A stretch of 64,000 nt of DNA from a virus. The notes under the pieces were generated by a model. That model was not told the origin of the DNA. It searched no databases and saw only the letters and a list, made by a program, of their open reading frames with translations. Positions 1 through 64,000 of the stretch are shown here, in pieces. The translations under genes and the position numbers were made by a program. Location of the stretch: IMG/VR virus record IMGVR_UViG_3300020122_000665, positions 1-64,000 of that record. One strand, 5' to 3'. The number at the start of each line of letters is the position of its first letter. Positions within the stretch are counted from its first letter, which is position 1.

Positions 1-387
1 CGCGCCGCTCGCCCCGGTGCCGCCGGCGCCGCCGGCGAAGCCGCCCTTGAGCGATCCCGCCGGGCCCGCCGTGCCGGCCGCCGCCGAGCCGCCGCCGCCC
101 GCCGCGCCGTTGCCGCCGCTGTTGTCGATGATGGCGGTGGCGATGAGCTTGAGGCTGACGTTGGCGAAGATGCGGAAGCCGGCGGTCTGGATCGTGACGC
201 CGGCGTTGACCACCATCGTCGACGCGAAGATGTCGCGCGTGAGCGTGTAGATGCTCGACGACGGGGCCATGCCGAGAATCGTCGTGGTGCCGTCGTAGAC
301 GAGCGCGCCGTCGCTGCCGTCGCCGAAGACGCCCGGGTCGCCGTTGCTGCCGACGAAATCGGAAAGGGACTGCGATCCACCCGCCAT
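1..387 (-). CDS. Glycine-rich protein, probably virion-associated; 3' end runs out of the window
   Basis: ATG at 387 with AGGAG SD; my translation is MAGGSQSLSDFVGSNGDPGVFGDGSDG...GGNGAAGGGGSAAAG; absent from the ORF track because it is truncated. Confidence 0.6.
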   Translation of the reverse strand, partial: MAGGSQSLSDFVGSNGDPGVFGDGSDGALVYDGTTTILGMAPSSSIYTLTRDIFASTMVVNAGVTIQTAGFRIFANVSLKLIATAIIDNSGGNGAAGGGGSAAAGTAGPAGSLKGGFAGGAGGTGASGA

Positions 388-513
388 GGGAGGCTCCTGA
401 TGCAAGGGGTTGTCGGGGGAGCCGTCCCGTCGGTGGGGAGCGGCCAGAGATCGGAAAGGGCCGCGCTCCGAGCGGAGGCGGCCCCTATTGCGAGGAGAAC
501 TGGTGCTACAGCT

Positions 514-1068
514 TCAGACGATGAGGCCGTCCCCGTCGTCGGACGCCGTCGCCGACGGGAGCCGAACGAAGGTGTTGCGGCGGTGCTCCATCTTGCGGTC
601 GACGAGCTCGCGCTTCCACGCGTCGGCGTGGTCGAGGATCGTCTTGCCCGAGAGGTGGTCCATTTCGTGGAGCACGGCGCGCGCCTCGAGCCCCTCGACG
701 CGGAACTCGCGCTGCTCGCCCTGCCCGTTCCAGCAGCGCAGCCAGATCGCCGGCGGCCGCTTCACCTTGATGCGCGTGCCCGGCAGCGACAGGCAGGTCT
801 CGCCGAACTCCGTCGGCTCGCCCTCGGTGCGCACCACCTCGGGGTTGATGATGAGCGCCGGCCCCTTCTTGGTCATCACCTGAAACATCGCCACGCACAC
901 GCCGACCTGGCAGGCGGAGAGCCCCGTCGCTCCCGTGAGCTTCATCGTGTCGAGCAGGCCGCGCGAGAGGACGCGCAGCTCGTCGGACATCCCGGGGACG
1001 CGCTTCGCCGTGCGGCGCAGCTCCTCGTTGGGGTAGCAGAGAACCTGCATGATCATCGGCTGCGACAT
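514..1068 (-). CDS. def: Peptide deformylase
   Basis: All three PDF motifs: GATGLSACQVG, ETCLS (variant of EGCLS), HEMDHLSG; GGAGGAGG SD before ATG 1068. Confidence 0.92.
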   Translation of the reverse strand: MSQPMIMQVLCYPNEELRRTAKRVPGMSDELRVLSRGLLDTMKLTGATGLSACQVGVCVAMFQVMTKKGPALIINPEVVRTEGEPTEFGETCLSLPGTRIKVKRPPAIWLRCWNGQGEQREFRVEGLEARAVLHEMDHLSGKTILDHADAWKRELVDRKMEHRRNTFVRLPSATASDDGDGLIV

Positions 1069-1254
1069 GGCGTGCCCTCCTCCAAGGGCGATCAGTCGGA
1101 CCATCCGCGCCACACGAGCCGCGGCACACCATCGGGTATCAGCCTGGCCGCGCGCCGCCGCGCCTTCGCCGCCGCGCGCTTCATCCAGCGACGGAAGCCT
1201 CGTCCATACTTCCTGCGCCAGCGACCGCCGAGCTGCTCGACGGTGTGCACCGCG

Positions 1255-1725
1255 CTACGAGACGATGATCCGCGCGCTCGCGGAGTCGATGCCCTGGCCC
1301 GCGCCGCCGACCGTCTTCACCTGCAGCACGAGGTTCTCGAAGCCGATCATCTCGTGCTGCAGCGTGTAGAAGCTCTTCTCGACGGTCTTCGAGGCGCCAC
1401 CCGTCGCCCACGTGTGGTCCCACTTGAGCGCCCCGGCGAGGTCGTCGCCGTCGCGACCGAGGAACTCCGTCCCCGGCTGGTTCGCCACCGGGTTGCTCAG
1501 GAACGAGCTGAAGCCGAGCAGGCGCCAGGTGAACGACGTGATCGCCGACGCGGGGTCGGTGACCATGTGGCAGAGCACGCGCACGCCGCGCGCTCCGCTG
1601 CAGGGAATGACCTTCGACGTCGCGCCGCCGCCCGCGAGCGCGGTCCACCCCGTGGCGTCGTAGCTGGTCTTCAGCGCGGCACCCACGATCGCGGGGACGT
1701 CGAACGTGACGGGCTGGAACTTCAT
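1255..1725 (-). CDS. Hypothetical protein, possibly virion-associated
   Basis: GGAGG SD, GC3-biased codons, beta-rich composition, downstream of the portal. Confidence 0.6.
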   Translation of the reverse strand: MKFQPVTFDVPAIVGAALKTSYDATGWTALAGGGATSKVIPCSGARGVRVLCHMVTDPASAITSFTWRLLGFSSFLSNPVANQPGTEFLGRDGDDLAGALKWDHTWATGGASKTVEKSFYTLQHEMIGFENLVLQVKTVGGAGQGIDSASARIIVS

Positions 1726-1895
1726 GCGTCCTCCGGCTCTGCCACAGCCGCGCACTGGAGGGCGTTCTTCGCCGACTCGAGCTCGCGCATGGCCGCTGCG
1801 ATTTCATCGTTTGCGGCGTCGCGCGCCTTCTCGGCCGCCTTGTACCTCTTGTTCGCGACGCGCACCCGCGCGGCCGCCTCGGCGAGCTTGCTCAT
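1722..1895 (-). CDS. Small coiled-coil protein (57 aa, MSKLAEAAARVRVANKRYK...)
   Basis: ATGA overlaps with both neighbours; translated by hand. Confidence 0.55.
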   Translation of the reverse strand: MSKLAEAAARVRVANKRYKAAEKARDAANDEIAAAMRELESAKNALQCAAVAEPEDA

Positions 1896-3433
1896 GGCGC
1901 GCCCTTGTCGGCCTTCGCCTTGGCATCGGTCACCGCAGCCGCCTCGGCGCCGCCGACGTCGCCCGGCTTGCCGATCTCGACGGGAGGCGGCGGGATCGCC
2001 GCCTGCGTGATCTGCTTGTCGGAGGGAGCGTTCTTCTCGATGTCGCCGTCGATCTCCTGCCGCGCGTCCTCGGGGAGGTCGGGCATCTCGGCGCGATACA
2101 TCCGCTTCCGCTTCTCGATGTAGTAGCGGCGCGAGGGGATCTTCATGCCCTCGGTGACGAGCGCCGTCTCGGCGATCGCGTTCGCGTCGACGAGGTGGTA
2201 GGAGTCGCGGCCGCCGACGTGGAAGGTGATGTCGTCGCCGCGGCCCTTCGCGACCTTCTGCAGCGTGCGCTCCTCGGCGGCGGTCTCGATGCGGCCGTAC
2301 TCGCGGAGCACCACCTCGGTCGCGGCGGCGTCCTGCTCCTTCGACTCACCCGAGCGGCCGATCGCCGCGGCGTTGTTGTCGATGCCGCGCGCCATTTGCT
2401 GCGCGACGCGGTGCGCCTCGTCCTTCAGCCGGTCGAGCTCCTTCGTGATGATGTCGAACGGCGTCTGGCTCGGTCCCGGCCAGTCGAGCTTCTCGCCCTC
2501 GGCGAGCATCAGGTAGCGCCCGGTGCCGAGCTTCGGCGCCTTCCGCTTGTCCTTCATGCCGGAGAACACCGGCATCGTGAACGCCGAGCGCTTGAGCGCC
2601 CACGAGAGCGCGTTCTGCTGACGGAAGTGCTCGACCTGCGGCTCGCCGACGTGCTGCATCAGCCAGAGGTGAGGCGGCAGGCGCAGCTCGACGATGGGGC
2701 ACTCGCCCTGGATGTCCGCCGGAGCGTCCACCTCGGGGATGTCGTCGTCGTCGCCGATCTTCTTGGTGCCGGTGAAGACGACCTCCCACCGCTTGGGCGG
2801 CTCGTCGCGATGCCAGCGCGTCCACCGCAGGGTCGTCGTGGGCTCGTCGTCCTCGAAGTCCACCAGCTCGACGATGTGCTCGTGCTCGACGAGCCACAGG
2901 AAGGGCGCATCCTCGGGCGGCCCGTCGGTGGTATCGCGCTTCCAGTGAACGATGTTCTCCGTCGGGATCGCGACCAGCGTCGGCAGGCCGAGGCCGGCGG
3001 CGTCGCGATCACCGATGGTCATCCCCGGAGTCAGCCCGTCGGGGAAGTTCACCCGCCAGTACGCCGCACCCTTCGTGAGCGCCTCGGCGAAGCGCTTCGA
3101 CATGAAGGAGTCGAAGTCGGAGCCGTCCGCGTCGCAGCTCTCCTTGAACGTCTGGTAGACCTTGTCGAGCGGCGCTCCGCCCTTGAGCGAGATCTTTGAC
3201 GGCGACGTGAAGAGGTAGCCCTTGAAGTAGCCGACCATCGGGCCGGCGTAGTTCGTATAGTAGGCCTCGCGGCAGCGCCGCTCGTAGACCTCTTTGGGCT
3301 CGAACTCGTTTTGGACGAGGAACGTCTTGATGAGCTTGCGCACCGCGCGCCCGCCGGCGGCGAGGGCGGCGTACTCCTCGAGCACCTCGGGATCGAAGTC
3401 GGGGTGCTGCCGCTTGAGCGCGCGATACTTCAT
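1892..3433 (-). CDS. Phage portal protein (DUF4055-like)
   Basis: About 510 aa; N-terminal HPDF...EPKEVYERRCREAYYTNY pattern and SGESKEQD segment typical of this portal family; downstream of the terminase. Confidence 0.8.
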   Translation of the reverse strand: MKYRALKRQHPDFDPEVLEEYAALAAGGRAVRKLIKTFLVQNEFEPKEVYERRCREAYYTNYAGPMVGYFKGYLFTSPSKISLKGGAPLDKVYQTFKESCDADGSDFDSFMSKRFAEALTKGAAYWRVNFPDGLTPGMTIGDRDAAGLGLPTLVAIPTENIVHWKRDTTDGPPEDAPFLWLVEHEHIVELVDFEDDEPTTTLRWTRWHRDEPPKRWEVVFTGTKKIGDDDDIPEVDAPADIQGECPIVELRLPPHLWLMQHVGEPQVEHFRQQNALSWALKRSAFTMPVFSGMKDKRKAPKLGTGRYLMLAEGEKLDWPGPSQTPFDIITKELDRLKDEAHRVAQQMARGIDNNAAAIGRSGESKEQDAAATEVVLREYGRIETAAEERTLQKVAKGRGDDITFHVGGRDSYHLVDANAIAETALVTEGMKIPSRRYYIEKRKRMYRAEMPDLPEDARQEIDGDIEKNAPSDKQITQAAIPPPPVEIGKPGDVGGAEAAAVTDAKAKADKGAP

Positions 3434-3541
3434 CGAACGCTCCTCGAAGAGTTGTGCTCGGGCCGGCGGGAGCCTCACGCGCGGGGAGGAGGGACCGCTT
3501 GTGCGGTTCCCGCCGGCTCCAGTTCCTGGCGCTCGCGCTCT

Positions 3542-3913
3542 TCAGCGCGGGCAAATGATGTTGCGGTCGTTGTCGACGGTGCAGACCGTCGCCTCGCCGG
3601 ACTCGATGAGCTCCCGCCAGTTGCACGGGCCCCACGGGCAGAGGTCATCGTCGTCGAACGCGTGGTGCGCGGTCGCCGGCTCGTCGTCGAGCGGCGCGCC
3701 GGCGTCGCGGACCGTGTCGCCGATCTCGTCGAGAAACGCGCCCGCGGCGTAGCAGAGCGCCGCGTCGATCGTAACCTGCTCGACGGCCGGAACCGGCTGC
3801 GGCCACGGGTCGTCGCAGGCCTTCACGCCCACCATCGCGGCCGCGGCGAGGAGCAGCGTGCGCAGCGAAGGAAGGAACGGGTGCGGCGGTGCGGCAACCG
3901 GGATCATGGTCAT
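3542..3913 (-). CDS. Hypothetical exported or lipoprotein-like protein
   Basis: Hydrophobic LLLAAAAMVGVKAC segment; Cys-rich C-terminus; overlaps the upstream gene. Confidence 0.45.
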   Translation of the reverse strand: MTMIPVAAPPHPFLPSLRTLLLAAAAMVGVKACDDPWPQPVPAVEQVTIDAALCYAAGAFLDEIGDTVRDAGAPLDDEPATAHHAFDDDDLCPWGPCNWRELIESGEATVCTVDNDRNIICPR

Positions 3914-4104
3914 TTCCCGAAGAGCGTCACGTCGCCGTCGAGCGCCTCGAGCGAGGGCGACGGCCGGACGCGCCCGGTGGCGGTGCGGTCCCACGGGTCG
4001 GCGGTGTCGTCCGTCTCGCGGAGCGCTCGGAACTCGTGCTGCTCCGCACTCGCGTCGGCGAGCCGCTGGCGAGGATGACCACGCTCCGCGGAGTAGACGA
4101 TCAC
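3910..4104 (-). CDS. Small hypothetical protein sharing its N-terminus with 4539-5702
   Basis: MIVYSAERGHPRQRLADA versus MILYSAERGGPRQRLSDA. Confidence 0.55.
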   Translation of the reverse strand: MIVYSAERGHPRQRLADASAEQHEFRALRETDDTADPWDRTATGRVRPSPSLEALDGDVTLFGK

Positions 4105-4436
4105 GGGCGTCCGACCATCGACGCGAAGGCCTCGCGCGTGATCGGGGCGATATCCCGCATACGCCGAAGCACGCTATCGAACAGCGCTCGGCGACCGAGC
4201 GTCTCGGCGCGGCGCGCGCGCTTCGCCTCGGCCGCCTCGATTGCGAGCGAGGAGAAGTAGTCGCCCGCGCCGCCGCGCGCGCAGTGCGTCGCGCTGTCGG
4301 TGCCGATCGCCCCCGCCAGGTACGGCGATGGGAGCGGGGCGCGCTCGTTGAACGCTTCGAGCAGCGACCGCGTGGGGTGGTCGATGGCGACCGGGCCTCG
4401 CTTCGCCTTCCCGGCGCTGCGGTGGTGGTGCAGCAT
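4101..4436 (-). CDS. Hypothetical protein
   Basis: GGAGGAGG SD; coupled to the downstream gene. Confidence 0.55.
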   Translation of the reverse strand: MLHHHRSAGKAKRGPVAIDHPTRSLLEAFNERAPLPSPYLAGAIGTDSATHCARGGAGDYFSSLAIEAAEAKRARRAETLGRRALFDSVLRRMRDIAPITREAFASMVGRP

Positions 4437-4499
4437 GGTGAGCCTCCTCCAAGGCGCACGACAGAGGGCGCCCGCACTGGCGCACCCGTTGGCATTGGG

Positions 4500-4509
4500 G
4501 AGGTACAGC
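4500..4509 (-). promoter_or_regulatory. GCTGTACCTC motif, copy 1 of 7 (others at 5992, 6743, 9419, 19001, 20373 on minus; 28744 on plus)
   Basis: Exact 10-mer, always co-oriented with and 6-65 nt upstream of a gene start. Confidence 0.7.
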
Positions 4510-4538
4510 AGCGAACGCCGCGAGAGAGGGGGGAGGGG

Positions 4539-5702
4539 CTAGTCGTCGAAGCCGGCGGTGAGCAGCCGGAAGAACTCGCTCCGTCGCACGACGGCGTAGA
4601 CGCTGTCTAGCGCATAGCGGATGCGGCGCGCCGTGAACGATCCGAGCGCTGCGACCAGATCGCCGGCGAGCGGCGGCGCTGCGGCGCGCGCGGCCTGGCG
4701 CAACAGGCGGCGCGCATCGTGCGGGATGTCGAGCCGCGCCTCCGTCTCGAACTCGATTCCAGCAACCATCTGCCCCGGCAGTTGCACCGTCTCCCCGTTG
4801 AGCAGCGCCGCGTATTGCTCGTAGGTGCCAATGAATGGCTTCTCGCCGATCACAACTACGTGGTCGGGCAGCAACTCACCGCCGCCCGGGAGTCGCGGCG
4901 ACGTCTGCCGCTCGCGCTCGTCGCGCGCCGGATCCAGGTGAGCCAGCGTCACGCTCTCCTCCTCGGATACCCCACCGAACGCGATAGGAATCCTTCGGGG
5001 GTGACCGTTCCGGTTCCACTGCGGGCGCTCGATCACCGTCGCCTCGCGCAACCAGCGCTCGCCGAGGCGCGTCCACACGCCCGACGTCATCGTGACGTGC
5101 TTCTTGCAGCCGTCGCCGCCAGAGACGCGCTTCTCCTTGCACGTGCCGCTCGACGTCGGAGCGTAGCAGATGTCGTGCACCGCGCAGTTCCACTCGCCGT
5201 TGATGCGTGGCTTCTGGCAGAGCCCGCCTCCGGTGACGCCGGCGAAGCAGCGACCCGGCTTCCACTCCTCCTTCGACCGGCTCGTCACGAGCAGCTCGCG
5301 CACGTGCACCGTCCGCTCGTAGACCTGCGTGCCGATCGGCGTGTTGGTGATGAGCACGAGCGCGGCACCGAGCGGTGCCTGCTCCTCGGCTTCCATCCAC
5401 GCTTTGATGAAGAGCGCCTTGCGGATGTGCTCGCGATCGGCGGCCATCGCGCGCGCCCACTCCTGCGCGTCGCGGTTGTGGTTCGAGATCAACCCTTGCG
5501 AGAGCGCCTCGAGCATCCCGGCCTGGGCGCTGCGCGCGTGCGGGTCCTCGCGCTGCATCGCGTGCGCCTCGAGCAGCACGCGGCGGTAGGCGCTGGCCGT
5601 CTGGCGCCGCGCCGGCAGCTCGGCGCGCTGCGCGGGAGAGACCTTCGCGGCGTCGCTGAGCCGCTGGCGAGGACCGCCGCGCTCCGCGGAGTAGAGGATC
5701 AT
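4539..5702 (-). CDS. Hypothetical protein with two Cys/His zinc-binding-like repeats
   Basis: CFAGVTGGGLCQKP...CAVH and CYAPTSSGTCKEK...CKKH; start reassigned to ATG 5702 (ATGA overlap). Confidence 0.6.
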   Translation of the reverse strand: MILYSAERGGPRQRLSDAAKVSPAQRAELPARRQTASAYRRVLLEAHAMQREDPHARSAQAGMLEALSQGLISNHNRDAQEWARAMAADREHIRKALFIKAWMEAEEQAPLGAALVLITNTPIGTQVYERTVHVRELLVTSRSKEEWKPGRCFAGVTGGGLCQKPRINGEWNCAVHDICYAPTSSGTCKEKRVSGGDGCKKHVTMTSGVWTRLGERWLREATVIERPQWNRNGHPRRIPIAFGGVSEEESVTLAHLDPARDERERQTSPRLPGGGELLPDHVVVIGEKPFIGTYEQYAALLNGETVQLPGQMVAGIEFETEARLDIPHDARRLLRQAARAAAPPLAGDLVAALGSFTARRIRYALDSVYAVVRRSEFFRLLTAGFDD

Positions 5703-5965
5703 CGGAGCGCCTCCGCCTCGTCGAGGGCGACGTAGTGGTCGAAGATGCTGCGCGCCTTCACGACGTCGTTCCCCTTGTAGACGGGAGCGCCGTCGAGCAC
5801 CACGATCGCCCTGGCGTCGTCTGGCTCGTATCCGGGCGAGGTCCACGAAATCACAATCCGGTGCGGCGTCCGAGGGCACGCGGGGACGACCTGCGCCACC
5901 ATCGCAGCCTCGATGCCCGTCTCCCCGGCATCCGGGTTCAGATCTCCGGTCTGCGGCTTTTCCAT
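5699..5965 (-). CDS. Hypothetical protein
   Basis: GGAGGAGG SD before ATG 5965. Confidence 0.5.
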   Translation of the reverse strand: MEKPQTGDLNPDAGETGIEAAMVAQVVPACPRTPHRIVISWTSPGYEPDDARAIVVLDGAPVYKGNDVVKARSIFDHYVALDEAEALR

Positions 5966-6020
5966 GCAGCACCTCCTCCAGGTGTGGCAGGGAGGTACAG
6001 CAGCGACGATCTCGCGCGAG

Positions 6021-6467
6021 CTATTGGTTCCAGGGGTCCGTGTCGACCATCGCGCGCGCCATGTCGTCGAGCGCGCGACGCCAACGCTCGACATCAGTCG
6101 CCGCGCCCCGACCGAGCGACCGCCACCGGCGGTACAGGCGCCGCCAGATGGGGAGCATGAGGAAGACGCCGCACCCGACGAGCGCCGGGTAGCTGCGCGT
6201 CGCTAGGAAGTAGACGACCCACAGCGTCTCTTTGGCGAGGAGGTAGCGCGCGAGCCAGCGGTAGCAGTGGACAAGCTCCCCGTCGGTGCGCGCGCTGAAG
6301 TGAAGCTGGCGCTGCCTCTCGGCGAGCCGGTCAGCGACGCTCGCGTGGCCGAAGCTGAGCAGCACCGCCGCGGCGCCGACCCAGGCGATCGCCGTCGCGC
6401 GCGTGGCGACATTCACCGCGACGAGGATCGCGGCGACGACGGCCCACTCGAAGTGCCACGTCTTCAT
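6021..6467 (-). CDS. Membrane protein (3-4 TM segments)
   Basis: MKTWHFEWAVVAAILVAVNV... hydrophobic segments. Confidence 0.6.
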   Translation of the reverse strand: MKTWHFEWAVVAAILVAVNVATRATAIAWVGAAAVLLSFGHASVADRLAERQRQLHFSARTDGELVHCYRWLARYLLAKETLWVVYFLATRSYPALVGCGVFLMLPIWRRLYRRWRSLGRGAATDVERWRRALDDMARAMVDTDPWNQ

Positions 6468-6718
6468 CGCGCGGAGGCCCTCTCCACCGCCTTCGCGTTG
6501 ACGGCGTCGGCGAGCGCCGCGACCTTCCCCGCGCCGCACCGATACGCCTCCTCGATGACGTTGAACGCAGCGCCGAGCGGCGACGCGTTCCAGTTGATCT
6601 GCGCGCGCTGAAGGCCGGCGGAACCGGCGACCATCGCGATTCGATCGACCCACGAAGAACTTCGCTCGGGGTCGTCGGTGACGTGCAGCAGGAGTTCACA
6701 CAGCCGGCTTCGGTCCAT
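6464..6718 (-). CDS. Stand-alone effector-associated domain (EAD1-like) protein
   Basis: 84 aa helical protein; AGLQRAQINWNASPLGAAFNVIEEAYRCGAGKVAAL resembles the EAD1 pattern as I recall it; strong SD. Confidence 0.5.
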   Translation of the reverse strand: MDRSRLCELLLHVTDDPERSSSWVDRIAMVAGSAGLQRAQINWNASPLGAAFNVIEEAYRCGAGKVAALADAVNAKAVERASAR

Positions 6719-7034
6719 CGGGCACACCTCCTCCAATCACCGGAGGTACAGCCGCGGTCACCTCCTCACGACAGTCGAGGCAGAATCGCGTCCAGCGTCG
6801 GCGCGCGCCCGCGTCGAACCGGCGACCCGAGAATCGGAGCCGCGCGTGGTCGCAGTACGCGGGGTGGATCTGCACCATGCGCGCGCGCATCGCGCCGCAG
6901 CGCGCGCACTCCATTTGGTTGGTGTCGATGCCACGCGGCGCGACGAACACGTAGCGGTGGCCGCACGCCGCGCAGTGCGCACGCCCGGCGAACCACTTCG
7001 CCCGCCGATCGTCGAGGCTCGCGACGTCACTCAT
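6696..7034 (-). CDS. Zinc-ribbon protein
   Basis: CAAC, CARC and CLDC motifs. Confidence 0.55.
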   Translation of the reverse strand: MSDVASLDDRRAKWFAGRAHCAACGHRYVFVAPRGIDTNQMECARCGAMRARMVQIHPAYCDHARLRFSGRRFDAGARRRWTRFCLDCREEVTAAVPPVIGGGVPDGPKPAV

Positions 7035-7242
7035 GGAGCTATGCAATAGTGCAAGAGTGCATTGTCGAGCCGCCGATCCCGCGAGTTCACCCGAGGAGCG
7101 CCGACGCCACGAAGAGCGCCGCGGCGATGAGCAGCGCTACTCCGAGTCGCCGCGCCGCGCGGGCCGACGCGCGGTCGGGCTTCCCTTCGTCGATGAGCCG
7201 CAGTTTCGCCGTCGGAGAATCGTCGCTCATGATTCGCTCCTA

Positions 7243-8604
7243 TCAGACCCACCCGATGGGGTCTGTGCTGACGCCGCGCACGAGCGGCGGATCGCCGGCG
7301 CCGGTCATCGCGAGCGCGTGCGACCACAGGCGGTCGCCGTGGCCCGCAGCGGTGCGCGGCACCTCGAACACGATGTTTCCGGCCTTGGTGATGATGCGGC
7401 GGAGGGAGATCGTCTCGGCGCGCAGCGCCTCGCCCTCCTTGCCACGCGGCAGGCGGACGCGGCCGTCGCGATACCAGCGCATCAGGCGCGTCGCCATCTG
7501 CTCCTTCAGCTCGTTCGTGAACTTCATTGGGACGACCTCTTCGCCCCAGTCCTCGACGAGTTCCTGTCCGAGCTGCGTGCCCATTCCGGTGACGTCGGGG
7601 TAGAAGCGGTCCCACCCGAATTGCGCCCGCGCCTGGTCGAGAAACCTACGCTGCGCGCGGAAGGCGGTGCGCGGCCACACCATTGGCGGCAGCGTCCACG
7701 CGACGCCGCGGTAGATGACGACCACCGTGAGAGAGGACAGGTCGACCTCGTAGCCGACGTCGTAGCCGGCATAGACCTCCACGCCTTCCGGCCGGGCGGC
7801 GGGGTTGCCGATCCACTCGTAGACCTCGCGCGGCATCTCGCCCCGCCAGGAGCTGGCGCGGTTGACCATCGACGTCGGCAGGTACTGCAGGTTCGCGTCG
7901 AGCCAGGCGCAGCGATACCACTGGTCGAAGATGCGAGGGTCGCCGCCGGCGAGCGTCATGAGGTGGTCGAAGTCCACCGTCATGCCGTCGGCGATCATGT
8001 CGTCGATGGTGACGTGGTGCATCGACCAGCCGGCCGGGCCGATGCCGCGCTGAGCGTCCTTCGCCCACTCGTAGAAGACGCCCTGCGCGCCGTTCGGCGT
8101 CGAGAGAACGCGCAGCCGGTAATTGCTGCGCGTCGTCATCGCGAACGCGCCGTCGCGGATGCCCTCGGGGTCCTGATGGTAGTGGTACTCGTCGAGCCAC
8201 GTGTCGCCGTGCATCGAGCGCGCGGTGCGCGCGTTCGCGGCGAGCGCCACCACCTTCCCGCCGCGCCGCCACGCGACCTCCGACGTGTTGTTGGTGACGT
8301 AGTCGATCATCTCGACCATGCCGTAGGCGGCCAGCGTCTGGCAGTGGAGCCGCACCTGCTCGAGCACCTCGCTCGAGCGCTTCTCGTTCACCGAGAGCAC
8401 GAGCTGCGGCCGCTTCTCCATCGCGCCGAGGAGCGCGCCGGCGGCCGTCCCGTCAGAGAATCCTCCCTGCCGCGTCTTCACGAGGCAGGCGATGCGCGCG
8501 GGGTCGAGGATCCACCGCCGCTGCTTCGGCAGGAAGCAGCGCTGCAGCCAGCGACCGATGGGCGAGTACCCGCCCGGCGTGTCAGTGGGGCTGACCGGAA
8601 CCAT
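7243..8604 (-). CDS. terL: Terminase large subunit (Mu gp28-like family)
   Basis: Walker A-like KTRQGGFS, Walker B TWLDE, STPNG coupling motif, nuclease GYDVG and HGD. Confidence 0.92.
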   Translation of the reverse strand: MVPVSPTDTPGGYSPIGRWLQRCFLPKQRRWILDPARIACLVKTRQGGFSDGTAAGALLGAMEKRPQLVLSVNEKRSSEVLEQVRLHCQTLAAYGMVEMIDYVTNNTSEVAWRRGGKVVALAANARTARSMHGDTWLDEYHYHQDPEGIRDGAFAMTTRSNYRLRVLSTPNGAQGVFYEWAKDAQRGIGPAGWSMHHVTIDDMIADGMTVDFDHLMTLAGGDPRIFDQWYRCAWLDANLQYLPTSMVNRASSWRGEMPREVYEWIGNPAARPEGVEVYAGYDVGYEVDLSSLTVVVIYRGVAWTLPPMVWPRTAFRAQRRFLDQARAQFGWDRFYPDVTGMGTQLGQELVEDWGEEVVPMKFTNELKEQMATRLMRWYRDGRVRLPRGKEGEALRAETISLRRIITKAGNIVFEVPRTAAGHGDRLWSHALAMTGAGDPPLVRGVSTDPIGWV

Positions 8605-9412
8605 CTTCGGTCTTCGCGCCCGCCGGCGCCGAGTGGTCGCCGTCGCGGTCGAAGCCCCACACCTGCACGAGCCGCTCGCGCTCCTTCGTGACGAAGTCGG
8701 GGTCCGTCGGGAGCAGGAACACGCCCGGCCCCTCGGCGATCTTCCCGCTCGCCTTGTTCTCGGCGAGGAGCGCCTCCGCCTCGAGCTTGCGGCGCTGGAG
8801 CTCTGCCTGCGCGTCCAGCGTCAGCTCGCCCTTCAGCAGCCGCAGCGTCATCATCGCCTGCGCGTGGAAGCGCGACGCGGCGTTCACCATCTGGACGGCC
8901 TGGCCCTCGACAAGCACCACCACCTCGCCGTCCTCCTCGATCTGCTTGATGCGGCTGGCCGACAGCAGCTTGTTTGCCCACACCTCCAGGGCGTAGGCCG
9001 ACGCCGCCCCCGACTCCTCGATGTCGGCTAGGAGAGCCGACTGCTTCAGCCGGCGCGCCGCCGCCGCCGCCATCTCGGGGGCGAGCTTCTCCATCTCCGG
9101 CGCGAGTTTCTCGGCGAGTTTCTCGGCGACCTTCTCAGCGACCTTGGCGGAGACCTCGGGGTCGGTTGCACCCTTCGCACTTGCCTGCAAGAGCACTGCA
9201 CCAGCCGCTGCACTGACAGGGTCGACACCGCGCTTAATGTCGCGCTTATACTTGGCTCTTGCGGCGTGCCATTTCTCGTCGGCGCAGCGGTGCTTAAGGC
9301 TGCTCAGGCTGCACCCGGGCTGCCCCCTCATGCGCTCATGCAGCTCGGGAATCGTCATCTCGCCGGTGACGAAGACGTTCCTCGGGTCGGAGTACGAAGG
9401 CGGGTCGATCAC
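8582..9412 (-). CDS. Probable terminase small subunit
   Basis: Overlaps the terL start; N-terminal HTH-like segment (TIPELHER...SLSSLKHRCADEKW) followed by helical coiled coil; start uncertain. Confidence 0.65.
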   Translation of the reverse strand: MIDPPSYSDPRNVFVTGEMTIPELHERMRGQPGCSLSSLKHRCADEKWHAARAKYKRDIKRGVDPVSAAAGAVLLQASAKGATDPEVSAKVAEKVAEKLAEKLAPEMEKLAPEMAAAAARRLKQSALLADIEESGAASAYALEVWANKLLSASRIKQIEEDGEVVVLVEGQAVQMVNAASRFHAQAMMTLRLLKGELTLDAQAELQRRKLEAEALLAENKASGKIAEGPGVFLLPTDPDFVTKERERLVQVWGFDRDGDHSAPAGAKTEDGSGQPH

Positions 9413-9628
9413 GCCTCGGAGGTACAGCGGGGCCCCCAGCCGCACGAGGCGGGCCGACCTATTACAGGGGGTGCTACGGCTTCTCTATTGGTGCCAGGTT
9501 CGCGGCGACAAGGACGAGAACCAGCAGCATCGTTGCGTTGAGGCCTACCGAAACAGCGCGCAGACCTGGCGCCGCGAGCGCCACGTTGCCGGCGAGGAAC
9601 GCGAGAAACAGAATGACGATCGCCCACA

Positions 9629-10081
9629 TCAGGACAACCTCTTCGGCGGGCCGTCATCAGACCAGAGCCAGGAGGCACCGCGGGCCCCACCGGACATGAT
9701 CGCGATCATGCCCGCGACGTTCAGTTTCACGTCGACGATGATCTGCGCGCCATCGAACCGTGTTTTCTCCCATTCGTCGCCGAGGTGCCGGTAAACCTCG
9801 AAGAATCCGGCTCGCTGTGGCCACTGCTCGTCGAGAAGCTCGACCTTGAGCGCTCGACACAACATCACGTGCGTCATCGCGGAGCCGCAGTGGATTTTGA
9901 AGTCCGCGCTCGCCCTCCCCGTCTGGACCTCAGCCTTCTTCAGCGCGGCGTGGAGACGCGCCGACCAGCACGAGGCGTCGTTGATATTCTTGTCGGCGAG
10001 CGCCAGGGCGATTCCACGCTCCGTCTCGAGGTAGATGCGGTCGGGGTCGTTCGCCTCTCCCACGTGCTGCGCGAGCCGCAC
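9629..10081 (-). CDS. Hypothetical protein; true start unclear, possible frameshift near 10140
   Basis: Open frame extends upstream to 10180 without an ATG. Confidence 0.45.
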   Translation of the reverse strand: MRLAQHVGEANDPDRIYLETERGIALALADKNINDASCWSARLHAALKKAEVQTGRASADFKIHCGSAMTHVMLCRALKVELLDEQWPQRAGFFEVYRHLGDEWEKTRFDGAQIIVDVKLNVAGMIAIMSGGARGASWLWSDDGPPKRLS

Positions 10082-10441
10082 CGTCGTCGCTCGGAGCGGG
10101 TCGAGATCCGCGTCAGCCCCATCGCAGCCGACCGGGCAAGTCGGCCGGCGTGTGCAGCACGTAGCAGCTCGGGCACTTCTTCATCGGCGACTCCTGGCGA
10201 ATAGGGAGAACGGAGAAGATGGCTTCGCGGCGGGAGAGCTTTCGCAGCGGCCTCGCGAGAAAGTCCGACGGCGAGAATCCCCTCGGCAGCGCGATGTCCA
10301 TCACGCGGCGCGCCTCTTCGACAGAGCCAGCCTCTTTGATCAAGAGACGGCACTCGGCGTAGCCCATCGTCGACACCTTGGAGAGCGCCTCCGCCCCCTC
10401 GTGCAGTGCGTGCTCCTCGATGACGGCGCGGTCCTCGTCGA

Positions 10442-11755
10442 TCACGGGCTCCTCGCTTCCTCGGCGGCGACCTCGCGCGGCGGATCGATTCCCGGCCGCA
10501 TGTTCGTCTTTCCGAGCCTCGACGCGTGCCAGTTGCACGCCGCGGCGGCGACGGTGACGATGCGGTGCAGGCGCTTCTCCTCGCTGCCGCCCGGGTTGTG
10601 GAGCGCCTTGCTGGCGAGGAATCCGATCAGCCAGAGCCAATCGGCGTCCGTCTTGCCGACGTCGTGGTCGCTGCCCCACCGCTCGCGCTGGTGCGCGGCT
10701 TCGATCTCGACGGCGTGCGCGAAGTGGATGATCTCCGGCGCGTTGATCGTGGCCAGCAGCTCGCGGACGCGACTGCTCAGCCGCTCGCGCTCGTCCTCCG
10801 AGGCGGAGAGCATCTTCGCCGCGGCCTCTTCGCGCGCTATCGCGTCCGCCTCGCGCGTCACCATCCGCGCGGCGACGGCCGGCAGGTCGCTCCAATCGTG
10901 CATCGTGAGCTCGGCCGGCTCGCCTTTGAGGGCGGCCGCCGTCTTCGTCAGCAGCTCGTCCATGCGCTCGCGCAGATGGTCGGCCTCGTCGATGTGCAGC
11001 CGCGCCTCCGCCAGGTCGCGCTCGGCGGCGCGCGCTCGAGCTCGCCAATCGGCCGGCTTGCAGTCGGCCTCCGCCTTCGTCAGTGCATCGCCGACGACGT
11101 GCGCGTTCGCGGGAACGTGCGGCCGCGCCTCCTCGGGGCTCGCGCCGGCGTCGCGGGACGCGTGCCACGGCGCCCACGCGGCGGCGTGCGCCGCGGCCGC
11201 CGCGATGCGCTGACAGCCGGACTCGTCGCACCGCTCCGGCTCGGGGTGGGCGTCCGCCGCGCGCTCGTGCTCGACCACGCCATCGCGGTCGGGCTCGGCC
11301 CACTTGCGCGCCTTGTTCTTGGCGAGCTTCAGACGGAGGGCCACGAGGGGGTTGAGACCGAGGCGGTCGACGATGTAGAGCGCGAGCATCATCGTGTCCG
11401 CGCACTCCTCGGCGACGGACTCGGCGGTGTCGCCGATGCTGATGGCGCGCAGCACTTCGCGGGCCTCGCGCATCAGGTGGCGTGCCGCCGCCGCGGTGCG
11501 CTCTCCGGGGAAGGTCGCGCGGGCCCACTCGATGTGCTCCGTGACGAACGCTTCCCACTCGCCGCCGCGCTGCGCGCCGGCGGCGGTTGCGAAGGCGGCC
11601 GTTGCGCAGTCGCGACCGCAGTACAACTTGCCTTCGTGCGCGGCGCCAAAAAGACACAGCCCGTGGCCAGGCTCTATTTTGACAGAGCAGCGACTACACG
11701 TTCTCACGACGTCCTCCTCGATGCGTTCGCATTGCGAGCGCACATGCAGTTGCAT
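10442..11755 (-). CDS. DUF550/MazG-like dNTP pyrophosphohydrolase fused to a coiled coil and a second MazG-like domain
   Basis: EWARATFP...HLMREAREV...EECAD...KLAKNKARKW; C-terminal EAAHQRERWGSDHD...DWLWLI...IVTVAA. Confidence 0.65.
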   Translation of the reverse strand: MQLHVRSQCERIEEDVVRTCSRCSVKIEPGHGLCLFGAAHEGKLYCGRDCATAAFATAAGAQRGGEWEAFVTEHIEWARATFPGERTAAAARHLMREAREVLRAISIGDTAESVAEECADTMMLALYIVDRLGLNPLVALRLKLAKNKARKWAEPDRDGVVEHERAADAHPEPERCDESGCQRIAAAAAHAAAWAPWHASRDAGASPEEARPHVPANAHVVGDALTKAEADCKPADWRARARAAERDLAEARLHIDEADHLRERMDELLTKTAAALKGEPAELTMHDWSDLPAVAARMVTREADAIAREEAAAKMLSASEDERERLSSRVRELLATINAPEIIHFAHAVEIEAAHQRERWGSDHDVGKTDADWLWLIGFLASKALHNPGGSEEKRLHRIVTVAAAACNWHASRLGKTNMRPGIDPPREVAAEEARSP

Positions 11756-11776
11756 TGCCCGCGCAATGCAGGCGCA

Positions 11777-12334
11777 TCACTTCGCCGACTGCTCTTCCTT
11801 CAGCGCGGCGTACTCCCGCTTTAACAACGCGATCTCCGCCTTCAGCTCCGCCACGAGCTCGCCGGGAGGCAGACCGCCCGGCTTCTCGACCGTCACGACG
11901 TAGCGGCCTTCGGGCGTGCCGACGCGAACGGCGGAGACGAAGTTCGGCGCGTGCTTGCAACTCTTCGCCAGGCTCTCCGCGATGGAGCGCATCGCCCAGT
12001 GCGACGGCTTCACTTCGAGGTCGGGGCCATTCTGCGACGTGGTCGTCTTCGGGTGGACGCCCTCGAGCAGCTCGGCGAGCATCTCGCGGAGCGGCGTCGT
12101 CAGCTCGTCGACGAAGCTGTCGCTGGTGGTGATGGCGAGAATCGGGAAGACGCGGCGCACCTCGCGGCCGATGGCGACCGCCGCGTCGCGGCTCTCGTCG
12201 CAGAACTCCTGCGCCCACAGTAGCGCGTGCGCCAAACCGACGGCCTCGTCGTCGCCGCGCGCTTTCGCCTCGTCGTGAATCTTGCGCAGCCGCTCCTCGG
12301 TGTACTGGTCAGATCCCACGTCTCGCCTCCTCAA
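11777..12334 (-). CDS. Hypothetical protein
   Basis: GC3-biased ORF within the operon. Confidence 0.5.
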   Translation of the reverse strand: MRRRDVGSDQYTEERLRKIHDEAKARGDDEAVGLAHALLWAQEFCDESRDAAVAIGREVRRVFPILAITTSDSFVDELTTPLREMLAELLEGVHPKTTTSQNGPDLEVKPSHWAMRSIAESLAKSCKHAPNFVSAVRVGTPEGRYVVTVEKPGGLPPGELVAELKAEIALLKREYAALKEEQSAK

Positions 12335-13016
12335 CGCTCGGCACCGGGAAGAGCCGAATCGCTCCGCCGTCCCGCTCGAGCCGCACGCCTTCGATCTTCC
12401 CCGCCTCCGCCCAGTGAGCGATGCTCGCGCGCGCCGACGCCGCGTTCGCGTAGTGCGTCTTCAGCCCGCCGTCGAGCAGTTGCTTCAGCGTCTGCCCGGG
12501 TGCCGCGCGCACCGCACGGGCGAGCCGCTCGCACGTGGCGCGCCACGGCGTCCAGCGGCCGCGCCCGGTCGGCGCGCCGGCGACGGCGGTTTTCTGGCGC
12601 TCATGGAGCCGAGAGCGCAGCAGCGCATCGATTCGCCGGCGCATCGCCGGGTGCGCGCGCTCCTCGATGCGCTCGGCGACGTGCTGCTCCGTCTCGTAGC
12701 GCGTCGGGGGTCTCACCTCGAGAACGCCGACTCCGAGCATCTCAGCGACGCGGAATACGCCGTGCCGATACGACTTCGCGCGCGGCACGGCCGCCCACGC
12801 GAAGTGGGCGCTCTTCCGCCACGCCTCCGCCTGCAGCAGCACGTCGAGCGAGAGGGCGCGCTTCAGCTCGACGACCACCAGCAGCGCGCCGCGCACGGCG
12901 ACGATGTCGGCGACGGCGCCGGCGTCGACCTCCTGGTAGACGTCCTCGAAGCCCTGGTCGCGCAGCCACGCGATCACCGGCGGACCGAGCTCCTCCTCGC
13001 GCGTTGGCCAGGTCAC
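12309..13016 (-). CDS. PD-(D/E)XK nuclease-fold protein (DUF2161/MmcB-like)
   Basis: VYQEV...ADIVAV...VVVELK...LLQA motif. Confidence 0.65.
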   Translation of the reverse strand: MTWPTREEELGPPVIAWLRDQGFEDVYQEVDAGAVADIVAVRGALLVVVELKRALSLDVLLQAEAWRKSAHFAWAAVPRAKSYRHGVFRVAEMLGVGVLEVRPPTRYETEQHVAERIEERAHPAMRRRIDALLRSRLHERQKTAVAGAPTGRGRWTPWRATCERLARAVRAAPGQTLKQLLDGGLKTHYANAASARASIAHWAEAGKIEGVRLERDGGAIRLFPVPSVEEARRGI

Positions 13017-14375
13017 GGCTTCACGACCTTCCGAGGCCGCTTCCGGCGCGTGAGGTTGAACTTGCAGAGCAGGATGTCGCTGAATCGATTCCCGTCGACG
13101 ACGGGAGCGAGCTGCGAGTCCCACGATCGAATCCACTCAGCGGCGGCCTTCACCCCATACCAGAAGGTTTGGCGCTCGGCTTCATTCCTCGGTGCGCTGG
13201 GCCGCCTCAATTCGGCACCGCCAGGATGTGGGCCGCCACCTCTGGATCGTCGCGCCGCAGCAGCCGATAGAATCTCAGCCCCGTCGTGGGCATCAAAAAG
13301 CCGCCGGCAATCAGTTCGTTCACCGTCTCTGCTGCAACGTCGGTGAGGTCGAACGACTCGCCGGCCCTGGCGGCGCCCTTGCGCCATAGCGCGAAGTAGA
13401 GCGCCGTCGCGCGGAGCGACAGGCTGGCGAGGGTGATGCTCACTCCCCACCGATGGTGTCGAGGTACATCTCGTCGTGCTCCCGCAGCGCTGCGGCGTGG
13501 TCTACGCCGACGAGCTCCGCCGGGAGAGCGACGTCCGGCGTCTCGTGGACCACTTCAATCTCATTCAGCATCACTTCTTCTCCGGTGTGGCGACCGCGTC
13601 GTCGTCGTGCTCGACGGCGTAGGCGCACTCGATGAGCGCGAGGCCGAGGCTCCGCGCGTCGTCGGGCGTTAGCCCGATTCCTTTCAGCGAGGCAGGGTCG
13701 AGAATGACGAAGACCTTCCCGTCGGCGTAGCCGATGGAATCGTCTTCGGGGACGAACATGCGGAACGCGAACGACTCGCAGCCGGCGTTCGACGCTTCGC
13801 CCTCCTTCTGCTTGCGACGGTGGCGCACGGCGGCGAGGTCGACGACCGGAGCCACCGGTTTCGGGCAATCTCCTTCGTGCCACGCCTCGCCGCAGAGGCC
13901 GCACGGCGCTCCGACGATCTCGCGGCTGCAGTCGAGACAGCGGTGCAGGTCTCCGAATCGGATCATCACCGATCCGCAGCAGTCGCAGAGCGGATCCTTG
14001 ATGAGAATCACCAGAGCCTCGCCGGCGCAAAGACGTAGAATGCCTTCTCGTCGTCGAGGCCGTGGAGGCGTCGCGCCTCCCAATCACAATCGCCGGCCTG
14101 AACGCAGCGGCGCCCGACGCGCTCCGCGGTATCCCTCCACGATGGGCGCTCGTCGCGCTCACGACATGCGTCGTAGTTGCGCGCCCACCGATCCGAGAGC
14201 TCCTGCCAGAACGCCGACGTGCCCTTCCAGTAGCGCGCCTCGTCCTCCGCCTCACTCTCGCGGTCCACCTCGATGCTGCAGGTCAGCGCGTCGACCACGC
14301 GGAGCGCCCCGCCGCCGCACGTGAGGCAGAACAGCAGCACCAGCACCCACTTGTTCACGTACATGGTCTCCTCCC

Positions 14376-15251
14376 TCAGCCGTTCTTCGCGGCGTGCCGC
14401 GGCGGCGGTAGCGCGCGACGCGCCCCTCGCGCGCGACGCGATCGCTCGATAGGGCTCACTGGCCGCTCCGCCGGCGTCGGCTTCGAGATCCTCACCGCGG
14501 TCGTGAGCCTCTTGGGCGCGCGCCGATCCTCCTCCGCCATCCATCGCTGAAGCCGCTCCTTGAGCCTTGCGATCGAGCGCACCTCGATCTGGCGCACGCG
14601 CTCGCGTGATAGGTCGAGCTCGGTCGCGATCTCGTCGAGGAGTCGCCCTTCGGCGCGCTGAAGCAGGACGCGGCGCGCGCGGGGCTCCAAGGTGGCAAGA
14701 AGCCGCCGAAGGAGCGCCCGATTGTCGCTGGATTCGACTGCGGCGTCGGGCAGCGGCTGCGCGTCGTCCGCGAGCGTATCGGCGAGGATGAGCGGGGTAT
14801 CTCCCTTCCGCCACGCCCTCGCCGGGCCGCACAGGTCGCGCAGCATGTCGTCGCCGACGAGCCGCGCTACGCGATTCGCGGTCTTGAAGTCCTGCGCCTC
14901 GCCAGCGCCCCTGAGAATCGCACCGCGCCGGTCGATCAGGTGGGAGGGGACGCGAATCATCGCTCCCATGTCCTGCACATGGCGGCGCATCGCGTGGGTG
15001 ACCCAGTGCTGCGCGTACGTGAAGAACTTCACGCCGCGCGCCTCGTCGAATCGGCGCGCCGCCTCGCGCACTCCGAGGTTGCCCTCGGACACGAGGTCAT
15101 CGAACCCGATCGCGGCGCCGGAGCGCGGAAGCCAGTAGCGCGCCATCCTCATGACGAAGATCCGCATCTCCTTGATTCGCGCCGTCAGCTCCTCGTTCGA
15201 CACGTCGTGCTGCGGGCAGCGATCGTCGTCGAGCGCCGTCTCGTCGCTCAT
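14376..15251 (-). CDS. Phage sigma-70 family RNA polymerase sigma factor (RpoD/RpoH-like regions 2 and 4)
   Basis: DDLVSEGNLGVREAARRFDEARGVKFFTYAQHWV; LDEIATELDLSRERVRQIE. Confidence 0.9.
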   Translation of the reverse strand: MSDETALDDDRCPQHDVSNEELTARIKEMRIFVMRMARYWLPRSGAAIGFDDLVSEGNLGVREAARRFDEARGVKFFTYAQHWVTHAMRRHVQDMGAMIRVPSHLIDRRGAILRGAGEAQDFKTANRVARLVGDDMLRDLCGPARAWRKGDTPLILADTLADDAQPLPDAAVESSDNRALLRRLLATLEPRARRVLLQRAEGRLLDEIATELDLSRERVRQIEVRSIARLKERLQRWMAEEDRRAPKRLTTAVRISKPTPAERPVSPIERSRRARGARRALPPPRHAAKNG

Positions 15252-15393
15252 GCGAGCGCGCGGCGGCGCGCGGGCCGCTCCTCTTTCACGGGCTCCTCGT
15301 CTGGAACGTCCACGGTCGGTGGCGTTGCGTCGAAGTCGTCGTCAAAGACGCCTTCACGCTCCGGCGCCGAGCCTTCGCTGTCGACGAGAACGA

Positions 15394-15849
15394 TCATCCG
15401 CGCACTGCCGCTGCTGCGGGCGCCTGCTCGATCATTCCGCGCAGACGAGCGACCTCGGCGTCGAGCTTCGCGATGCGCGCCTGGTTGCGCGCGATCTCGG
15501 CGCGCTGCTGGTCCTTCCGCTTCAGCGCGTTCTTGAGCCCTTCCCCGTCGCGGAATCCGAACGAGGACGCGACGCGGTGGAACTCGTCGCGGTCCTCCAT
15601 GCGCGCCAGCGCGGCTGCGCGGCGCATCGCGTGCGCTTCCGCGGCGCGCCCGCGCCACTTCTTCTCGGCCCGCTCGGCGGCGACGCACTTGTTTCGCCAC
15701 CGGATGCAGTCCCGCTGCACCTCGAGCAGCACCGACGAGAGCGCTCCGATCTCCGCCTCGGCCAGATCGTCCCGCGGCGCGCTCCGCGTGTCGCCGGTCC
15801 CGATGGAGCGCAGCAGGTCTTCCACCCAACGGCCGATCGCGCCGAGCAT
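15394..15849 (-). CDS. Coiled-coil hypothetical protein
   Basis: Abuts its neighbours; heptad-rich. Confidence 0.5.
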   Translation of the reverse strand: MLGAIGRWVEDLLRSIGTGDTRSAPRDDLAEAEIGALSSVLLEVQRDCIRWRNKCVAAERAEKKWRGRAAEAHAMRRAAALARMEDRDEFHRVASSFGFRDGEGLKNALKRKDQQRAEIARNQARIAKLDAEVARLRGMIEQAPAAAAVRG

Positions 15850-17028
15850 CTACGCCACCACCGCGCGCATCGGCGCGGTGCCGATGTTCCACAGCCACCG
15901 AGCCAACTCCCGCCCGGAACTTTGCTGCAGACGCACGCAGTCTCTGGCCGACGGACGATAGACGAGCGGGCAACCTTCGATGTGGCAGAACCCCGGCTGG
16001 TCGAGGAGCGAATCGGCGACGTCGAGCAGGCGATACATCACCGACTCCGATTCGCAGACGAGCTCGAGCGGACCTGCGACGCCGAGGTCCCGTGCGTTGG
16101 CGATGGCCTCCTTCAACTCGATTTGCCAGCGGATCGCCGGCCACACCGCTTTCGACGAACCACTCGGCCATGACGCCGGAGCACCACCCGGTGTCTTGCT
16201 GCGGTGCCAGTGCGTGGTGTGGCCCTCGTCGTCATTGCACCAGATCACCGTGTTCGAATCGAAGTGGTAGCCCCACCTGCACTTCCCCTGGCGGAGCGCC
16301 TGCTGGATCTCCTGCGCCCGCTCGAAGACGATTCCGTCGATGATCCCGTCGACGGTGGTCTTCCGCCGGCGCGCCTCGTCGAGCTCGCGGCGGGCTTTCT
16401 CCAACTCGCCATTGAGCCGCCCGATCTGCTCTCGCGCTTCGTCGCGCTCCTTCCGCATCTCGTCGAACCCTTCGACGGCCGTCTTGTGGTCGTCGTAGAG
16501 CGCGGTGGCGATGCGGACGATATCCGCCACCGAGGCTCCCTTCGAGTGGAGCGCATCGCGAACACGATTGAGGGCATTGTGGAACGTGTCTGCGCGCTCG
16601 CACGCCTCGCGGCGCTCGTCGCGCACGCGCTGCAACTCCTCCATTCGGCGCTTCGCGCACTCGAGGAGCGACTCGGGCGGATTCGCTCCGAGCACCGCCA
16701 TCGCGGCGGGGTAGATTTTGGCGAGCGCCGGCGGCGTCGCCGGCCTCGTCTCGCCATCGGCGTAGACCTCGACGCCGAGCGCGCGGCACGCCTTCGCCTC
16801 CGCGACGGCCTGGGGCGACCCGTAGCCGCCGGTGAAATAGGCGGCGGCGTGGAAGTTGAATCGGGCCTTCGCCCGCTCGTGCGATTCGTTCATCGGTTCC
16901 TCCAGCGGTGGACGTTTCAGAAGCAGCCGCTCGTGGCGGCGGCGCCACTGCTCGAAAAGCGGCAGCATCGCAGCGGAGATCTCTTGCATCCTCTCGGCGA
17001 AGACCCGCAGTTCTTCTTCGAAGGCCAT
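15850..17028 (-). CDS. Hypothetical coiled-coil protein
   Basis: 392 aa ORF with coding-like composition. Confidence 0.55.
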   Translation of the reverse strand: MAFEEELRVFAERMQEISAAMLPLFEQWRRRHERLLLKRPPLEEPMNESHERAKARFNFHAAAYFTGGYGSPQAVAEAKACRALGVEVYADGETRPATPPALAKIYPAAMAVLGANPPESLLECAKRRMEELQRVRDERREACERADTFHNALNRVRDALHSKGASVADIVRIATALYDDHKTAVEGFDEMRKERDEAREQIGRLNGELEKARRELDEARRRKTTVDGIIDGIVFERAQEIQQALRQGKCRWGYHFDSNTVIWCNDDEGHTTHWHRSKTPGGAPASWPSGSSKAVWPAIRWQIELKEAIANARDLGVAGPLELVCESESVMYRLLDVADSLLDQPGFCHIEGCPLVYRPSARDCVRLQQSSGRELARWLWNIGTAPMRAVVA

Positions 17029-17195
17029 CAGTCACCGCTCCGAATGCTGGTCCGAACCAGCGGCTGCGCGACGACCACACGAATCGGAGTGAATCTCGAT
17101 GGCGTGGCGCTTGAGCGCGCCCCTCACCGAAAACTCCAAACGCTCTAGAAGCACCGTTTCGATTGAAATGTCCGGCGCCAGGTCATCGATTCGCA

Positions 17196-17558
17196 TCAGA
17201 CGCTCCTCAGCCGCCGCGGGGCCGGCACGGGCGGCGCCGGCGCTTCGCCCGCCGGATGCTCCCAACTGAAGCAGGCGAACCCGCTCTCGGCGTCCCGCCC
17301 CGTGATCGCGATGACGGCGGCCCACGGCACCTCGACTAGCGTCGGCGTGCGAGCGAACGAGAAGACACCGCGGAAGCCGCGCTCGTCGATGACGAAGTCG
17401 CCAATGGGGACCGGCAGATTGAGCCCGACGTCGAGGTGAACGTGCACCGCGCTGCGAAGCTCCTCCGGCATGACGACGCCGGGCAGCGGTGCGAACACGA
17501 CGCGGACGAGTGGCTCGTGTTGCAGGATGAACTCGAGCGCGGCCTGCTTGGCAACCAT
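17196..17558 (-). CDS. sspB: SspB-like ClpXP adaptor (stringent starvation protein B family)
   Basis: PGVVMPEEL...GLNLPVPIGDFVIDERGFRGVFSF...VPWAAVIAI core; C-terminal RRLRSV resembles the ClpX-binding LRVVK tail. Confidence 0.75.
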   Translation of the reverse strand: MVAKQAALEFILQHEPLVRVVFAPLPGVVMPEELRSAVHVHLDVGLNLPVPIGDFVIDERGFRGVFSFARTPTLVEVPWAAVIAITGRDAESGFACFSWEHPAGEAPAPPVPAPRRLRSV

Positions 17559-17568
17559 CGTTGGCACA

Positions 17569-17598
17569 GTGGTAACACCGCACTAGTGCAACTGTCAA
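17569..17598 (-). promoter_or_regulatory. Sigma70-type promoter with GCACTAGTGC operator in the spacer
   Basis: TTGACA-GTT-GCACTAGTGC (operator at 17580-17589). Confidence 0.7.
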
Positions 17599-17639
17599 CA
17601 ACTATCTGCGCATCGATTGCAGCGCCGCGGGACCATTTG

Positions 17640-18530
17640 TCAATCGAGCGCCTTCCGGTGATCGGAAACGGTGTGCACCGCGAGCGCGAGGAGCGCGTCT
17701 TCGTCGACGCCGAGTTCCTTCGCCTCACGCCAGACCTGCAGGAACCTGTCCGCCTGCACCTTCCCGCGGAAGGAATCCATCAGATCGCGCAGTTCGCGCG
17801 ATTGCTCGACGGTGAGCAGGAACGGGCCGACGCTGACGCGCACCGCCGCCTGCTTCTGCGCGCGCCGCTCCGCCAGCAGGGCCTCGACAGGCTTCGGCGC
17901 GTCGCGGCCGGCGGCGTCGCGCGCAGCGCGCTCCTTCTCGAGCGTCTGCTTCACCTGCTCGCGGCGGATGGCCGCGAGCCGCAGCACCGCGTCCTCCTTC
18001 TCGCCGTGATCTTCGATGAGCTGGCGCACGAGCTCTTGCGCCATTCCCTCGTCGTACTTGGCGCGCGAGCGGTCGAAGGTGAGGACGAACTTCTTGATCG
18101 CGGCTGGCGAAACGAGCAGTGGATTGCAGACCGCCGTCGCGATCTTCTCGCCGCCGGCGACCGCCGTGGCGTACTCCGCGAGGGTCGCCGTCGCCGCCGG
18201 GCCACCAGCGAGCACAGACTCGTAGTCGAGGCCGACAAACTTTCCGTCGACGATCTTGCCGGGGAAGACGATCGCGCGGCGGAATCCGTTCTCGACCAGC
18301 CGCTCGAGGCGCGTGTTGCCGTCGGCGACGACGTGCTTCCCGTCAGCGCCATAGGAGTAGGCGAGCGCCTGGTGCTCGTCGTCGCACCGAGGCGTCACCA
18401 CCATGGCCGCGGTCATGCCGAACTCGTCGAGCGACGCGTCGAGCGCGTGCTGGTACGCCGCGCCCATCTTCGCCTTCGGATTGTGGTCGAGCGGCTTGAA
18501 CGCTTCCGCGATGGCGACGAGCTGGATCAA
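17640..18530 (-). CDS. ParB/Srx-like N-terminal domain protein
   Basis: PLDHNPK...LDASLDEFG...VVADGNTRL motif; TTG start overlapping the upstream stop. Confidence 0.7.
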   Translation of the reverse strand: MIQLVAIAEAFKPLDHNPKAKMGAAYQHALDASLDEFGMTAAMVVTPRCDDEHQALAYSYGADGKHVVADGNTRLERLVENGFRRAIVFPGKIVDGKFVGLDYESVLAGGPAATATLAEYATAVAGGEKIATAVCNPLLVSPAAIKKFVLTFDRSRAKYDEGMAQELVRQLIEDHGEKEDAVLRLAAIRREQVKQTLEKERAARDAAGRDAPKPVEALLAERRAQKQAAVRVSVGPFLLTVEQSRELRDLMDSFRGKVQADRFLQVWREAKELGVDEDALLALAVHTVSDHRKALD

Positions 18531-18829
18531 TGCAGGTACGGCGGCATCGCGTGGATGCGCTCGTCCTCCGCTGCCATGCCGTCGACGACCATGTAGGCGA
18601 TGACCAACCACTCCTCGCGCGTGAGGGGACGCCCGAGAGCTTCAGCCGTGCCGCGCGTGGCCTCCTCAATCGGTCCGATGACCGAGAGCCAGCACCAGGG
18701 GTCGTCGTCGGGGTTCACTGCGCGCTCCGCCGAACGGCGAGCGCTGGACGCACGACCGCCGTGCTACGCGACGGCAGCACGGCGGGGGGTGCGACTGCTT
18801 TTCCCTCCTCCAAGGGGTCAGCCCGAGAG

Positions 18830-18964
18830 CTACCCGGCCTTCGCGGCGAGCTTCGGCACCGCCTTGCGGGCCGCCTTCACCTGCGCCTTGCTCGGGCGCT
18901 GGATGCCGTTGCCCGCCTTCGTCTTCGCCGCCTTCTTCGCGCCCTTCGATCCGCCTGCGACCAT
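18830..18964 (-). CDS. 44-aa Lys/Ala-rich basic peptide
   Basis: MVAGGSKGAKKAAKTKAGNG...; GGGAG SD; own GCTGTACCTC motif at 19001. Confidence 0.65.
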   Translation of the reverse strand: MVAGGSKGAKKAAKTKAGNGIQRPSKAQVKAARKAVPKLAAKAG

Positions 18965-19037
18965 GTGCGTTCTCCCGTGTGAGGTGTTGCGTCTACGGGA
19001 GAGGTACAGCCGCGCGCGCTGTGCGGTGAGGGTCGCT

Positions 19038-20354
19038 CTATTCAAGCGTCGGGGGCGCCAGGTACTCGACGTCGTCGGGCAGCTCGTCCTCGTACGCGAA
19101 CTCCTCGCCGTCGTCGACGTAGCAGGCGATCAAGTCGCCGCCGTCCTCCGCCGACGCATAGCAGTATCCGCCGTCGGTGGTCTTGGTGAGCACCGGCTTG
19201 AAGTTCGCGCCGCCCCACACCGCCATGACCTCCACGTCGGGGCGGTTCCAGAGCAACCGCAGCACTTCGCGCAGCGTCAGCGCTTCGGGCAGCGCCTTGC
19301 GATTCTCGACGCCGAAGGTCTGCTTGGTGTTCAACCAGGACCAGGCATCGCCGCGCGAGAGCACCATCTCGGGGATGCCGACGTGCGCGGCCCACGTGTC
19401 GAAGGTCACCAGCACCGGCACGCCGTCGAGCGCCCCCGCCTTCTCCTGGCACGCGGCGATCGCCTTGTGGTGCGTCACGAACGGGCGCGGGTAGAGTTCG
19501 AAGACGCTCGCGACACCGTCGCCGACGTTGAACGAGTAGCGCTTCCACTGCTTCTCGTCGACAGCGCCTCGCAGCTCCTCCATCCACGTCTCGTCGTACT
19601 CCGGCCCGCCGCGCGCCGAGGCGGCCAGCGTGGGCGCCAGCTCGGCGAGCTCGAGCCCGCGCGGCCGCGCGGTCATGTTCGCCAGCTGTTTCCGCGAGAG
19701 GTGCATGATCTCGATCCACGTCCCGTCGATCGCGCCAACGCCCGCGAGCGATTCCATCCGCTCGACATAGGCGTAGGGGTCGCCGATCCACTCCTGCACC
19801 GCCGGGTTGATCCCGGCCACCGTCCTGAAGCCGGCGGCGTGCGCCATCGCGAGCATCTCGAGGCGCTCCTCGTTCCTCGGGCAGCCCCGCTCCCACTGCT
19901 TGTGCACCGCCTCGTCGAAGGTGGTGATGCTCATGTAAACGATCGAGCCGCGCGGCAGCATCGCCAGGTACTCCGCGAAGTCGGCGGGCTTCATCGTCCC
20001 TCGGGTCTGGAACACGACGGGGACGCCGAGCTTCTTCAGCAGCGGGAGCACCGCTCTCGTCGAAGCGATGTTCGGGTGGAACAGCGGGTCGACGGCATTC
20101 GAGAAGACAATTGGGTGCCGCGCGAGGAGAAGCTGGTCGGCGAAGCTCTTCGGGCTGCCGCCGGTCGAAAACACGTTCGCAATGTGCTTCAGCGTGCCGC
20201 TCGCCTTCGCATCGACGTCCCGGCCGTTGTTCGCGGCGAAGCAGTACTCGCAGCGAGTGCACGTCGAGAAGCTCAGCTCGAGCGGCGCCGGCGAGACGAA
20301 CAGCTCGCCCCCGAAGACGCGCAGTCGGTTTGATCCGTCGGCTCCATCGGACAT
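19038..20354 (-). CDS. Radical SAM protein (SPL-like) with a CxxCxxC motif
   Basis: CTRCEYCFA; SNAVDP, FQTRG, MSITT and WERG segments typical of SPL-like radical SAM enzymes. Confidence 0.75.
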   Translation of the reverse strand: MSDGADGSNRLRVFGGELFVSPAPLELSFSTCTRCEYCFAANNGRDVDAKASGTLKHIANVFSTGGSPKSFADQLLLARHPIVFSNAVDPLFHPNIASTRAVLPLLKKLGVPVVFQTRGTMKPADFAEYLAMLPRGSIVYMSITTFDEAVHKQWERGCPRNEERLEMLAMAHAAGFRTVAGINPAVQEWIGDPYAYVERMESLAGVGAIDGTWIEIMHLSRKQLANMTARPRGLELAELAPTLAASARGGPEYDETWMEELRGAVDEKQWKRYSFNVGDGVASVFELYPRPFVTHHKAIAACQEKAGALDGVPVLVTFDTWAAHVGIPEMVLSRGDAWSWLNTKQTFGVENRKALPEALTLREVLRLLWNRPDVEVMAVWGGANFKPVLTKTTDGGYCYASAEDGGDLIACYVDDGEEFAYEDELPDDVEYLAPPTLE

Positions 20355-20425
20355 CGGCCCCTCCTGGCGAATGAGGTACAGCGCGAGCGGACGTGCGATG
20401 ATGGGCGCCACAAGGGAGGTGCCGC

Positions 20426-20611
20426 ATGTTGGGACTGCCGATCGAGATCGCGATACCAGCGCTGCTCTTCTGGTTCTTCCTCACCGTGCTCCCGGTGGTC
20501 CTGCTGGCGAGGATCAGCCATTGGGCGTTCCACACGCAGCAGAAGCTCGACAGGGTGAATGCCACCCTAGCGATGGTGGTCGCGCAGCTCAAAGAAAACG
20601 GGCGAGGGTAG
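20426..20611 (+). CDS. Small membrane protein
   Basis: GGGAGG SD; long hydrophobic N-terminal half. Confidence 0.55.
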   Translation: MLGLPIEIAIPALLFWFFLTVLPVVLLARISHWAFHTQQKLDRVNATLAMVVAQLKENGRG

Positions 20612-20627
20612 CGGCACGCGATTCGCA
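20611..20627 (+). promoter_or_regulatory. Candidate sigma54 -24/-12 promoter
   Basis: CGGCACG-CGAT-TCGCA; GG (20613-14) and GC (20625-26) are 10 nt apart. Confidence 0.4.
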
Positions 20628-20641
20628 GGTGCGTTGCGGAC

Positions 20642-21136
20642 ATGACCAGCTCCGCAGTACACTCGCGTCAGATGGACGACGACCCGCAGCATCTTCTTGC
20701 CGAAGCGGTCAAGGCGAAGGAGAAGGCCGACGACGACGAGCGGAAGGCGATCATCGCCGCGCTCGAGCAAGCCAAGGGCAATGTGCTGCGCGCCGCGGAG
20801 CTCCTCGGCATCACCGGAACGCGAGCGGACGGGACTCCGACCGCGACCACCTTGCACAAGAAGATCGCCCGCTTCGGACTGCGCGACCTGGCGCGCGACC
20901 TGCGGCGGAAGTTGGATGGTTGGGACCGTGGGCACCCTCCCGAAACGGAGTACGACCCTGCGGCTCTGGCGCGTGCCTGGAGTGACTCGGGCCGTAGTCT
21001 GCCCGCTACCGCCGTTGCCATCGGACTGCGTGCGACGCAACGGAACGTGGTCCGTGACCTGCTGCACCGCTACGGCATACCGGACCCCCCTACGCCCCGC
21101 TCGCCGCGCCCGCCGCGCCGAAAGGGCCCCAAGTAG
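20642..21136 (+). CDS. Tandem Fis-type HTH DNA-binding protein
   Basis: ERKAIIAALEQAKGNVLRAAELLGI...TLHKKIARFGL, then a second degenerate copy ending ...LLHRYGI. Confidence 0.8.
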   Translation: MTSSAVHSRQMDDDPQHLLAEAVKAKEKADDDERKAIIAALEQAKGNVLRAAELLGITGTRADGTPTATTLHKKIARFGLRDLARDLRRKLDGWDRGHPPETEYDPAALARAWSDSGRSLPATAVAIGLRATQRNVVRDLLHRYGIPDPPTPRSPRPPRRKGPK

Positions 21137-21139
21137 TCC

Positions 21140-22131
21140 GTAGGCCCATCCGCGCGCGTGGGCCGCGCGCCATGCACCGCGCACGGCCCGTGTAAACAAC
21201 CGTTCACAGATGCTTCGCAAAGTGGGTTGGAAAACGCCCCACTCTCGGGCCAATCCGCCCCACTGTCCGCAATGCACCCTAATACCGCAGAGTTGCGGCG
21301 TGCGTTGCGGACGTTCTCAGTGTCAGTCAAGTGGCGTTTCGCCACACCGGTCGCACCGCGTCAATCGCTAAGTCCGTAACGCACGCCCTGGCGTGCGTTG
21401 GCATTCGCACTGCAATGCCCCGGTACGTCGGAACGCTGCAACGGTCGAAATTGACCCGCGCCGCGAAACGATAGTCGCGGCAAGGGCCGCGCGCGGTGCA
21501 GGGCCCACGTTGGGCACGCTTCACCCGGAAGTGATCCGCGGGGCGGACGCAACCGGCCGCAGTGGACCGAACGCAACCGGGCGCGCGCCGTCGGGCGCGC
21601 CTCAGTGGAAACGCCCTTGACCGGCGCAATGGCCGGAGAGAATGCGGGCCACGGTTGCACTCTGCCACGTCATCCGGGCGCTTGTGAGGCGCTCTCGTGC
21701 GTGGGTCCGTCACTGCGGTCGAAGGCGACAAGATCGGCTAGTCCCCTGTATGGGGTGCGCGGGGCGCCAAAGAAATGGGCGCCGACAACCGCGATGCATG
21801 GGTCCGAAACCATGCTCATCCGATCTGCCCAAACGAAAACGCGGACACGACCACTGCTCTTTCGTGACAACCGAATATCGCCGCCCCGTCGGTCGCGTCG
21901 CTGCGACGTCGGACGGGACCGGTAAATCGAACATCGATTCAACAGTGCGTCCGACGATACAAGGCCGTCGGGCGCACGATTGAGACGGTGTTTCAAACTA
22001 GGCGCGCGACGGGCCCACCGTCGCCGCCTCCGCGCATTCTCCCACGTCCATCCGTTTGTCGGCGCCCCCGGATCCCCCCCGTTCCGGCGCGCGCGCTGCG
22101 GATGGAGCGGACGTGGGGGAATGCGCGGAGG
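21140..22131 (+). ncRNA. Candidate large structured non-coding RNA; boundaries uncertain
   Basis: About 1 kb with no credible ORF; more than 15 hairpins, nested long-range helices, G-U pairs mostly favouring the plus strand. Confidence 0.55.
21398..21414 (+). promoter_or_regulatory. Candidate sigma54 -24/-12 promoter preceded by a 10-bp inverted repeat
   Basis: TTGGCATTCGCACTGCA (GG-N10-GC); AACGCACGCC-CT-GGCGTGCGTT at 21378-21399. Confidence 0.45.
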
Positions 22132-22139
22132 TGACCACT

Positions 22140-22250
22140 ATGTCGACGACCCTGCCCGACGGTCGCAAGATCCACGCGATCGACCTCTCCGAGAGCTCCA
22201 CCGCGAAGGAGGTGATCGCCCGCCGCGCGGCCGCGCGCGGCACGAAGTAG
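22140..22250 (+). CDS. 36-aa small protein
   Basis: GGAGGTGA SD before ATG 22140. Confidence 0.45.
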   Translation: MSTTLPDGRKIHAIDLSESSTAKEVIARRAAARGTK

Positions 22251-22483
22251 GCACGTCGGGGCTGCGACGGCCCGCCCGTCGCCGCCCCCCACGAGCGCCC
22301 CCGGTGTGGGGCGTTGGTGGGAGGTGACCTGATGCTCACCGTCGGAATGCGCCTCTGGCGCGCGCTCTTTGCGTGGATGGACGACGACATCGACCGCGAG
22401 TCGATGCGCTTCCTCTAGCGCGCAGTTCTCCGCAAATCGCTCCAGGGCGAGCGCACCGCTCGCCCCCTCCCCTGCATTTTCTA

Positions 22484-22512
22484 TTGACGGCCGCACTAGT
22501 GCGAGGCACAGT
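22484..22512 (+). promoter_or_regulatory. Sigma70-type promoter with GCACTAGTGC operator
   Basis: TTGACG-17 nt-CACAGT; operator at 22493-22502. Confidence 0.7.
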
Positions 22513-22549
22513 GTTTCATACGCAATACAAAAAGAAGGGGAGGATCGTC

Positions 22550-23302
22550 ATGAAGAAGAAGGAACCGGCCAAGAAAAAATCGCCGAAGCGCCCGCTGGCT
22601 CCGGCGGCTGCGCCGCCGAAGCTCACCGTGCCGCTCACGTCGCGCTACGACGGCCGCGTGTTGTACGCCGCAGAAATCGACGCCGACGTCGACGAGCTGC
22701 TCCGCACGCGCGTCGCCGTCGAGAAGGCCGTCGCCGCCGGGGCCAACCTCGCCGGGGCCAACCTCGACGGGGCCAACCTCGCCGGGGCCAACCTCGACGG
22801 GGCCAACCTCGCCGGGGCCAACCTCGCCCGGGCCAACCTCGCCGGGGCCTACCTCGCCCGGGCCAACCTCGCCGGGGCCAAGTCGCTGCCCCCGCCGTCG
22901 GTGATTCTGTCGGGGCACTGGGGAGAGGTTCCGGACGATCTCTGCACGGATCTGATGCGGTGGGATGCCGCGAACCACCCGGATCCGTCGGCCTTCGACC
23001 GATGGGCGAAGGGCGGCGCGTGCCCCTACGCCGGCATCGCGTTCGCGCGGGCGGCGAACTTCCACGAGCGGCGCGACCTCTGGTCCCCTGGCGCTCCGCC
23101 GCGCCCGTATGACCTCGCCATCCGCCTGATGGCCTGGGCCGCGGAGAACGCGAAGAAGGCTGGCATGGTCACCGTCCAGGCGGGAGACGAGAAGCTGCTG
23201 CCCGACGAGGCCCCGCCGTGCACCGACTGGCTCACCAGCGACCTGTACGCCGCTGTGACCTTCCGCGGCCGCGTCTGGCTCGCCAAGACGCGGGCGAAGT
23301 AG
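22550..23302 (+). CDS. Pentapeptide repeat protein
   Basis: Nine A(N/Y)L(A/D)(G/R) units; GGGGAGG SD. Confidence 0.85.
22741..22880 (+). repeat. 15-bp coding tandem repeat (pentapeptide units)
   Basis: GGCCAACCTCG(C/A)C(G/C)G about nine times. Confidence 0.9.
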
Positions 23303-23386
23303 TCCGACCGGAGCGGGCGACATCGTGTCGCCCCCTCCCCTCATGCGCCGTCTGTCGCACCGACGGCGTTTGAGGGGAGGCACGTC

Positions 23387-25345
23387 ATGTCTGCAACCAG
23401 CGAAGCCGCTTCGCCGGTTGCGCTCGATACCGAGCGCATCGGCGACGCGACCTACGATCCCGAGGACAACAAGCTGCGCATCCGCCCGTTCGCGCGCCTT
23501 CCCCGCGATCTCTACGATCGCGTGAAGGCCGCGGGCTTCTCGTGGGCTCCCAAACAGGAGCTCTTCGTGGCGCCGATGTGGACGCCGGAGCGCGCCGATC
23601 TCCTCGCGGAGTTGTGCGGCGAGATCGGCGACGAGGATACCTCGCTCGTCGACCGCGCGGAGGAGCGCGCCGATCGCTTCGGCGACTACTCCGACAAGCG
23701 GAAGGACGACGCCGAGACCGCGCGCCAGGCAATCGCCGCCATCGCGGATCACATTCCGCTCGGGCAGCCGATTCTCGTCGGACATCACAGCGAGAAGCAC
23801 GCCCGGAAGGACGCGGAGCGCATCGAGAACGGGATGCGCAAGGCCGTCAAAATGTGGGAGACCTCCCAATACTGGCAGAGGCGCGCCGCGGGCGCGCTCC
23901 GGCACGCGAAGTACAAGGAGCTGCCCGCGGTCCGCGCGCGCCGGATCAAGACCATCGAAGCCGACAAGCGCAAGCGCCAGCGGGAGACCGCCGACGCCGC
24001 GAGGCTGCTCAGGCTGTGGGGCTCGATCGAAGATCCCAAGTCGATCACCCGCAACGGCGAGCTCGTGTCGCTCAAAGAGCGGGCGATGTTCGTCGCGAAC
24101 CACGACCATATCCATCGGTCGTTTCCGCTGGCCGAGTATCCGCGGCAACCCCCGGCGTCGCAGTACGAGGGTCAGATGGGGCTCTGGTCGGCGCTCGACG
24201 GCGACGTGATCACGCCGGAGCAGGCGCGGGACATCGCGGTTCCGATCCACGAGCGCGGCAACGCGCGCCGGGCGCGCTGGATCGCCCACTACGATCTCCG
24301 CATCGCCTACGAGCGGGCGATGCTCGCCGACGCCGGCGGCACCGTCACCGACAAGAAGGGCCCCGAGAAGGGCGGCGCCTGTCGGTGTTGGGCGTCGCCG
24401 CGCGGCGGCTGGTCCTACATCCAGAAGGTCAACAGGGTGTCGGTCACCATCCTCGACAATTGGGACCGCGGCGATCCCTGTTTCAACCGCACCATCAAGT
24501 TCGAAGAAATCACTTCGATCATGACCGCGGCGGAGGTGAAGGCCGCGCGCGAGGACGGTCGGATCGCCGAGATCGACGATCGCGGATTCGCCCTGGCGGC
24601 GGAAGCTGCGCCGCGTCTGTCGGACGCGCCCGTGGCGCCCATCGACCACGCCTACGTCAACGACGGCACCGGCGACAACTGCGCGGAGCTGGTCGCCCAC
24701 CCCGCAAAGGAGTGGGTTCCGTGTGGGCATCCGAGGAGCGTCCACCGCTCGGTCACGCTCGACCCCACGCCGTTCGAAGCGATGAAAGCGTCGCTGAAAT
24801 CCGGCGTCAGAGTGGTTGCGGTCGATCAGCTGTTCGAGACGCCCGCCGACCTGGCGCGGCTCGTCGTCGAACGCGCCAACGTGCGCGGCCATTTCGTGCT
24901 CGAGCCGAGCGCCGGTCTCGGCGCGCTGGCCGGTGAGTGCTACCGCCAGGGCGCCGACGGCGTCATCTGCATCGAGAGGGCGCCCGCCTGCGCGGCGGCG
25001 CTGCGGCGCGGCCCCTTCGCGAAGGTGTGCGAGGCGGACTTTCTCCAGCTGCCCGTGCCCCCCTCCCCAGGGTGGTCGAAGTTCTACCGGATCGTGATGA
25101 ATCCGCCGTTTGCCGACGGGGCGGACGTGGCGCACGTGACGCGCGCCTACGAGTGGCTCGCGTCGGGCGGCCGGCTCGTCGCCATCATGTCCGCGTCGGT
25201 CAAGACCCGGCAGGACAAGCGCACCGCCGCCTTCCGGGCGATCGTCGACGGCTGCGGCGGCGAGATCGAAGACCTGCCGGAGGGCAGCTTCAAGGCGAGC
25301 GGCACGGGCGTCAACACGGTGCTCGTCACGCTCTATCGCGAGTAG
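23387..25345 (+). CDS. DUF3560 domain fused to an N6-adenine-type methyltransferase
   Basis: ATYDPEDNKLR and IPLGQPILVGHHSEKHARKD (DUF3560); VLEPSAGLG and IVMNPPF. Confidence 0.85.
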   Translation: MSATSEAASPVALDTERIGDATYDPEDNKLRIRPFARLPRDLYDRVKAAGFSWAPKQELFVAPMWTPERADLLAELCGEIGDEDTSLVDRAEERADRFGDYSDKRKDDAETARQAIAAIADHIPLGQPILVGHHSEKHARKDAERIENGMRKAVKMWETSQYWQRRAAGALRHAKYKELPAVRARRIKTIEADKRKRQRETADAARLLRLWGSIEDPKSITRNGELVSLKERAMFVANHDHIHRSFPLAEYPRQPPASQYEGQMGLWSALDGDVITPEQARDIAVPIHERGNARRARWIAHYDLRIAYERAMLADAGGTVTDKKGPEKGGACRCWASPRGGWSYIQKVNRVSVTILDNWDRGDPCFNRTIKFEEITSIMTAAEVKAAREDGRIAEIDDRGFALAAEAAPRLSDAPVAPIDHAYVNDGTGDNCAELVAHPAKEWVPCGHPRSVHRSVTLDPTPFEAMKASLKSGVRVVAVDQLFETPADLARLVVERANVRGHFVLEPSAGLGALAGECYRQGADGVICIERAPACAAALRRGPFAKVCEADFLQLPVPPSPGWSKFYRIVMNPPFADGADVAHVTRAYEWLASGGRLVAIMSASVKTRQDKRTAAFRAIVDGCGGEIEDLPEGSFKASGTGVNTVLVTLYRE

Positions 25346-25505
25346 AAGCCGCCATCCGGCGGGGCCACAAGGAGGTGCCCCCATAGCCGCGGGGCGTGTA
25401 ACGCGCCCGCCGTCGGTCGCAGCAGCCGGACCGTCGGACGCGGGAATAGGCCAACTGCATGGCGCCCCGGAGGACAGACCTCGGGGGCGCCCTGGAGGTG
25501 ACCTG

Positions 25506-25796
25506 ATGAAGTTCCGCGCGAGGATCGCGAACGTCGCGATCACCTATTCAACCATCGAGATTCCCGCCTACTGCGGAGTGTGCGGATCTGACCTGTGCGG
25601 GCCGCGCGCTCTCGAAGAGCAGCGCGTCTGCACGACGATGGCGTTCTCGCACTTCGAGAGCAATCCGGCCGTCGGAGACGACATCGCCACCGACACGCCC
25701 GACGATGACGCGGACGCCACGGCGACGCTGTCGGTGGGCTGCGCCAACTGCGGCGCGCGACTCGCCGTCGGCAATATCTCGGGGACCGAGTCGTGA
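25506..25796 (+). CDS. Zinc-ribbon protein
   Basis: CGVCG...CANCG; GGAGGTGA SD. Confidence 0.6.
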   Translation: MKFRARIANVAITYSTIEIPAYCGVCGSDLCGPRALEEQRVCTTMAFSHFESNPAVGDDIATDTPDDDADATATLSVGCANCGARLAVGNISGTES

Positions 25797-26895
25797 GCCG
25801 CGCCGCCGCCGGCGCGCAGCGTGGACGAACGAGCGCCTCGTCGAGAGCGCGCTCGGGCGCATCGGGTGCCGGGACCGCGCGACCTTCGACGCGGTGAACG
25901 AGAAGTACGGCACCGACGTCGAGACCTTCACCGAAGCGTTCGCGGTGTGCGCGCGCAGCTACTCGAGGCGAGGCCACCGCCGTTGGGGCGACTTCGACCT
26001 CGAGTCGCTGCGCGAGTGCATCGGGCTCGACGGGCTCCGCCTGCCGGGCTGGCTGTACGAGCAGGGAGCCGACGACGCATATGCCGCGCACATCGCGCGA
26101 TGGGAGAACGACGTGACACCGACGGACGAAGAGCTCGAAGAATACTACCGCTCGCTCGAGGAGGGTGACGCGGACAAGACCGTCGCCGAGGCCACGCGCG
26201 AAGCGGTCGCCGACATGATCGCTGGCGAGAGCCCCAAGCCCAACTTCGACGCCTGGAAGGCGAAGAGGGACGCCGCGCGCGCCTCGAACCTCGAGAGCAC
26301 CCGCGACAAGGCGGCGAAGGCCGGCGCGCCGGCCGGAGCGATCCGCCACATCGAGAGCAAGATCCGTGAGGCGCGGACGGAGTCGGCCCCGCCCGCCCGC
26401 AACCGGGCCAAGGACGACGCCGCGGCGCGGGCGATGGAGCGGCTCAGGAACGAGGGCGACGTGCGCGTCGAGGTGGCCCCCGACAAGGCGCTCGTCAAGG
26501 CGGCGCCGCGCGCGCTCGACGGTGCGCAGGGCGGCGCGGTCCAGCTCAACGAGGCGGCGATCGGCACCATCGTCGGCGCCGTGGTCGATCGCCTCATCGC
26601 CTCCGCGTACTCGGCGCCCGAGAGGCGCCGCGCCGAGTGGGTCTCGTGGATGAGCAAGGCCCGTCTCTGGCACTGCCCGGCGTGCGACGTCGACTCCCAC
26701 AAGGTCGTCTGCTCGCGGTGCGGCGATATCGACGGGCTCGAGGGGCACTACCGCGGCACCGAGGGGTGGAAGGAGATCGCGCGTCGGAAGGCGGAGGATC
26801 TGCTCTCCTCGCCCGAGGAGACGAAGAAGGCGGCGGCGCCGCTCAAGGCGCTCCCCGCCGCGCGTCCGCGCCACCTGTCGATCGTGCGGTCGTGA
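25705..26895 (+). CDS. Hypothetical protein with C-terminal zinc ribbon; start uncertain
   Basis: Coding-like from about 25820; CPAC...CSRC. Confidence 0.55.
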   Translation: MTRTPRRRCRWAAPTAARDSPSAISRGPSREPRRRRRAAWTNERLVESALGRIGCRDRATFDAVNEKYGTDVETFTEAFAVCARSYSRRGHRRWGDFDLESLRECIGLDGLRLPGWLYEQGADDAYAAHIARWENDVTPTDEELEEYYRSLEEGDADKTVAEATREAVADMIAGESPKPNFDAWKAKRDAARASNLESTRDKAAKAGAPAGAIRHIESKIREARTESAPPARNRAKDDAAARAMERLRNEGDVRVEVAPDKALVKAAPRALDGAQGGAVQLNEAAIGTIVGAVVDRLIASAYSAPERRRAEWVSWMSKARLWHCPACDVDSHKVVCSRCGDIDGLEGHYRGTEGWKEIARRKAEDLLSSPEETKKAAAPLKALPAARPRHLSIVRS

Positions 26896-27396
26896 CCGAA
26901 CTCGACCTGTGGGTCACACGCGCGCCGCGGCCCAACGACGGAGACCCCGACGAGGATCACAGCTACGACCTGGCGCGCCTCGCCTGCAAAGGCAACGTGC
27001 TCGAGCTCGACGATCCCGACGAGCCGGGCGGCAAGGTCGAGGTGTCCGCCACGGACTTCCTCTACGACAACCGCGAGGACAGCGACGTGATCGCCGCCGT
27101 GGTGGCGCTCGACGTCGGCGAGGAGGCCCGCCTCGGCGGCGGGGCGCAGCCGGTCACCGTCATTCGGAGGGTCCAATGACGTTCGACCTCGAAGTGGTGA
27201 GAGCCGTGGTCGACGCCTACGGCGACGTCATGTGCGAGGCCGTCGCCTCCGCCGTCCAGAAGGTCTACGGCGACGACGGCGACGGAAGCGCCGCGCGCGT
27301 CGTGCGCGCCGCCTGGAAGGTGGCCCACCCGGGAATCGTCGACGAGCTCGTGTTGAACCTCTCGAAGGCGAAGACGGGCAAGCCGCGGAGGAAGCC

Positions 27397-27792
27397 ATGA
27401 GCGCGCACTGCTATCGCATCAGGAAGACCGTCGAGTGCCACTCGCCCGACGCCATCGCGCCGCTCGACCGCGACGGCAATCCGAACGTGGAGCAGCAGCG
27501 GCACCGTCACACCTGGCCGACGATGGCCTTCACCTGCTCCATCTGCAAGCGCCACGTGTGCGGCTGGTGCGAGGGCAGCAGCTTCGAGATGGAGCTGTCG
27601 CAGCTGCTCTCCGACGACGAGAGCGAAATGCAGTTCTGCGACGAATGCATGGTCGCGCTCGAGGAGGCAATCGAGGCTCACGAGCGCTTCCCGTCGATGA
27701 CCGCCCCGACATACAGCGACGGCGGATACGTCTCCAGGGCCATGCACCGGATCATCCGCGCCGCGGTGGCGTCGGGAGAGCTCCGGCAATGA
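27397..27792 (+). CDS. Cys/His-rich hypothetical protein
   Basis: CSICKRHVCGWC...CDEC; ATGA coupling. Confidence 0.5.
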   Translation: MSAHCYRIRKTVECHSPDAIAPLDRDGNPNVEQQRHRHTWPTMAFTCSICKRHVCGWCEGSSFEMELSQLLSDDESEMQFCDECMVALEEAIEAHERFPSMTAPTYSDGGYVSRAMHRIIRAAVASGELRQ

Positions 27793-28337
27793 ACAAGGAG
27801 CCGACCATGGTCTGCACCGTCTGCAACGACACGCACCGGATGGCACGCCACGACGGCAGCGACGTGCCGTGCACGAGCTGCCCGACACCGTGCGGGAGGT
27901 GCCGCGCCAACAGAAACGGCGCCTATTGCACCGCGACGCCGTGCGCCTGCGAGTGCCACGCGAGCGCGCGCGTCGCCGCGAAGAAGGCGGAGATCGCCCA
28001 CCTCATCGGAGCCGCGCACAAGGCGCTCCGCTCCGCGCTCCACCTCTCCTCTTGCGCGGACGGCGACGTCGAGGGCGAGGCGATCTCGGACGCGCTCCAC
28101 AACGCCTACCCGCGCACGCTGCCCATGTCCGACCACGGGAGCACCGACATCGGCAAGCTCGTCGACGAGCTGGCCGTGTGGCGGTATCGCTTCTCGGCGG
28201 GCGAGTCGTCGCCGCCGCGCCTCGGCGCGCTCGAGGAGCTGGCGCGCAAGGTCGCCGCGCTCGAATTGCGCTCCGACCGCGTCGACGATCGCCTCAGCAA
28301 GATCGAGGAGCATGTCGACTGGCGGATCGAGCGATGA
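27789..28337 (+). CDS. Cys-rich hypothetical protein
   Basis: CTVC...CTSCPTPCGRC...CTATPCACECH. Confidence 0.5.
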   Translation: MNKEPTMVCTVCNDTHRMARHDGSDVPCTSCPTPCGRCRANRNGAYCTATPCACECHASARVAAKKAEIAHLIGAAHKALRSALHLSSCADGDVEGEAISDALHNAYPRTLPMSDHGSTDIGKLVDELAVWRYRFSAGESSPPRLGALEELARKVAALELRSDRVDDRLSKIEEHVDWRIER

Positions 28338-28781
28338 TCCCGGCCCGCACGCGCCCGGCCCGCACGCGCTGCATCGCGAAGCTCGATCGCGCCGCGCCTC
28401 GCCCGACGGAGGTGACGCTCGACCGCGCCGCCGGGCTCTTCGTCGTCCGCCACGTCGGGCGGCGCCGTCGCTTCGAGCTCGAGATCGAGGTGGTCGCGCA
28501 GATGGTCGCCGAGCGCGTCGTGCACGCCGACCTCAAGAAAGCGCGCCGGGAGAAGGCGCTCGCCCGCGCCGCGCGGCGGAAGGGATCCTGATGCGCGCCC
28601 TGGTGCGTTGCCTCGCTCGCCTTGCCGGCGCGGCGTTGCTGCGCTCCGCGGGAGCGCCTGATCCGATACCGCTCCGTCTGGAGATCGTGCCGCGCGCGCG
28701 CCGCGCGCCCCGGATCCGGGCGGAGCAGCTCTCCCTCGATCTGGCTGTACCTCGAATCGACCGCTTGGAGGAGCGCTCCCG

Positions 28782-29495
28782 ATGATCTTCGAACTCGACT
28801 CCGACCTATCACGTCGAGATACGACGTGGGAGAAGGCGCGCTACCTCGAGCAGCTCCCGCTCGGCGCCGCGCCCGGATCGCGCGGGTGGGTCCACCGCTC
28901 GCTCCGCCTCCGCATCGCGGAGTCTCGCGCCGACTGCGCGCTCGCCGCCGACATCGTGAAGCACCGCCACTACCACCGAAAGTGGCCCTGCCCGCCGAAG
29001 ACGCTGATGATGAGCTACCTCTCCAGCCTCGACGGCGTCGGCGGGCTCGACGCCGCGGGCCTCGTGTCCGTGGCGCTGCTGCCCAACCGCTACCACGTGC
29101 GCGAGGCGCTCGGACTCTCGCAGCTCGAGTGCCTGACGCTGGTTCGCATGTGGCGCGCCGACGACCTCGTGCCGACGATCGCGCCCGATCTCACGCCGGA
29201 GACGCTCCGCCGCGTCGTGCGCGGCGAGAGAAACCGCGGCCCGCTGCGCGGGGTGCGCGACGAGTGGATCGCGCGCAAGTGCCGCGCGGACGGGCTGCGC
29301 GCCGCGCCTCGCCTGCTCGCCACCTACGCCGATCCGGCGCTCGGGCACGACGGCGCGACCTACGTCGCCGCTGGCGCCGTCGACTGCGGCCGCGCGCGCT
29401 GCGGGAAGCTGCTCTTCGCGTGGGGGCTCGACGAGGAGACCCGCAACAACCTGGCCGCGCTCGGGCGCGCCGTCGCCGAAAGGACCGCCGCATGA
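28782..29495 (+). CDS. Mom-like GNAT-fold DNA modification protein
   Basis: HRHY...LTLVRMW...LATYADPALGHDGATYVAAG matches the Mom-family SYAD..GH.G.IY.A pattern. Confidence 0.65.
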   Translation: MIFELDSDLSRRDTTWEKARYLEQLPLGAAPGSRGWVHRSLRLRIAESRADCALAADIVKHRHYHRKWPCPPKTLMMSYLSSLDGVGGLDAAGLVSVALLPNRYHVREALGLSQLECLTLVRMWRADDLVPTIAPDLTPETLRRVVRGERNRGPLRGVRDEWIARKCRADGLRAAPRLLATYADPALGHDGATYVAAGAVDCGRARCGKLLFAWGLDEETRNNLAALGRAVAERTAA

Positions 29496-29706
29496 GACCG
29501 ATCTACTTCAGCGCATCGATCTCCATCCCCTGGTGGAAGCACAAGCGGAAACCGCTGTTTCACCACGAGCCGGCGAACGTCCTCCGCAGCGGGCTCACGA
29601 TGTCGCAGCCCTCGTCGCACATCCACGTCGGCCCCCTTCACATCGGAATCGTGTGGCGCGAGTCCGACGAGGCGAAGGCGAAGCGCCTCGTCGAGGCGGA
29701 AAGCCG

Positions 29707-31746
29707 ATGAAGTCGAAACCGAAGCGCGCGACGCGTCGGCCGCCGATGCTACGCCTGCACACCGAAGATCTGGTGATCGACAACTTCGCCGGCGGCGGCG
29801 GCGCCAGCCTCGGTATCGAGTGGGCGCTCGGCCGCTCGCCGGACATCGCGGTCAACCACGATCCCGAGGCGCTCGCGATGCACGCCGCCAACCACCCCGA
29901 CACGAAGCACCTCTGCGAGTCGGTGTGGGATGTCGACCCGCGGAAGGTGTGCGGCGACAAGCAAGTCGAGCTCGCGTGGTTCTCGCCAGATTGCACATAC
30001 CATTCAAAAGCCCGAGGCGGAAAGCCCTTCCGCGATCGCAACAAGGCGCGCCGCCGGCGCGGCCTCGCCTGGGTCGTCGTTCGATGGGCCGAGGCGAGGA
30101 AACCCCGGCTAATCATGCTCGAGAACGTCGAGGAGTTCGAGGATTGGGGGCCGCTCCTCGACGACGGCACGCCCGACAAGACTCGCGCCGGGTTCACCTT
30201 CCGTCGGTGGGTCGCGCGCCTCCGCAACCTCGGCTACGACGTCGACTGGCGCCAGCTCCGCGCGTGCGACTACGGCGCGCCGACGACGCGCAAGCGGCTC
30301 TTCCTGATCGCGCGCTGCGACGGGCTTCCGATCGTGTGGCCCGAGGCGACGCACGCCCCGCCGGCGGTCGCCGCGGCGAAGGGCCTCAAGCCCTACCGCA
30401 CCGCCGCCGAGTGCATCGACTGGTCGATCCCCTGCCCGTCGATCTTCCTCACCAACGCCGAGGGCAAGAAGATCGGCGTGAAGCGGCCGCTCTCCGACAA
30501 CACGCTGCGGCGCATCGCGCGAGGCATCAAGAAGTTCGTCCTCGACGCCAAGGACCCATTCATCGTCCCCGATGCCGACCGCCGGCCGAAAGCGATGGTT
30601 CCATTCATCGCGCCTGTTTCGCACACCGGCGTCCGACCGAGCGGCACCAGCGTCGACGCTCGCGTGCATTCGATCAACGAGCCACTCCCGACGGTCACCG
30701 GAGCGCGCCGCGGCGAGAAGGCGCTCGTGCAGCCATTCCTCACGCCGGTCAAGACGTGGGGCGGCGGCGGCAACGAGCCGCGCTCCATCAACGAGCCGAT
30801 GCGGACCACGACCACGTCGAAGCGTGGAGAGCACGCCATCGTCGCGCCGCTCCTCGCGCGCATCGGGCAAACCGGCGGAAACGGCGACTACTCGAACGAC
30901 GCGCGCACCCCGCTCACCACCGTCACCACAAAGGCGGAGCACCTCCTCATCGCGCCGACGCTGATCCAGACCTCCTACGGCGAGCGCAAGGGCCAGAAGC
31001 CGCGCACGCTCGACCTGCACGCGCCGCTCGGCACCGTCGTCGGGCAGGGAGTGAAGCACTCGGTCGTCTCCGCATTCCTGGCGAAGCACTACGGCGGCCC
31101 GGGCGTGGAGCGCATCACCAAGCAGCCGGCCGGGACGTCGATGGATGCGCCGGTCGACACCATCACACAGCGCGACCACCACACGGTCATCGAGGCGCAG
31201 CTCGAGCCCTGGCTCGACGACCACGACAACACGGACCCCGACGGGGCCGAATACGAGGGTGGATTCTTCGGGCCCACCATCGAAGCCTCGCATTTGGTCC
31301 ACCTGCGCGGTGGCGTCGACGACCACCCCAACACCGCGCAGGCCGTCGAGGAGCCGCTGCCGACGGTCACGGCGAACGGGAACCACATCGCCGAGGTCCG
31401 CGCGCTGCTGATCAAATACTACGGCACCGACCAGGACCCGCAGCTCGGCGAGCCGCTCCACACCGTCACCACCAAGGACCGCTTCGCGCTGATCGTGACG
31501 ATCCACGGCGTCGACTACGAGATCGTCGACATCGGAATGCGGATGCTCTCGCCGCGCGAGCTCTTCCGCGCGCAGGGCTTCCCCGACTCCTACGACATCG
31601 AGTCGGAGTGGGAAGGCGTGAAGCTCACCAAGACCTCGCAGGTCCGCATGTGCGGCAACGCGGTAAGCCCCGTCATGTCGGAGGCGCTGGCGAAGGCGAA
31701 CTACGTCCGTCGGATGGGCGATCTCGCCGCCGGATGCGTGTCCTGA
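29707..31746 (+). CDS. dcm: DNA (cytosine-5) methyltransferase
   Basis: DNFAGGGG, FSPDC, MLENV, DYGAPTTRKR, GNAV; long variable region with repeated EPLPTVT units. Confidence 0.92.
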   Translation: MKSKPKRATRRPPMLRLHTEDLVIDNFAGGGGASLGIEWALGRSPDIAVNHDPEALAMHAANHPDTKHLCESVWDVDPRKVCGDKQVELAWFSPDCTYHSKARGGKPFRDRNKARRRRGLAWVVVRWAEARKPRLIMLENVEEFEDWGPLLDDGTPDKTRAGFTFRRWVARLRNLGYDVDWRQLRACDYGAPTTRKRLFLIARCDGLPIVWPEATHAPPAVAAAKGLKPYRTAAECIDWSIPCPSIFLTNAEGKKIGVKRPLSDNTLRRIARGIKKFVLDAKDPFIVPDADRRPKAMVPFIAPVSHTGVRPSGTSVDARVHSINEPLPTVTGARRGEKALVQPFLTPVKTWGGGGNEPRSINEPMRTTTTSKRGEHAIVAPLLARIGQTGGNGDYSNDARTPLTTVTTKAEHLLIAPTLIQTSYGERKGQKPRTLDLHAPLGTVVGQGVKHSVVSAFLAKHYGGPGVERITKQPAGTSMDAPVDTITQRDHHTVIEAQLEPWLDDHDNTDPDGAEYEGGFFGPTIEASHLVHLRGGVDDHPNTAQAVEEPLPTVTANGNHIAEVRALLIKYYGTDQDPQLGEPLHTVTTKDRFALIVTIHGVDYEIVDIGMRMLSPRELFRAQGFPDSYDIESEWEGVKLTKTSQVRMCGNAVSPVMSEALAKANYVRRMGDLAAGCVS

Positions 31747-31969
31747 TGGCGAAGCTCAGCGAAGAGGAACGATTGGCGGCCACGACGCGTCGGATCCTCC
31801 GGGATAAGCGGCGTGCCGACAAAGTCCCCGATCGATCTGCGCAGTGCGGAATCTCCTACTACAGCCAGAGCCCTCGGCAGCGCGAGGAAGGGACGTATTG
31901 GAAGGAGTGCCATCGCTGCAAGAAGCCGCTCGACTATCAACCCGTGGCGACCAGAAGGGAGTGCATCCC

Positions 31970-33367
31970 ATGAGGCAGGAAGCCCTATTCGGCGGCGCGC
32001 GGCTTCAGATGAGCGATTCCATCCGCTTGACGATCGAATCTCTGTTCACCTACGGGTCGACCCATCAGCATTGGGCGATCGCGTGGTCGGGAGGGAAGGA
32101 CTCGACGGTCCTGCTGACGATGGTCGTATGGATCCTGCTCTCAGCCAGGGAAGCGCGCCGCGGGGCGTTCATCATCAACGCCGAAATCACGGCTCTGTTG
32201 CGCCTGCTCCGCGCCCCGAAGTCTCTGACAGTGCTTTACGCGGACACGCGCATGGAGATCCCCCCGCTGTGGCAGGCGGCCTGCTCGATTCGCGACGAGC
32301 TGACCGACAAGGCCGCTGATCTCGCCGAGAACGGCTGCACGCTCGTCGTGCGCACTGTGATGGCGCCGATCGATCATCGATTCTTCGTCTACATGCTCGG
32401 GCGCGGCGTTCCGCCTCCGTCGACTAGATTTCGGTGGTGCACCGATAAGCTGAAGATCCAGCCGATGGCCGAGGAGCTGCGACGCCTCGTCGAGGCGGAG
32501 CGCCAGACTCCGCCGCCTCCCTCGGAAGCGATCGCCGCCGTGGCTGATGATCTTCGCCAGAAGCTCGGCGACGACTACGAGGTCATTGGTCCGAGGAAGC
32601 TATCCGATAAGATCCTCCTGCTCACCGGGCTCCGCGTCGGTGAGAGCGCTGCGCGCGATGACCGGATCGCGATCGCGTGCGGCCGCGACGGCGGTGAGTG
32701 CGGCCAGGGCTGGTATCAAGAGTCGCTCGACTCGTCATTCTGCGACACGCTGGCGCCCATTCTTCACATGCGCGTCTGCCACGTGTGGGAGTGGCTGAAG
32801 CATTGGGCCGAGCGGATCGAGTTCGGAGACTGGTCGACCGCGCTTCTCGCGGATGCGTACGGCGGCGACGAGGCGGAGGAGAAAAACGCGCGCACCGGCT
32901 GCGTCGACTGCAATCTCGTCGAGGAGGATCGGGCGCTCAAATACAGCAGTCGCCTTGATGGATGGACGCATCTTCAGCTCCTGGTCGGAGCCCTCAAAGC
33001 GATCTACGCGGAGATGAAGAAGCCGCAACACCGGCTACGACAGCCCGGAGGCGAGCGCCGGAAGGATGGAAAGCTGGCGCTCAACCAGCAGCGACTCGGC
33101 CCACTGCTGCTCACGTCGAGGATCCAGTTCCTCGACCAGATCCTCGAAGTGCAGGCGCGCGTGAACGCCGAGGCCGATCGCATCGGAGCCCCGCGCCTCA
33201 ACATCCTCAACGCAGAGGAGGAAGCGCGAATCCGCGAACTGGTGGCGGCGAACACCTGGCCCGACGGATGGAATGGCGACGAGCCGGAGGGCGATGTCAT
33301 GCTCGACAGAATGTTCGCGGACGGGACCATCCAGCCTTTGCTCCGTGGCTTCGGAGAAGGCACATGA
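31970..33367 (+). CDS. PAPS reductase / DndC-like protein
   Basis: AWSGGKDST, YADT, RWCTDKLKIQP, GLRVGESAARD, RTGCVDC. Confidence 0.85.
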   Translation: MRQEALFGGARLQMSDSIRLTIESLFTYGSTHQHWAIAWSGGKDSTVLLTMVVWILLSAREARRGAFIINAEITALLRLLRAPKSLTVLYADTRMEIPPLWQAACSIRDELTDKAADLAENGCTLVVRTVMAPIDHRFFVYMLGRGVPPPSTRFRWCTDKLKIQPMAEELRRLVEAERQTPPPPSEAIAAVADDLRQKLGDDYEVIGPRKLSDKILLLTGLRVGESAARDDRIAIACGRDGGECGQGWYQESLDSSFCDTLAPILHMRVCHVWEWLKHWAERIEFGDWSTALLADAYGGDEAEEKNARTGCVDCNLVEEDRALKYSSRLDGWTHLQLLVGALKAIYAEMKKPQHRLRQPGGERRKDGKLALNQQRLGPLLLTSRIQFLDQILEVQARVNAEADRIGAPRLNILNAEEEARIRELVAANTWPDGWNGDEPEGDVMLDRMFADGTIQPLLRGFGEGT

Positions 33368-33426
33368 TCGCCCTCATCGTCGGCGCGTTCCTCTGCGTCT
33401 CGCCGCCCGTCGAGCACGAACAATGA
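33364..33426 (+). pseudogene. 20-codon remnant duplicating the 5' end of the gene at 33662
   Basis: MIALIVGAFLCVSPPVEHEQ versus MIVLALLLCIPPAIEHEH. Confidence 0.55.
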
Positions 33427-33665
33427 GCAGGCCTCGCAATGTCCGCTGTCCTCGGTGCGGAGGCGTCGAACTGCGGATAAGAGAGAGTTCGATTGCGTAC
33501 ACCTTTTTTGAGCAGGAAGCTGGCGGTATCGTATTCGACGACGGGATACATGAGCACGGATTGATTACGGGCGTGGAGTGCAAGTGCCGTCGCTGCAAGC
33601 ACGAATGGAAGCCGCGCGGTATCACTCAGATCACTGGGTTCGCCGGTTTGAAGGAGAAGCCATGA
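33423..33665 (+). CDS. Zinc-ribbon protein (lower GC)
   Basis: CPRCG...CRRCKHEW; ATGA overlaps at both ends. Confidence 0.65.
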   Translation: MSRPRNVRCPRCGGVELRIRESSIAYTFFEQEAGGIVFDDGIHEHGLITGVECKCRRCKHEWKPRGITQITGFAGLKEKP

Positions 33666-34408
33666 TCGTCCTCGCCCTCCTCCTATGCATCCCGCCCGCG
33701 ATCGAGCACGAGCACCGGGGCCTCCTCAAGCACCGCGCCGCGTCCGAGCAGCCGCCCGTGCGCGTGACCGTCGCCGAGATGCTGGCGTGGCCCGATCCCG
33801 CTGGCGCCTCGGACAAGCGCGTGCGCGCGAGCCAGGAGCCGATCGACGAGCACGAGCGCACGGTGTACGTGCTCGAAGGCGTGGTGGAGCTGGTGCGGCG
33901 GGAGAAGGACTGCGACCTGCACATCGAACTGAGCGAAGGAGCGAGCGATGGATTACGAGAAAGCGCCAGCCGCGACGTGCGAACACGGCATCACAGCGCC
34001 GAACTGGTGCCTACGGTGCGCGGCCGGTGCGGAGCGACGAATCCGATGCAAGCGCGGCCAGTGCGCGCACTGCGGGGGCGATCTACTGGGCAGGAGTTGC
34101 CGTCAGTGCGGCATTCTGAACGATGCTTGCGGAGAGTGCGAGCGCTGCCGCAAACCATAATCGTCGAAATCCCCGGCGAGCTGCACCTCCCTCGCGTGCG
34201 CCGTGGCGATCGCGTGCGCGTCGTCGGGTGGGGGTTCTTCGACGGGGCGCATACGTGGCAGGGGAGGGCCACGCCGTGGGAGCTGCATCCGGTTTGGTCG
34301 GTGAAGAAGCTATCGGATCCGCTTCTTCCCCATCGCTGGCGTCATTCGTGGAGCGCTCGCAAGAAGGTCGCCACCAGGCGACGCGTAGCGCTTCCGCCGT
34401 CCCTCTGA
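33662..34408 (+). CDS. Exported OB-fold-like protein with an in-frame insertion
   Basis: Signal-like N-terminus; DCDLHIEL, IIVEIP, VRVVGWGFFD..H and WELHPV motifs. Confidence 0.55.
   Translation: MIVLALLLCIPPAIEHEHRGLLKHRAASEQPPVRVTVAEMLAWPDPAGASDKRVRASQEPIDEHERTVYVLEGVVELVRREKDCDLHIELSEGASDGLRESASRDVRTRHHSAELVPTVRGRCGATNPMQARPVRALRGRSTGQELPSVRHSERCLRRVRALPQTIIVEIPGELHLPRVRRGDRVRVVGWGFFDGAHTWQGRATPWELHPVWSVKKLSDPLLPHRWRHSWSARKKVATRRRVALPPSL
33948..34160 (+). CDS. Nested Cys-rich 70-aa ORF in a different frame
   Basis: AAGGAG SD; several CxxC pairs (CLRC, CAHC, CRQC, CGEC/CERC). Confidence 0.5.
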   Translation: MDYEKAPAATCEHGITAPNWCLRCAAGAERRIRCKRGQCAHCGGDLLGRSCRQCGILNDACGECERCRKP

Positions 34409-35419
34409 TTCTTGCTCCACAAGAATCGGACGTTCTGCGGCGAGCCGGATCCGGTAGCAGTTGCCCTCCTTCCGCTCCGCCGGCGACTTGACCTCCTCGA
34501 CGGGAATCCCTTCGGTCCTCATCGTCGCCAGCCACTGATAGACCTGCGGCCGGCTACGCCCGACGAGGCGCGCGAGCGAACGCACGGTCTTCGGCCCGGC
34601 GAGGAGCGCGACGATCACCTGCGACATCGCCGCCGCCGCGCTCTTGCGCCGCTTCTCCTCCTTCGCCGCCGTCGGGTCGGGCTTCGCCCACGGCAACAGC
34701 TCGCGCAGGCGCTCCTTGCCCTTCATCTCGATCTGGCGCACGCGCGTCGGGTGCAATCGATCGCCGGCCGCCGACGTCACGCCGACCGCCTTCAGGTCGA
34801 CGCCGTCCGCGCGCTCGAGCAGCACCTGGCGCTCGCGCGCCGGAAGGCGGTCTACCGCGCGACGCACGAGCACACCCTCTTGCGCGCGCACCGCCGCCGT
34901 CTCCGAGCTCTCCGCATCGTCGGCGATCGTGTCCCCGAGGGGTCGCCCATCGGCGCCGTGCACCGGGGCGTCCATCGCCGCGTCCGACGCCATGCGCAGC
35001 CGTGCCGCCGTGTTCGCGCCATCCGCCGTCGCCGGATCCGCGCGCCGCAGGGCCTTCTCGACCCGCTGCGGCGACGACAGGATGTCGATCGGCAGCTTCA
35101 TCGCGCGCGCGTTCTCGGTGACCCACCGCTGCATCGCCCGCAGGACAGGCTTCGAGAAGTAGCTCAGCGGCGACACGCCGCGCGCCGGGTCGAACGTGGG
35201 CGCCGCCTCCATGATCGCGATCGCTCCCTCGGAGTCGAGGTCGTCGATCGCCGCGTCGGGGAGGCCGAGCTTCAGGAACTGCCGCGCGCGCCGGCGGCGG
35301 AACCCCTGCGTCGCCGCCAGCACCGCGCCCATCGCGTCCTTGTCTCCCTCGCGGAGCCGCGCGAGGATGGCGACGAGGCGCTCCGACAGCTCGCCGCCCG
35401 CCTGCTGCTGCTGCGTCAC
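34310..35419 (-). CDS. Second phage sigma-70 family factor with an extra C-terminal HTH
   Basis: DDLDSEGAIAIMEAAPTFDPARG; LPARERQVL...TRVRQIE; C-terminal TVRSLARLVGRSRPQVYQWL. Confidence 0.8.
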   Translation of the reverse strand: MTQQQQAGGELSERLVAILARLREGDKDAMGAVLAATQGFRRRRARQFLKLGLPDAAIDDLDSEGAIAIMEAAPTFDPARGVSPLSYFSKPVLRAMQRWVTENARAMKLPIDILSSPQRVEKALRRADPATADGANTAARLRMASDAAMDAPVHGADGRPLGDTIADDAESSETAAVRAQEGVLVRRAVDRLPARERQVLLERADGVDLKAVGVTSAAGDRLHPTRVRQIEMKGKERLRELLPWAKPDPTAAKEEKRRKSAAAAMSQVIVALLAGPKTVRSLARLVGRSRPQVYQWLATMRTEGIPVEEVKSPAERKEGNCYRIRLAAERPILVEQESEGRRKRYASPGGDLLASAPRMTPAMGKKRIR

Positions 35420-35627
35420 CGTCGCGCGGCGCGCCGCGCGCGCTCGCCAGCGTTCATCTCGGTGCGAACCCGGTCCGCGGCTCCATCGAGCAGGTCAATC
35501 ACCTGGCGGTCGGTGAGACGATGCACGAACCGCTGCTTCCGGCACACCTCGTCGATCGCCGCGCGCGCGGCGCGCAGCCCTGCCAGATCTGGCGGCTCGA
35601 TGTGACCCTTCCTCGGCGGCTTCGTTT

Positions 35628-36329
35628 TCATGGCGCTCCTTCGATTAGCGAGAGTTGCGGCTGCTTCGGTGGGAGGAGGTACTTCTCGAGTTCCGACGCC
35701 GGCGCGAGATGGCCGAGGACACGCTCCTCCTTCGGGAATCGACGGAGGAGCCGATACTGGCCGACGGTGCGCGAGCGCGACGCGGGCGGGCCCCACACGA
35801 ACCATGAGTAGGGCGTGCTGTCGCCGCTCTTCTTTTCGCCGGGCTTCGGCTTGATGAACTTCACCCGGCCAACCCGATCGTCGTCGGGCATCATCGGCGA
35901 GAATAGCTTCTGCCGCTCCTCGCTGTCGCCGACCCACTGCGTGCGCTCGAGGCAGACCACCCAGTCGGCGATCGCCAGTGCGAGGAGCACGAACGCGACC
36001 GCGGCGGGGAACGGAGGGTTGAACATCGCCACGTCGAAGTGCGGCATCCGCCTCAGATCGGCGGCGCGCTCCTCCAGCGCGCCGATGATCGTGCGCGCGC
36101 CGAGCGCTTCAAGGCGCGGCCGGCACTCGTCGCGCAGCTCGAGCGCCGTCCACTCGATGTCGCGGCGCACGGCGTTGACCGCTCGGATGATGTCGCCATC
36201 GCCGGCGCCGAGCTCAACCCAACGGCCGCCGGGCAGCGAGCGCGCTTCCAACTCCGCGCGCACGACATACGACGGAGTCGGGTAGAAGTCGGCGATTGAG
36301 CGCTCGCCGCCGCGGTTGGTGCTGCTCAC
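35628..36329 (-). CDS. Amino-methyltransferase (N6-adenine type)
   Basis: DFYPTP, VELGAGDG, FNPPF. Confidence 0.8.
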   Translation of the reverse strand: MSSTNRGGERSIADFYPTPSYVVRAELEARSLPGGRWVELGAGDGDIIRAVNAVRRDIEWTALELRDECRPRLEALGARTIIGALEERAADLRRMPHFDVAMFNPPFPAAVAFVLLALAIADWVVCLERTQWVGDSEERQKLFSPMMPDDDRVGRVKFIKPKPGEKKSGDSTPYSWFVWGPPASRSRTVGQYRLLRRFPKEERVLGHLAPASELEKYLLPPKQPQLSLIEGAP

Positions 36330-36631
36330 GCCCTCCGACTCCTTGTCTCGTCGTCGAGGATGAACAGCAGGCAGCAGATCGCGTGCGCCAGGTGCGGCAG
36401 GCCCGAGTCGGGATCGTTCGCCTCACCGGCCCACCACGCGATGACGTGGCGGAGCGTGGCCGCGTAGTAACGGCGGCGGAGGCTCTTCACGCGCCTCCAG
36501 TTGTCGTCGCCGTAGATCGACGCTCCGAAGCCGAGCGCCTTCACGACGAGGCGCGCCGCGCGCGGCGGAAGAAGATCCCACCGATCTTTTTCGGCGTCGA
36601 GCTTGAGCCCAATCTTTCGCGTCGCTACCAC
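36326..36631 (-). CDS. dATP/dGTP diphosphohydrolase domain protein (DUF5664-like)
   Basis: KLDAEKDRWDLLP...FGASIYGDDNW...RHVIAWWAGEANDPDSGLPHLAHAICCLLF. Confidence 0.8.
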   Translation of the reverse strand: MVATRKIGLKLDAEKDRWDLLPPRAARLVVKALGFGASIYGDDNWRRVKSLRRRYYAATLRHVIAWWAGEANDPDSGLPHLAHAICCLLFILDDETRSRRA

Positions 36632-37029
36632 TGCGGCCCCCGCAGCTCCACCGGGATCGCCGGCACGGCCCGGCCGCGCGGTCTCCCCGTGCCCGGCGGT
36701 GGCGGCGGCGCCGCGGCTCGCTCGCGCGCCACCTGCTGCGGCGTCACCCGACGCACGCCGACGCTCCCCGCGGCCGCCCTCGCTCGCTCGAGGATCGCCG
36801 CCTTCGGAAGCGGCGGCGCGGGCCTCGCGGGCGACGGCGCCTGCCGCGCCGGCGCGAGGTGGCGCGACTGCTCGATCCCAGGAGCGACGCCGATCACCGC
36901 GGCGAGCGCGCGCTCCGTGATATCCGACATCGACTCGCCGTGGTCGAGCCCGTACTCGCGGAGCCTGGCGTAGGTCGTGCCGCGAATGGAGATCGACTTC
37001 CGGGTCTGCTTCTTCGCCATCTTCGTCAT
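36625..37029 (-). CDS. Ribbon-helix-helix-like DNA-binding protein
   Basis: RKSISIRGTTYARLREY...SMSDITERAL. Confidence 0.55.
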   Translation of the reverse strand: MTKMAKKQTRKSISIRGTTYARLREYGLDHGESMSDITERALAAVIGVAPGIEQSRHLAPARQAPSPARPAPPLPKAAILERARAAAGSVGVRRVTPQQVARERAAAPPPPPGTGRPRGRAVPAIPVELRGPQW

Positions 37030-37487
37030 GCCTCCTTCGTCGCCGCGGCAGCGTCGGCCGCGCGCTGCGGGCAGTTCGTCTGGTCGTGGTCGGACACCAG
37101 CTTTCGGCAGTAGCCGCAGCGACGGCGGTACTTGTGATCCGGGTCTTGGCGCAGCTCGCGAAGGTGCGGCTCGCAGCGCGTCTTACCGGGCGCCAGTGGC
37201 TCCTTGCAGCCGCCCACCATGCACTCGCCGTTCTTCTTCTTCGCGGCGCGCCACTGCTCGTTGGTTTTCCGCCGGTGCTCCTTGTGGCACTGAGCGCAGC
37301 GATCCGAGCGCTGCCCGGGGCGGCGCTCGAATGACTTGTGGCACTCGACGCACTCTGACGACCCGCTCGTCGCGGTGGCGAACTTCGGCGCACCGAGCAT
37401 CGCGCGGTCGACGAGGAAGCGGTAGCGGCGCAACTCCTCGTCGCGCTCGGCAAGCTGCTTCGTGAGCTGCTCTTCGAGATCGGTCAC
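37026..37487 (-). CDS. Zinc-finger protein
   Basis: CVEC, CAQC and CGYC motifs. Confidence 0.55.
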   Translation of the reverse strand: MTDLEEQLTKQLAERDEELRRYRFLVDRAMLGAPKFATATSGSSECVECHKSFERRPGQRSDRCAQCHKEHRRKTNEQWRAAKKKNGECMVGGCKEPLAPGKTRCEPHLRELRQDPDHKYRRRCGYCRKLVSDHDQTNCPQRAADAAAATKEA

Positions 37488-38017
37488 TCGACCGGCCCCC
37501 GCACGCCGCGCGCGGCGAGCATGGCATCGGCGATGACGTAGGCGCGCTCCGCCACGAACGCGATGACCGCAGCAAGGCGCTCCTGCGGGGTGGGCGGTGT
37601 TGCGGCAAGGCTCTCGGCCATTGTGGACAGCGCCGCCATCGCGAACTCGTCGCGCAGCGTCTTCACCGCGGGAGCCTGCCCGACTTCACCCGCCTCCTCG
37701 AGCGAGCGCACGATGATTCCGGCGAGATGCTCGTCGGGGATCGGTGCGCCTGCCACGCTCTCGGCGTAGGCGCGCAGCGGCGCGATGATCTCCTCGTTGC
37801 GCCTCCGCTCCTGCTCGAGCGCGCGCGCCGGCGCCGCGAACTCCTCGCCCTTCTCCTGCCACTGCATGCAGATTCCGACGGCGAAGAGGCGCATCCGCTC
37901 GCTCACCGGGAACGACTGGTCGCGAAAGCAGAGGTCGGGGCGCCTGAAAATTGGCCCGCCGGCCAGGTCTTCGGCGGATCCCTTCGGTCGGTGACAGATG
38001 CTGCACTCTGGTCGCAT
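37484..38017 (-). CDS. Hypothetical phage protein
   Basis: TLRDEFAMAAL...AYVIADAMLAAR motif common in small phage proteins. Confidence 0.6.
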   Translation of the reverse strand: MRPECSICHRPKGSAEDLAGGPIFRRPDLCFRDQSFPVSERMRLFAVGICMQWQEKGEEFAAPARALEQERRRNEEIIAPLRAYAESVAGAPIPDEHLAGIIVRSLEEAGEVGQAPAVKTLRDEFAMAALSTMAESLAATPPTPQERLAAVIAFVAERAYVIADAMLAARGVRGPVE

Positions 38018-38026
38018 GAGCGTCTC

Positions 38027-39415
38027 CTACTGCAGGTGCGGCGGCGGCTCACCGCCGGCGAGGTTCTCGAATCGCGTGTACGCGTTCAGGAAGGCGAGCT
38101 TCACCGTCCCCGTCGGGCCGTTGCGCTGCTTGCCGATGATGATCTCGGCGACGCCCTTGTCCGGCGACTCCTTGTCGTAGACCTCGTCGCGGTAGATGAA
38201 GGCGATCACGTCGGCGTCCTGCTCGATCGCACCGCTCTCGCGCAGGTCCGACAGCTGCGGCCGTTTGTCGGCGCGCGACTCGACGCCGCGGTTGAGCTGC
38301 GACAGCGCGAGGATCGGCACGCGCAACTCCTTCGCGAGCGCCTTCAGGCCGCGGCTGATCTCGGAGATCTCGCGCTCGCGGTTCTGCTCGCGCTTCCCCT
38401 CCGCCTGGCGACCGTGAATGAGCTGCAGGTAGTCGACGACGATCATTCCCTGCTGACGGTCGACGGTGAAAATATCCGGGTCAGAGCGCCACCGACGGGA
38501 CCTCGCGCGGATCTCGAGTAGCGTCGGAGAACCAGAGTCGTCGATCCAGATCGGCGCCTCGGAGATTCGGCTCGCCGCCCTGGTGATGTTGATCCAGTCG
38601 CGCTGCTCGAGCATCCCGCAGCGCAGGCGCGTCGCGTCGACGCGCGCCTCGCAGCACACCATTCGCTCGACGAGCGACTCCTTCGACATCTCGAGCGAGA
38701 AGACCAGCACCGGCACGCCGAACTCGATGGCGGCATTCTGCGCCGTGTTCATCACCAGCGAGGTCTTCCCCATCGACGGGCGCGCGGCGATGATCACGAG
38801 ATCGGCGGGCTGGAACCCGGCGGTGAGCGCGTCGAGCTTGTGGTAGCCCGACGGCACGCCCGTAATCGCCTGCTTGCGGTCGTAGCGCGACTCGAGCGCC
38901 TTCACCGTGCTGCCGAGGATCTTCTTGACGGGGTGGTAGGAGCTTCTCTGCGCGCGCTGCGCGATCTCGAACACCGCGCGCTCCGCCTCGTCGACGAACT
39001 CGTCGACGTCGCCGTAGTCGCCGTAGCCCTTAGCGGCGATCTCCTGCGACGCCTCGATGAGGCGGCGCGCCGTCGCCTTGCCCTGCACGATGCGCGCATG
39101 GAAGGCGATGTTCTCGACAGTGACGACGGCGCTCGTCAGCTCGGAGAAGTAGGCCTCGCCGTTGAACGCCTTCAGCTCCGTGTACGAGTCGTTGGCGCGC
39201 ATCTGCTCGGCGACGGTGATCTGATCGATCGGCTTCGACGCCGCGTCGAGCTCGATGAACGCTTTGTAAATCGCCCGGTGGAGCGGGTGGTGGAAGTCCT
39301 CTGGAACGACCACGTCGGAGACCTGGCTGAAGGCCTTCGCGTAGAGCAGCACACCGCCGAGGACGGAGACCTCGGACTCGTGGCTGTAGGGGAGCACTCG
39401 TCGAGTGGGATTCAT
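38027..39415 (-). CDS. dnaB: Replicative DNA helicase
   Basis: AARPSMGKT, FSLEM, VDYLQL, LSQLNR, SDLRESGAIEQDAD, KQRNGPTG. Confidence 0.96.
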   Translation of the reverse strand: MNPTRRVLPYSHESEVSVLGGVLLYAKAFSQVSDVVVPEDFHHPLHRAIYKAFIELDAASKPIDQITVAEQMRANDSYTELKAFNGEAYFSELTSAVVTVENIAFHARIVQGKATARRLIEASQEIAAKGYGDYGDVDEFVDEAERAVFEIAQRAQRSSYHPVKKILGSTVKALESRYDRKQAITGVPSGYHKLDALTAGFQPADLVIIAARPSMGKTSLVMNTAQNAAIEFGVPVLVFSLEMSKESLVERMVCCEARVDATRLRCGMLEQRDWINITRAASRISEAPIWIDDSGSPTLLEIRARSRRWRSDPDIFTVDRQQGMIVVDYLQLIHGRQAEGKREQNREREISEISRGLKALAKELRVPILALSQLNRGVESRADKRPQLSDLRESGAIEQDADVIAFIYRDEVYDKESPDKGVAEIIIGKQRNGPTGTVKLAFLNAYTRFENLAGGEPPPHLQ

Positions 39416-40308
39416 TTCTTCTCCTGCTTCAGGCCGCTGGACTTGCGCAAGTTCGCGAGGATCTCCTCCGCCGGTGGAACCGGCTTCACGGGACGCGCGT
39501 CGGCGCGCTCGCGCTCCGTCTCCTCGTGCGTCTTGTGAGCGCGCGCCGGAGCGACGGTGGTAGCGGCGGCGGCCGGGATGACGTCGAGGTAGTCGCGCCA
39601 GCAGCCCATGAACGTTGCAAAGTGCTTGATGAACTTCACCTCGACGCCGCGCATCCCGGCGGCATAGTTCGCCACCGCCTTCCGCAGCGACTGGTAGTCC
39701 GCCTCCTTCGAGATCTGCTCTCGACAGAGCTTCATCCCGCGCGTCTTGCCCTCCTTGCGCGGGTAGAGCGAGTAGACCGCATCGAAGTCGAACTTCGGCG
39801 CTCGAGTCTGTCCTGAGAGCAGCGCAGCTTGAGGACTCGCGCTCTCTGTGTTTGTAGAAGAAGCTGCAACAGCAACTGCAACAGCAACTGCAGGGGAATG
39901 CGTTTCCGATGCAGGAGCACTGCGCCCGCTTTGATCCTGCACATGCGAAACTGATGCGTTCGCATGAGCGTCCCACCGGACCTTTGCGGCTCTCGTGTTC
40001 TTTTCCCGCTTATCCTCCTGCCGTTTTCTCTCAGCCTCCATCCGCGCCGAGACGAGACGATTCGTCGAGGAATCGTGGACGAAACGGTCGCCAATCTTCT
40101 TCCAAACGGGCCGGAAACGGTTGAGGTGCAGCCGACAAATCTCCGCCAAAGACACCTCGTCTGTCGGCAACCCGCCCTCGCGCCAGGCGAAGCAGAGGAG
40201 GTCGACGAACACCCCTTTCGCCTCGTGCCCGGCGAGGCTCATCTTCAGGTCGGCGAGCCAGTCGGCGGCGTAGAACGGGAACGCCGGCGCCTTTCCTTCG
40301 CGCGCCAC
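39412..40308 (-). CDS. Phage replication initiator (DUF1376/YdaU-like N-terminus)
   Basis: APAFPFYAADWLAD...KGVFVDLLCFAW; C-terminal YPRKEGK...KHFATF; directly upstream of dnaB. Confidence 0.8.
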   Translation of the reverse strand: MAREGKAPAFPFYAADWLADLKMSLAGHEAKGVFVDLLCFAWREGGLPTDEVSLAEICRLHLNRFRPVWKKIGDRFVHDSSTNRLVSARMEAERKRQEDKREKNTRAAKVRWDAHANASVSHVQDQSGRSAPASETHSPAVAVAVAVAASSTNTESASPQAALLSGQTRAPKFDFDAVYSLYPRKEGKTRGMKLCREQISKEADYQSLRKAVANYAAGMRGVEVKFIKHFATFMGCWRDYLDVIPAAAATTVAPARAHKTHEETERERADARPVKPVPPAEEILANLRKSSGLKQEKK

Positions 40309-40907
40309 CTATCGCGCCCTCGACCCGAGCCACATCAGGAACCCGAGCAGCAGCAGCGCGAACGGCGCCGCAACCGCAATCACCATGCGCGGGCGCCAGA
40401 TCTTCCGGGGATGCATCCCGGCAATCGGCAGCGACTCCCACTGCCCCGCGACGCTCCTCGAGCGGATCCCGTCCGCTAGGACGTAGGACGCCGGACGCAG
40501 AGCACCGGCGTTGTCGCAGAAACGCACGTCGTCGTGCATCGAGCCCTCCGCGCGCCACGGTGACGCGCTCAACCTGCTTCAGTCCCTGTCGCCGGTCTTG
40601 CTCCGGCTCGTGGCTCAGGGCGTCGCTTCTTGCCGATGTCGATCGGCGGTCCGCTTCGGGACCAGAGCTTTCGGTGACTCCGTCACCCGCTCTACGTGTT
40701 CGCGTCGCCGTTCACCGAAGACAGGGGAACCAGCGTGTCGCCCTCTCCGACACGGTTCTCCGTCTGCACCCCCATTGCGGGCGCGTTGGATCGCGGGGGA
40801 GCGCGCGCTCGCCGCCGCTTCGTCGCGACCTCTCCCTCGGTCTTCATCTCACCAAGGGAGAGGCCAAAGACGACGCTGTAGAAGAGGAAGATCATCTGCG
40901 ACGTCGA

Positions 40908-41795
40908 CTACTCGTCGTCGCTGCTGTCGAAGCCGCCCGCGAGCAGCGTCGGCTCCGGGTGACCGGCGAGCACCTCGAGGCCCGTCTTCGAGATCACCTC
41001 CTGGCGCACCGCCTGGAAGGCGTCCTTCACGATGAGGTGCGGCGTGACGAGCTCGTAGGCGAACTGCGGGCGGCCGCTGTTCAGGTTGAAGCGGAAGCGC
41101 GCCTCGACGCGGTAGAGCACGCCCGCCTCGAACACCGGGATGCCGAGGAGGAACGTCTTCGGGATCGGCGTCGAGGTCGTCTCGTGCTCGGTCTTGTTGA
41201 CGACGGAGAACTCGCCGGTCGACGGGTTGATCGAGCGCGAGAACTCGCCCTTGCTGCGGATGATGAGGTTGCGCGTCGTCTCGAGCAGCTTCGCGGGCGA
41301 CACGACGCCCACGTCCGCCGGCGTCGGCGCGGCGAGGTCGGCCATGTTGTCCTCGATGTGCTGGCCGATGTCGTCCTGCGACATCCACTTCCCGCTCTGG
41401 TCCTTCCACGTCTTCCACTGCACCGACAGCGGGCAGACGTAGATGGCGCGGTGGTCGCCCCACCGGGGATCCGCGGCGGCGCCCGCCTTGTGGTAGTTGA
41501 GGACCGCGGTGAGCTCGATCTGCTCGCTGTCGGCGTAGACGATGGATCCGTCGTCCTTGAAGCGCTGCACGTGCTTCACGAAGCTCTCGAGCTCGTGCAG
41601 GACGGCCGTGCCCGTGCGGCGCGACGGCTTCGTGGCGCGCTTCTCCTGCTCGTCGAGGAGGCCCTCGAGCGTCTTCAGCGTCATCCCGGCCGGCACGAGC
41701 GCGACGGGGATGTCGGCGATCACGCCGTGGCGACCTTCGAGGATCGCGAGTTGCGCGCCGGCGTCGAGCGCGACCTTGGTGTTCGGATTCTCCAT
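40908..41795 (-). CDS. DUF2303 (YfdQ-like) protein
   Basis: TAVLNYH...WGDHRAIY...W, IPVFE motifs. Confidence 0.8.
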   Translation of the reverse strand: MENPNTKVALDAGAQLAILEGRHGVIADIPVALVPAGMTLKTLEGLLDEQEKRATKPSRRTGTAVLHELESFVKHVQRFKDDGSIVYADSEQIELTAVLNYHKAGAAADPRWGDHRAIYVCPLSVQWKTWKDQSGKWMSQDDIGQHIEDNMADLAAPTPADVGVVSPAKLLETTRNLIIRSKGEFSRSINPSTGEFSVVNKTEHETTSTPIPKTFLLGIPVFEAGVLYRVEARFRFNLNSGRPQFAYELVTPHLIVKDAFQAVRQEVISKTGLEVLAGHPEPTLLAGGFDSSDDE

Positions 41796-41872
41796 GGATC
41801 AGCCCTCCTGGGCAGTGGTGGTGGTGGTGCGTGTTCCTTCGCGCGCCCGAGGCGCGCGGCGGCGTCTCGGAG

Positions 41873-42244
41873 CTACTCGGAGCGCGCCGGGCCGACGGCG
41901 CGCAGCGGCACCGGCTCGGCGGGCTTGTTGATGTCCTTCATCTCCTGCTGGCGGGGGTCGCTGCGCAGCAGGGCGCCGTTCTCGGCGGCGAAGTACATCG
42001 ACGCGTCGTTGACCGGCTGCGGCATCTTCACGCCGACCTTCGACTTGAGGACGATCATCGAACCCTCCTGGGTCAGATTGATCGTCAGCGTCAAGGCGCC
42101 GGACTTCTTCGTCTCCCGCACGCCGCGGACGACGGTGGCGAGCTGGTGCGTCAGCTGCGCGTTGAGGCGCCCCTCGTCGAGGTCGGCGAGGAACTTGTTG
42201 AAGTCGACGGGCGGCGGGGGAGCGGGCTTCGTCTTCTCGGTCAT
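41873..42244 (-). CDS. YfdP-like partner of DUF2303
   Basis: FLADLDEG...KSGALTLTI...ENGALLRSDPRQ; the usual gene pair. Confidence 0.65.
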   Translation of the reverse strand: MTEKTKPAPPPPVDFNKFLADLDEGRLNAQLTHQLATVVRGVRETKKSGALTLTINLTQEGSMIVLKSKVGVKMPQPVNDASMYFAAENGALLRSDPRQQEMKDINKPAEPVPLRAVGPARSE

Positions 42245-42702
42245 CGTGCTCTCCTTGGTTGAAAGCGGTTCAGGCGGCGCGCGCCGCGGTGGTCTTCATC
42301 GTCGACAGGCGCCGGCCGCGCTCGCGCGCGGTCATGCGCGCCAGGTCGTCCCGCTCCTTGCGGTGGAGCGCGAGGCGTCGCGACAGCTCGTCGGTGGTGG
42401 GCTTCTTCGGATTCGCGGAGGGCACCGACTTCAGCACCCACCGACGGAGAATCTTCGCGGTCTTCTCGTTCACGTGGCTCCTCCTTGGCGGACCCTTCGT
42501 TTGTCGTCGGCGAGCTGCTTCCGGTAGCGGTGCACGAGCTTCTCGACGACAGCGGCCTGCTTCACGCTGAGTGGACCGACGAGGCCTCTCACGTCGCGAA
42601 CGAAGCGCTTGGTGAACGTCGCCGGCGCGAAGGTGCATCCCGCGAGCGCGCGCACCGCATCCTGGTGCGTCGTGAAACCGCGCTCGCCCATCGCATTCGC
42701 GA

Positions 42703-43206
42703 TCACGCCGCGGCCTCGACTTCGACGAGTATTCGCGGGCGCTCCCTGTCAAGCTCGAGGCGCGACCCGTCCCATCCTCGAATCAGCGAATCGTTGACGA
42801 TGAACCCGGCGCGCTGCAGGTAGTCGCCAAGCCCCTTCAGATAGTTGTCGAGGTCCGCCTTGACGGCGCGCGAGCGGTAGAACGTCGCCTTGACGATCAC
42901 CGGCACCTGCACCGTGCCGAAAATGGCGCGGCGGATCTCGGGAACCTGCTCCATCGCAGCGTGAAACCACCGACGGTAAGTTGCGCTCGGGACCGTGCCG
43001 CTACCCGACCGACTGTTGCCCTTCGTCCTCGGAGCGCCTTCGATGGTGAAGATCCACCCGAGGTTCGCGGGCTCGAGCGCGGCGACGGGCGGCTGCGCGC
43101 GCTTCACGGGGCGCCGCTTCGGCGCCGCGACGCCGGCAACGCGCGGGTCTCCCTTCGCCCGCAGCGAGGCGATCAAGGCGTTGCCCCACTGGCCGCGATT
43201 GGCCAC
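42703..43206 (-). CDS. rusA: RusA-like Holliday junction resolvase
   Basis: ADLDNYLKGLGDYLQRAGFIVNDSLI. Confidence 0.8.
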   Translation of the reverse strand: MANRGQWGNALIASLRAKGDPRVAGVAAPKRRPVKRAQPPVAALEPANLGWIFTIEGAPRTKGNSRSGSGTVPSATYRRWFHAAMEQVPEIRRAIFGTVQVPVIVKATFYRSRAVKADLDNYLKGLGDYLQRAGFIVNDSLIRGWDGSRLELDRERPRILVEVEAAA

Positions 43207-43468
43207 TCCTCAGACCTCTCCGCGGGGCCGGCGCGAATCGTGGCGCTTGGGACACCACGTCGGCGATCGGTCGTCGTCGTGAGCTACTGCGCGCCTGCTC
43301 AGGTTGCGCGCACTCGTGCGAGCACCTACGTTCACGAGATGCGCGTTCGGTTCACTACCGAAAGACGAGTCGCTCTCCGAGGCGAGGTGCGGGCGGTCGT
43401 CAGCGCGCGCGACAACGAGGTCCGCACGACGATCAAGACGCCACCAGCCAGAAAAGACTTGCCGCACG

Positions 43469-43729
43469 CTAAGCCGCCGCGCGCGCCGCGACGAGCTGAT
43501 CGATCACGTCGTCGAGCTCCGGGTGAGCTTTCGTGACGGGGACCGCACCGTCGGTAACGAGGTGGATGCGGACGGCGATCCGGATGCTCGGGATGCGCCC
43601 GCCGCCAGCCTCGGGGCCGCGCGTGTACTTCGAGACCTCGGGCTGCTCGACGCCGATCAACCGAGCGAACTCGGTTTGGGTGACGTCGTTCTTCTTCAGC
43701 CAGCCGTCCAGCAGGGCAGCGTAGTTCAT
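43469..43729 (-). CDS. Cro-like XRE HTH regulator
   Basis: TQTEFARLIGVEQPEVSKY; divergent from the cI-like gene. Confidence 0.8.
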   Translation of the reverse strand: MNYAALLDGWLKKNDVTQTEFARLIGVEQPEVSKYTRGPEAGGGRIPSIRIAVRIHLVTDGAVPVTKAHPELDDVIDQLVAARAAA

Positions 43730-43736
43730 GCCTACG

Positions 43737-43765
43737 CAGTTAGCCTGCACTAGTGCAGCGGTCAA
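43737..43765 (-). promoter_or_regulatory. PR-like promoter with GCACTAGTGC operator
   Basis: TTGACC-GCT-GCACTAGTGC (43747-43756). Confidence 0.7.
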
Positions 43766-43816
43766 TCTTATTTTTGAAGTTGCATCGTGAACATGACCTA
43801 TGGCACGGTGTACTAC

Positions 43817-44311
43817 ATGAGTCGCGAAGCGGGTTTAACCGCCGATGAGCGGGAGAGAGAAATCGTGCAGAAAAACTGCATTCGCTTCCGGCACGAGCTC
43901 GGCGAAGCGCTCGGCATCGACGTGTCGCAGCAGATGGTTGCAGACATGTCCGGCCTGTCGCTCGACGCCGTGCGAGGATTCGAGCAGGGGCGCCGCGTTC
44001 CCGAGCGGAAGTCGATCATCAAGCTCAGCGCGGTCTTCGGTCGCCCGTTCGAGCACTTCCTCGACGCGGACCCACCTCCGCCCGATCCGGCGAAGCGCAA
44101 GGCGTGGTTCGTCCATCGGAAGGTGCTCGGGAAGGCCCCGGCCGGGCTCGAGGAAGCGATCGACGGAATCATTGCCCGCTATCGGGCCATCTCCGACGTG
44201 ATCCCGGGAACGACGGTGCGGGGCTCGGTCTCCGCGCGCGGAGCCGAGAAGCTCCGCCAGGCGGCTGCTAGTGGTGCGCGCGGGACGCGGTCGCCACGAA
44301 AGAAGAAGTGA
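43817..44311 (+). CDS. CI-like XRE repressor without an S24 peptidase domain
   Basis: SQQMVADMSGLSLDAVRGFEQGRRVP HTH; divergent from cro. Confidence 0.75.
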   Translation: MSREAGLTADEREREIVQKNCIRFRHELGEALGIDVSQQMVADMSGLSLDAVRGFEQGRRVPERKSIIKLSAVFGRPFEHFLDADPPPPDPAKRKAWFVHRKVLGKAPAGLEEAIDGIIARYRAISDVIPGTTVRGSVSARGAEKLRQAAASGARGTRSPRKKK

Positions 44312-44663
44312 CGCTCTGCCGCGCGGCGAGCGCCATCGCCGCCAGGACGTCGTTGTCGCCCTTCTCGACGTAGCCGAACACCTTCGCCCGCTCTGCCCTC
44401 TTCTGGTCGGCCTCGTCGTAGTGGCCGGTCATGATCACGATCTCCGCGCGCGGGCAGACCTTGCGGAAGCTCTCGATCGCGTCAATTCCTGTCCCCATTG
44501 ACGAGCCACGAAACCAGACGTCAAGGAGGATCACCGACGGCTGCCAATCCTCGGCAGCTCTCAGTCCTTCCTCGATGCAGCGCGCGGTGCGCGTCTCACC
44601 GTCGAGACATCGTTGCAGGCGAGCGCGGAATGCGTCGTCGTCGTCCACGATAAGGGTCGTCAT
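44268..44663 (-). CDS. Single-domain response regulator receiver
   Basis: LIVDDD, ILLD (phospho-Asp), IMTG, YVEK. Confidence 0.85.
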   Translation of the reverse strand: MTTLIVDDDDAFRARLQRCLDGETRTARCIEEGLRAAEDWQPSVILLDVWFRGSSMGTGIDAIESFRKVCPRAEIVIMTGHYDEADQKRAERAKVFGYVEKGDNDVLAAMALAARQSVTSSFVATASRAHH

Positions 44664-44821
44664 CCCGCCATCTCCCCGCAGATGAATCAAAAGTAATCGA
44701 TAGTCCCACACCCGCGTCGCTTCCGTCGGTCAGCCCCCATACACATCACATAAACGAAGCCGAAGCACGTCCTACGTGTGATGCCGTTTGGATCTTTCTT
44801 GGCTAGCTCGAACGATTCTTA

Positions 44822-44850
44822 TTGACTGCTGCACTAGTACGAGTTAGCTT
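44822..44850 (+). promoter_or_regulatory. PL-like promoter with GCACTAGTAC operator
   Basis: TTGACT-17 nt-TAGCTT; operator at 44831-44840. Confidence 0.75.
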
Positions 44851-44891
44851 AGCTCCATCGTCCTAGATCGGGACGAAGGAGGAAGCAGGCA

Positions 44892-46109
44892 ATGGATGGA
44901 GAGTCGCCGTTCGCTCTCGTGAAGAGCGAATATCAGGGTCTCACGATGACGTGCTCGCCGGCCGAGGCGAAGCGCCGGATGCAGGAGCTCCAGGGCTTCG
45001 TGCAACAGGCAATGGTCGAAGGCGTCGACTTCGGCGTCATCCCGGGCACGAGGGAGAAATCGCTCTGGCAGTCCGGCGCGCAGAAGCTCTGCGAGATGTA
45101 CGGGCTCGCGGTCGACTTCGTCATCGAGGAGAAGAGCGAGGACTGGGAGCGCGGCTTTTTCCACTACCGCGTCAAGTGCGTGCTCCGCGACCGCCGGAGC
45201 AACGTCCTCGTCGGCGTCGGATACGGCTCCTGCAACAGCAAGGAGAAGAAGTACGCGGGTCGGTGGGTGCCCGAGGCCGACGTCGGGTCGTGGTTCGACA
45301 AGACGAAACTCCGCCAGCGCGAGGGGACCTCGTGGCTGTGGAAGAGCAAGGTCCCGGCGGGCATCGACATCGCGAAGCTGCCGACCGAGGAGAGAGACGG
45401 CCGGGAAGGCAGCAAGTACACCGTCTACGGGGTGACGATGAAGCAGTTCTTCGTCCCCAACGAGGACGTGTGCGACCTCGTCAACACCTTCCTCAAGATG
45501 GCGTGCAAGCGCTCGCACGTGCACGCGACGCTCGCCGTCACCCGCTCGGGCGGCGTCTTCGGCCAGGATCTCGAAGACCTGCCGCCGGAGGTCATCGGAG
45601 CGGCGGCGGGGCGGCGCTCGTGGGAAGTCCTCGAGGTCGATGTGACGGAGGAGACGACCGGGTCCTCGTCGCCCCCGGCGGCGAGCGTGGTGACGACGCC
45701 GTCGAAGGAGCCGGCTCCCAAGGTCGACCTCGCGGCGAAGCTCAACGAGATCCTGGCTGCGCTCAAGGCCTCGACGACCGAGGAGGAGATGAGGGAGAAC
45801 GCGAAGCAGGCTGGCGCCGCCTTCGCTGAAGGCTCGAAAGAGCGGAATCAGTACGGCGCCGCGTTCAGGGCGCACCGCGACGGGCTCGTCGATGTGAAGG
45901 CGCGGGACGCCGCGGCGGAAGAGGCCCGCGACGTCCTGCAGCGCTTCTGGACCGACAAGCTCGAAGCCTGCAAGACGCAGGAGGCCGTGACGCAGCTCGA
46001 GAAGGAGACGCCCGACAACCTCGGGCGCCAGGACGCGGAGTGGATCGCCCACGCCTTCTCGGAGCGTCGCAAGGCGATCACCAGGGCCGCGACGACGGCG
46101 GCCGCCTGA
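44892..46109 (+). CDS. Putative single-strand annealing / recombination protein
   Basis: GVDFGVIPGT...GAQKL, GSCNSKE and NTFLKMACKR motifs; coupled to an exonuclease. Confidence 0.6.
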   Translation: MDGESPFALVKSEYQGLTMTCSPAEAKRRMQELQGFVQQAMVEGVDFGVIPGTREKSLWQSGAQKLCEMYGLAVDFVIEEKSEDWERGFFHYRVKCVLRDRRSNVLVGVGYGSCNSKEKKYAGRWVPEADVGSWFDKTKLRQREGTSWLWKSKVPAGIDIAKLPTEERDGREGSKYTVYGVTMKQFFVPNEDVCDLVNTFLKMACKRSHVHATLAVTRSGGVFGQDLEDLPPEVIGAAAGRRSWEVLEVDVTEETTGSSSPPAASVVTTPSKEPAPKVDLAAKLNEILAALKASTTEEEMRENAKQAGAAFAEGSKERNQYGAAFRAHRDGLVDVKARDAAAEEARDVLQRFWTDKLEACKTQEAVTQLEKETPDNLGRQDAEWIAHAFSERRKAITRAATTAAA

Positions 46110-47425
46110 TGTGCGGCCGGCGACAGGGCGCTCCTCTCCCGCTGCTGCCCACGGCGAGCGCGCTCCCGCGAGCGATGCTGTGTCCACCGTCGGTGTTTCT
46201 GCCCCGCGTCGACGACGTGGTCGACAGCGAGTGGGCGGCCTACGGCAACGGCGCGCACGCGTTCATGGTGCGCGCCGAGGAGGTCGGCCGCGAAGCGGCG
46301 CTCGAGGAGATTCCTGCGGACGCGTCGTGGCGCAACCTCTGCGAGCAGATCCCGCTCGAGAAGCTGCCAAAGGGCGGCCGATACGAGGTGTCTCTCAGGT
46401 GGAACCACCGCACCGGGAAGGCGCGCATCCTCGGCTACGACCTCAAGCCGCACGCGGGAGGCACCTACCCGCCGAGGGAGGATGCCGCGGACTACGACGG
46501 GACGGCGGACCTCGTCGCGACGGTCATGCTGCCCGACGGCACGAAGGCGGTGCTGGTAATCGACTTCAAGAGCGGCTACCGGCGCATCGGCCTGGCGGTC
46601 GATCACAAGCAGGTCAGGTTCCTGGCGCTCGCCGCGGCGCGCGCCCTCGGCGTCGACCACGCGATCGTCGCGCTGGTCTATCTGCGCGACGACGGGTCGC
46701 TGCCGTGGAACGAGGCGCAGCTCGACTTCATTTCGCTCCTGCAGGTCGAGGAGGAGATGGTCGCGCTCGCCAACGAGATCGAGCGGTCGTGGCTGCGCTA
46801 CGAGGCGGGCCTCGGCGTCGACGTCAAGAAAGGGAAGTGCACCTACTGCCCCGCCTACGACTCGTGCCCGGCGAACGTGAAGCTCGCGGGAGCGATCGTC
46901 GCCGAGACGCAGGCGATCGTGAAGCTCGTCGCCGAGAACGCGACGGTCTTCGTCGACGAGGGAAAGGGACTCGTCGAGCGGATGTCGGACGAGAGCGTGT
47001 TCTCCAACGAGGCGGCGGGAGTCGCGCTCTCGCGCGTGCTCCTGGTCGAAGAGCTGCTCAAGCGTGTCAAGCCGGTCCTGAAGGATCGCGCGCGCCGCGC
47101 CCCGCTGCCGCATCCCGACGGCGAGCACGAGTGGCGCGAGGTCGAGGTGCCGGATACCGCGCTCGATGCGGCCGTCGTGCAGAAGGTCGTCACGGAGAAG
47201 CACGGCGAGAAGGCCGGAGCGGAGGTGGTCCAGCTGACGACGTCGCAGAAGGCAATCGAGAACGTGCTGCGACCGATCGCCAAGAAGGGAAAGCTCGCGG
47301 CCATGAAGCGCGACGTGCTCTCCGCCGTCGAGGTGGCAGGCGGCCTCACCAAGACGATCGGGACCGAGGTGAAGCTCGTACCGATCGCCGCGACGCAAAA
47401 AGCCCTCAAGCGGGCCGCGAAGTAG
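46109..47425 (+). CDS. PD-(D/E)XK exonuclease (Cas4/AddB-like, Fe-S)
   Basis: TASAL...CP, GTADLV, IDFKSG, CTYCP...CP. Confidence 0.8.
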   Translation: MCGRRQGAPLPLLPTASALPRAMLCPPSVFLPRVDDVVDSEWAAYGNGAHAFMVRAEEVGREAALEEIPADASWRNLCEQIPLEKLPKGGRYEVSLRWNHRTGKARILGYDLKPHAGGTYPPREDAADYDGTADLVATVMLPDGTKAVLVIDFKSGYRRIGLAVDHKQVRFLALAAARALGVDHAIVALVYLRDDGSLPWNEAQLDFISLLQVEEEMVALANEIERSWLRYEAGLGVDVKKGKCTYCPAYDSCPANVKLAGAIVAETQAIVKLVAENATVFVDEGKGLVERMSDESVFSNEAAGVALSRVLLVEELLKRVKPVLKDRARRAPLPHPDGEHEWREVEVPDTALDAAVVQKVVTEKHGEKAGAEVVQLTTSQKAIENVLRPIAKKGKLAAMKRDVLSAVEVAGGLTKTIGTEVKLVPIAATQKALKRAAK

Positions 47426-47567
47426 GAGGCGTGGTGGAGAAGGAACGGATCAGAGAGCTCGCCGAAGAGGCAGCTCAGAGTATCGAGGGGACGGCGATCC
47501 GCGGCGACGCGCTCGCGCGCTTCCTCGAAGCGTTCATCGCCGAGGTGCTCGTCGAAGCGTGCACCAA

Positions 47568-48032
47568 GTGAAGCGCACGTCGCTCAACAGGAAGACGGGG
47601 CTGCGCTCGCGCCCGAAGGAGCGGCGGCTCAGCAAAGACGCGGTCTCGGTCGGCGTCCGCTCCGACGTAGGGCCGGTCATTCCGCGCCTCGTATCGTCGG
47701 CGCGCACGACGGGCGCCGCGGCGCCGAAGACCGGAGAGATGCACTCGCCGACGCTGCGCGCGTTCGTCAAGGCGGAGGCGATGTGCCGGCTCGGCGAGGG
47801 GACGCACAAGGCGGACGAGCTCCACCACTGGCCGGCGAGCGGCCACGCGCCGGTGATCGACCTGCTGGCGTTCCCCGTCTGCCGTCGCCACCACGGCGAA
47901 TGCCACTCAGGGAACTTCAGCGCCTGGAGCGACGAGCGACAGAGCGCCGAGGTGAGTCGATTCTGGCGGTTCCTCATCACGCGGCGGCCCGACGTCGCGC
48001 GCGCCGCGCTCAAGGAGATGGCCGATGGATAG
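47568..48032 (+). CDS. HNH-like (DUF968-type) protein
   Basis: ELHH...FPVCRRHHGECH. Confidence 0.55.
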   Translation: MKRTSLNRKTGLRSRPKERRLSKDAVSVGVRSDVGPVIPRLVSSARTTGAAAPKTGEMHSPTLRAFVKAEAMCRLGEGTHKADELHHWPASGHAPVIDLLAFPVCRRHHGECHSGNFSAWSDERQSAEVSRFWRFLITRRPDVARAALKEMADG

Positions 48033-49101
48033 CCCCCGCAGGCATCTGGTCGTCGAAGTGCCCTCGATTCGCCAGCCCATCACGAAGTCGCCCGGGTTCG
48101 CGAAGAAGGAGCTTTCGACATGGAAGCTCGACCTGATGGCGCTCTGCGGCTTCGGCTGCAGCTACTGCTCGAGCAACACCGGGAACTACCTCCGCATCAA
48201 CCGAGAGAAGTTCGCCGACGCTACCGAGGAGCAGCTCGGCGAGCGCATCTATCCGAGCGACGAGCCCGACCTCGCGATGGTGTGGCCCGACGTGCTCGAG
48301 AAGATCGAGCGCCAGATCGCCAGCCACAAGCCGGGATGGGGCGGCGGCGAGACGCTCGTCTTCTCCATGCTCACCGACGCCTTCAGCGGTCCTCCGCTGC
48401 GCGCCGGCACGACGGAGAAGGCGCTGCGAATGCTGCTCAACGGGACCTCCTTCCGCATCCGCGTGCTCACCAAGAACAGCGTCGTCGGCACGTCGCAGAA
48501 GTGGCGGGATCTCTTCTTCGAGCACCGCGATCGCGTGGTCGTCGGCCTATCGACGGGGAGCCTCGATAGCGACTGGGCGCGGCGAGTGGAGATCGGGTGC
48601 CCTCCGCCGACCGCGAGAATCGAGGCGACGCGCCGACTGCAAGGTGCAGCAGTTCCCACCTTCGGCATGTTGTGCCCGATCTTTCCCGACGTTCTCGCCG
48701 GCGATTCGCTCGATCTCCTGATCGACGGGATTCGCCCGGAGCTCTGCGAGACGGTGTGGGCCGAGCCCTACAACGACCGCTCGAACTGGCAGAAGGTGCG
48801 CGCGGGCTACGAGTTGGGGAGCCCCGGGTTCCGGTGGTTCACCGACGTCTACGAGCACGGCGGGCGCTCCGAGTGGAGCCGCTACGCGACCGACCTCTAC
48901 CTGCGGCTGCGCGAGAAGGCGCTCGCCGAGGGGTGGATGTCGAAGCTCCGCTACCTGCTCTACGAGAACGACATCACCGTGGAGGACGCGCGGCGCTTCC
49001 CCAACCTGAGCGGGGTCCTGCTGCAGAGTCCGACCCGAAACGACGGCACGAGCTTGCATCCGATCTTCGGCGAGATGCAGAGAGCCTCGGCCGCGGGATG
49101 A
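48025..49101 (+). CDS. Radical SAM protein (SPL-like)
   Basis: Canonical CGFGCSYC; FSMLTD, VLTKN. Confidence 0.85.
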   Translation: MDSPRRHLVVEVPSIRQPITKSPGFAKKELSTWKLDLMALCGFGCSYCSSNTGNYLRINREKFADATEEQLGERIYPSDEPDLAMVWPDVLEKIERQIASHKPGWGGGETLVFSMLTDAFSGPPLRAGTTEKALRMLLNGTSFRIRVLTKNSVVGTSQKWRDLFFEHRDRVVVGLSTGSLDSDWARRVEIGCPPPTARIEATRRLQGAAVPTFGMLCPIFPDVLAGDSLDLLIDGIRPELCETVWAEPYNDRSNWQKVRAGYELGSPGFRWFTDVYEHGGRSEWSRYATDLYLRLREKALAEGWMSKLRYLLYENDITVEDARRFPNLSGVLLQSPTRNDGTSLHPIFGEMQRASAAG

Positions 49102-49563
49102 GGATCCACTTCATCGCCGGCGGCTGGTTCCGGCACACCGACGGGACCGAGAAGGACATGGCCGAAGGATTCACGTGGTGTACGGCGCGGCTTCCCGAGC
49201 GCGGCACGAAGACGCGCAGCCTCACGACGTGCGGCAACTGCCGGCGAGCGGTCAAGGGGTGGGAGCCGATTCCACCCAAGGAGAGCACGGCACAATGAGC
49301 GAGAAGCCCGTCCCGAATATCACAGCGACGGTGAATTGGCCGCGCGACGAGGTGCGCCACGTCCTCGCCGAGAAGAAGCCCTGCGTCCCGACGCCGGTCG
49401 TGCTCATCGTCGGCAACCGCGTGGTCTTCACCGGAAGCGCGTCGGCGATCGTCGTCGCGGAGGGAGACGCCGGCCTCGAGCTGCGCGTCACGGCCATCGA
49501 TCACGACGTGGTGCACGAGAACGCGAAGATTCGCGCCGCGACGGCGGCCGCCATGGAGAAGCG

Positions 49564-49947
49564 ATGACGACCGACGAGAGACTCGACGAGATCAACCGCA
49601 AGCTCGACCTGCTGCTGAAGGGGTCCACGTCGGCGCCGCGCGCGCCGGCGGCGGCGCCCGGCGGCGGCATGGTCTTCCCGCCCTACGGACGCAGCAAAGG
49701 CGCGCCGATCTCCGGCGCGAGCGAGCGCGACCTCACCTACTACCGCAACGGCAGCATCCGCACGCTGACGGACCCGTCGAAGTCGCGCTGGCACGACAAG
49801 GAGCGCGTGATGCTCGCCGCCATCGAGGCGGAAATGAAGAAGCAGGGGATCCCGCTGCCCGAGTCCGAAGGCGAGCCGGCGGTCGACCCGCCGCCGCCCG
49901 ATTTCGGCGACGGGCCGGGCGCGGGCGACGACGACATCCCCTTCTAG
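49564..49947 (+). CDS. Small protein with an SSB-type acidic tail (DDDIPF) but no evident OB fold
   Basis: Ends GDDDIPF; central FPPYGRSKG...DLTYY. Confidence 0.65.
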   Translation: MTTDERLDEINRKLDLLLKGSTSAPRAPAAAPGGGMVFPPYGRSKGAPISGASERDLTYYRNGSIRTLTDPSKSRWHDKERVMLAAIEAEMKKQGIPLPESEGEPAVDPPPPDFGDGPGAGDDDIPF

Positions 49948-49956
49948 CCGACGCCG

Positions 49957-50832
49957 ATGATTCCCGCCGCCAACAAGTATCAGACGTTCGCCGAAGCGTT
50001 CCACGCCGTGCGCGTGTCGCGCGCGCTCTCCTTCAGGGAGATCGCCGACCAGGCCGGCGTGAGCCGCTCGGAGGTGAAGGACTGGGAGGACGGGAAGGCG
50101 CTCCCGTCGACGGTCCAGTTCAAGCGGATCGCCGGCGTGATGCGCGCGCTCATCCCTTACGCGTACCTGCTCCCGAGGGAGGCGCCGCGGCACCACCTTG
50201 CGTTCGGCGAGACCGAGCATTCGTCAGCACCGCTTGAGCTTCTCATCGATGCGGTGGAGCCCGCGGCCGCTGTCGCGGACGCCGGCCCGCCGGAGGAGAT
50301 CGTCGAGGCGGCGAAGCCGACTTCCTTCGGCGAGGCACTGCGCGCCGCGCGCATCGCCGAGGGGCTCTCGCAGTTCGAGCTCGGGGAGCTGCTCAGCGTC
50401 GCCGACCAGGCGGTGAGCAGTTGGGAGTGCGGCCACCACGCCCCGATCCTCTCCCACCTCGAGCAGCTCGACATTCTCTTTCCCGCGCTGAAGGACGGTC
50501 CGCGTCCGCCATCGCGTGATCAGGACAAACCGATTCCGGGGCCGCGCGGCGATGGCCCGGTCAATCCAGGCGGCGGGGCCGGGCGCGCCAACAGCGTCGA
50601 AGTGGCGCTCACCGCGCCGCGGCTCTCGGCGGCGCCGCCGCCGGCGAAGACGATCGCCGACCTCGGCGCCGAGTACGCCGGAGCGCTCGCCGCGCACCGC
50701 CGCGCCGACCTTGCCGTCGAGGCCGCTGAGGAACAGGTGCGCGAATCGAAGCGACTGCAGCAGGAAGCTGCCGCCGCGGCGGAGCGCGCGCGCGTCGCTC
50801 TCGATCAATTCATTCTCACGGAGGTTCGATAG
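49957..50832 (+). CDS. Protein with two XRE HTH domains
   Basis: SFREIADQAGVSRSEVKDWEDG and SQFELGELLSVADQAVSSWECG. Confidence 0.8.
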   Translation: MIPAANKYQTFAEAFHAVRVSRALSFREIADQAGVSRSEVKDWEDGKALPSTVQFKRIAGVMRALIPYAYLLPREAPRHHLAFGETEHSSAPLELLIDAVEPAAAVADAGPPEEIVEAAKPTSFGEALRAARIAEGLSQFELGELLSVADQAVSSWECGHHAPILSHLEQLDILFPALKDGPRPPSRDQDKPIPGPRGDGPVNPGGGAGRANSVEVALTAPRLSAAPPPAKTIADLGAEYAGALAAHRRADLAVEAAEEQVRESKRLQQEAAAAAERARVALDQFILTEVR

Positions 50833-52566
50833 ATGACTACCGTCGACCGGGCTCGGAAGGTGGCAGCGGCCGTCGTCAACTTGCAGGAGCAGGCGAAGAA
50901 GTTCGCCGAGCCCGATGCGCGCAACCCCATCTACAGGACGGGCGACCTCGTCGAGGCGGCCGTCGCCTTCACGCAGGCGATCGTCGCCCTCGGCAAGAGC
51001 CGCGATCGATGAGGGGCGAGCCGGTCACGATGAATGCGCGGGACCGCGTCGAGAAGCTGTTCGACGAGAACCACGGCGCGCTGTTCAACGGACAACGCGC
51101 CGAGGTCGAGCGCGTGATCCTCGACGCCGAGCGCGAGGCCATGGCGCAGGGAATGGATCGGGCGGCGGCGATGTTGCGTGACGCGCGCGAGCCCGGGCAC
51201 CGCTACAAGCTCGATCGAATCGCTGGCGACATTGACACCGAGGCCGCCCGCATTCGGAGCGGCAAATGAGCGCCACCGAGATCGAGCGCGTCGAATCGGC
51301 CATCCGGGCTGGCGTCGTGAAGGCGCGCGCCGCTGGAAGTCGGATCACGCGGGGCGTTTGGGGGATCCGATTCGACGGCAACGGCACGATCCGCCTCGAA
51401 GGAGGCTGCTGCCTCCTCGCCCCGCTCCTCGAAGGGAAGAACGTCATTGGGTTCGACGAGCCATCGGACTCCGAACTCGTGATCGACGAGGACCAGGCGA
51501 TCGACGAGGACCACGCCGCCGCGGTCGCGCTCGACATCGACGAGCCGCTCGTGTGGGCGATCGTCAACGGATTCGACCGCGAGCCAAAGACGGACCGCGA
51601 CGACTCGGACTACTACGCCCTTGGTGCCCGCCTCGGTCGCGAGTTCGTCGACGGCAAGGAGGGCGTCAATGGATAATCCCGAGCGGTGCCCACGGTGCGA
51701 CAGGGCGGAGTGCTCCGCGTTTCTCCATTGCGGGAAGCACCACGGTCAGAGCTCGTGCGAGTGCTGCGTCGATTGCGACGCCCACGCGATCGCCGCCGAC
51801 CAGTGGCGAGCCCGTGCGCTCGTGGCGGAGGCGGGACGCGAGGAGAACAGTAGGCGAGCGTTCGCCGCCGAAACGCGCGAGATGCTGCTCCGAGAGCAGC
51901 GCGCCGAGCGACTGGCGGAATTTCAGGCGCTGCAATCCGAGCGCGACTCCGCCATCGCCTCCGCCGCCCAAGAGCGTGCCCGTGCGGCGGCGATGCGGGG
52001 GGCGCTCGGCGAACTGCTCGACGACTACAACACCGTCGCAGTCAATCCGACAAAGCATCAGCATCACGCGTCCCGGGTTCGTAATCTCCTCGCCTCTCCC
52101 GCCCCCGACCCGTACACCGTGCTGAGAAAGGCGGCGGAGGCGCTCAAGCGGCTCATCGTGCGGCCGTGCCTCGCGGGTGCGCGCTTCAGCAAGGACCACG
52201 GCAAGGTGATCTACGACGGCGTGATGTGCCTGTCGTGCTCAGGAGAGGGCGCGACCGATGAGACGATCGCCCACGGCGACGATTGCAACGATGCGCGTGC
52301 GAGGCGCGCTCTTTCCGAAATCGAAAAGGTGATGCCGTGACGCGCGGTCTGCTAACCGACCGGGAGATCATCGACGCTCTCGCGCGCGTCCACTGGCGGA
52401 ACGGCGCTTACGAGGAGCGTCGGGAATCGATCGTCGACCTGACGCGCCGCGCCGTGGCCGGTGAAATGACCAAGTTCGAGGTCGACTCGCTCGACCTGCA
52501 CCGTCTCCGCGATGCGGCGGCGCAACTCGGGGTGCAGGTTCACCCGCTGAAGCCGGAGGGGCGCTG

Positions 52567-53328
52567 ATGGGGGTCTTCTTCGACAAACGCGCCGCCGATG
52601 CGCTCGCCGACGAGGTGGCAGTTCTGGTGCGAGTCGGCACCATCGACGCGCGCAGCCCCGCCGGCGACGCGCTTCTCGACTACCGCAACGACGAGGCTCC
52701 TTTCACGGAGCGGTCCGAGCGCATTGCCGAGCTGACGGAGCGCGCGTCCATGCTCGAATCGTCGCTCGGCGCGGTGCGCGCGAGCCTCGATAGCACGCTC
52801 ACCGACCTTCAATCGTTGCAGAGGGAGCGCGACTACTGGAAGGAGCGCTGCGACGACCATGCAGCCAACCGCAACCGGGACCTCGCAGCCTACGCGGTGA
52901 CGTTGAAGGAGCGCGACGAGGACCGCGCCGCCAGGAAGCGGGCCGAGGCGGCGTGCGCGGCGAAAGACGAGGCGATGGTTGCCGCCGTCGAGTACGTCGA
53001 CGCCGCGCGCGTCCATCTGGAGACTCCACGATACAAGCCCACCGATGGGATGGCGCTCGTGCGGTTGGTGGAGATTCGTGGGCAACGAGCATGGGACTCC
53101 AAGTGCCGATGGCTGAAACTGCGCAATTCCGCCTTCGCCATCGACTGCGGCAAAGCGATCGCCGACGAACTTGCGGCGCTGCGGGAGGTGGAGCAGGCCG
53201 CCGGTTCCTACCTCAATACCGTCGGCGCCGATGGAATGACGGAAGCGGACAATCAGGAGCGCGCTCGCCGCCTGTCGGCGCTCAATCGCGCCCTCGCCGC
53301 CGCCGAGAAGGTGCGCCGTGGCTCGTAG
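52567..53328 (+). CDS. Coiled-coil hypothetical protein
   Basis: Coupled ORF, heptad-rich. Confidence 0.5.
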   Translation: MGVFFDKRAADALADEVAVLVRVGTIDARSPAGDALLDYRNDEAPFTERSERIAELTERASMLESSLGAVRASLDSTLTDLQSLQRERDYWKERCDDHAANRNRDLAAYAVTLKERDEDRAARKRAEAACAAKDEAMVAAVEYVDAARVHLETPRYKPTDGMALVRLVEIRGQRAWDSKCRWLKLRNSAFAIDCGKAIADELAALREVEQAAGSYLNTVGADGMTEADNQERARRLSALNRALAAAEKVRRGS

Positions 53329-53496
53329 CCGGCTCGCATCCCCACCGGCTCACTCGGAGCTCCTCGCGCTCTACAAGCAGGTTCGCTCCTACTGCCTCCG
53401 CGAGCGTCGCGAGGTGAGGTGCGATTCTCCGAAGATGGTGAAGGACTGGCGGGCGATCTGCGTGGCAGTAGGGGCGGAGAAAGCGACGGCGGGCCG

Positions 53497-54167
53497 ATGA
53501 CCGAGCACCCGATCCTCTTCAGCGGCGCGATGGTGCGCGCGCTGCTCGACGGCACCAAGACGCAGACGCGGAGGCTCGTCGATCATAAAGGCCTCACCAG
53601 GCCGGATAGCATCGCGCACATCGACGGCGCTCTCTGGTCCGCTCAACGATCGACGCAGGGGCCGGAGTTGATTCGTTGCCGATACGGCGTCGCCGGCGAT
53701 CGGCTGTGGGTCAAGGAGACGTGGGCGGCCGGAGCGTGCGCCGACGGGCTCTCGCCTTCGCAGCTCGATCCGCACTTCTGGAAGAACTACAACGGCGGCC
53801 TCTGGTATCCCGCCGACGATGCGAAGCCGCTTCACCCGGTGACGCCGCGCGGGAAGACGCGCGTCTCGATTCACATGGTCCGGTGGGCCTCGCGCATCAG
53901 CCTCGACGTGGAGAGCATCCGCATCGAGCAGCTCGAGGACATCACCGAGGAGGACGCGCGCGCCGAGGGCGTGAAGCTGACGCCGTGCGCGCACCCGGAT
54001 TGCGGCCACGGCGACGGGCGCTGCGCCGCCGACAGCTACCGCGGCGCCTACGCGCTGCTCTGGAACCAGATCAACGGCGAGCGCGCAACGTGGGGGAGCC
54101 GCCCGTGGGTGTGGGTGATCTCCTTCCCGTCGCCGGGCGTTCCGAAATCAGCATGGAGGGGGAGCCG

Positions 54168-54171
<4 letters not shown>
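53497..54171 (+). CDS. ASCH/PUA-like phage protein
   Basis: PILFSGAMVRALLDGTKTQTRR, GDRLWVKETW, SIHM.RWASRI, PWVWVI. Confidence 0.8.
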
Positions 54172-55370
<1,199 letters not shown>

Positions 55371-56037
55371 CGGCGATGACGTTCCGCCAGTGGTTGGGCA
55401 AGGTGGGGCAGCCGGGGGCGATGAAGTCCTTCGCCCTCGAGTGGATCTTCGATCGAAGCCGGCCGCGCGCGGTGAAGTCTCTCTCCGAGATCGTCGACCA
55501 CCTCACCGCGCGCGGGGCCAGCGAGGCGATCATCGCCGGCGCGCGCCAGGCGTGGGCAGCATGGGCAGACGACTGCGCCGCCACCGACGGCTTGATCATC
55601 TGCGACGAACTGGTCGGCCCATCGATGGGGCTGCGGATGCGCGCCATCGGTGAGCACGACCTCGCCTTCCTGACCGTGCCCGGCGGCGCGTCGGCCTGGT
55701 CTCCGTGTCGCCGTCCCAATCTGACGCCGCCGGCGCCGCGCGTGCCGCGGTTCGGCATCGTCGACGAGGCGCGCGCTCACGCCGCGATCGCCGCGTCGAT
55801 GGTCGCGCGTCGGGTGAGGCGAGCGCGGTAGATGGGCTGGTCGAAACACGGCGATCCGATGCCGTCGCTGCGCGCCGCTCCGAAAGGGCCAGAGCATCAC
55901 AGCGTCGTCGAGGCGCGCGAGATGGTGGTCGATCGCGCGCGCGGCCTTCTCAGCGCGCTCGATGCCGGGGGATTCTGCCTCTCCGAAGGCGAGGCGCTGC
56001 GCGACGCGCTCGCGATGTACGACCAGAAAAGGACTCC

Positions 56038-56352
56038 GTGAGCGTCTACCTCGACCCGATGATCGATTGGGGGAAGTGCATCGGCCGCGCCGGACCGGCG
56101 TGGTGCCACATGATGGCGGACACCATCGACGAACTGCACGCGATGGCCGATCGAATCGGGATGAAGCGCCGCTGGTTTCAGAACCACGCGAGCATGGCGC
56201 ACTACGACCTCGGAACGCACGGAATGCGGGCGCGCGCCGTCGCTGCAGGAGCGATCGAGTGCGACCGGAACACCTTCGTCGGGCACATGCGACGACTTCG
56301 CACGGCCCCGCAGAGGAGAACCTTATGGGAGACTTCAACGACCAGCACATAG
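56038..56352 (+). CDS. DUF4031 family protein
   Basis: VYLD...WCHMMADTIDELHAMADRIGMKRRWFQ...HYDL. Confidence 0.8.
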   Translation: MSVYLDPMIDWGKCIGRAGPAWCHMMADTIDELHAMADRIGMKRRWFQNHASMAHYDLGTHGMRARAVAAGAIECDRNTFVGHMRRLRTAPQRRTLWETSTTST

Positions 56353-56630
56353 AGGCGCTCCGTCGCGGCGAGACGGTGAAACTGCGGCCGCACGGCAACT
56401 CGATGACGCCGAAGATCAAGAGCGGGCAGCTCTGCACGATCGCGCCCGTGCGCGCCGATGAGATCTCCGTCGGAGACGCTGTGCTCGTGAAGGTCCACGG
56501 CAACCGCTACCTGCACCTCGTGAAGGCGATCCAGGGCCAGCGGGTGCAGATCGGAAACAACCACGGCCGAATCAACGGATGGACGACGCTCGATCACGTC
56601 TATGGGCGGCTGGTGAGCGTCGAGCCGTAG
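56325..56630 (+). CDS. Stand-alone S24/S26 peptidase-like protein
   Basis: GNSMTP...GDAVLV...YLHLV. Confidence 0.6.
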   Translation: MGDFNDQHIEALRRGETVKLRPHGNSMTPKIKSGQLCTIAPVRADEISVGDAVLVKVHGNRYLHLVKAIQGQRVQIGNNHGRINGWTTLDHVYGRLVSVEP

Positions 56631-56978
56631 ATGGGCCTCCCCTGCTACCTCGACGCGCACGAGGTCGCCGAGCGGCTCAAGGTGAGCTACTCGTCGGCGC
56701 GGCGCGTGATGCAGCGGGTTGGCGAGGTGCGCGTTGGTTCGCTTGCGCGGGTATGTGAGGATGACCTAGTCTCCTATCTCGCTTCATGCCGCGCCCCCGC
56801 AAAGGCCCACACATTTATCGCCGCAGCGACGGGCGCCCAGGCTGGTACGCCTACGTCGACCGCGACGACAAGAGCCACGCCCTGGACACCGAAGACGAGA
56901 CGGAAGCAGCCCGCCGCCTCGCCGACCTTCTTCAGCGCCGAGGAGTTCGCGCAACGGGCGCGCGCGCGACGCCGCTGA
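56631..56978 (+). CDS. Excisionase-like HTH protein
   Basis: YLDAHEVAERLKVS...RVCEDDLVSYL; overlaps the start of int. Confidence 0.65.
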   Translation: MGLPCYLDAHEVAERLKVSYSSARRVMQRVGEVRVGSLARVCEDDLVSYLASCRAPAKAHTFIAAATGAQAGTPTSTATTRATPWTPKTRRKQPAASPTFFSAEEFAQRARARRR

Positions 56979-57799
56979 GCATCGCCTTTGACACCTGCCA
57001 CGCGCGCGCCGTCACGAACCACACCGAGAAGACCGCCTACGAGCTCTCGCTCAACCTCCGGCGCGTGCTCGCGTGGCTCGAGCGGCACGACCCGCCGACA
57101 CTTCTCGCCGAAGATCTCACGAAGGCGATCGTCGAGGAGTACAAGGCGACGCGCGCGGCGACGGTGAGCGAGGCGAGGATCAACCGCGAGCTCGACTCCT
57201 GGCGCAAGGCGACGAAGGTCGCCGTCGAGAACGGCGCGCCCGCCGACCTGCTCGACCTCTTCGAGAAGATGCGCGAGCCGCGCCCCAAGCCTCACCAGCG
57301 GCGCCTATCGAAGCGCGAGCTCGCCTGCTTCTTCAAGCACGTCGACCCCCGCTACCGCGACATGCTGCGCACCGTGCTCGGATCGGGGATCCGCGACGAG
57401 GAGATGCGCCACCTCGAGATCGACGACCTCGTCGAGGAGCGCCGCGCGCGCTGGCTCACCGTGACGCCGAAGGATGGGTGGTCCACGAAGAGCTACCACT
57501 ACCGCAGGATCCCGATCACGGAGGCCACGCTGCGCGCCGCGCGCGCGTTCCTCGCGGCGAAGCCGCCGATGGACAAGCGATGGGTGTGGGAGGTCATCCA
57601 GCGCGCGTGCGCCGCCGCGGAGCTCGAGGCCTTCTCGATGCACGACCTGCGGAAGGCGTGGGCGACCGGCATGATCGACGCCGGCAACTCGCTCCAGGCG
57701 GTCAGCCGGTGGCTCGGCCACCGCGACATCATCACGACGATGCGCTACCTCGGGATCACCGACGAGCGGATGCCGCCGGCTAGGCGGCTGCCGTGGTAG
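56786..57799 (+). CDS. int: Tyrosine integrase
   Basis: SGIRDEE, HDLRK, WLGH and TMRY catalytic residues. Confidence 0.92.
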   Translation: MPRPRKGPHIYRRSDGRPGWYAYVDRDDKSHALDTEDETEAARRLADLLQRRGVRATGARATPLSIAFDTCHARAVTNHTEKTAYELSLNLRRVLAWLERHDPPTLLAEDLTKAIVEEYKATRAATVSEARINRELDSWRKATKVAVENGAPADLLDLFEKMREPRPKPHQRRLSKRELACFFKHVDPRYRDMLRTVLGSGIRDEEMRHLEIDDLVEERRARWLTVTPKDGWSTKSYHYRRIPITEATLRAARAFLAAKPPMDKRWVWEVIQRACAAAELEAFSMHDLRKAWATGMIDAGNSLQAVSRWLGHRDIITTMRYLGITDERMPPARRLPW

Positions 57800-57838
57800 T
57801 GCGCCAGCATTGCATTCGCATATGCGAACGCACGGCCC

Positions 57839-57860
57839 GGGGCGCAAACGGGGCGCAAAC
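57839..57860 (+). repeat. Tandem GGGGCGCAAAC x2, candidate integrase arm sites; related GGGCCGCAAAC at 58002-58012
   Basis: Direct repeats on both sides of the tRNA-derived core. Confidence 0.55.
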
Positions 57861-57926
57861 GGTGGTGCCCCCGAGGAGCGCTGACGACGCCTTCGTCGGC
57901 AAAGCCCGCAGCCGCCATGAGACAGA

Positions 57927-57973
57927 GCGGTTTCGTAAACCGTAGGTCTCGGGTTCAAATCCCGACATCGGCT
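57927..57973 (+). mobile_element. attP core: 3' half of tRNA-Thr(CGT)
   Basis: Anticodon arm GCGGT-TTCGTAA-ACCGT, T arm TCGGG-TTCAAAT-CCCGA, acceptor 3' strand CATCGGC; no 5' acceptor strand or D arm upstream. Confidence 0.85.
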
Positions 57974-58169
57974 CAACTTTTCGATTCCAGGGTCGCATTC
58001 AGGGCCGCAAACAATCCGCAGGAGCACGCGGGATATGGCTCGCCGGCGCCCGGTTCCTCGTGGACCGCGCACATGGGCAGGTGCTGTCCATCGCGGCGGC
58101 AGGGGACGCAGACGCAGGGGCGCTCGACGTCGTCGGGCGCCGTCGAGGCGAGCGCGACGTAGACGTCGC

Positions 58170-58514
58170 CTACTCCCCGCGTTGCCACTCGAGCCAGCCT
58201 TTCATCTTGTCGCGCTCCTCGTGGAGGAGCAGTTTACCGTAGCGCCGCGCCGCGCTCGCGTGACACAGCGGCGCCAGGTCGTCGGCCAGTTCCGGGCAGA
58301 GGTCGGCGACCATCCGGCGCGCGATGTCGCCCGCACGTGGATCGTCGAACGCGGGCCACGGCTGGAGCGCTCGGTCGGCGCGCATGAGCTTGCGCACGAC
58401 GCGCTCGGCCCACAGCTCGCCGCGGCGCTCGGCGGCGCCGCCGAGCGCGCCGAAGAGGCGTCGGCGACACGCCGCGCACCTGCGCTCGCCGCAGTCGGGA
58501 CAGAGAATGGACAC
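58170..58514 (-). CDS. Hypothetical protein with N-terminal CxxC pairs
   Basis: CPDC...CAAC. Confidence 0.45.
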   Translation of the reverse strand: MSILCPDCGERRCAACRRRLFGALGGAAERRGELWAERVVRKLMRADRALQPWPAFDDPRAGDIARRMVADLCPELADDLAPLCHASAARRYGKLLLHEERDKMKGWLEWQRGE

Positions 58515-58694
58515 TAGGGGGAGGATGGCGCGGACGGGCGCGCGAGGGAAGCGGCTAGCGCTTCGGCGGATCGGGTGTGCGGTCGGTGGTGTAGTCGCCA
58601 GGACGCGGCGAAGGAGCTGCGGGAGGGGAGAGGCGGCGGCGCGGGCGCGGTGGGACGCGGCGAGAGGAGATCGGTAGGAGCGGGCGGTCCTTCT

Positions 58695-59411
58695 TCACGG
58701 CGCGCCGCGCAGCGCGGCGACGTCGACGCCGTGCTTCACGAGGGCGCCTTGCGAGAACGCGAGCGCGGCGCGGTGATCACCGAACACCGTCTTCGCGCTC
58801 GTCGTCGTGTCGTTGATGATGGTGTAGCCGCCGGGCGCGATGTCGCGCGGGTGCTTCAGCTGGCCGACCCAGTCGAACTTCGTCCCGGCCGGCGCGTCAT
58901 CGTTGAAGGCCTCGGGGAGCAGGAAGTTGCTCACGGCGATCTGGATCGTGCTGCCGTCGGATCGGTGGAGCGTCTTGATGTAGCGGCCGCCCTGAACTCG
59001 GTCCACCACCTCGCGCGGCTCCTCGGTGCCGTCGCCGCGGTTGCTCCACAGGTCGCAGAAGGCGTCGCCCAGGCACTCCATGAGCTCGTGCCCGAGCGCG
59101 CACGAGACGTCGTCGAGCGCCGCTCCCGGCTGCGCGAGGATGCGATCGACGAGCACGTGGATCGCCGGCGCGCCGCCCTCGACGGTGTGGAACGCGAGCG
59201 CCTGCAGCGGATCGTCGGCACGCGCGTCGCGCAGGTGGCAGGCGATCTCGCTCGCCGCGCCGATCGCCAGCACCACCACCGCTGCCGGCGCCGCACTCCA
59301 TGCGGGGCAGAAGTCGTCAACGAGCTGCGCGTGGTTCGCCTCGACCATGACGGCCAGATCGGCGTCGGTGATCTTGGCGGTCTCCCGCGCGCAGCCGAAG
59401 ACGACGGGCAC
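58695..59411 (-). CDS. Putative zinc metallopeptidase-like protein (HExxE)
   Basis: LAFH...GHELMECLGD...EVVDRVQ...VSNFLLP. Confidence 0.55.
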   Translation of the reverse strand: MPVVFGCARETAKITDADLAVMVEANHAQLVDDFCPAWSAAPAAVVVLAIGAASEIACHLRDARADDPLQALAFHTVEGGAPAIHVLVDRILAQPGAALDDVSCALGHELMECLGDAFCDLWSNRGDGTEEPREVVDRVQGGRYIKTLHRSDGSTIQIAVSNFLLPEAFNDDAPAGTKFDWVGQLKHPRDIAPGGYTIINDTTTSAKTVFGDHRAALAFSQGALVKHGVDVAALRGAP

Positions 59412-59413
59412 GG

Positions 59414-60214
59414 CTACTTGATCCCGTGCGCGGCGAGGTAGACCTGGCCGCGGTCGAGCCACACGCGCGCCTCGGGGGTCATCGCGGTGTGCGGGGCGCT
59501 GAGCGACGCGACGACGGCCTCGACGCTGCAGATCGCGAAGTCGATGCCCTGCGACTCGAGCTTCACGAGCTCCCCCGACCAGTCGGCGGCGGTGCCGGTG
59601 ATCGCCGTCTGCACCTCGGGGAGCACCGAAGCGACCGCCTTCGGGATCTCCCCGATGGCGCACGCGCCGATGTTGATGCCGGCCACCTTCGCGGTGGACG
59701 CGTTGCAGTTGGCGCCGAGGAGCGCCGGGGCCGAGAGGGCGAGCAGCAGGATCGCTGCGGCGGACTTGACGGCGGCGCTCGCGCCGCTGAGCTTGCCGAT
59801 CATCTTCTCGAGGATCGGCTTCACGATCGAGTAGCCGCCGGCGGCCACGAAGGCGACGATGAGGCCGTTGAGGATCGATCGCAGGTCGACCTTGTGCGCG
59901 AGCATCGAGGTGGAGAGCGAGGCCGCCTCGGAACAGAAGAGCACGACGAGGCCCTTGCCGACCGGCCCGTTGACGCTCTCGCCGAGCTTGCCGTGGAGCT
60001 TCGGAGCCAGCCAGCGCACGAAGGCGACGAGGCCGACGAGCAGGATCCCGACGACGGCGATGTAGTCGTGGCTCTGCGCGGCGGAGATCAGCCAGTTCGC
60101 GACGGAGATGATGTGGTCGGCGCTCGACGGATCGGGCGCGGGCGCGGACTGGGCGAGGGCGAGGCAGGGCACGAGCAGGAACGCCGCGACGAGCGCGGCC
60201 ACGAGATGGCGCAT
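59414..60214 (-). CDS. Multi-pass membrane protein, holin-like
   Basis: Signal-like N-terminus plus 3-4 TM segments; AGGAGG SD. Confidence 0.6.
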   Translation of the reverse strand: MRHLVAALVAAFLLVPCLALAQSAPAPDPSSADHIISVANWLISAAQSHDYIAVVGILLVGLVAFVRWLAPKLHGKLGESVNGPVGKGLVVLFCSEAASLSTSMLAHKVDLRSILNGLIVAFVAAGGYSIVKPILEKMIGKLSGASAAVKSAAAILLLALSAPALLGANCNASTAKVAGINIGACAIGEIPKAVASVLPEVQTAITGTAADWSGELVKLESQGIDFAICSVEAVVASLSAPHTAMTPEARVWLDRGQVYLAAHGIK

Positions 60215-60257
60215 CTTGAATCCTCCTGGTTGTGGGGAATGAAGCGACGCGGTGGGG

Positions 60258-60680
60258 CTACTGGCGGTGCGTGAGCACCCTCAACAGCGCATCGACCTTG
60301 CCGTTGAGGTTGTCGACCTTTCCGTTCGTGGTGTTGACCGCCTCTTCGACGCGTCGAAGGCGCGCGCGATCGTCGTCTTGCTGGCGGAGCTCGAGCGCGT
60401 GACCAGGCTCGGCGGCGTGCGCGGCGATCGCGGCTCTGACCTTCGCGTCGACGTCGCCCTGCGTGGCGAGGTCGCTGAGCTGCGACTTCTTCGCGAGGCT
60501 GTAGTAGACGCTCGCGCCGGCACCGCCGGCGCTGAGCAGCGCCGCGCAGATGAGGAGGAGCCGCCAGAACGAAGAGATCGGTTTCTCGACGCGCTCCGGG
60601 TCCTCGATGACGGTGCGGATCGATGGGGGACGAATCGGAGCGCCATTGCCAGCGCGCAGCTCTTCGGCGGCGTCGACCAT
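60258..60680 (-). CDS. Single-TM coiled-coil protein (lysis-module type)
   Basis: FWRLLLICAALLSAGG TM then NGKVDNLNGKVD coiled coil. Confidence 0.55.
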   Translation of the reverse strand: MVDAAEELRAGNGAPIRPPSIRTVIEDPERVEKPISSFWRLLLICAALLSAGGAGASVYYSLAKKSQLSDLATQGDVDAKVRAAIAAHAAEPGHALELRQQDDDRARLRRVEEAVNTTNGKVDNLNGKVDALLRVLTHRQ

Positions 60681-60691
60681 TCTGTTGTCCC

Positions 60692-62407
60692 TCACGTGCC
60701 CGGGGTTGGAGTCGTCGAGAGCGTCGTGGTCGCCGGCGCCGTCGCCGCGACGTTGCCCGCCTGAGACCAGTGCCCGCCCGTGCCGTCGCCGCTGTCGTAC
60801 GCGGAGAGGAGGTGCGCGTGGTCCGCCGGGTCGCGCAGCGCGAGATCGAAGTCGATTGCTCCGGCCGCCCCGTAGGGAAGCTGCTTGATCCACGCGTTCC
60901 AGATGTTGCGATTCGTCTCCGTCTGCCCCGAATAGAAGGGGTTGGTGGGACCGCTCGGCGTGAGCGTGACGAGGTAGACGTGGCGCGCGCCGTGCGCCTT
61001 GACCTGCGTGACGAGCTGGCCGAGCTTGCGTCGAGAGACGTCGAGCGTCTCGCTGCCGGTGCGGACGTTGTTGGTGCCGAGCGCGAGGACGACGTCGGTG
61101 CCGACGAAGTTGCAGCCCTCCGTCTTGTTGGGCGCGCCGCTCGCTTCGAGGAAGTCGTCGATCGTCGAGCCGGAGACGGCACGGTTGTCGACGCTGATCC
61201 CGAGCTGCGATCCGACGGCGCGCCAGACCTGAACCGCGTAGTCGGCGTAGCCGCCGGCGCTCAGCGAGTCGCCGAGGACAACTACGCGGCGCGCCGACGT
61301 GAGGTATTCGATCGTCCACGTCGGAACGGAGAGATAGGTGTCGGCGAGCGCCGGCAGTGGATACGCCGTAGTCTGCGCGGCCGTCTTCGACCAGTGGGCA
61401 CCGGCGATCGCAGCGCTAGAGAACGCGACCGCGCTCGCCGCGGGGATGCCGACAGCGACGAGGATCTTCCCGTCGCTGCCCCGCGTAATCGGAATCCACG
61501 GGGATAGGTAGTCGATCCCGGCGGCGGGGATGTTGAAGCTCGCGTGGTAGGCCGGCGCGCCGGCGAAGCCGAAGTTTCCGTCGTGCATGCCGACGGCGAG
61601 GTCACATCCGGTCGTCGCTGCGTTGTCCTGCCCTGAATCGAGCGAGGTGCCGCGCGTCGAGATGCGGATGCGGACCTGCGTGACATCGGCAGGAACCGAA
61701 TCGGCTTGAACGGTGAGCCACGGACCAAAGCTGCCGTTGAAGCTGGTGGCGAGGATGGAGCCCGTCTGCCCCGGCCGCGCCGGATTCGACCACGTCGCCA
61801 GACCGCCGACGGTCTGCAGAACCTGCCCGTCGGGAATCGAAGTGGGGTCGGGGGTGCGCTCGTTCGACCACGTTGCCAAGCTCGAGACGCGGCGGACGAT
61901 CTGCCCGTCGATGCCGCCCGACGGCTGAGGACCAGGCGGCCCTTGTGCGAGCGGCAGCTGCGACGGCGGAACCGTGATCGACTGCCCAGGCTGCGAGAGC
62001 GAGGGCTGAATGACGAACGCCGATGCCGGAACGACGGTGACCTGATTTCCAGAGCCGTCGACGATGACGACATCGTATTGGTAGTAGCCGGGATAGGCGG
62101 TGAGCGTGTCGCCCGGGACGATCGGGAACTTGATCTTCCCGTTGGCGGAGTCGGTGATCGTTCCCTGTCGAGCGACGACGGGAACCAAGTCCGACGGCAG
62201 GTGCCGGACGGTCAGCAGCGGCGTGTAGCCGGAGAGGCTGAATGGAGCGCCCGCGCTGTTGACCACCGCGACGTCGATCTCGCCGGTGTCGAATCGGGGG
62301 ACCACGATCGGCTGCGACAGGACACGCGCCGTCGTCGGAGTCGAGCCGTCGGGGTAGACGCCCTGCAGCGCCCCGAGAATCGCGAGGAATGGGAGGAGAA
62401 ATTGCAT
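60692..62407 (-). CDS. Tail fibre/spike-like protein with a C-terminal SGNH/GDSL esterase
   Basis: BppU-like N-terminal beta domain, GPPGPQ, duplicated DGQ..LATWSN, GDSLS, GTNN, D...H. Confidence 0.7.
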   Translation of the reverse strand: MQFLLPFLAILGALQGVYPDGSTPTTARVLSQPIVVPRFDTGEIDVAVVNSAGAPFSLSGYTPLLTVRHLPSDLVPVVARQGTITDSANGKIKFPIVPGDTLTAYPGYYQYDVVIVDGSGNQVTVVPASAFVIQPSLSQPGQSITVPPSQLPLAQGPPGPQPSGGIDGQIVRRVSSLATWSNERTPDPTSIPDGQVLQTVGGLATWSNPARPGQTGSILATSFNGSFGPWLTVQADSVPADVTQVRIRISTRGTSLDSGQDNAATTGCDLAVGMHDGNFGFAGAPAYHASFNIPAAGIDYLSPWIPITRGSDGKILVAVGIPAASAVAFSSAAIAGAHWSKTAAQTTAYPLPALADTYLSVPTWTIEYLTSARRVVVLGDSLSAGGYADYAVQVWRAVGSQLGISVDNRAVSGSTIDDFLEASGAPNKTEGCNFVGTDVVLALGTNNVRTGSETLDVSRRKLGQLVTQVKAHGARHVYLVTLTPSGPTNPFYSGQTETNRNIWNAWIKQLPYGAAGAIDFDLALRDPADHAHLLSAYDSGDGTGGHWSQAGNVAATAPATTTLSTTPTPGT

Positions 62408-62409
62408 TG

Positions 62410-63570
62410 TCAGCCTCCGGTGCACTCGTAGGAGAACGTGTACGTGTGCGCGCCAGGGGTTCCGTGGTAGGTGATCGTGCCGACGGTGGCGGACGTCGCG
62501 ATCGTCACGGGATTGGCGAGCGTGCAATCGACCGTCGTACACGAGCCGGCGAGGCCACCCTGAAACCCGGTGGCGTCATTCGTCGCCTCGAACTTGACGC
62601 GACACCAAGGAGCGTTGGTCCACGTGCCGTCCTTCCACGTAATCGCGATCGTGGGGTCGGCGCTGTAGGTTCCTCCGGCGCCGGTGACGACGAAGCTGCC
62701 GTGGTTGTCGTCGCCCGACACGCTGCTGACGCACGCGCTGTTTCCCGAGCATGTGGCGCCCCACCCGGCGCTCGTGACGATGTTGGTGGAGATCTGCGAG
62801 ACGCCGCGAAGGATGAGTCGAAGCCATCCCGCGGTCGCGGCCCCGAGTGGCGTGTTCTTGTCGCCCGCCGGATTCAGCGCGCCGCCGATCGACACAGACG
62901 AGGAGCCGATCGAGACGTAGGACGTCCCCCCGGCCTGCTCGAGGTTGAGCCCACCGACGCCGGATACGGTCGGCACGCCGACGTTGAGATAGCTGTGGAT
63001 GTACATCAGGTCCGTCGGGGAGCCATTGACGACCGATGCGATGGTGAGGCGCGGATCGGGCGCGGCGGCCTGCTGCGGCGCCACTCGGAGCGCCATGCAG
63101 GTTTGCTGCGAGGTGCCGCCGCCGGTGCCCCACCCGCGTCCGCAAAGCTGCATTGCCGGGCTGTTCTGCTGCGCTCCGTTCGCGGCGGCGGTCGTGTTCT
63201 CCAAGGTCCAGTAGACCGTTTGCGCGGTTGCGAGGGCGAGCGGCTGCGAGAGCAGATAGGTCGGCGTGCCGCCAAGCGTGTACGGCCCGAGCTGCGTTCC
63301 GCTGAAGGTGATCGGCCCCGTCATGGTGCCGCCCGACAGTGGAAGAGCACCACCACCGCCGCTCACCGAAAGCTGGTAGTCGCTGCCCGCGGCGTTGCGA
63401 AAGTAGAGATTCCCGTCGCTGGTCTTCACCCACACGCCCGGGATGCTCGAGCCGAAAGGCGACGCCGTGACCGGCGAGAATCGCGCGCCGCGCTGGTAGG
63501 AGATCGGCTGCGCGTGCGCGACGCCCGCGAGCGCGAGCAGCGCCGCCGCGGCGAGAAGGACTCGGTTCAT
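62410..63570 (-). CDS. Beta-rich tail-fibre-like protein with a signal peptide
   Basis: MNRVLLAAAALLALAGVAHA; ALPLSGGTMTGPITF fibre motif. Confidence 0.6.
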   Translation of the reverse strand: MNRVLLAAAALLALAGVAHAQPISYQRGARFSPVTASPFGSSIPGVWVKTSDGNLYFRNAAGSDYQLSVSGGGGALPLSGGTMTGPITFSGTQLGPYTLGGTPTYLLSQPLALATAQTVYWTLENTTAAANGAQQNSPAMQLCGRGWGTGGGTSQQTCMALRVAPQQAAAPDPRLTIASVVNGSPTDLMYIHSYLNVGVPTVSGVGGLNLEQAGGTSYVSIGSSSVSIGGALNPAGDKNTPLGAATAGWLRLILRGVSQISTNIVTSAGWGATCSGNSACVSSVSGDDNHGSFVVTGAGGTYSADPTIAITWKDGTWTNAPWCRVKFEATNDATGFQGGLAGSCTTVDCTLANPVTIATSATVGTITYHGTPGAHTYTFSYECTGG

Positions 63571-63628
63571 GGCGCTCCTCGGTCTGGTGGGGATTGACAG
63601 GACGGCGATCGGTGCTCAAGCTGCAGTG

Positions 63629-63928
63629 ATGCGAGTTGTTACTGCCCTAGTGCTGTGTTGCATAGTAACGGCGTGCCGCACGCAGCTCTACGAAGATCCA
63701 ATCGCCGCGGCGCCCGACCAAGACTCCGTCGCCGCTGACCTCGGGACTGCTCCCGACCTGGCAGCGGTCGACCAGGCACCCTCACCCGATCTGACTCCGG
63801 CCTGCGGCGGTGAAGGCCAGGTGTGCTGCCCCGGATACGTCTGCTCTTCCCCGAAGCTGTCGTGCTGCGCCAGCCCTCCGCCATCGGCCTGCTTGACTGA
63901 AGAGGCCTGCGTGGGTGGTAGCGGTTAG
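63629..63928 (+). CDS. Cys-rich lipoprotein
   Basis: Lipobox-like VTAC; PDL/ADL linker repeats; CGGEGQVCC. Confidence 0.6.
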   Translation: MRVVTALVLCCIVTACRTQLYEDPIAAAPDQDSVAADLGTAPDLAAVDQAPSPDLTPACGGEGQVCCPGYVCSSPKLSCCASPPPSACLTEEACVGGSG

Positions 63929-64000
63929 AAGCTGTACTGACCCCCGAAGAGGGTGGCGGTGCACGACCAGTTGTCGCCGTTCGCCGCGTCGAGCGGGTTG

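Follow-up and report, generated by a model that had tools for sequence, protein, structure and literature searches.

In animals, cellular CARD-only proteins act as adaptor-only inhibitors of inflammasomes. Poxvirus pyrin-only proteins are also inhibitors of animal inflammasomes (cited in PMC10312443). In phages, there is pCARD of Acinetobacter phage 133, which lowers both gasdermin cleavage and defence according to the accessible part of its description (Wein et al., bioRxiv 2023, PMC10312443). Kaur, Burroughs, Iyer and Aravind (2020 and 2021) described the effector-associated domains EAD1 (PF19955), EAD7 (PF19960) and EAD8 (PF19961). In the accessible text of these studies (PMC7159879; PMC8195603), EADs are proposed to be homotypic coupling adaptors, and nine of the 12 are called helical and likened to Death-like domains. 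That they couple effectors to the NTPase-centred conflict systems found in multicellular bacteria is a computational prediction only (PMC7159879; PMC8195603), and our literature searches brought up no experiment that directly tests homotypic coupling. In the described architecture, one EAD copy sits on a core component (VMAP, iSTAND, GAP1 or Ubl) and further copies sit on effectors from that operon or genome (PMC7159879). The Death-like domain bDLD3 (Kaur et al. 2021) is characterized by conserved Trp residues in helices 2 and 4 and by an RxD motif opening helix 6, as far as the accessible text of PMC8195603 goes. The literature that we covered contained no paper on phage EAD-only proteins; the supplementary data of PMC8195603, among them HHpred p-values for EADs against Death-like domains, may bear on the formal place of EAD1 in the Death-like superfamily and may already list stand-alone or phage EADs.

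We analyzed a window of 64,000 nucleotides, which is part of an 85,475-base IMG/VR virus record (IMGVR_UViG_3300020122_000665). In the first-pass annotation, an 84-aa helical open reading frame (ORF) with its own Shine-Dalgarno (SD) sequence and a promoter motif was read as a stand-alone EAD1-like phage protein and as a candidate decoy against EAD-coupled conflict systems. The features around it are as follows.

6464..6718, minus strand: EAD-like gene, 84 aa, stand-alone, all-alpha, with an EAD1/CARD-like predicted fold
6727..6734, minus strand: Shine-Dalgarno sequence GGAGGAGG, strong, 8 nt before ATG 6718, read off the sequence
6743..6752, minus strand: 10-mer GCTGTACCTC, 24 nt upstream of ATG 6718, candidate promoter or candidate anti-SD element
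6021..6467, minus strand: membrane-protein gene, downstream, 148 aa, basic (pI 10.3), with an ATG overlapping the EAD-like stop
5992..6001, minus strand: next copy of the 10-mer GCTGTACCTC, just beyond the membrane-protein gene
6696..7046, minus strand: zinc-ribbon-like gene, upstream, 116 aa, Cys-rich
7243..8604, minus strand: large terminase subunit (TerL), Pfam Terminase_6N and Terminase_6C
1892..3478, minus strand: portal protein, PHROG 145 portal (E 5e-29), Pfam DUF4055

The 84-aa ORF is a real phage gene. Translation showed that the minus-strand frame 6464..6736 is open and contains exactly the peptide quoted for it, AGLQRAQINWNASPLGAAFNVIEEAYRCGAGKVAAL; from ATG 6718 the product (6718..6464) is 84 aa long and includes this peptide. 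An SD sequence had been claimed, and GGAGGAGG stands 8 nt upstream of this ATG. The stop codon TGA (6466..6464) overlaps the ATG of the next gene (6467..6465) as ATGA at 6467..6464. The GC contents at the three codon positions were 0.68, 0.53 and 0.84, which resemble those of the terminase and portal genes. The SD sequence, the ATGA coupling and the codon-position GC all fit coding, and they support the gene.

The EAD-like gene lies between TerL and the portal gene, in an island of orphan genes that have neither a Pfam nor a PHROG family. This flanking pair and the virus record confirm the phage context; in tblastn, the best matches of TerL were annotated phage terminases with 25-29% identity. 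The membrane protein has hydrophobic segments at about residues 6-22, 24-44 and 87-105 (three to four segments were counted) and a charged C-terminal tail, and searches of Pfam, PHROGs and PADLOC gave it no family. On the other side, the zinc-ribbon-like gene runs with its last 23 nt into the beginning of the EAD-like gene, in a different frame. Its 116-aa product matched Pfam Zn_ribbon_8 below the cut-off (E 0.0032) and had no PHROG match. A fusion or frameshift joining these two genes was considered and rejected for now, because the EAD-like gene has its own SD sequence and ATG, the frames differ and the relatives are all stand-alone. The PF19955 profile had no match in the whole phage record. 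The family profile described below gave one match besides the gene itself, at 30595-30741 on the minus strand (E 0.024); it lies antisense within a C5 DNA methyltransferase gene and was therefore rejected as a second EAD-like copy. No EAD-coupled partner was found for the EAD-like protein.

The 10-mer GCTGTACCTC, the promoter motif of the first-pass annotation, occurs seven times in the window against an expectation of 0.08, and none of 100 shuffles reached seven copies. All seven copies precede a gene start, and the copies at 6743-6752 and 5992-6001 bracket a two-gene cassette consisting of the EAD-like gene and the membrane-protein gene. A sigma-70 consensus scan of 5600-7400 found no site, and the CCUC(C) of GCTGTACCTC can pair with the downstream SD sequence (predicted pairing UACCUCC-GGAGGUG); the promoter role is putative, and an anti-SD role is the other candidate.

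An exhaustive HMMER search of 1.84 billion proteins revealed 15 remote relatives of the window protein, all of them stand-alone and 71-97 aa long, with E values from 1e-5 to 6.6e-4. Together with the window protein they formed a family alignment of 16 rows. A further protein with four repeats, P0014 (456 aa, E 4.2e-4), is probably a repeat artefact and was not included in the alignments; apart from it, no relative was longer than 97 aa. In a word-index search, the family profile found no longer forms among 8000 scored candidates, which is weak evidence; at near lengths it returned six proteins, all previously found, and the window protein recovered only itself. With all 15 relatives small and no longer forms found, the description of the protein as stand-alone was correct. 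Five columns of the alignment are invariant (W23, R26, W43, P47 and L69), and the conserved signature of the family is W..RIA ... AG[LI]....INWN.SP.

Annotated families were hardly touched by these proteins. The window protein hit no Pfam family at E ≤ 10 and nothing in PADLOC, one chance-level match in PHROGs (E 0.21) and two in NCBIfam (FlhF and TraC), and none of these four collections assigned it a catalytic family. Tblastn with the window protein found nothing at E ≤ 1 in 50,697 phage records or in plasmids; tblastn with its relative P0006 gave one chance match in plasmids (E 5). The family profile against PDB sequences had a best E of 0.68, to an unrelated protein, and none of the 16 members matched CARD, Death or bDLD families of Pfam at E ≤ 1. 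A PF19955 search of ten cyanobacterial plasmids (about 3.9 Mb) was also empty, but the controls were equally silent, so this result has little weight. The proposed likeness to EAD1 was thus not borne out as Pfam membership: only one of the 16 members, P0006, touched EAD1, with 15.5 bits (E 0.024) against a gathering cut-off of 24.2 bits for PF19955. In this match, residues 2-71 were collinear with positions 2-68 of the 90 in the profile. EAD1 was the only family touched collinearly among 24,736 Pfam models, and by our arithmetic from the five weak matches overall, the chance of EAD1 being picked is about 2 in 10,000. The window protein and its 15 metagenomic relatives are an unnamed stand-alone family that is undetected by Pfam.

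AlphaFold2 with the 16-row alignment gave a model with pLDDT 95.9 and pTM 0.86; pLDDT was 62 without the relatives and 96 with them. DSSP assigned four long helices (3-14, 23-33, 47-61 and 63-83) and one 3-residue turn, which agrees with the protein having been called helical. In an ESM-Atlas structure search with its own model of the window protein, the first five of the 10 matches listed were all clusters of EAD1, EAD7 or EAD8, with TM scores of 0.63-0.75 over 68-71 residues between models that are predicted on both sides.

Match 1: Trypsin_2+EAD1 cluster, TM 0.75
Match 2: EAD1-only cluster, TM 0.70
Match 3: EAD7 cluster, TM 0.67
Match 4: GAP1-N1+EAD1 cluster, TM 0.70
Match 5: EAD7/EAD8/EAD1 cluster, TM 0.63

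ESM Atlas feature searches returned no usable match. We also compared the AlphaFold2 model with 48,161 chains by VIA-align, and an Azospirillum bacterial death-like domain (8SS1) came first. The three main matches each span the whole model.

8SS1: Z 7.2, rmsd 3.0, 72 residues, first in VIA-align
9FRR (CARD): Z 6.8, rmsd 3.4, 70 residues, second in VIA-align
9CS7 (bacterial CARD/Death-like): Z 7.2, rmsd 2.9, 72 residues

Among the 50 VIA-align rows listed, 17 named CARD or Death domains, and SAP, KIX, FAN1 and designed bundles appeared in the same rows at Z 5-6. A Z of 7.2 lies under the trust level that VIA-align advises for helical-bundle matches, and in a range that, according to the tool, models lacking true relatives commonly reach. 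The six-helix bundle is not clear in the model, although CARD/Death matches were aligned over 70-78 of its 84 residues (Z 7.2, 6.8 and 6.0). Foldseek against PDB and BFVD found nothing at E ≤ 0.001. When its list was realigned, CARD/Death chains took six of the best eight places among 249 aligned chains and CENP-N chains took the other two, and after these Z dropped to at most 4.2. Of the structural follow-up that had been proposed, the prediction yielded a confident model with CARD/Death chains at the top of the realigned list, and the Foldseek search itself yielded no significant match. Because the two independent structure comparisons agree, the guess of an EAD1-like fold is supported at the structural level. 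It seems quite probable, on the evidence of the models, that the fold is of the EAD1/EAD7/EAD8 and CARD/Death-like type. The earlier assignment is thus supported for structure, where matches do exist, and fails for Pfam membership.

A metagenome scan revealed three further loci with family members, on short contigs of 1.0-2.0 kb that carried no phage marker genes. Their six neighbouring ORFs had no PHROG match at E ≤ 0.01 and no Pfam match above chance. At one of these loci, L004, 18 nt separate the family member from a preceding 90-aa ORF, whose translation shows two hydrophobic stretches. A small hydrophobic neighbour therefore stands beside the family member at two of the four loci. The two hydrophobic neighbours (the 148-aa protein and the 90-aa ORF) gave no BLASTP alignment at E ≤ 100, and no neighbour is conserved across the four loci. 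At L004, the ORFs other than the family member have a high content of Lys, Asn and Ile, which suggests that the DNA there is AT-rich. Searches for related loci elsewhere were empty: TerL found none in genome contigs and viral contigs, family subsets found none in either, the zinc-ribbon protein and the window protein found none in viral contigs, and the degenerate pattern W..RI...INWN.[SA]P had no occurrence in viral contigs.

What the protein does was considered under the following readings. The model suggests that the window protein is adaptor-only, that is, one small, non-catalytic helical domain, and it may share common descent with EAD1. We favor a decoy mechanism against a host EAD/Death-type system, to which we give a probability of roughly 35%. 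The EAD-like protein would be made during infection from the two-gene cassette in the orphan accessory-gene island. It would dock on a host conflict system centred on an NTPase, at the EAD/Death-type adaptor surface of that system, and since it carries no effector, the docked protein would block effector recruitment or assembly. Binding to a host adaptor and its inhibition are thus both putative steps. We counted for the decoy the coding signals and relatives of the gene, the predicted fold, the EAD1 match of P0006, the pCARD precedent, the theory of EAD homotypic coupling, the orphan-gene context and the adaptor-only make-up. We counted against it the empty Pfam (E ≤ 10) and Foldseek (E ≤ 0.001) results for the window protein, the Z of 7.2 under the advised trust level, the four-helix model, the other three family loci without phage markers, the lack of fusion to EAD-type components and the translational coupling to a membrane protein.

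It might be objected that there is no gene at 6464..6718 and that the frame is open by chance in DNA of 69% GC. Long spurious frames are common in high-GC DNA, and four further ORFs of at least 69 aa overlap this very stretch. However, the frame has relatives, its codon-position GC matches that of a coding frame, it carries the SD sequence and the ATGA coupling, and pLDDT rose markedly once the relatives were added. In addition, one relative (that at L004) sits among the Lys/Asn/Ile-rich ORFs mentioned above, which point to AT-rich DNA. A chance frame is therefore extremely improbable; the relatives, the invariant columns and the AlphaFold2 model bring it close to refuted. Another reading is that the fold likeness reflects just a generic small helical bundle without any link to EAD or Death-like systems; the protein might then assist packaging or assembly, serve as a small regulator or bind a different host protein. 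The position between terminase and portal would suit such a role, the Pfam (E ≤ 10) and Foldseek (E ≤ 0.001) searches lacked a significant match, and both the Z of 7.2 and the SAP, KIX, FAN1 and designed bundles in the same list are what a common bundle might give. The INWN.SP motif is not among the features of EAD1 or bDLD3 in the accessible part of PMC8195603. Nevertheless, two independent models and two independent libraries converged on one superfamily, the only collinear Pfam contact was with EAD1, with the low chance given above, and Death-fold chains topped the Foldseek-derived list with the score falling below them. We consider a generic bundle unlikely.

The membrane protein raises another alternative. 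The coupling to it, which the first-pass annotation does not mention, suggests that the partner of the EAD-like protein may be phage-encoded instead of a host adaptor. Both proteins, made from the same message, would then form a two-part module owned by the phage, with possible roles in lysis timing, superinfection exclusion or as an abortive-infection moron. The EAD-like domain could be the cytoplasmic docking or regulatory subunit, or it could link the membrane protein to host death effectors, which would mean co-option of a host suicide system and not its inhibition. This is consistent with the ATGA overlap with the basic 148-aa protein (pI 10.3), its 3-4 hydrophobic segments and its charged C-terminal tail, with the GCTGTACCTC copies bracketing both genes, and with the small hydrophobic neighbour at two of four loci (the 90-aa ORF of L004 being 18 nt away). 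A gene transfer agent is described as co-opting a CARD-NLR-like system for lysis, in the accessible part of PMC13236601. The two hydrophobic neighbours are unrelated by BLASTP at E ≤ 100, however, and the neighbours differ across the four loci. A complex prediction with the membrane protein and the family alignment scored 0.00, which is no verdict and carries no weight either way. Overall, a two-part module seems quite unlikely, and we retain the decoy as the preferred reading.

A broader proposal would be that the 84-aa protein and its 15 relatives are a distinct mobile adaptor-only EAD/Death-fold class, by which phages plug into the EAD-wired suicide or immune hubs of their hosts, silencing them or, with the membrane protein, seizing the death signal for lysis or exclusion. 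We regard this as speculative and rather improbable. Such a class, if true, would for the first time make the "EAD principle" of homotypic coupling accessible to experiment. Likewise, a natural phage adaptor-only protein would serve directly as both probe and inhibitor of EAD-coupled systems, and it would extend pCARD, the one characterized phage Death-fold decoy, to a second adaptor branch. EAD-like proteins can escape Pfam and be detectable by structure only; therefore, phage EAD-like decoys may be under-counted.

Compared with EAD1, the window protein is similarly small (84 aa against about 85-90 aa), non-catalytic and all-alpha; its nearest predicted structures in the ESM Atlas belong to EAD1, EAD7 and EAD8 (TM 0.63-0.75), and the sub-threshold match of its relative P0006 to the EAD1 profile is end-to-end (E 0.024). 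It differs in being phage-encoded and in belonging to a family that is always stand-alone. No relative carried a fused effector or core component, so an EAD-type architecture has never been observed for the family. It also carries its own signature, W..RIA ... AG[LI]....INWN.SP, whose INWN.SP part is absent from the features given for EAD1 or bDLD3 in the accessible text of PMC8195603. The family does not show the bDLD3 pattern: helix 2 begins with W23, W43 lies ahead of the helix 47-61, and the last helix has no conserved RxD, by inspection of the alignment and model.

The bacterial CARD/Death-like domains 8SS1, 9CS7 and 9FRR are the best solved structural matches, with an identity of only 11-12%. 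Domains of this type are N-terminal on proteases or NLR-like proteins of gasdermin or CARD-NLR-like defence, whereas the window protein is unattached, and its model shows four long helices and a short turn and no clear six-helix bundle. The pyrin-only and CARD-only inhibitors act in eukaryotic systems, and the likeness to them is at the level of the superfamily fold only; they share with the window protein an effector-less adaptor domain, which in their case competes for homotypic interactions. The closest functional parallel is pCARD. That protein has 141 aa, its gene adjoins rIIAB and it inhibits a gasdermin system, whereas the window protein has 84 aa, is encoded between terminase and portal, is coupled to a membrane protein and has a putative decoy role. 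Both are phage-encoded and consist of one adaptor domain alone, of Death-fold type in pCARD and predicted to be of this type in the window protein, and both were recognized through an AlphaFold2 model, not through sequence. As described in the accessible part of PMC10312443, pCARD provides the functional model for a dominant-negative decoy.

The open reading frame reported by the first-pass annotation is confirmed. It is open from 6736 to 6464 on the minus strand, and 84 residues are counted from the ATG at 6718. Translation from this ATG gave a product that contains exactly the peptide quoted in that annotation, and the SD claimed for the ORF was found as GGAGGAGG, 8 nt upstream of the same ATG. 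The window has a GC content of about 69%; it covers the initial 64 kb of its parent IMG/VR virus record, which has 85,475 bases and an estimated completeness of 84%.

A word-index protein search with the 84-aa window protein returned nothing but the protein itself. HMMER, run exhaustively against 1.84 billion representatives, found 17 proteins at E<=0.001, the window protein and 16 others. One of them, P0014, was dropped from the family (456 aa, four repeats). The remaining 15 relatives were 71-97 aa long, with E values from 1.1e-5 to 6.6e-4, and neither the exhaustive HMMER search, once P0014 was dropped, nor a longer-length profile search gave any relative above 97 aa. The protein had been described as stand-alone, and these lengths bear that out. 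The family core aligned without internal gaps, with five invariant residues (W23, R26, W43, P47 and L69) and the signature W..RIA..A..AG[LI]....INWN.SP. The 10 relatives that were looked up were all on short metagenome contigs and were either unnamed or called "hypothetical protein". On the metagenome contig L004, which carries the relative P0006, the residues of the non-family ORFs, with much Lys, Asn and Ile, suggest AT-rich DNA. As the relatives occur under such different sequence compositions, a chance frame in high-GC DNA is ruled out. A Pfam search with the window protein gave no family, even with the threshold relaxed to E<=10. The family is a single-domain one that was missed by Pfam.

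Folded alone, the window protein gave a poor model (pLDDT 62.3). With the 16-row alignment as input, the model was a confident one with a pLDDT of 95.9 and a pTM of 0.86, and its four predicted helices (3-14, 23-33, 47-61 and 63-83, with a short turn at 38-40) agree with the earlier description of the protein as helical. Foldseek found no match at E<=0.001 against either the PDB or viral models. VIA-align, which is independent of Foldseek, was run against 48,161 representative chains. The top chain was an Azospirillum bacterial death-like domain (8ss1, rmsd 3.0, 72 residues) at Z 7.2, and the second was a CARD (9frr) at Z 6.8; a Z of 7 is below the level that the tool deems safe for helical bundles, so that this result alone is only a hint. 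By title, CARD or Death domains made up 17 of the best 50 rows and six of the top ten. Also among the best 50 were two CENP-N rows and one Apaf-1 row, the latter aligned over its N-terminal region; we take the aligned CENP-N regions to be pyrin-like and the Apaf-1 region to be a CARD. When the 249 best Foldseek chains were re-aligned, CARD/Death chains took six of the top eight places and CENP-N chains the other two, and all those below had Z <=4.2. The ESM Atlas holds its own independent model of the exact window-protein sequence, and EAD (effector-associated domain) clusters took the first five rows among the best 10 matches listed.

ESM-Atlas matches to EAD clusters
Row 1: trypsin+EAD1 cluster, TM 0.75
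Row 2: EAD1-only cluster, TM 0.70
Row 3: EAD7 cluster, TM 0.67
Row 4: GAP1-N1+EAD1 cluster, TM 0.70
Row 5: EAD7/EAD8/EAD1 cluster, TM 0.63

Two models and two libraries therefore converge on one group of adaptor domains, with predicted models as the evidence throughout.

Among the 16 family members, only P0006 matched the Pfam EAD1 profile at E<=1 (15.5 bits, E 0.024; cut-off 24.2). The match was collinear and nearly full length, aligning residues 2-71 to positions 2-68 of the 90-position profile. Five weak Pfam matches, this one included, were seen across the 16 members, and by our arithmetic the chance that one of five falls on EAD1 is about 2 in 10,000, which would fit a very remote relationship to EAD1. 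The hallmark architecture of EADs, as given in PMC7159879, has one EAD copy fused to a core component and further copies fused to effectors. This architecture was not seen for the window protein or its relatives. PF19955 (EAD1) had no match in the phage record, and a search with the family profile found no second copy there. One weak second-copy match was spurious, lying antisense to a methyltransferase gene at 29533-31746 (+). The 737-aa ORF at that locus contains the strings DNFAGGGGAS, ENV and QGFP, presumably C5 DNA methyltransferase motifs. The description "EAD1-like" is thus supported by the predicted fold, with EAD1, EAD7 and EAD8 clusters nearest in the ESM Atlas and CARD/Death-like domains in VIA-align, but failed the Pfam EAD1 profile test. 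Because of this failure and the different architecture, we file the protein as EAD1/CARD-like in predicted fold, in a new stand-alone family outside Pfam EAD1.

All genes around the EAD-like gene are on the minus strand.

Genes around the EAD-like gene
8604..7243 (-), large terminase (Pfam Terminase_6N and 6C)
7046..6696 (-), Cys-rich zinc-ribbon-like protein; its final 23 nt are shared with the start of the EAD-like gene
6718..6464 (-), EAD-like gene; its stop TGA overlaps the next gene's ATG (ATGA at 6467..6464)
6021..6467 (-), membrane protein
5965..5699 (-), 88-aa gene, ATGA-coupled to the 387-aa gene
5702..4539 (-), 387-aa gene, with this second ATGA stop/start overlap at 5699-5702
3478..1892 (-), portal (PHROG 145, E 5e-29)

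GC by codon position in the EAD-like gene was 0.68/0.53/0.84, the pattern of the terminase and portal genes. The nearest relatives of the terminase were annotated terminases of proteobacterial and cyanobacterial phages, including Pseudomonas phage B3, at 25-29% identity. Their hosts are all Gram-negative, which is only a hint of a Gram-negative host for this phage. The gap between terminase and portal (3480-7240, minus strand) is about 3.7 kb long and is filled with small orphan genes, the listed ones and further small ones. Besides the EAD-like gene, six island genes were tested, and none reached the threshold for a Pfam, PHROG or PADLOC family; no relative of the zinc-ribbon-like protein was found in IMG/VR. 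The stretch resembles an accessory or moron island at an unusual location. The 148-aa membrane protein is basic and has a charged tail; its hydrophobic segments span roughly residues 6-22, 24-44 and 87-105. Elsewhere in the island, the genes at 3910-4104 (-) and 4539-5702 (-) have a common N-terminus, MI[VL]YSAERG.PRQRL.DA (57% identity over 35 residues, E 9e-9), and then diverge completely, which suggests a putative leader/targeting module or a partial duplication.

The "promoter motif" of the first-pass annotation is the 10-mer GCTGTACCTC at 6752..6743.

Exact matches to the 10-mer in the window
4500-4509 (-)
5992-6001 (-)
6743-6752 (-)
9419-9428 (-)
19001-19010 (-)
20373-20382 (-)
28744-28753 (+)

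These seven copies compare with 0.08 expected, none of 100 shuffles reached seven, and a gene start lies downstream of every copy (7/7). A sigma-70 consensus scan of 5600-7400 found no site. Six of the seven leaders were folded, and in five the minimum-energy fold paired CCUC(C) of the 10-mer with the purine-rich SD tract. This pairing is weak evidence, because CCUCC is inherently complementary to GGAGG; only the 5992 leader was more stable than all 200 shuffles. The 10-mer may act as a promoter element of the phage, as an anti-SD switch of translation, or in both ways. The EAD-like and membrane-protein genes lie as one cassette between the copies at 6752..6743 and 6001..5992.

Three further loci with family members were on contigs of 1-2 kb, where the neighbours were likewise orphans. 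At 215-741 of L004, P0006 begins 18 nt downstream of a 90-aa ORF that has two hydrophobic stretches and is unrelated to the membrane protein of the window. No close relatives of the phage or of the EAD-like gene were found in IMG/VR, GTDB genomes, 50,697 phage records or PLSDB.

The predicted structures show a conserved, well-folded, enzyme-free EAD/CARD-type domain encoded by a phage. The likeness to EAD and CARD folds might be generic and the role of the protein unrelated to it, which we consider rather unlikely. Less probable still, the protein may be a docking or regulatory partner of the membrane protein, in a phage-owned module that perhaps co-opts host death effectors. Translational coupling of the two genes favors such a partnership. 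Co-option of this kind is described in PMC13236601, where a gene transfer agent uses a CARD-NLR-like system for lysis.

The likeliest role, tentatively at a probability of about 0.35, is that of a dominant-negative decoy, which the first-pass annotation had proposed against EAD-coupled conflict systems: the protein would occupy the adaptor surface in a conflict system of the host. EADs and Death-fold domains have been proposed, in PMC7159879, to bind domains of their own kind. In our literature search, no paper dealt with phage EAD-only proteins, and EADs were treated in only two of the listed papers, both from eLife. We favor the decoy because of the analogy with pCARD of Acinetobacter phage 133, a lone CARD-like domain which, according to PMC10312443, reduces gasdermin cleavage and weakens defence. 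Like pCARD, the window protein is phage-encoded and, in its predicted fold, consists of one adaptor-type domain alone.

What the first reader, a model, noticed from the sequence alone, without database searches (positions are those of the whole stretch)
21140..22131. About 1 kb densely structured non-coding element: candidate new large phage ncRNA
This is the only long gene-free stretch in a tightly packed genome. Seen helices: 21173-21189 with 21484-21500; 21265-21277 with 21300-21312; 21557-21575 with 21698-21718, enclosing several hairpins including a GAAA loop; 21731-21737 with 21820-21826, enclosing a multibranch domain; 21945-21956 with 21966-21977; 22027-22049 with 22109-22131; and many short hairpins separated by A-rich linkers. 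Most imperfect pairs are G-U on the plus strand, which favours RNA-level selection. I do not recognise tRNA, tmRNA, RNase P or group II intron motifs. Size and phage context recall GOLLD/ROOL-class RNAs, but I cannot assign it. With the Fis-like gene, sigma54 motifs and downstream micro-ORFs it may form an undescribed RNA-based module. An ssDNA-structured origin or promoter is the alternative.
Basis: partly seen in the sequence, partly recalled or inferred. Interest (0 to 1): 0.82.

Follow-up and report, generated by a model that had tools for sequence, protein, structure and literature searches.

The report
Hairpin-rich regulatory spacer in a phage
A 1-kb gene-free stretch in an otherwise unknown soil phage is real and full of hairpins, but it looks like a patchwork of protein-binding sites, a promoter and a folded messenger leader, not one large new RNA.

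Summary
The stretch 21140-22130 is truly non-coding. It lies in the longest run without codon periodicity in the 85-kb virus record. It folds far better than shuffles (z about -8 on +, -7 on -; six coding controls +1.4 to -3.2).

The excess sits at the two ends:
- The 5' third (z -4.9 +, -6.4 -) is strand-symmetric. It holds three of four copies of a 13-mer found only around the Fis-type HTH gene and a sigma54-like -24/-12 element.
- The 3' fifth (z -9.5 +, -5.2 -) favours the + strand. It ends in a short hairpin plus a hairpin that buries the Shine-Dalgarno site, a module repeated before four genes.
- The central 400 nt folds like coding DNA (z -2.6 +, -1.3 -).

Long-range helices are no better than chance. 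G-U pairs show no strand bias overall (27 vs 31). Rfam gives nothing. No homologue was found, so covariation is untestable.

Best reading (0.45): a composite control region with operators, a promoter and a folded + strand leader. A single large ncRNA is unsupported but not excluded. The scan noted no look-alike on other DNA.

The parts
20613..20627 (+). Sigma54-like -24/-12 element (GG-N10-GC) just upstream of the Fis-type gene, which has no Shine-Dalgarno site
   Evidence: One of only 2 matches to GGCAY-N5-YYGCA in 64 kb on both strands. The pattern was chosen after seeing the sites; 1.32 matches are expected anywhere. Sequence.
20629..20641 (-). Copy 1 of the 13-mer GTCCGYAAYGCAC (operator-like), ending at the ATG of the Fis-type gene
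   Evidence: 4 matches with 1 mismatch or fewer in 64 kb, 0.44 expected, 0 of 100 shuffles with 4 or more.
20642..21136 (+). Gene for a 164-aa protein with Fis/NtrC-type HTH (HTH_8) and no AAA+ domain. A second HTH-like unit is seen by eye.
   Evidence: Pfam HTH_8 at E 1.6e-7, 31.4 bits against a cut-off of 22. Translation. Only itself among 1005 candidates from 5.8 billion proteins.
21143..21164 (+). 7-bp hairpin 7 nt after the stop codon of the Fis-type gene, with no U tract
   Evidence: No terminator-like site on the + strand in the scan.
21265..21312 (.). Inverted pair of the 13-mer (21265-21277 on +, 21300-21312 on -), 22 nt apart.
   Evidence: It folds equally well on both strands (z -5.0 / -5.6).
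21372..21402 (.). 13-mer copy (21372-21384 on +) plus a weaker inverted copy (about 21390-21402). Together they make a palindrome at 21378-21399 with 9 paired bases in the MFE.
   Evidence: Symmetric fold z -2.6 / -2.6.
21400..21414 (+). Second sigma54-like -24/-12 element. The predicted start near 21425 is inferred.
   Evidence: The only match to TGGCAY-N5-YTGCW in 64 kb (0.15 expected, 13 of 100 shuffles with 1 or more). Second of the 2 matches.
21425..21928 (+). Central non-coding stretch, the putative untranslated leader. Only two local domains exceed shuffles modestly: 21570-21662 and 21728-21829.
   Evidence: 21521-21928 has z -2.6 (+) and -1.3 (-). 21570-21662 has z -3.5 (+) and -1.65 (-). 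21728-21829 has z -3.1 and -2.6. 21830-21924 has z -0.7 and -0.3.
21929..21993 (+). Long irregular hairpin of 25 pairs with 4 G-U, favoured on the + strand
   Evidence: z -6.9 on + against -4.2 on -. Pairs listed.
22006..22024 (+). Short 7-bp hairpin with a 5-nt loop, the first half of the two-hairpin module
22027..22131 (+). Long hairpin whose 5' arm (CCUCC...) pairs with the GGAGG Shine-Dalgarno site of the 36-aa ORF
   Evidence: 22003-22142 folds at -100.3 kcal/mol, z -9.0 on + against -4.0 on -. 23-bp stem.
22140..22250 (+). 36-aa ORF with a strong SD and high third-position GC
22255..22418 (+). Second two-hairpin module and a 28-aa ORF (22332-22418)
22440..22549 (+). Third module. Between its anti-SD and SD arms lies a sigma70-type promoter with the palindromic operator GCACTAGTGC (22484-22512), ahead of the pentapeptide-repeat gene.
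   Evidence: The same TTGAC-N4-GCACTAGTGC also stands at 17580 (-), 43747 (-) and 44822 (+).

Best explanation
The 1-kb gap is a composite control region of a temperate, orphan, high-GC phage. It is not one RNA gene. It reads as three parts.

(1) 21140-21425 is regulatory DNA. Four copies of a 13-mer (GTCCGYAAYGCAC) sit just before and after the gene for a DNA-binding-domain-only Fis/NtrC-type HTH protein. I infer that this protein binds them. One copy covers the predicted start of its own, apparently leaderless, message, which would give autorepression. One inverted pair lies about 115-160 bp upstream of a second sigma54-like -24/-12 element (21400-21414), and another pair abuts it, like enhancer or operator sites.

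(2) From about 21425, a + strand transcript would run through about 500 nt of weakly structured leader.

(3) It would then enter strongly folded RNA: a long hairpin (21929-21993), a short hairpin (22006-22024) and a 105-nt hairpin that buries the ribosome-binding site of a 36-aa ORF. This last two-hairpin design recurs before the next three genes. It resembles the phage Mu mom leader, where a small protein binds a short hairpin next to a translation-inhibiting stem.

Shown: the stretch is non-coding; the repeats exist and cluster; the fold excess lies where stated and has the stated strand bias; the SD sites are paired in the predicted folds. Inferred: that the Fis-type protein binds the 13-mers, that the sigma54-like sites fire, that the leader is transcribed, and that a factor opens the hairpins.
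For: Non-coding. Fold excess by part: 5' part z -4.9 (+) and -6.4 (-); centre -2.6 and -1.3; 3' part -9.5 and -5.2. 13-mer: 4 of 4 matches (1 mismatch or fewer) in 64 kb lie within 20629-21384, with 0.44 expected and 0 of 100 shuffles reaching 4; a further weak copy lies near 21390. Sigma54-like elements: the only 2 matches to GGCAY-N5-YYGCA in 64 kb are at 20613 and 21400, both on the + strand and both in non-coding DNA next to a 13-mer. The Fis-type gene has no SD before its ATG and carries HTH_8. Two-hairpin modules: four 5' regions fold the same way with different sequences, z -9.0, -3.6, -5.4 and -5.5 on +. The shared TCGCCSCCYCC occurs only at those 4 places in 64 kb. The 3' hairpins carry 9 G-U pairs on + and lose 7-15 kcal/mol on the - strand. 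The pentapeptide operon has its own promoter/operator at 22484, so the gap plus the micro-ORFs form a separate unit. Mu analogy: Com binds a short hairpin proximal to the translation inhibition structure of mom mRNA and promotes translation (PMC6483171, abstract and passages read).
Against: No transcript data exist. No homologue exists, so nothing is tested by conservation. Both sigma54-like patterns were written after the sites had been seen. Taken alone they are weak: 13 of 100 and 40 of 100 shuffles reach the observed counts somewhere in the window. The second sigma54-like site is also the 5' arm and loop of a small hairpin (21400-21419), so it could be chance. The host is unknown, so it may lack sigma54. 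A protein with only a DNA-binding domain cannot activate sigma54. No sigma70-type promoter of standard quality was found in the gap (0; one weak candidate at 21445), so the start of any leader is uncertain. A 700-nt leader for a 36-aa ORF is odd and leaves the central 500 nt without a stated role.
Confidence: 0.45

Rival explanations
1. A stand-alone large structured RNA of a new class, several hundred to about 1000 nt, is made from the + strand and acts in trans, as proposed for GOLLD and ROOL.
For: It is the largest non-coding stretch of the genome. The whole stretch folds with z about -8 on +, stronger than on -. The + ensemble is better defined than the - ensemble (diversity 142 against 285). 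Two central domains fold modestly better than shuffles on +. It sits in a phage.
Against: No Rfam family reaches threshold; the best hit inside the stretch is 18.2 bits against a gathering score of 85. Long-range helices equal the best in shuffles. The centre folds like coding controls. The 5' third is strand-symmetric and made of repeated 13-mers. The 3' end belongs to a cis-regulatory module repeated before four genes. G-U counts show no strand bias overall. One coding control has an even lower ensemble diversity, 107. No tRNA lies nearby. No terminator-like site lies on +. No homologue is available for covariation.
Confidence: 0.13
2. A DNA-level site for replication or partition. The 13-mers would be iterons flanking the gene of their binding protein, as iterons flank repA in P1-type replicons (recalled). 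The AT-richer islands would serve as an unwinding element.
For: Repeats flank a DNA-binding protein gene on both sides. The 5' part is strand-symmetric. AT-richer islands at 21193-21234 and 21923-21962 fall in the lowest 0.2% of 40-nt windows for GC. The phage has a DnaB helicase 46-47% identical to P1 Ban.
Against: There are only 4-5 copies, in mixed orientation. The protein is a small HTH_8 protein with no initiator family hit. The replication genes lie 17 kb away. The most AT-rich intergenic DNA of the genome is at 43762-43801 and 44787-44826. The phage has an integrase, so it need not replicate as a plasmid. This reading does not explain the + strand RNA hairpins.
Confidence: 0.1
3. Mostly functionless spacer. 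It would be decayed remains of lost early genes and their leaders. Hairpins at the edges would be a terminator after the Fis-type gene and the leader of the micro-ORF.
For: The centre folds no better than coding DNA. No family, repeat or motif was found in 21425-21925. The hairpins at 21890-21921 and 21929-21993 look like a two-hairpin module without an SD or ORF behind it; this is my reading.
Against: Phage genomes rarely keep 1 kb of useless DNA, and this one has no other gap over 600 nt. No trace of coding periodicity or protein similarity is left. GC content is kept near the genome value.
Confidence: 0.17
4. An ssDNA-structured origin or hairpin promoter, such as N4-type promoters or plasmid leading-region promoters.
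For: Many hairpins. The downstream genes resemble anti-restriction genes: pentapeptide repeat, DUF3560, methyltransferase.
Against: This is a tailed dsDNA phage with portal, head protein and integrase. The largest gene called in the record is 737 aa, too short for a giant virion RNA polymerase; the size such an enzyme needs is recalled. The 3' hairpins prefer RNA pairing rules on one strand.
Confidence: 0.02

Closest known systems
Phage Mu com-mom leader (Com-binding hairpin next to the translation inhibition structure)
   Same: A short hairpin is followed at once by a stem that hides the start signals of the next gene, in an operon of DNA-modification and anti-restriction genes. A weak Mom-like gene lies 6 kb downstream (24.4 bits, below the cut-off of 27.1). 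Architecture from PMC6483171 (abstract and passages).
   Different: Here the design occurs four times in a row. No Com homologue was identified, and no binding was tested. This explains only 22006-22131 of the finding.
Sigma54 promoters with upstream enhancer sites bound by NtrC-family proteins through a Fis-type HTH
   Same: GG-N10-GC elements. An inverted pair of sites lies about 115-160 bp upstream. A protein with the HTH_8 domain typical of these activators is encoded next door. The layout of such promoters is recalled from textbook knowledge.
   Different: The phage protein has no AAA+ or receiver domain, so it cannot itself activate. One site overlaps the -24 element and another overlaps the predicted start, as repressor sites do. 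The host and its sigma54 are unknown.
GOLLD and ROOL large ornate RNAs
   Same: Several hundred nt, non-coding, in a phage. ROOL averages 581 nt, and both are often in prophages (PMC5737381, passages read).
   Different: No match to any Rfam model. No tRNA nearby, whereas both classes are often near tRNAs. No support for multistem long-range architecture beyond chance. High GC. No relatives.
Left-end early regions of T7-like phages (non-coding leader with early promoters before an anti-restriction gene; recalled)
   Same: A long non-coding stretch stands before genes of anti-restriction type. In IMG/VR many pentapeptide-repeat homologues lie at the very ends of 37-45 kb contigs.
   Different: Here the stretch is internal. 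The pentapeptide gene has its own repressor-controlled promoter. No strong sigma70 promoters lie in the gap.

Membership tests
GOLLD / ROOL / other Rfam large ncRNAs | Match to the family covariance model at or above its gathering score | tested here: not met
   0 matches at gathering thresholds in the whole 64-kb window. With E<=10 on 20900-22700 there were 6 chance-level hits, the best inside the stretch at 18.2 bits against a gathering score of 85.
GOLLD / ROOL / other Rfam large ncRNAs | Conserved complex fold with covariation across homologues (ROOL: six multistem junctions, three pseudoknots; PMC5737381) | not testable with these tools
   No homologous DNA in phages, plasmids, 73 fetched loci or the scan's own index.
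GOLLD / ROOL / other Rfam large ncRNAs | Frequent neighbourhood of tRNA genes (typical, not strictly defining) | tested here: not met
   ARAGORN finds 0 tRNA or tmRNA genes in the 64-kb window.
Structured RNA in general (fold beyond composition) | MFE significantly below dinucleotide shuffles, on the transcribed strand more than on the other | tested here: inconclusive
   Met for 21925-22142 (z -9.5 on +, -5.2 on -). Reversed for 21140-21520 (-4.9, -6.4). Weak for the centre (-2.6, -1.3). Long-range pairs equal chance.
Sigma54-dependent promoter | GG at -24 and GC at -12 with 10-nt spacing in a TGGCAC-N5-TTGCW-like context (consensus recalled) | tested here: met
   TGGCATTCGCACTGCA at 21399-21414 and CGGCACGCGATTCGCA at 20612-20627. 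The patterns were chosen after seeing the sites.
Sigma54-dependent promoter | Dependence on sigma54 and an AAA+ enhancer-binding activator | not testable with these tools
   The host is unknown. The phage HTH_8 protein has no AAA+ domain. The phage's own two sigma genes are of the sigma70 family.
Mu Com/TIS-type translational control | Short hairpin directly 5' of a stem that pairs the SD or start of the regulated gene | tested here: met
   Predicted folds of 22003-22142, 22255-22335, 22440-22553 and 23303-23390. Shared TCGCCSCCYCC junction.
Mu Com/TIS-type translational control | A small zinc-finger RNA-binding activator (Com) that binds the short hairpin | not tested
No Com-like gene was searched for.
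Iteron-type replication origin | Several directly repeated binding sites next to an initiator gene and an AT-rich unwinding element | tested here: inconclusive
   4-5 copies in mixed orientation. No initiator family on the neighbouring protein. AT-richer islands are present but are not the genome's richest.

The most novel reading that the evidence does not exclude
The roughly 700 nt from the sigma54-like promoter (about 21425) to the first micro-ORF are made as one + strand RNA. Its folded domains (21570-21662, 21728-21829, 21929-21993, 22006-22131) would form a new, family-less phage riboregulator or stand-alone RNA. It would be switched on at an enhancer-type promoter that a phage-made protein consisting only of an NtrC/Fis DNA-binding domain competes for. 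This would be a phage circuit that taps the host's sigma54 signalling to time anti-defence genes.
Probability: 0.15. Interest if true: 0.65.

Novelty: new member of a known kind. Interest (0 to 1): 0.3.

Why it matters
If the composite reading holds, the stretch is an ordinary, unusually long phage control region. Its value lies in the details. One is a DNA-binding-domain-only Fis/NtrC-type protein with its own clustered sites and sigma54-like promoters. The other is a fourfold Mu-Com-like module that hides ribosome-binding sites, in a phage with no sequenced relatives. If instead a discrete large RNA is made here, it would be a new high-GC phage ncRNA class outside Rfam. The present data do not favour that. 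The practical lesson for the scan: in a 68% GC genome, a whole-region fold z-score and long-range helices seen by eye overstate the case. Splitting the region into parts and testing both strands removed most of it.

Tried and rejected
Homologue hunting, all blank or unusable:
- blastn (distant mode) of 21100-22200 against phages and plasmids gave no match.
- The Fis-type protein found nothing in IMG/VR and only itself among 5.8 billion proteins.
- The portal found nothing in IMG/VR. The best GenBank phage match is 31.7% identity, and only 4 records matched.
- The radical-SAM neighbour found nothing in IMG/VR as a single protein or as an alignment and nothing in genome contigs. Two short metagenome contigs (L076, L077) show no synteny.
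- Five radical-SAM relatives at 48-51% identity exist, four on Logan contigs of 39, 22, 26 and 6 kb and one on a 3-kb JGI contig.
- The DUF3560 protein gave 12 loci (L005-L016). They share only that gene; L014 also shares a methyltransferase. They have no DNA similarity to the stretch.
- The 1.1-1.5 kb 'gaps' I first saw upstream in those loci were artefacts of my crude gene filter. A periodicity test found no low-periodicity run of 450 nt or more in L007, L008 and L014, and only 510-570 nt runs upstream of the gene in L009, L011, L015 and L016.
- The pentapeptide protein gave 59 loci. nhmmer and blastn of the stretch against all 73 fetched loci (869,044 nt) found nothing.
- Motif scans for relatives: the operator palindrome had 0 hits in viral contigs. 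The promoter/operator pattern had 4 single hits in viral contigs, all at 51-53% GC and unrelated. It had 14 single hits across unrelated taxa in genome contigs. These are chance.

Sequencing runs: one soil-metagenome run was listed with a 0.05 share of words, and no RNA holder was listed. Laid, it gave two identical 151-nt contigs at 20448-20598 and 20685-20835 and no cover over 21204-22004. This says nothing about expression, ends or habitat.

Other dead ends:
- No tandem repeats beyond 9-nt GC runs.
- PDB sequence search of the Fis-type protein gave nothing significant; the best E was 0.047, to an unrelated protein.
- The ESM Atlas gave only HTH_8 leads under 0.9.
- Ensemble diversity favours + (142 against 285), but controls span 107-297, so I dropped it as evidence.
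- attP was rejected: the integrase lies at 56.8-57.8 kb with its own short non-coding stretch beside it.
- A packaging site was rejected only by distance from the portal and the presumed terminase at 2-6 kb. This is inference.
- The paper supplements of PMC5737381 were not opened. They hold the ROOL alignments and would not change the Rfam result.
Full report
What the window is. The window is bases 1-64000 of an 85,475-bp IMG/VR virus record. The record is classed linear and about 84% complete, with 68.5% GC. It is a tailed phage. It has a portal at 1895-3478 (-), a major head protein at record 80651-81763 (-), a DnaB-type helicase at 38030-39976 (-) and a large DNA methyltransferase at 29533-31743 (+). 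It also has a tyrosine integrase at about 56.8-57.8 kb and two sigma70-family sigma genes. It has no close relatives. The portal finds nothing in IMG/VR and at best 31.7% identity in GenBank phages.

Surroundings of the finding. Third-position GC was used to tell real genes from chance ORFs.
- To the left, a radical-SAM gene runs leftward (Pfam 29.3 bits, just under the cut-off of 29.5).
- Rightward come a 61-aa ORF (20426-20611) and a 164-aa protein with a Fis-type HTH_8 domain (20642-21136).
- Then comes the gap.
- After it lie a 36-aa ORF (22140-22250) and a 28-aa ORF (22332-22418), both with GGAGG sites and coding-type periodicity.
- Next are a pentapeptide-repeat protein (22550-23302) and a DUF3560 protein whose C-terminal part matches methyltransferase-annotated PHROGs (23387-25345).

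Noticed in passing
window 17580-17598 (-), 22484-22502 (+), 43747-43765 (-), 44822-44840 (+); weaker copies near 7034-7061: A promoter/operator class, TTGAC-N4-GCACTAGTGC: a -35-like box followed by a perfect 10-bp palindrome. It stands at the head of four operons. The pattern gave 8 matches with 3 mismatches or fewer against 0.8 expected. It probably marks the repressor-controlled early promoters of this temperate phage.
   Followed up: partly
window 4500, 5992, 6743, 9419, 19001, 20373 (all -), 28744 (+), and 4 one-mismatch copies: GCTGTACCTC occurs 8 times exactly and 11 times with 1 mismatch or fewer, against 2.0 expected. At the one copy I inspected, before the radical-SAM gene, it lies on the coding strand about 18 nt before the SD-led ATG near 20355. 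It may be a site for one of the phage sigma factors or an RNA signal.
   Followed up: partly
window 22255-22335, 22440-22553, 23303-23390: Three further copies of the module with a short hairpin plus an SD-hiding hairpin lie before consecutive genes. They share the architecture of the Mu Com/mom leader.
   Followed up: partly
window 10445-11755 (-): A 437-aa protein carries a dATP/dGTP pyrophosphohydrolase domain (PF04447, 35.1 bits against a cut-off of 23). From recall, this family is known in phages that replace a DNA base. With the Mom-like hit at 28782-29492 (below cut-off) and the methyltransferases, it hints at DNA modification.
   Followed up: no
window 14379-15251 (-), 34313-35419 (-), 17199-17567 (-): Two phage-encoded sigma70-family sigma factors, and a weak SspB-like hit (25.4 bits against a cut-off of 27).
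   Followed up: no
loci L023, L024, L028, L034, L040, L047, L049, L051, L055, L057 and others: Many pentapeptide-repeat homologues sit at the very ends of 37-45 kb IMG/VR contigs. This would fit a first-entering, anti-restriction-type gene in T7-size phages.
   Followed up: no
window 56786-57799 (+) and 57751-58110: A tyrosine integrase (PF00589, 63.7 bits) with a 360-nt low-periodicity stretch beside it. This is the likely attP region, so the phage is probably temperate.
   Followed up: no
record 82501-83100 (outside the window): The second-longest low-periodicity stretch of the genome (600 nt), upstream of the head gene block.
   Followed up: no
window 20426-20611 (+): A 61-aa ORF with a strong SD and coding-type periodicity begins about 70 nt from the divergent radical-SAM start. 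Its function is unknown; the only Pfam hit is below cut-off.
   Followed up: no
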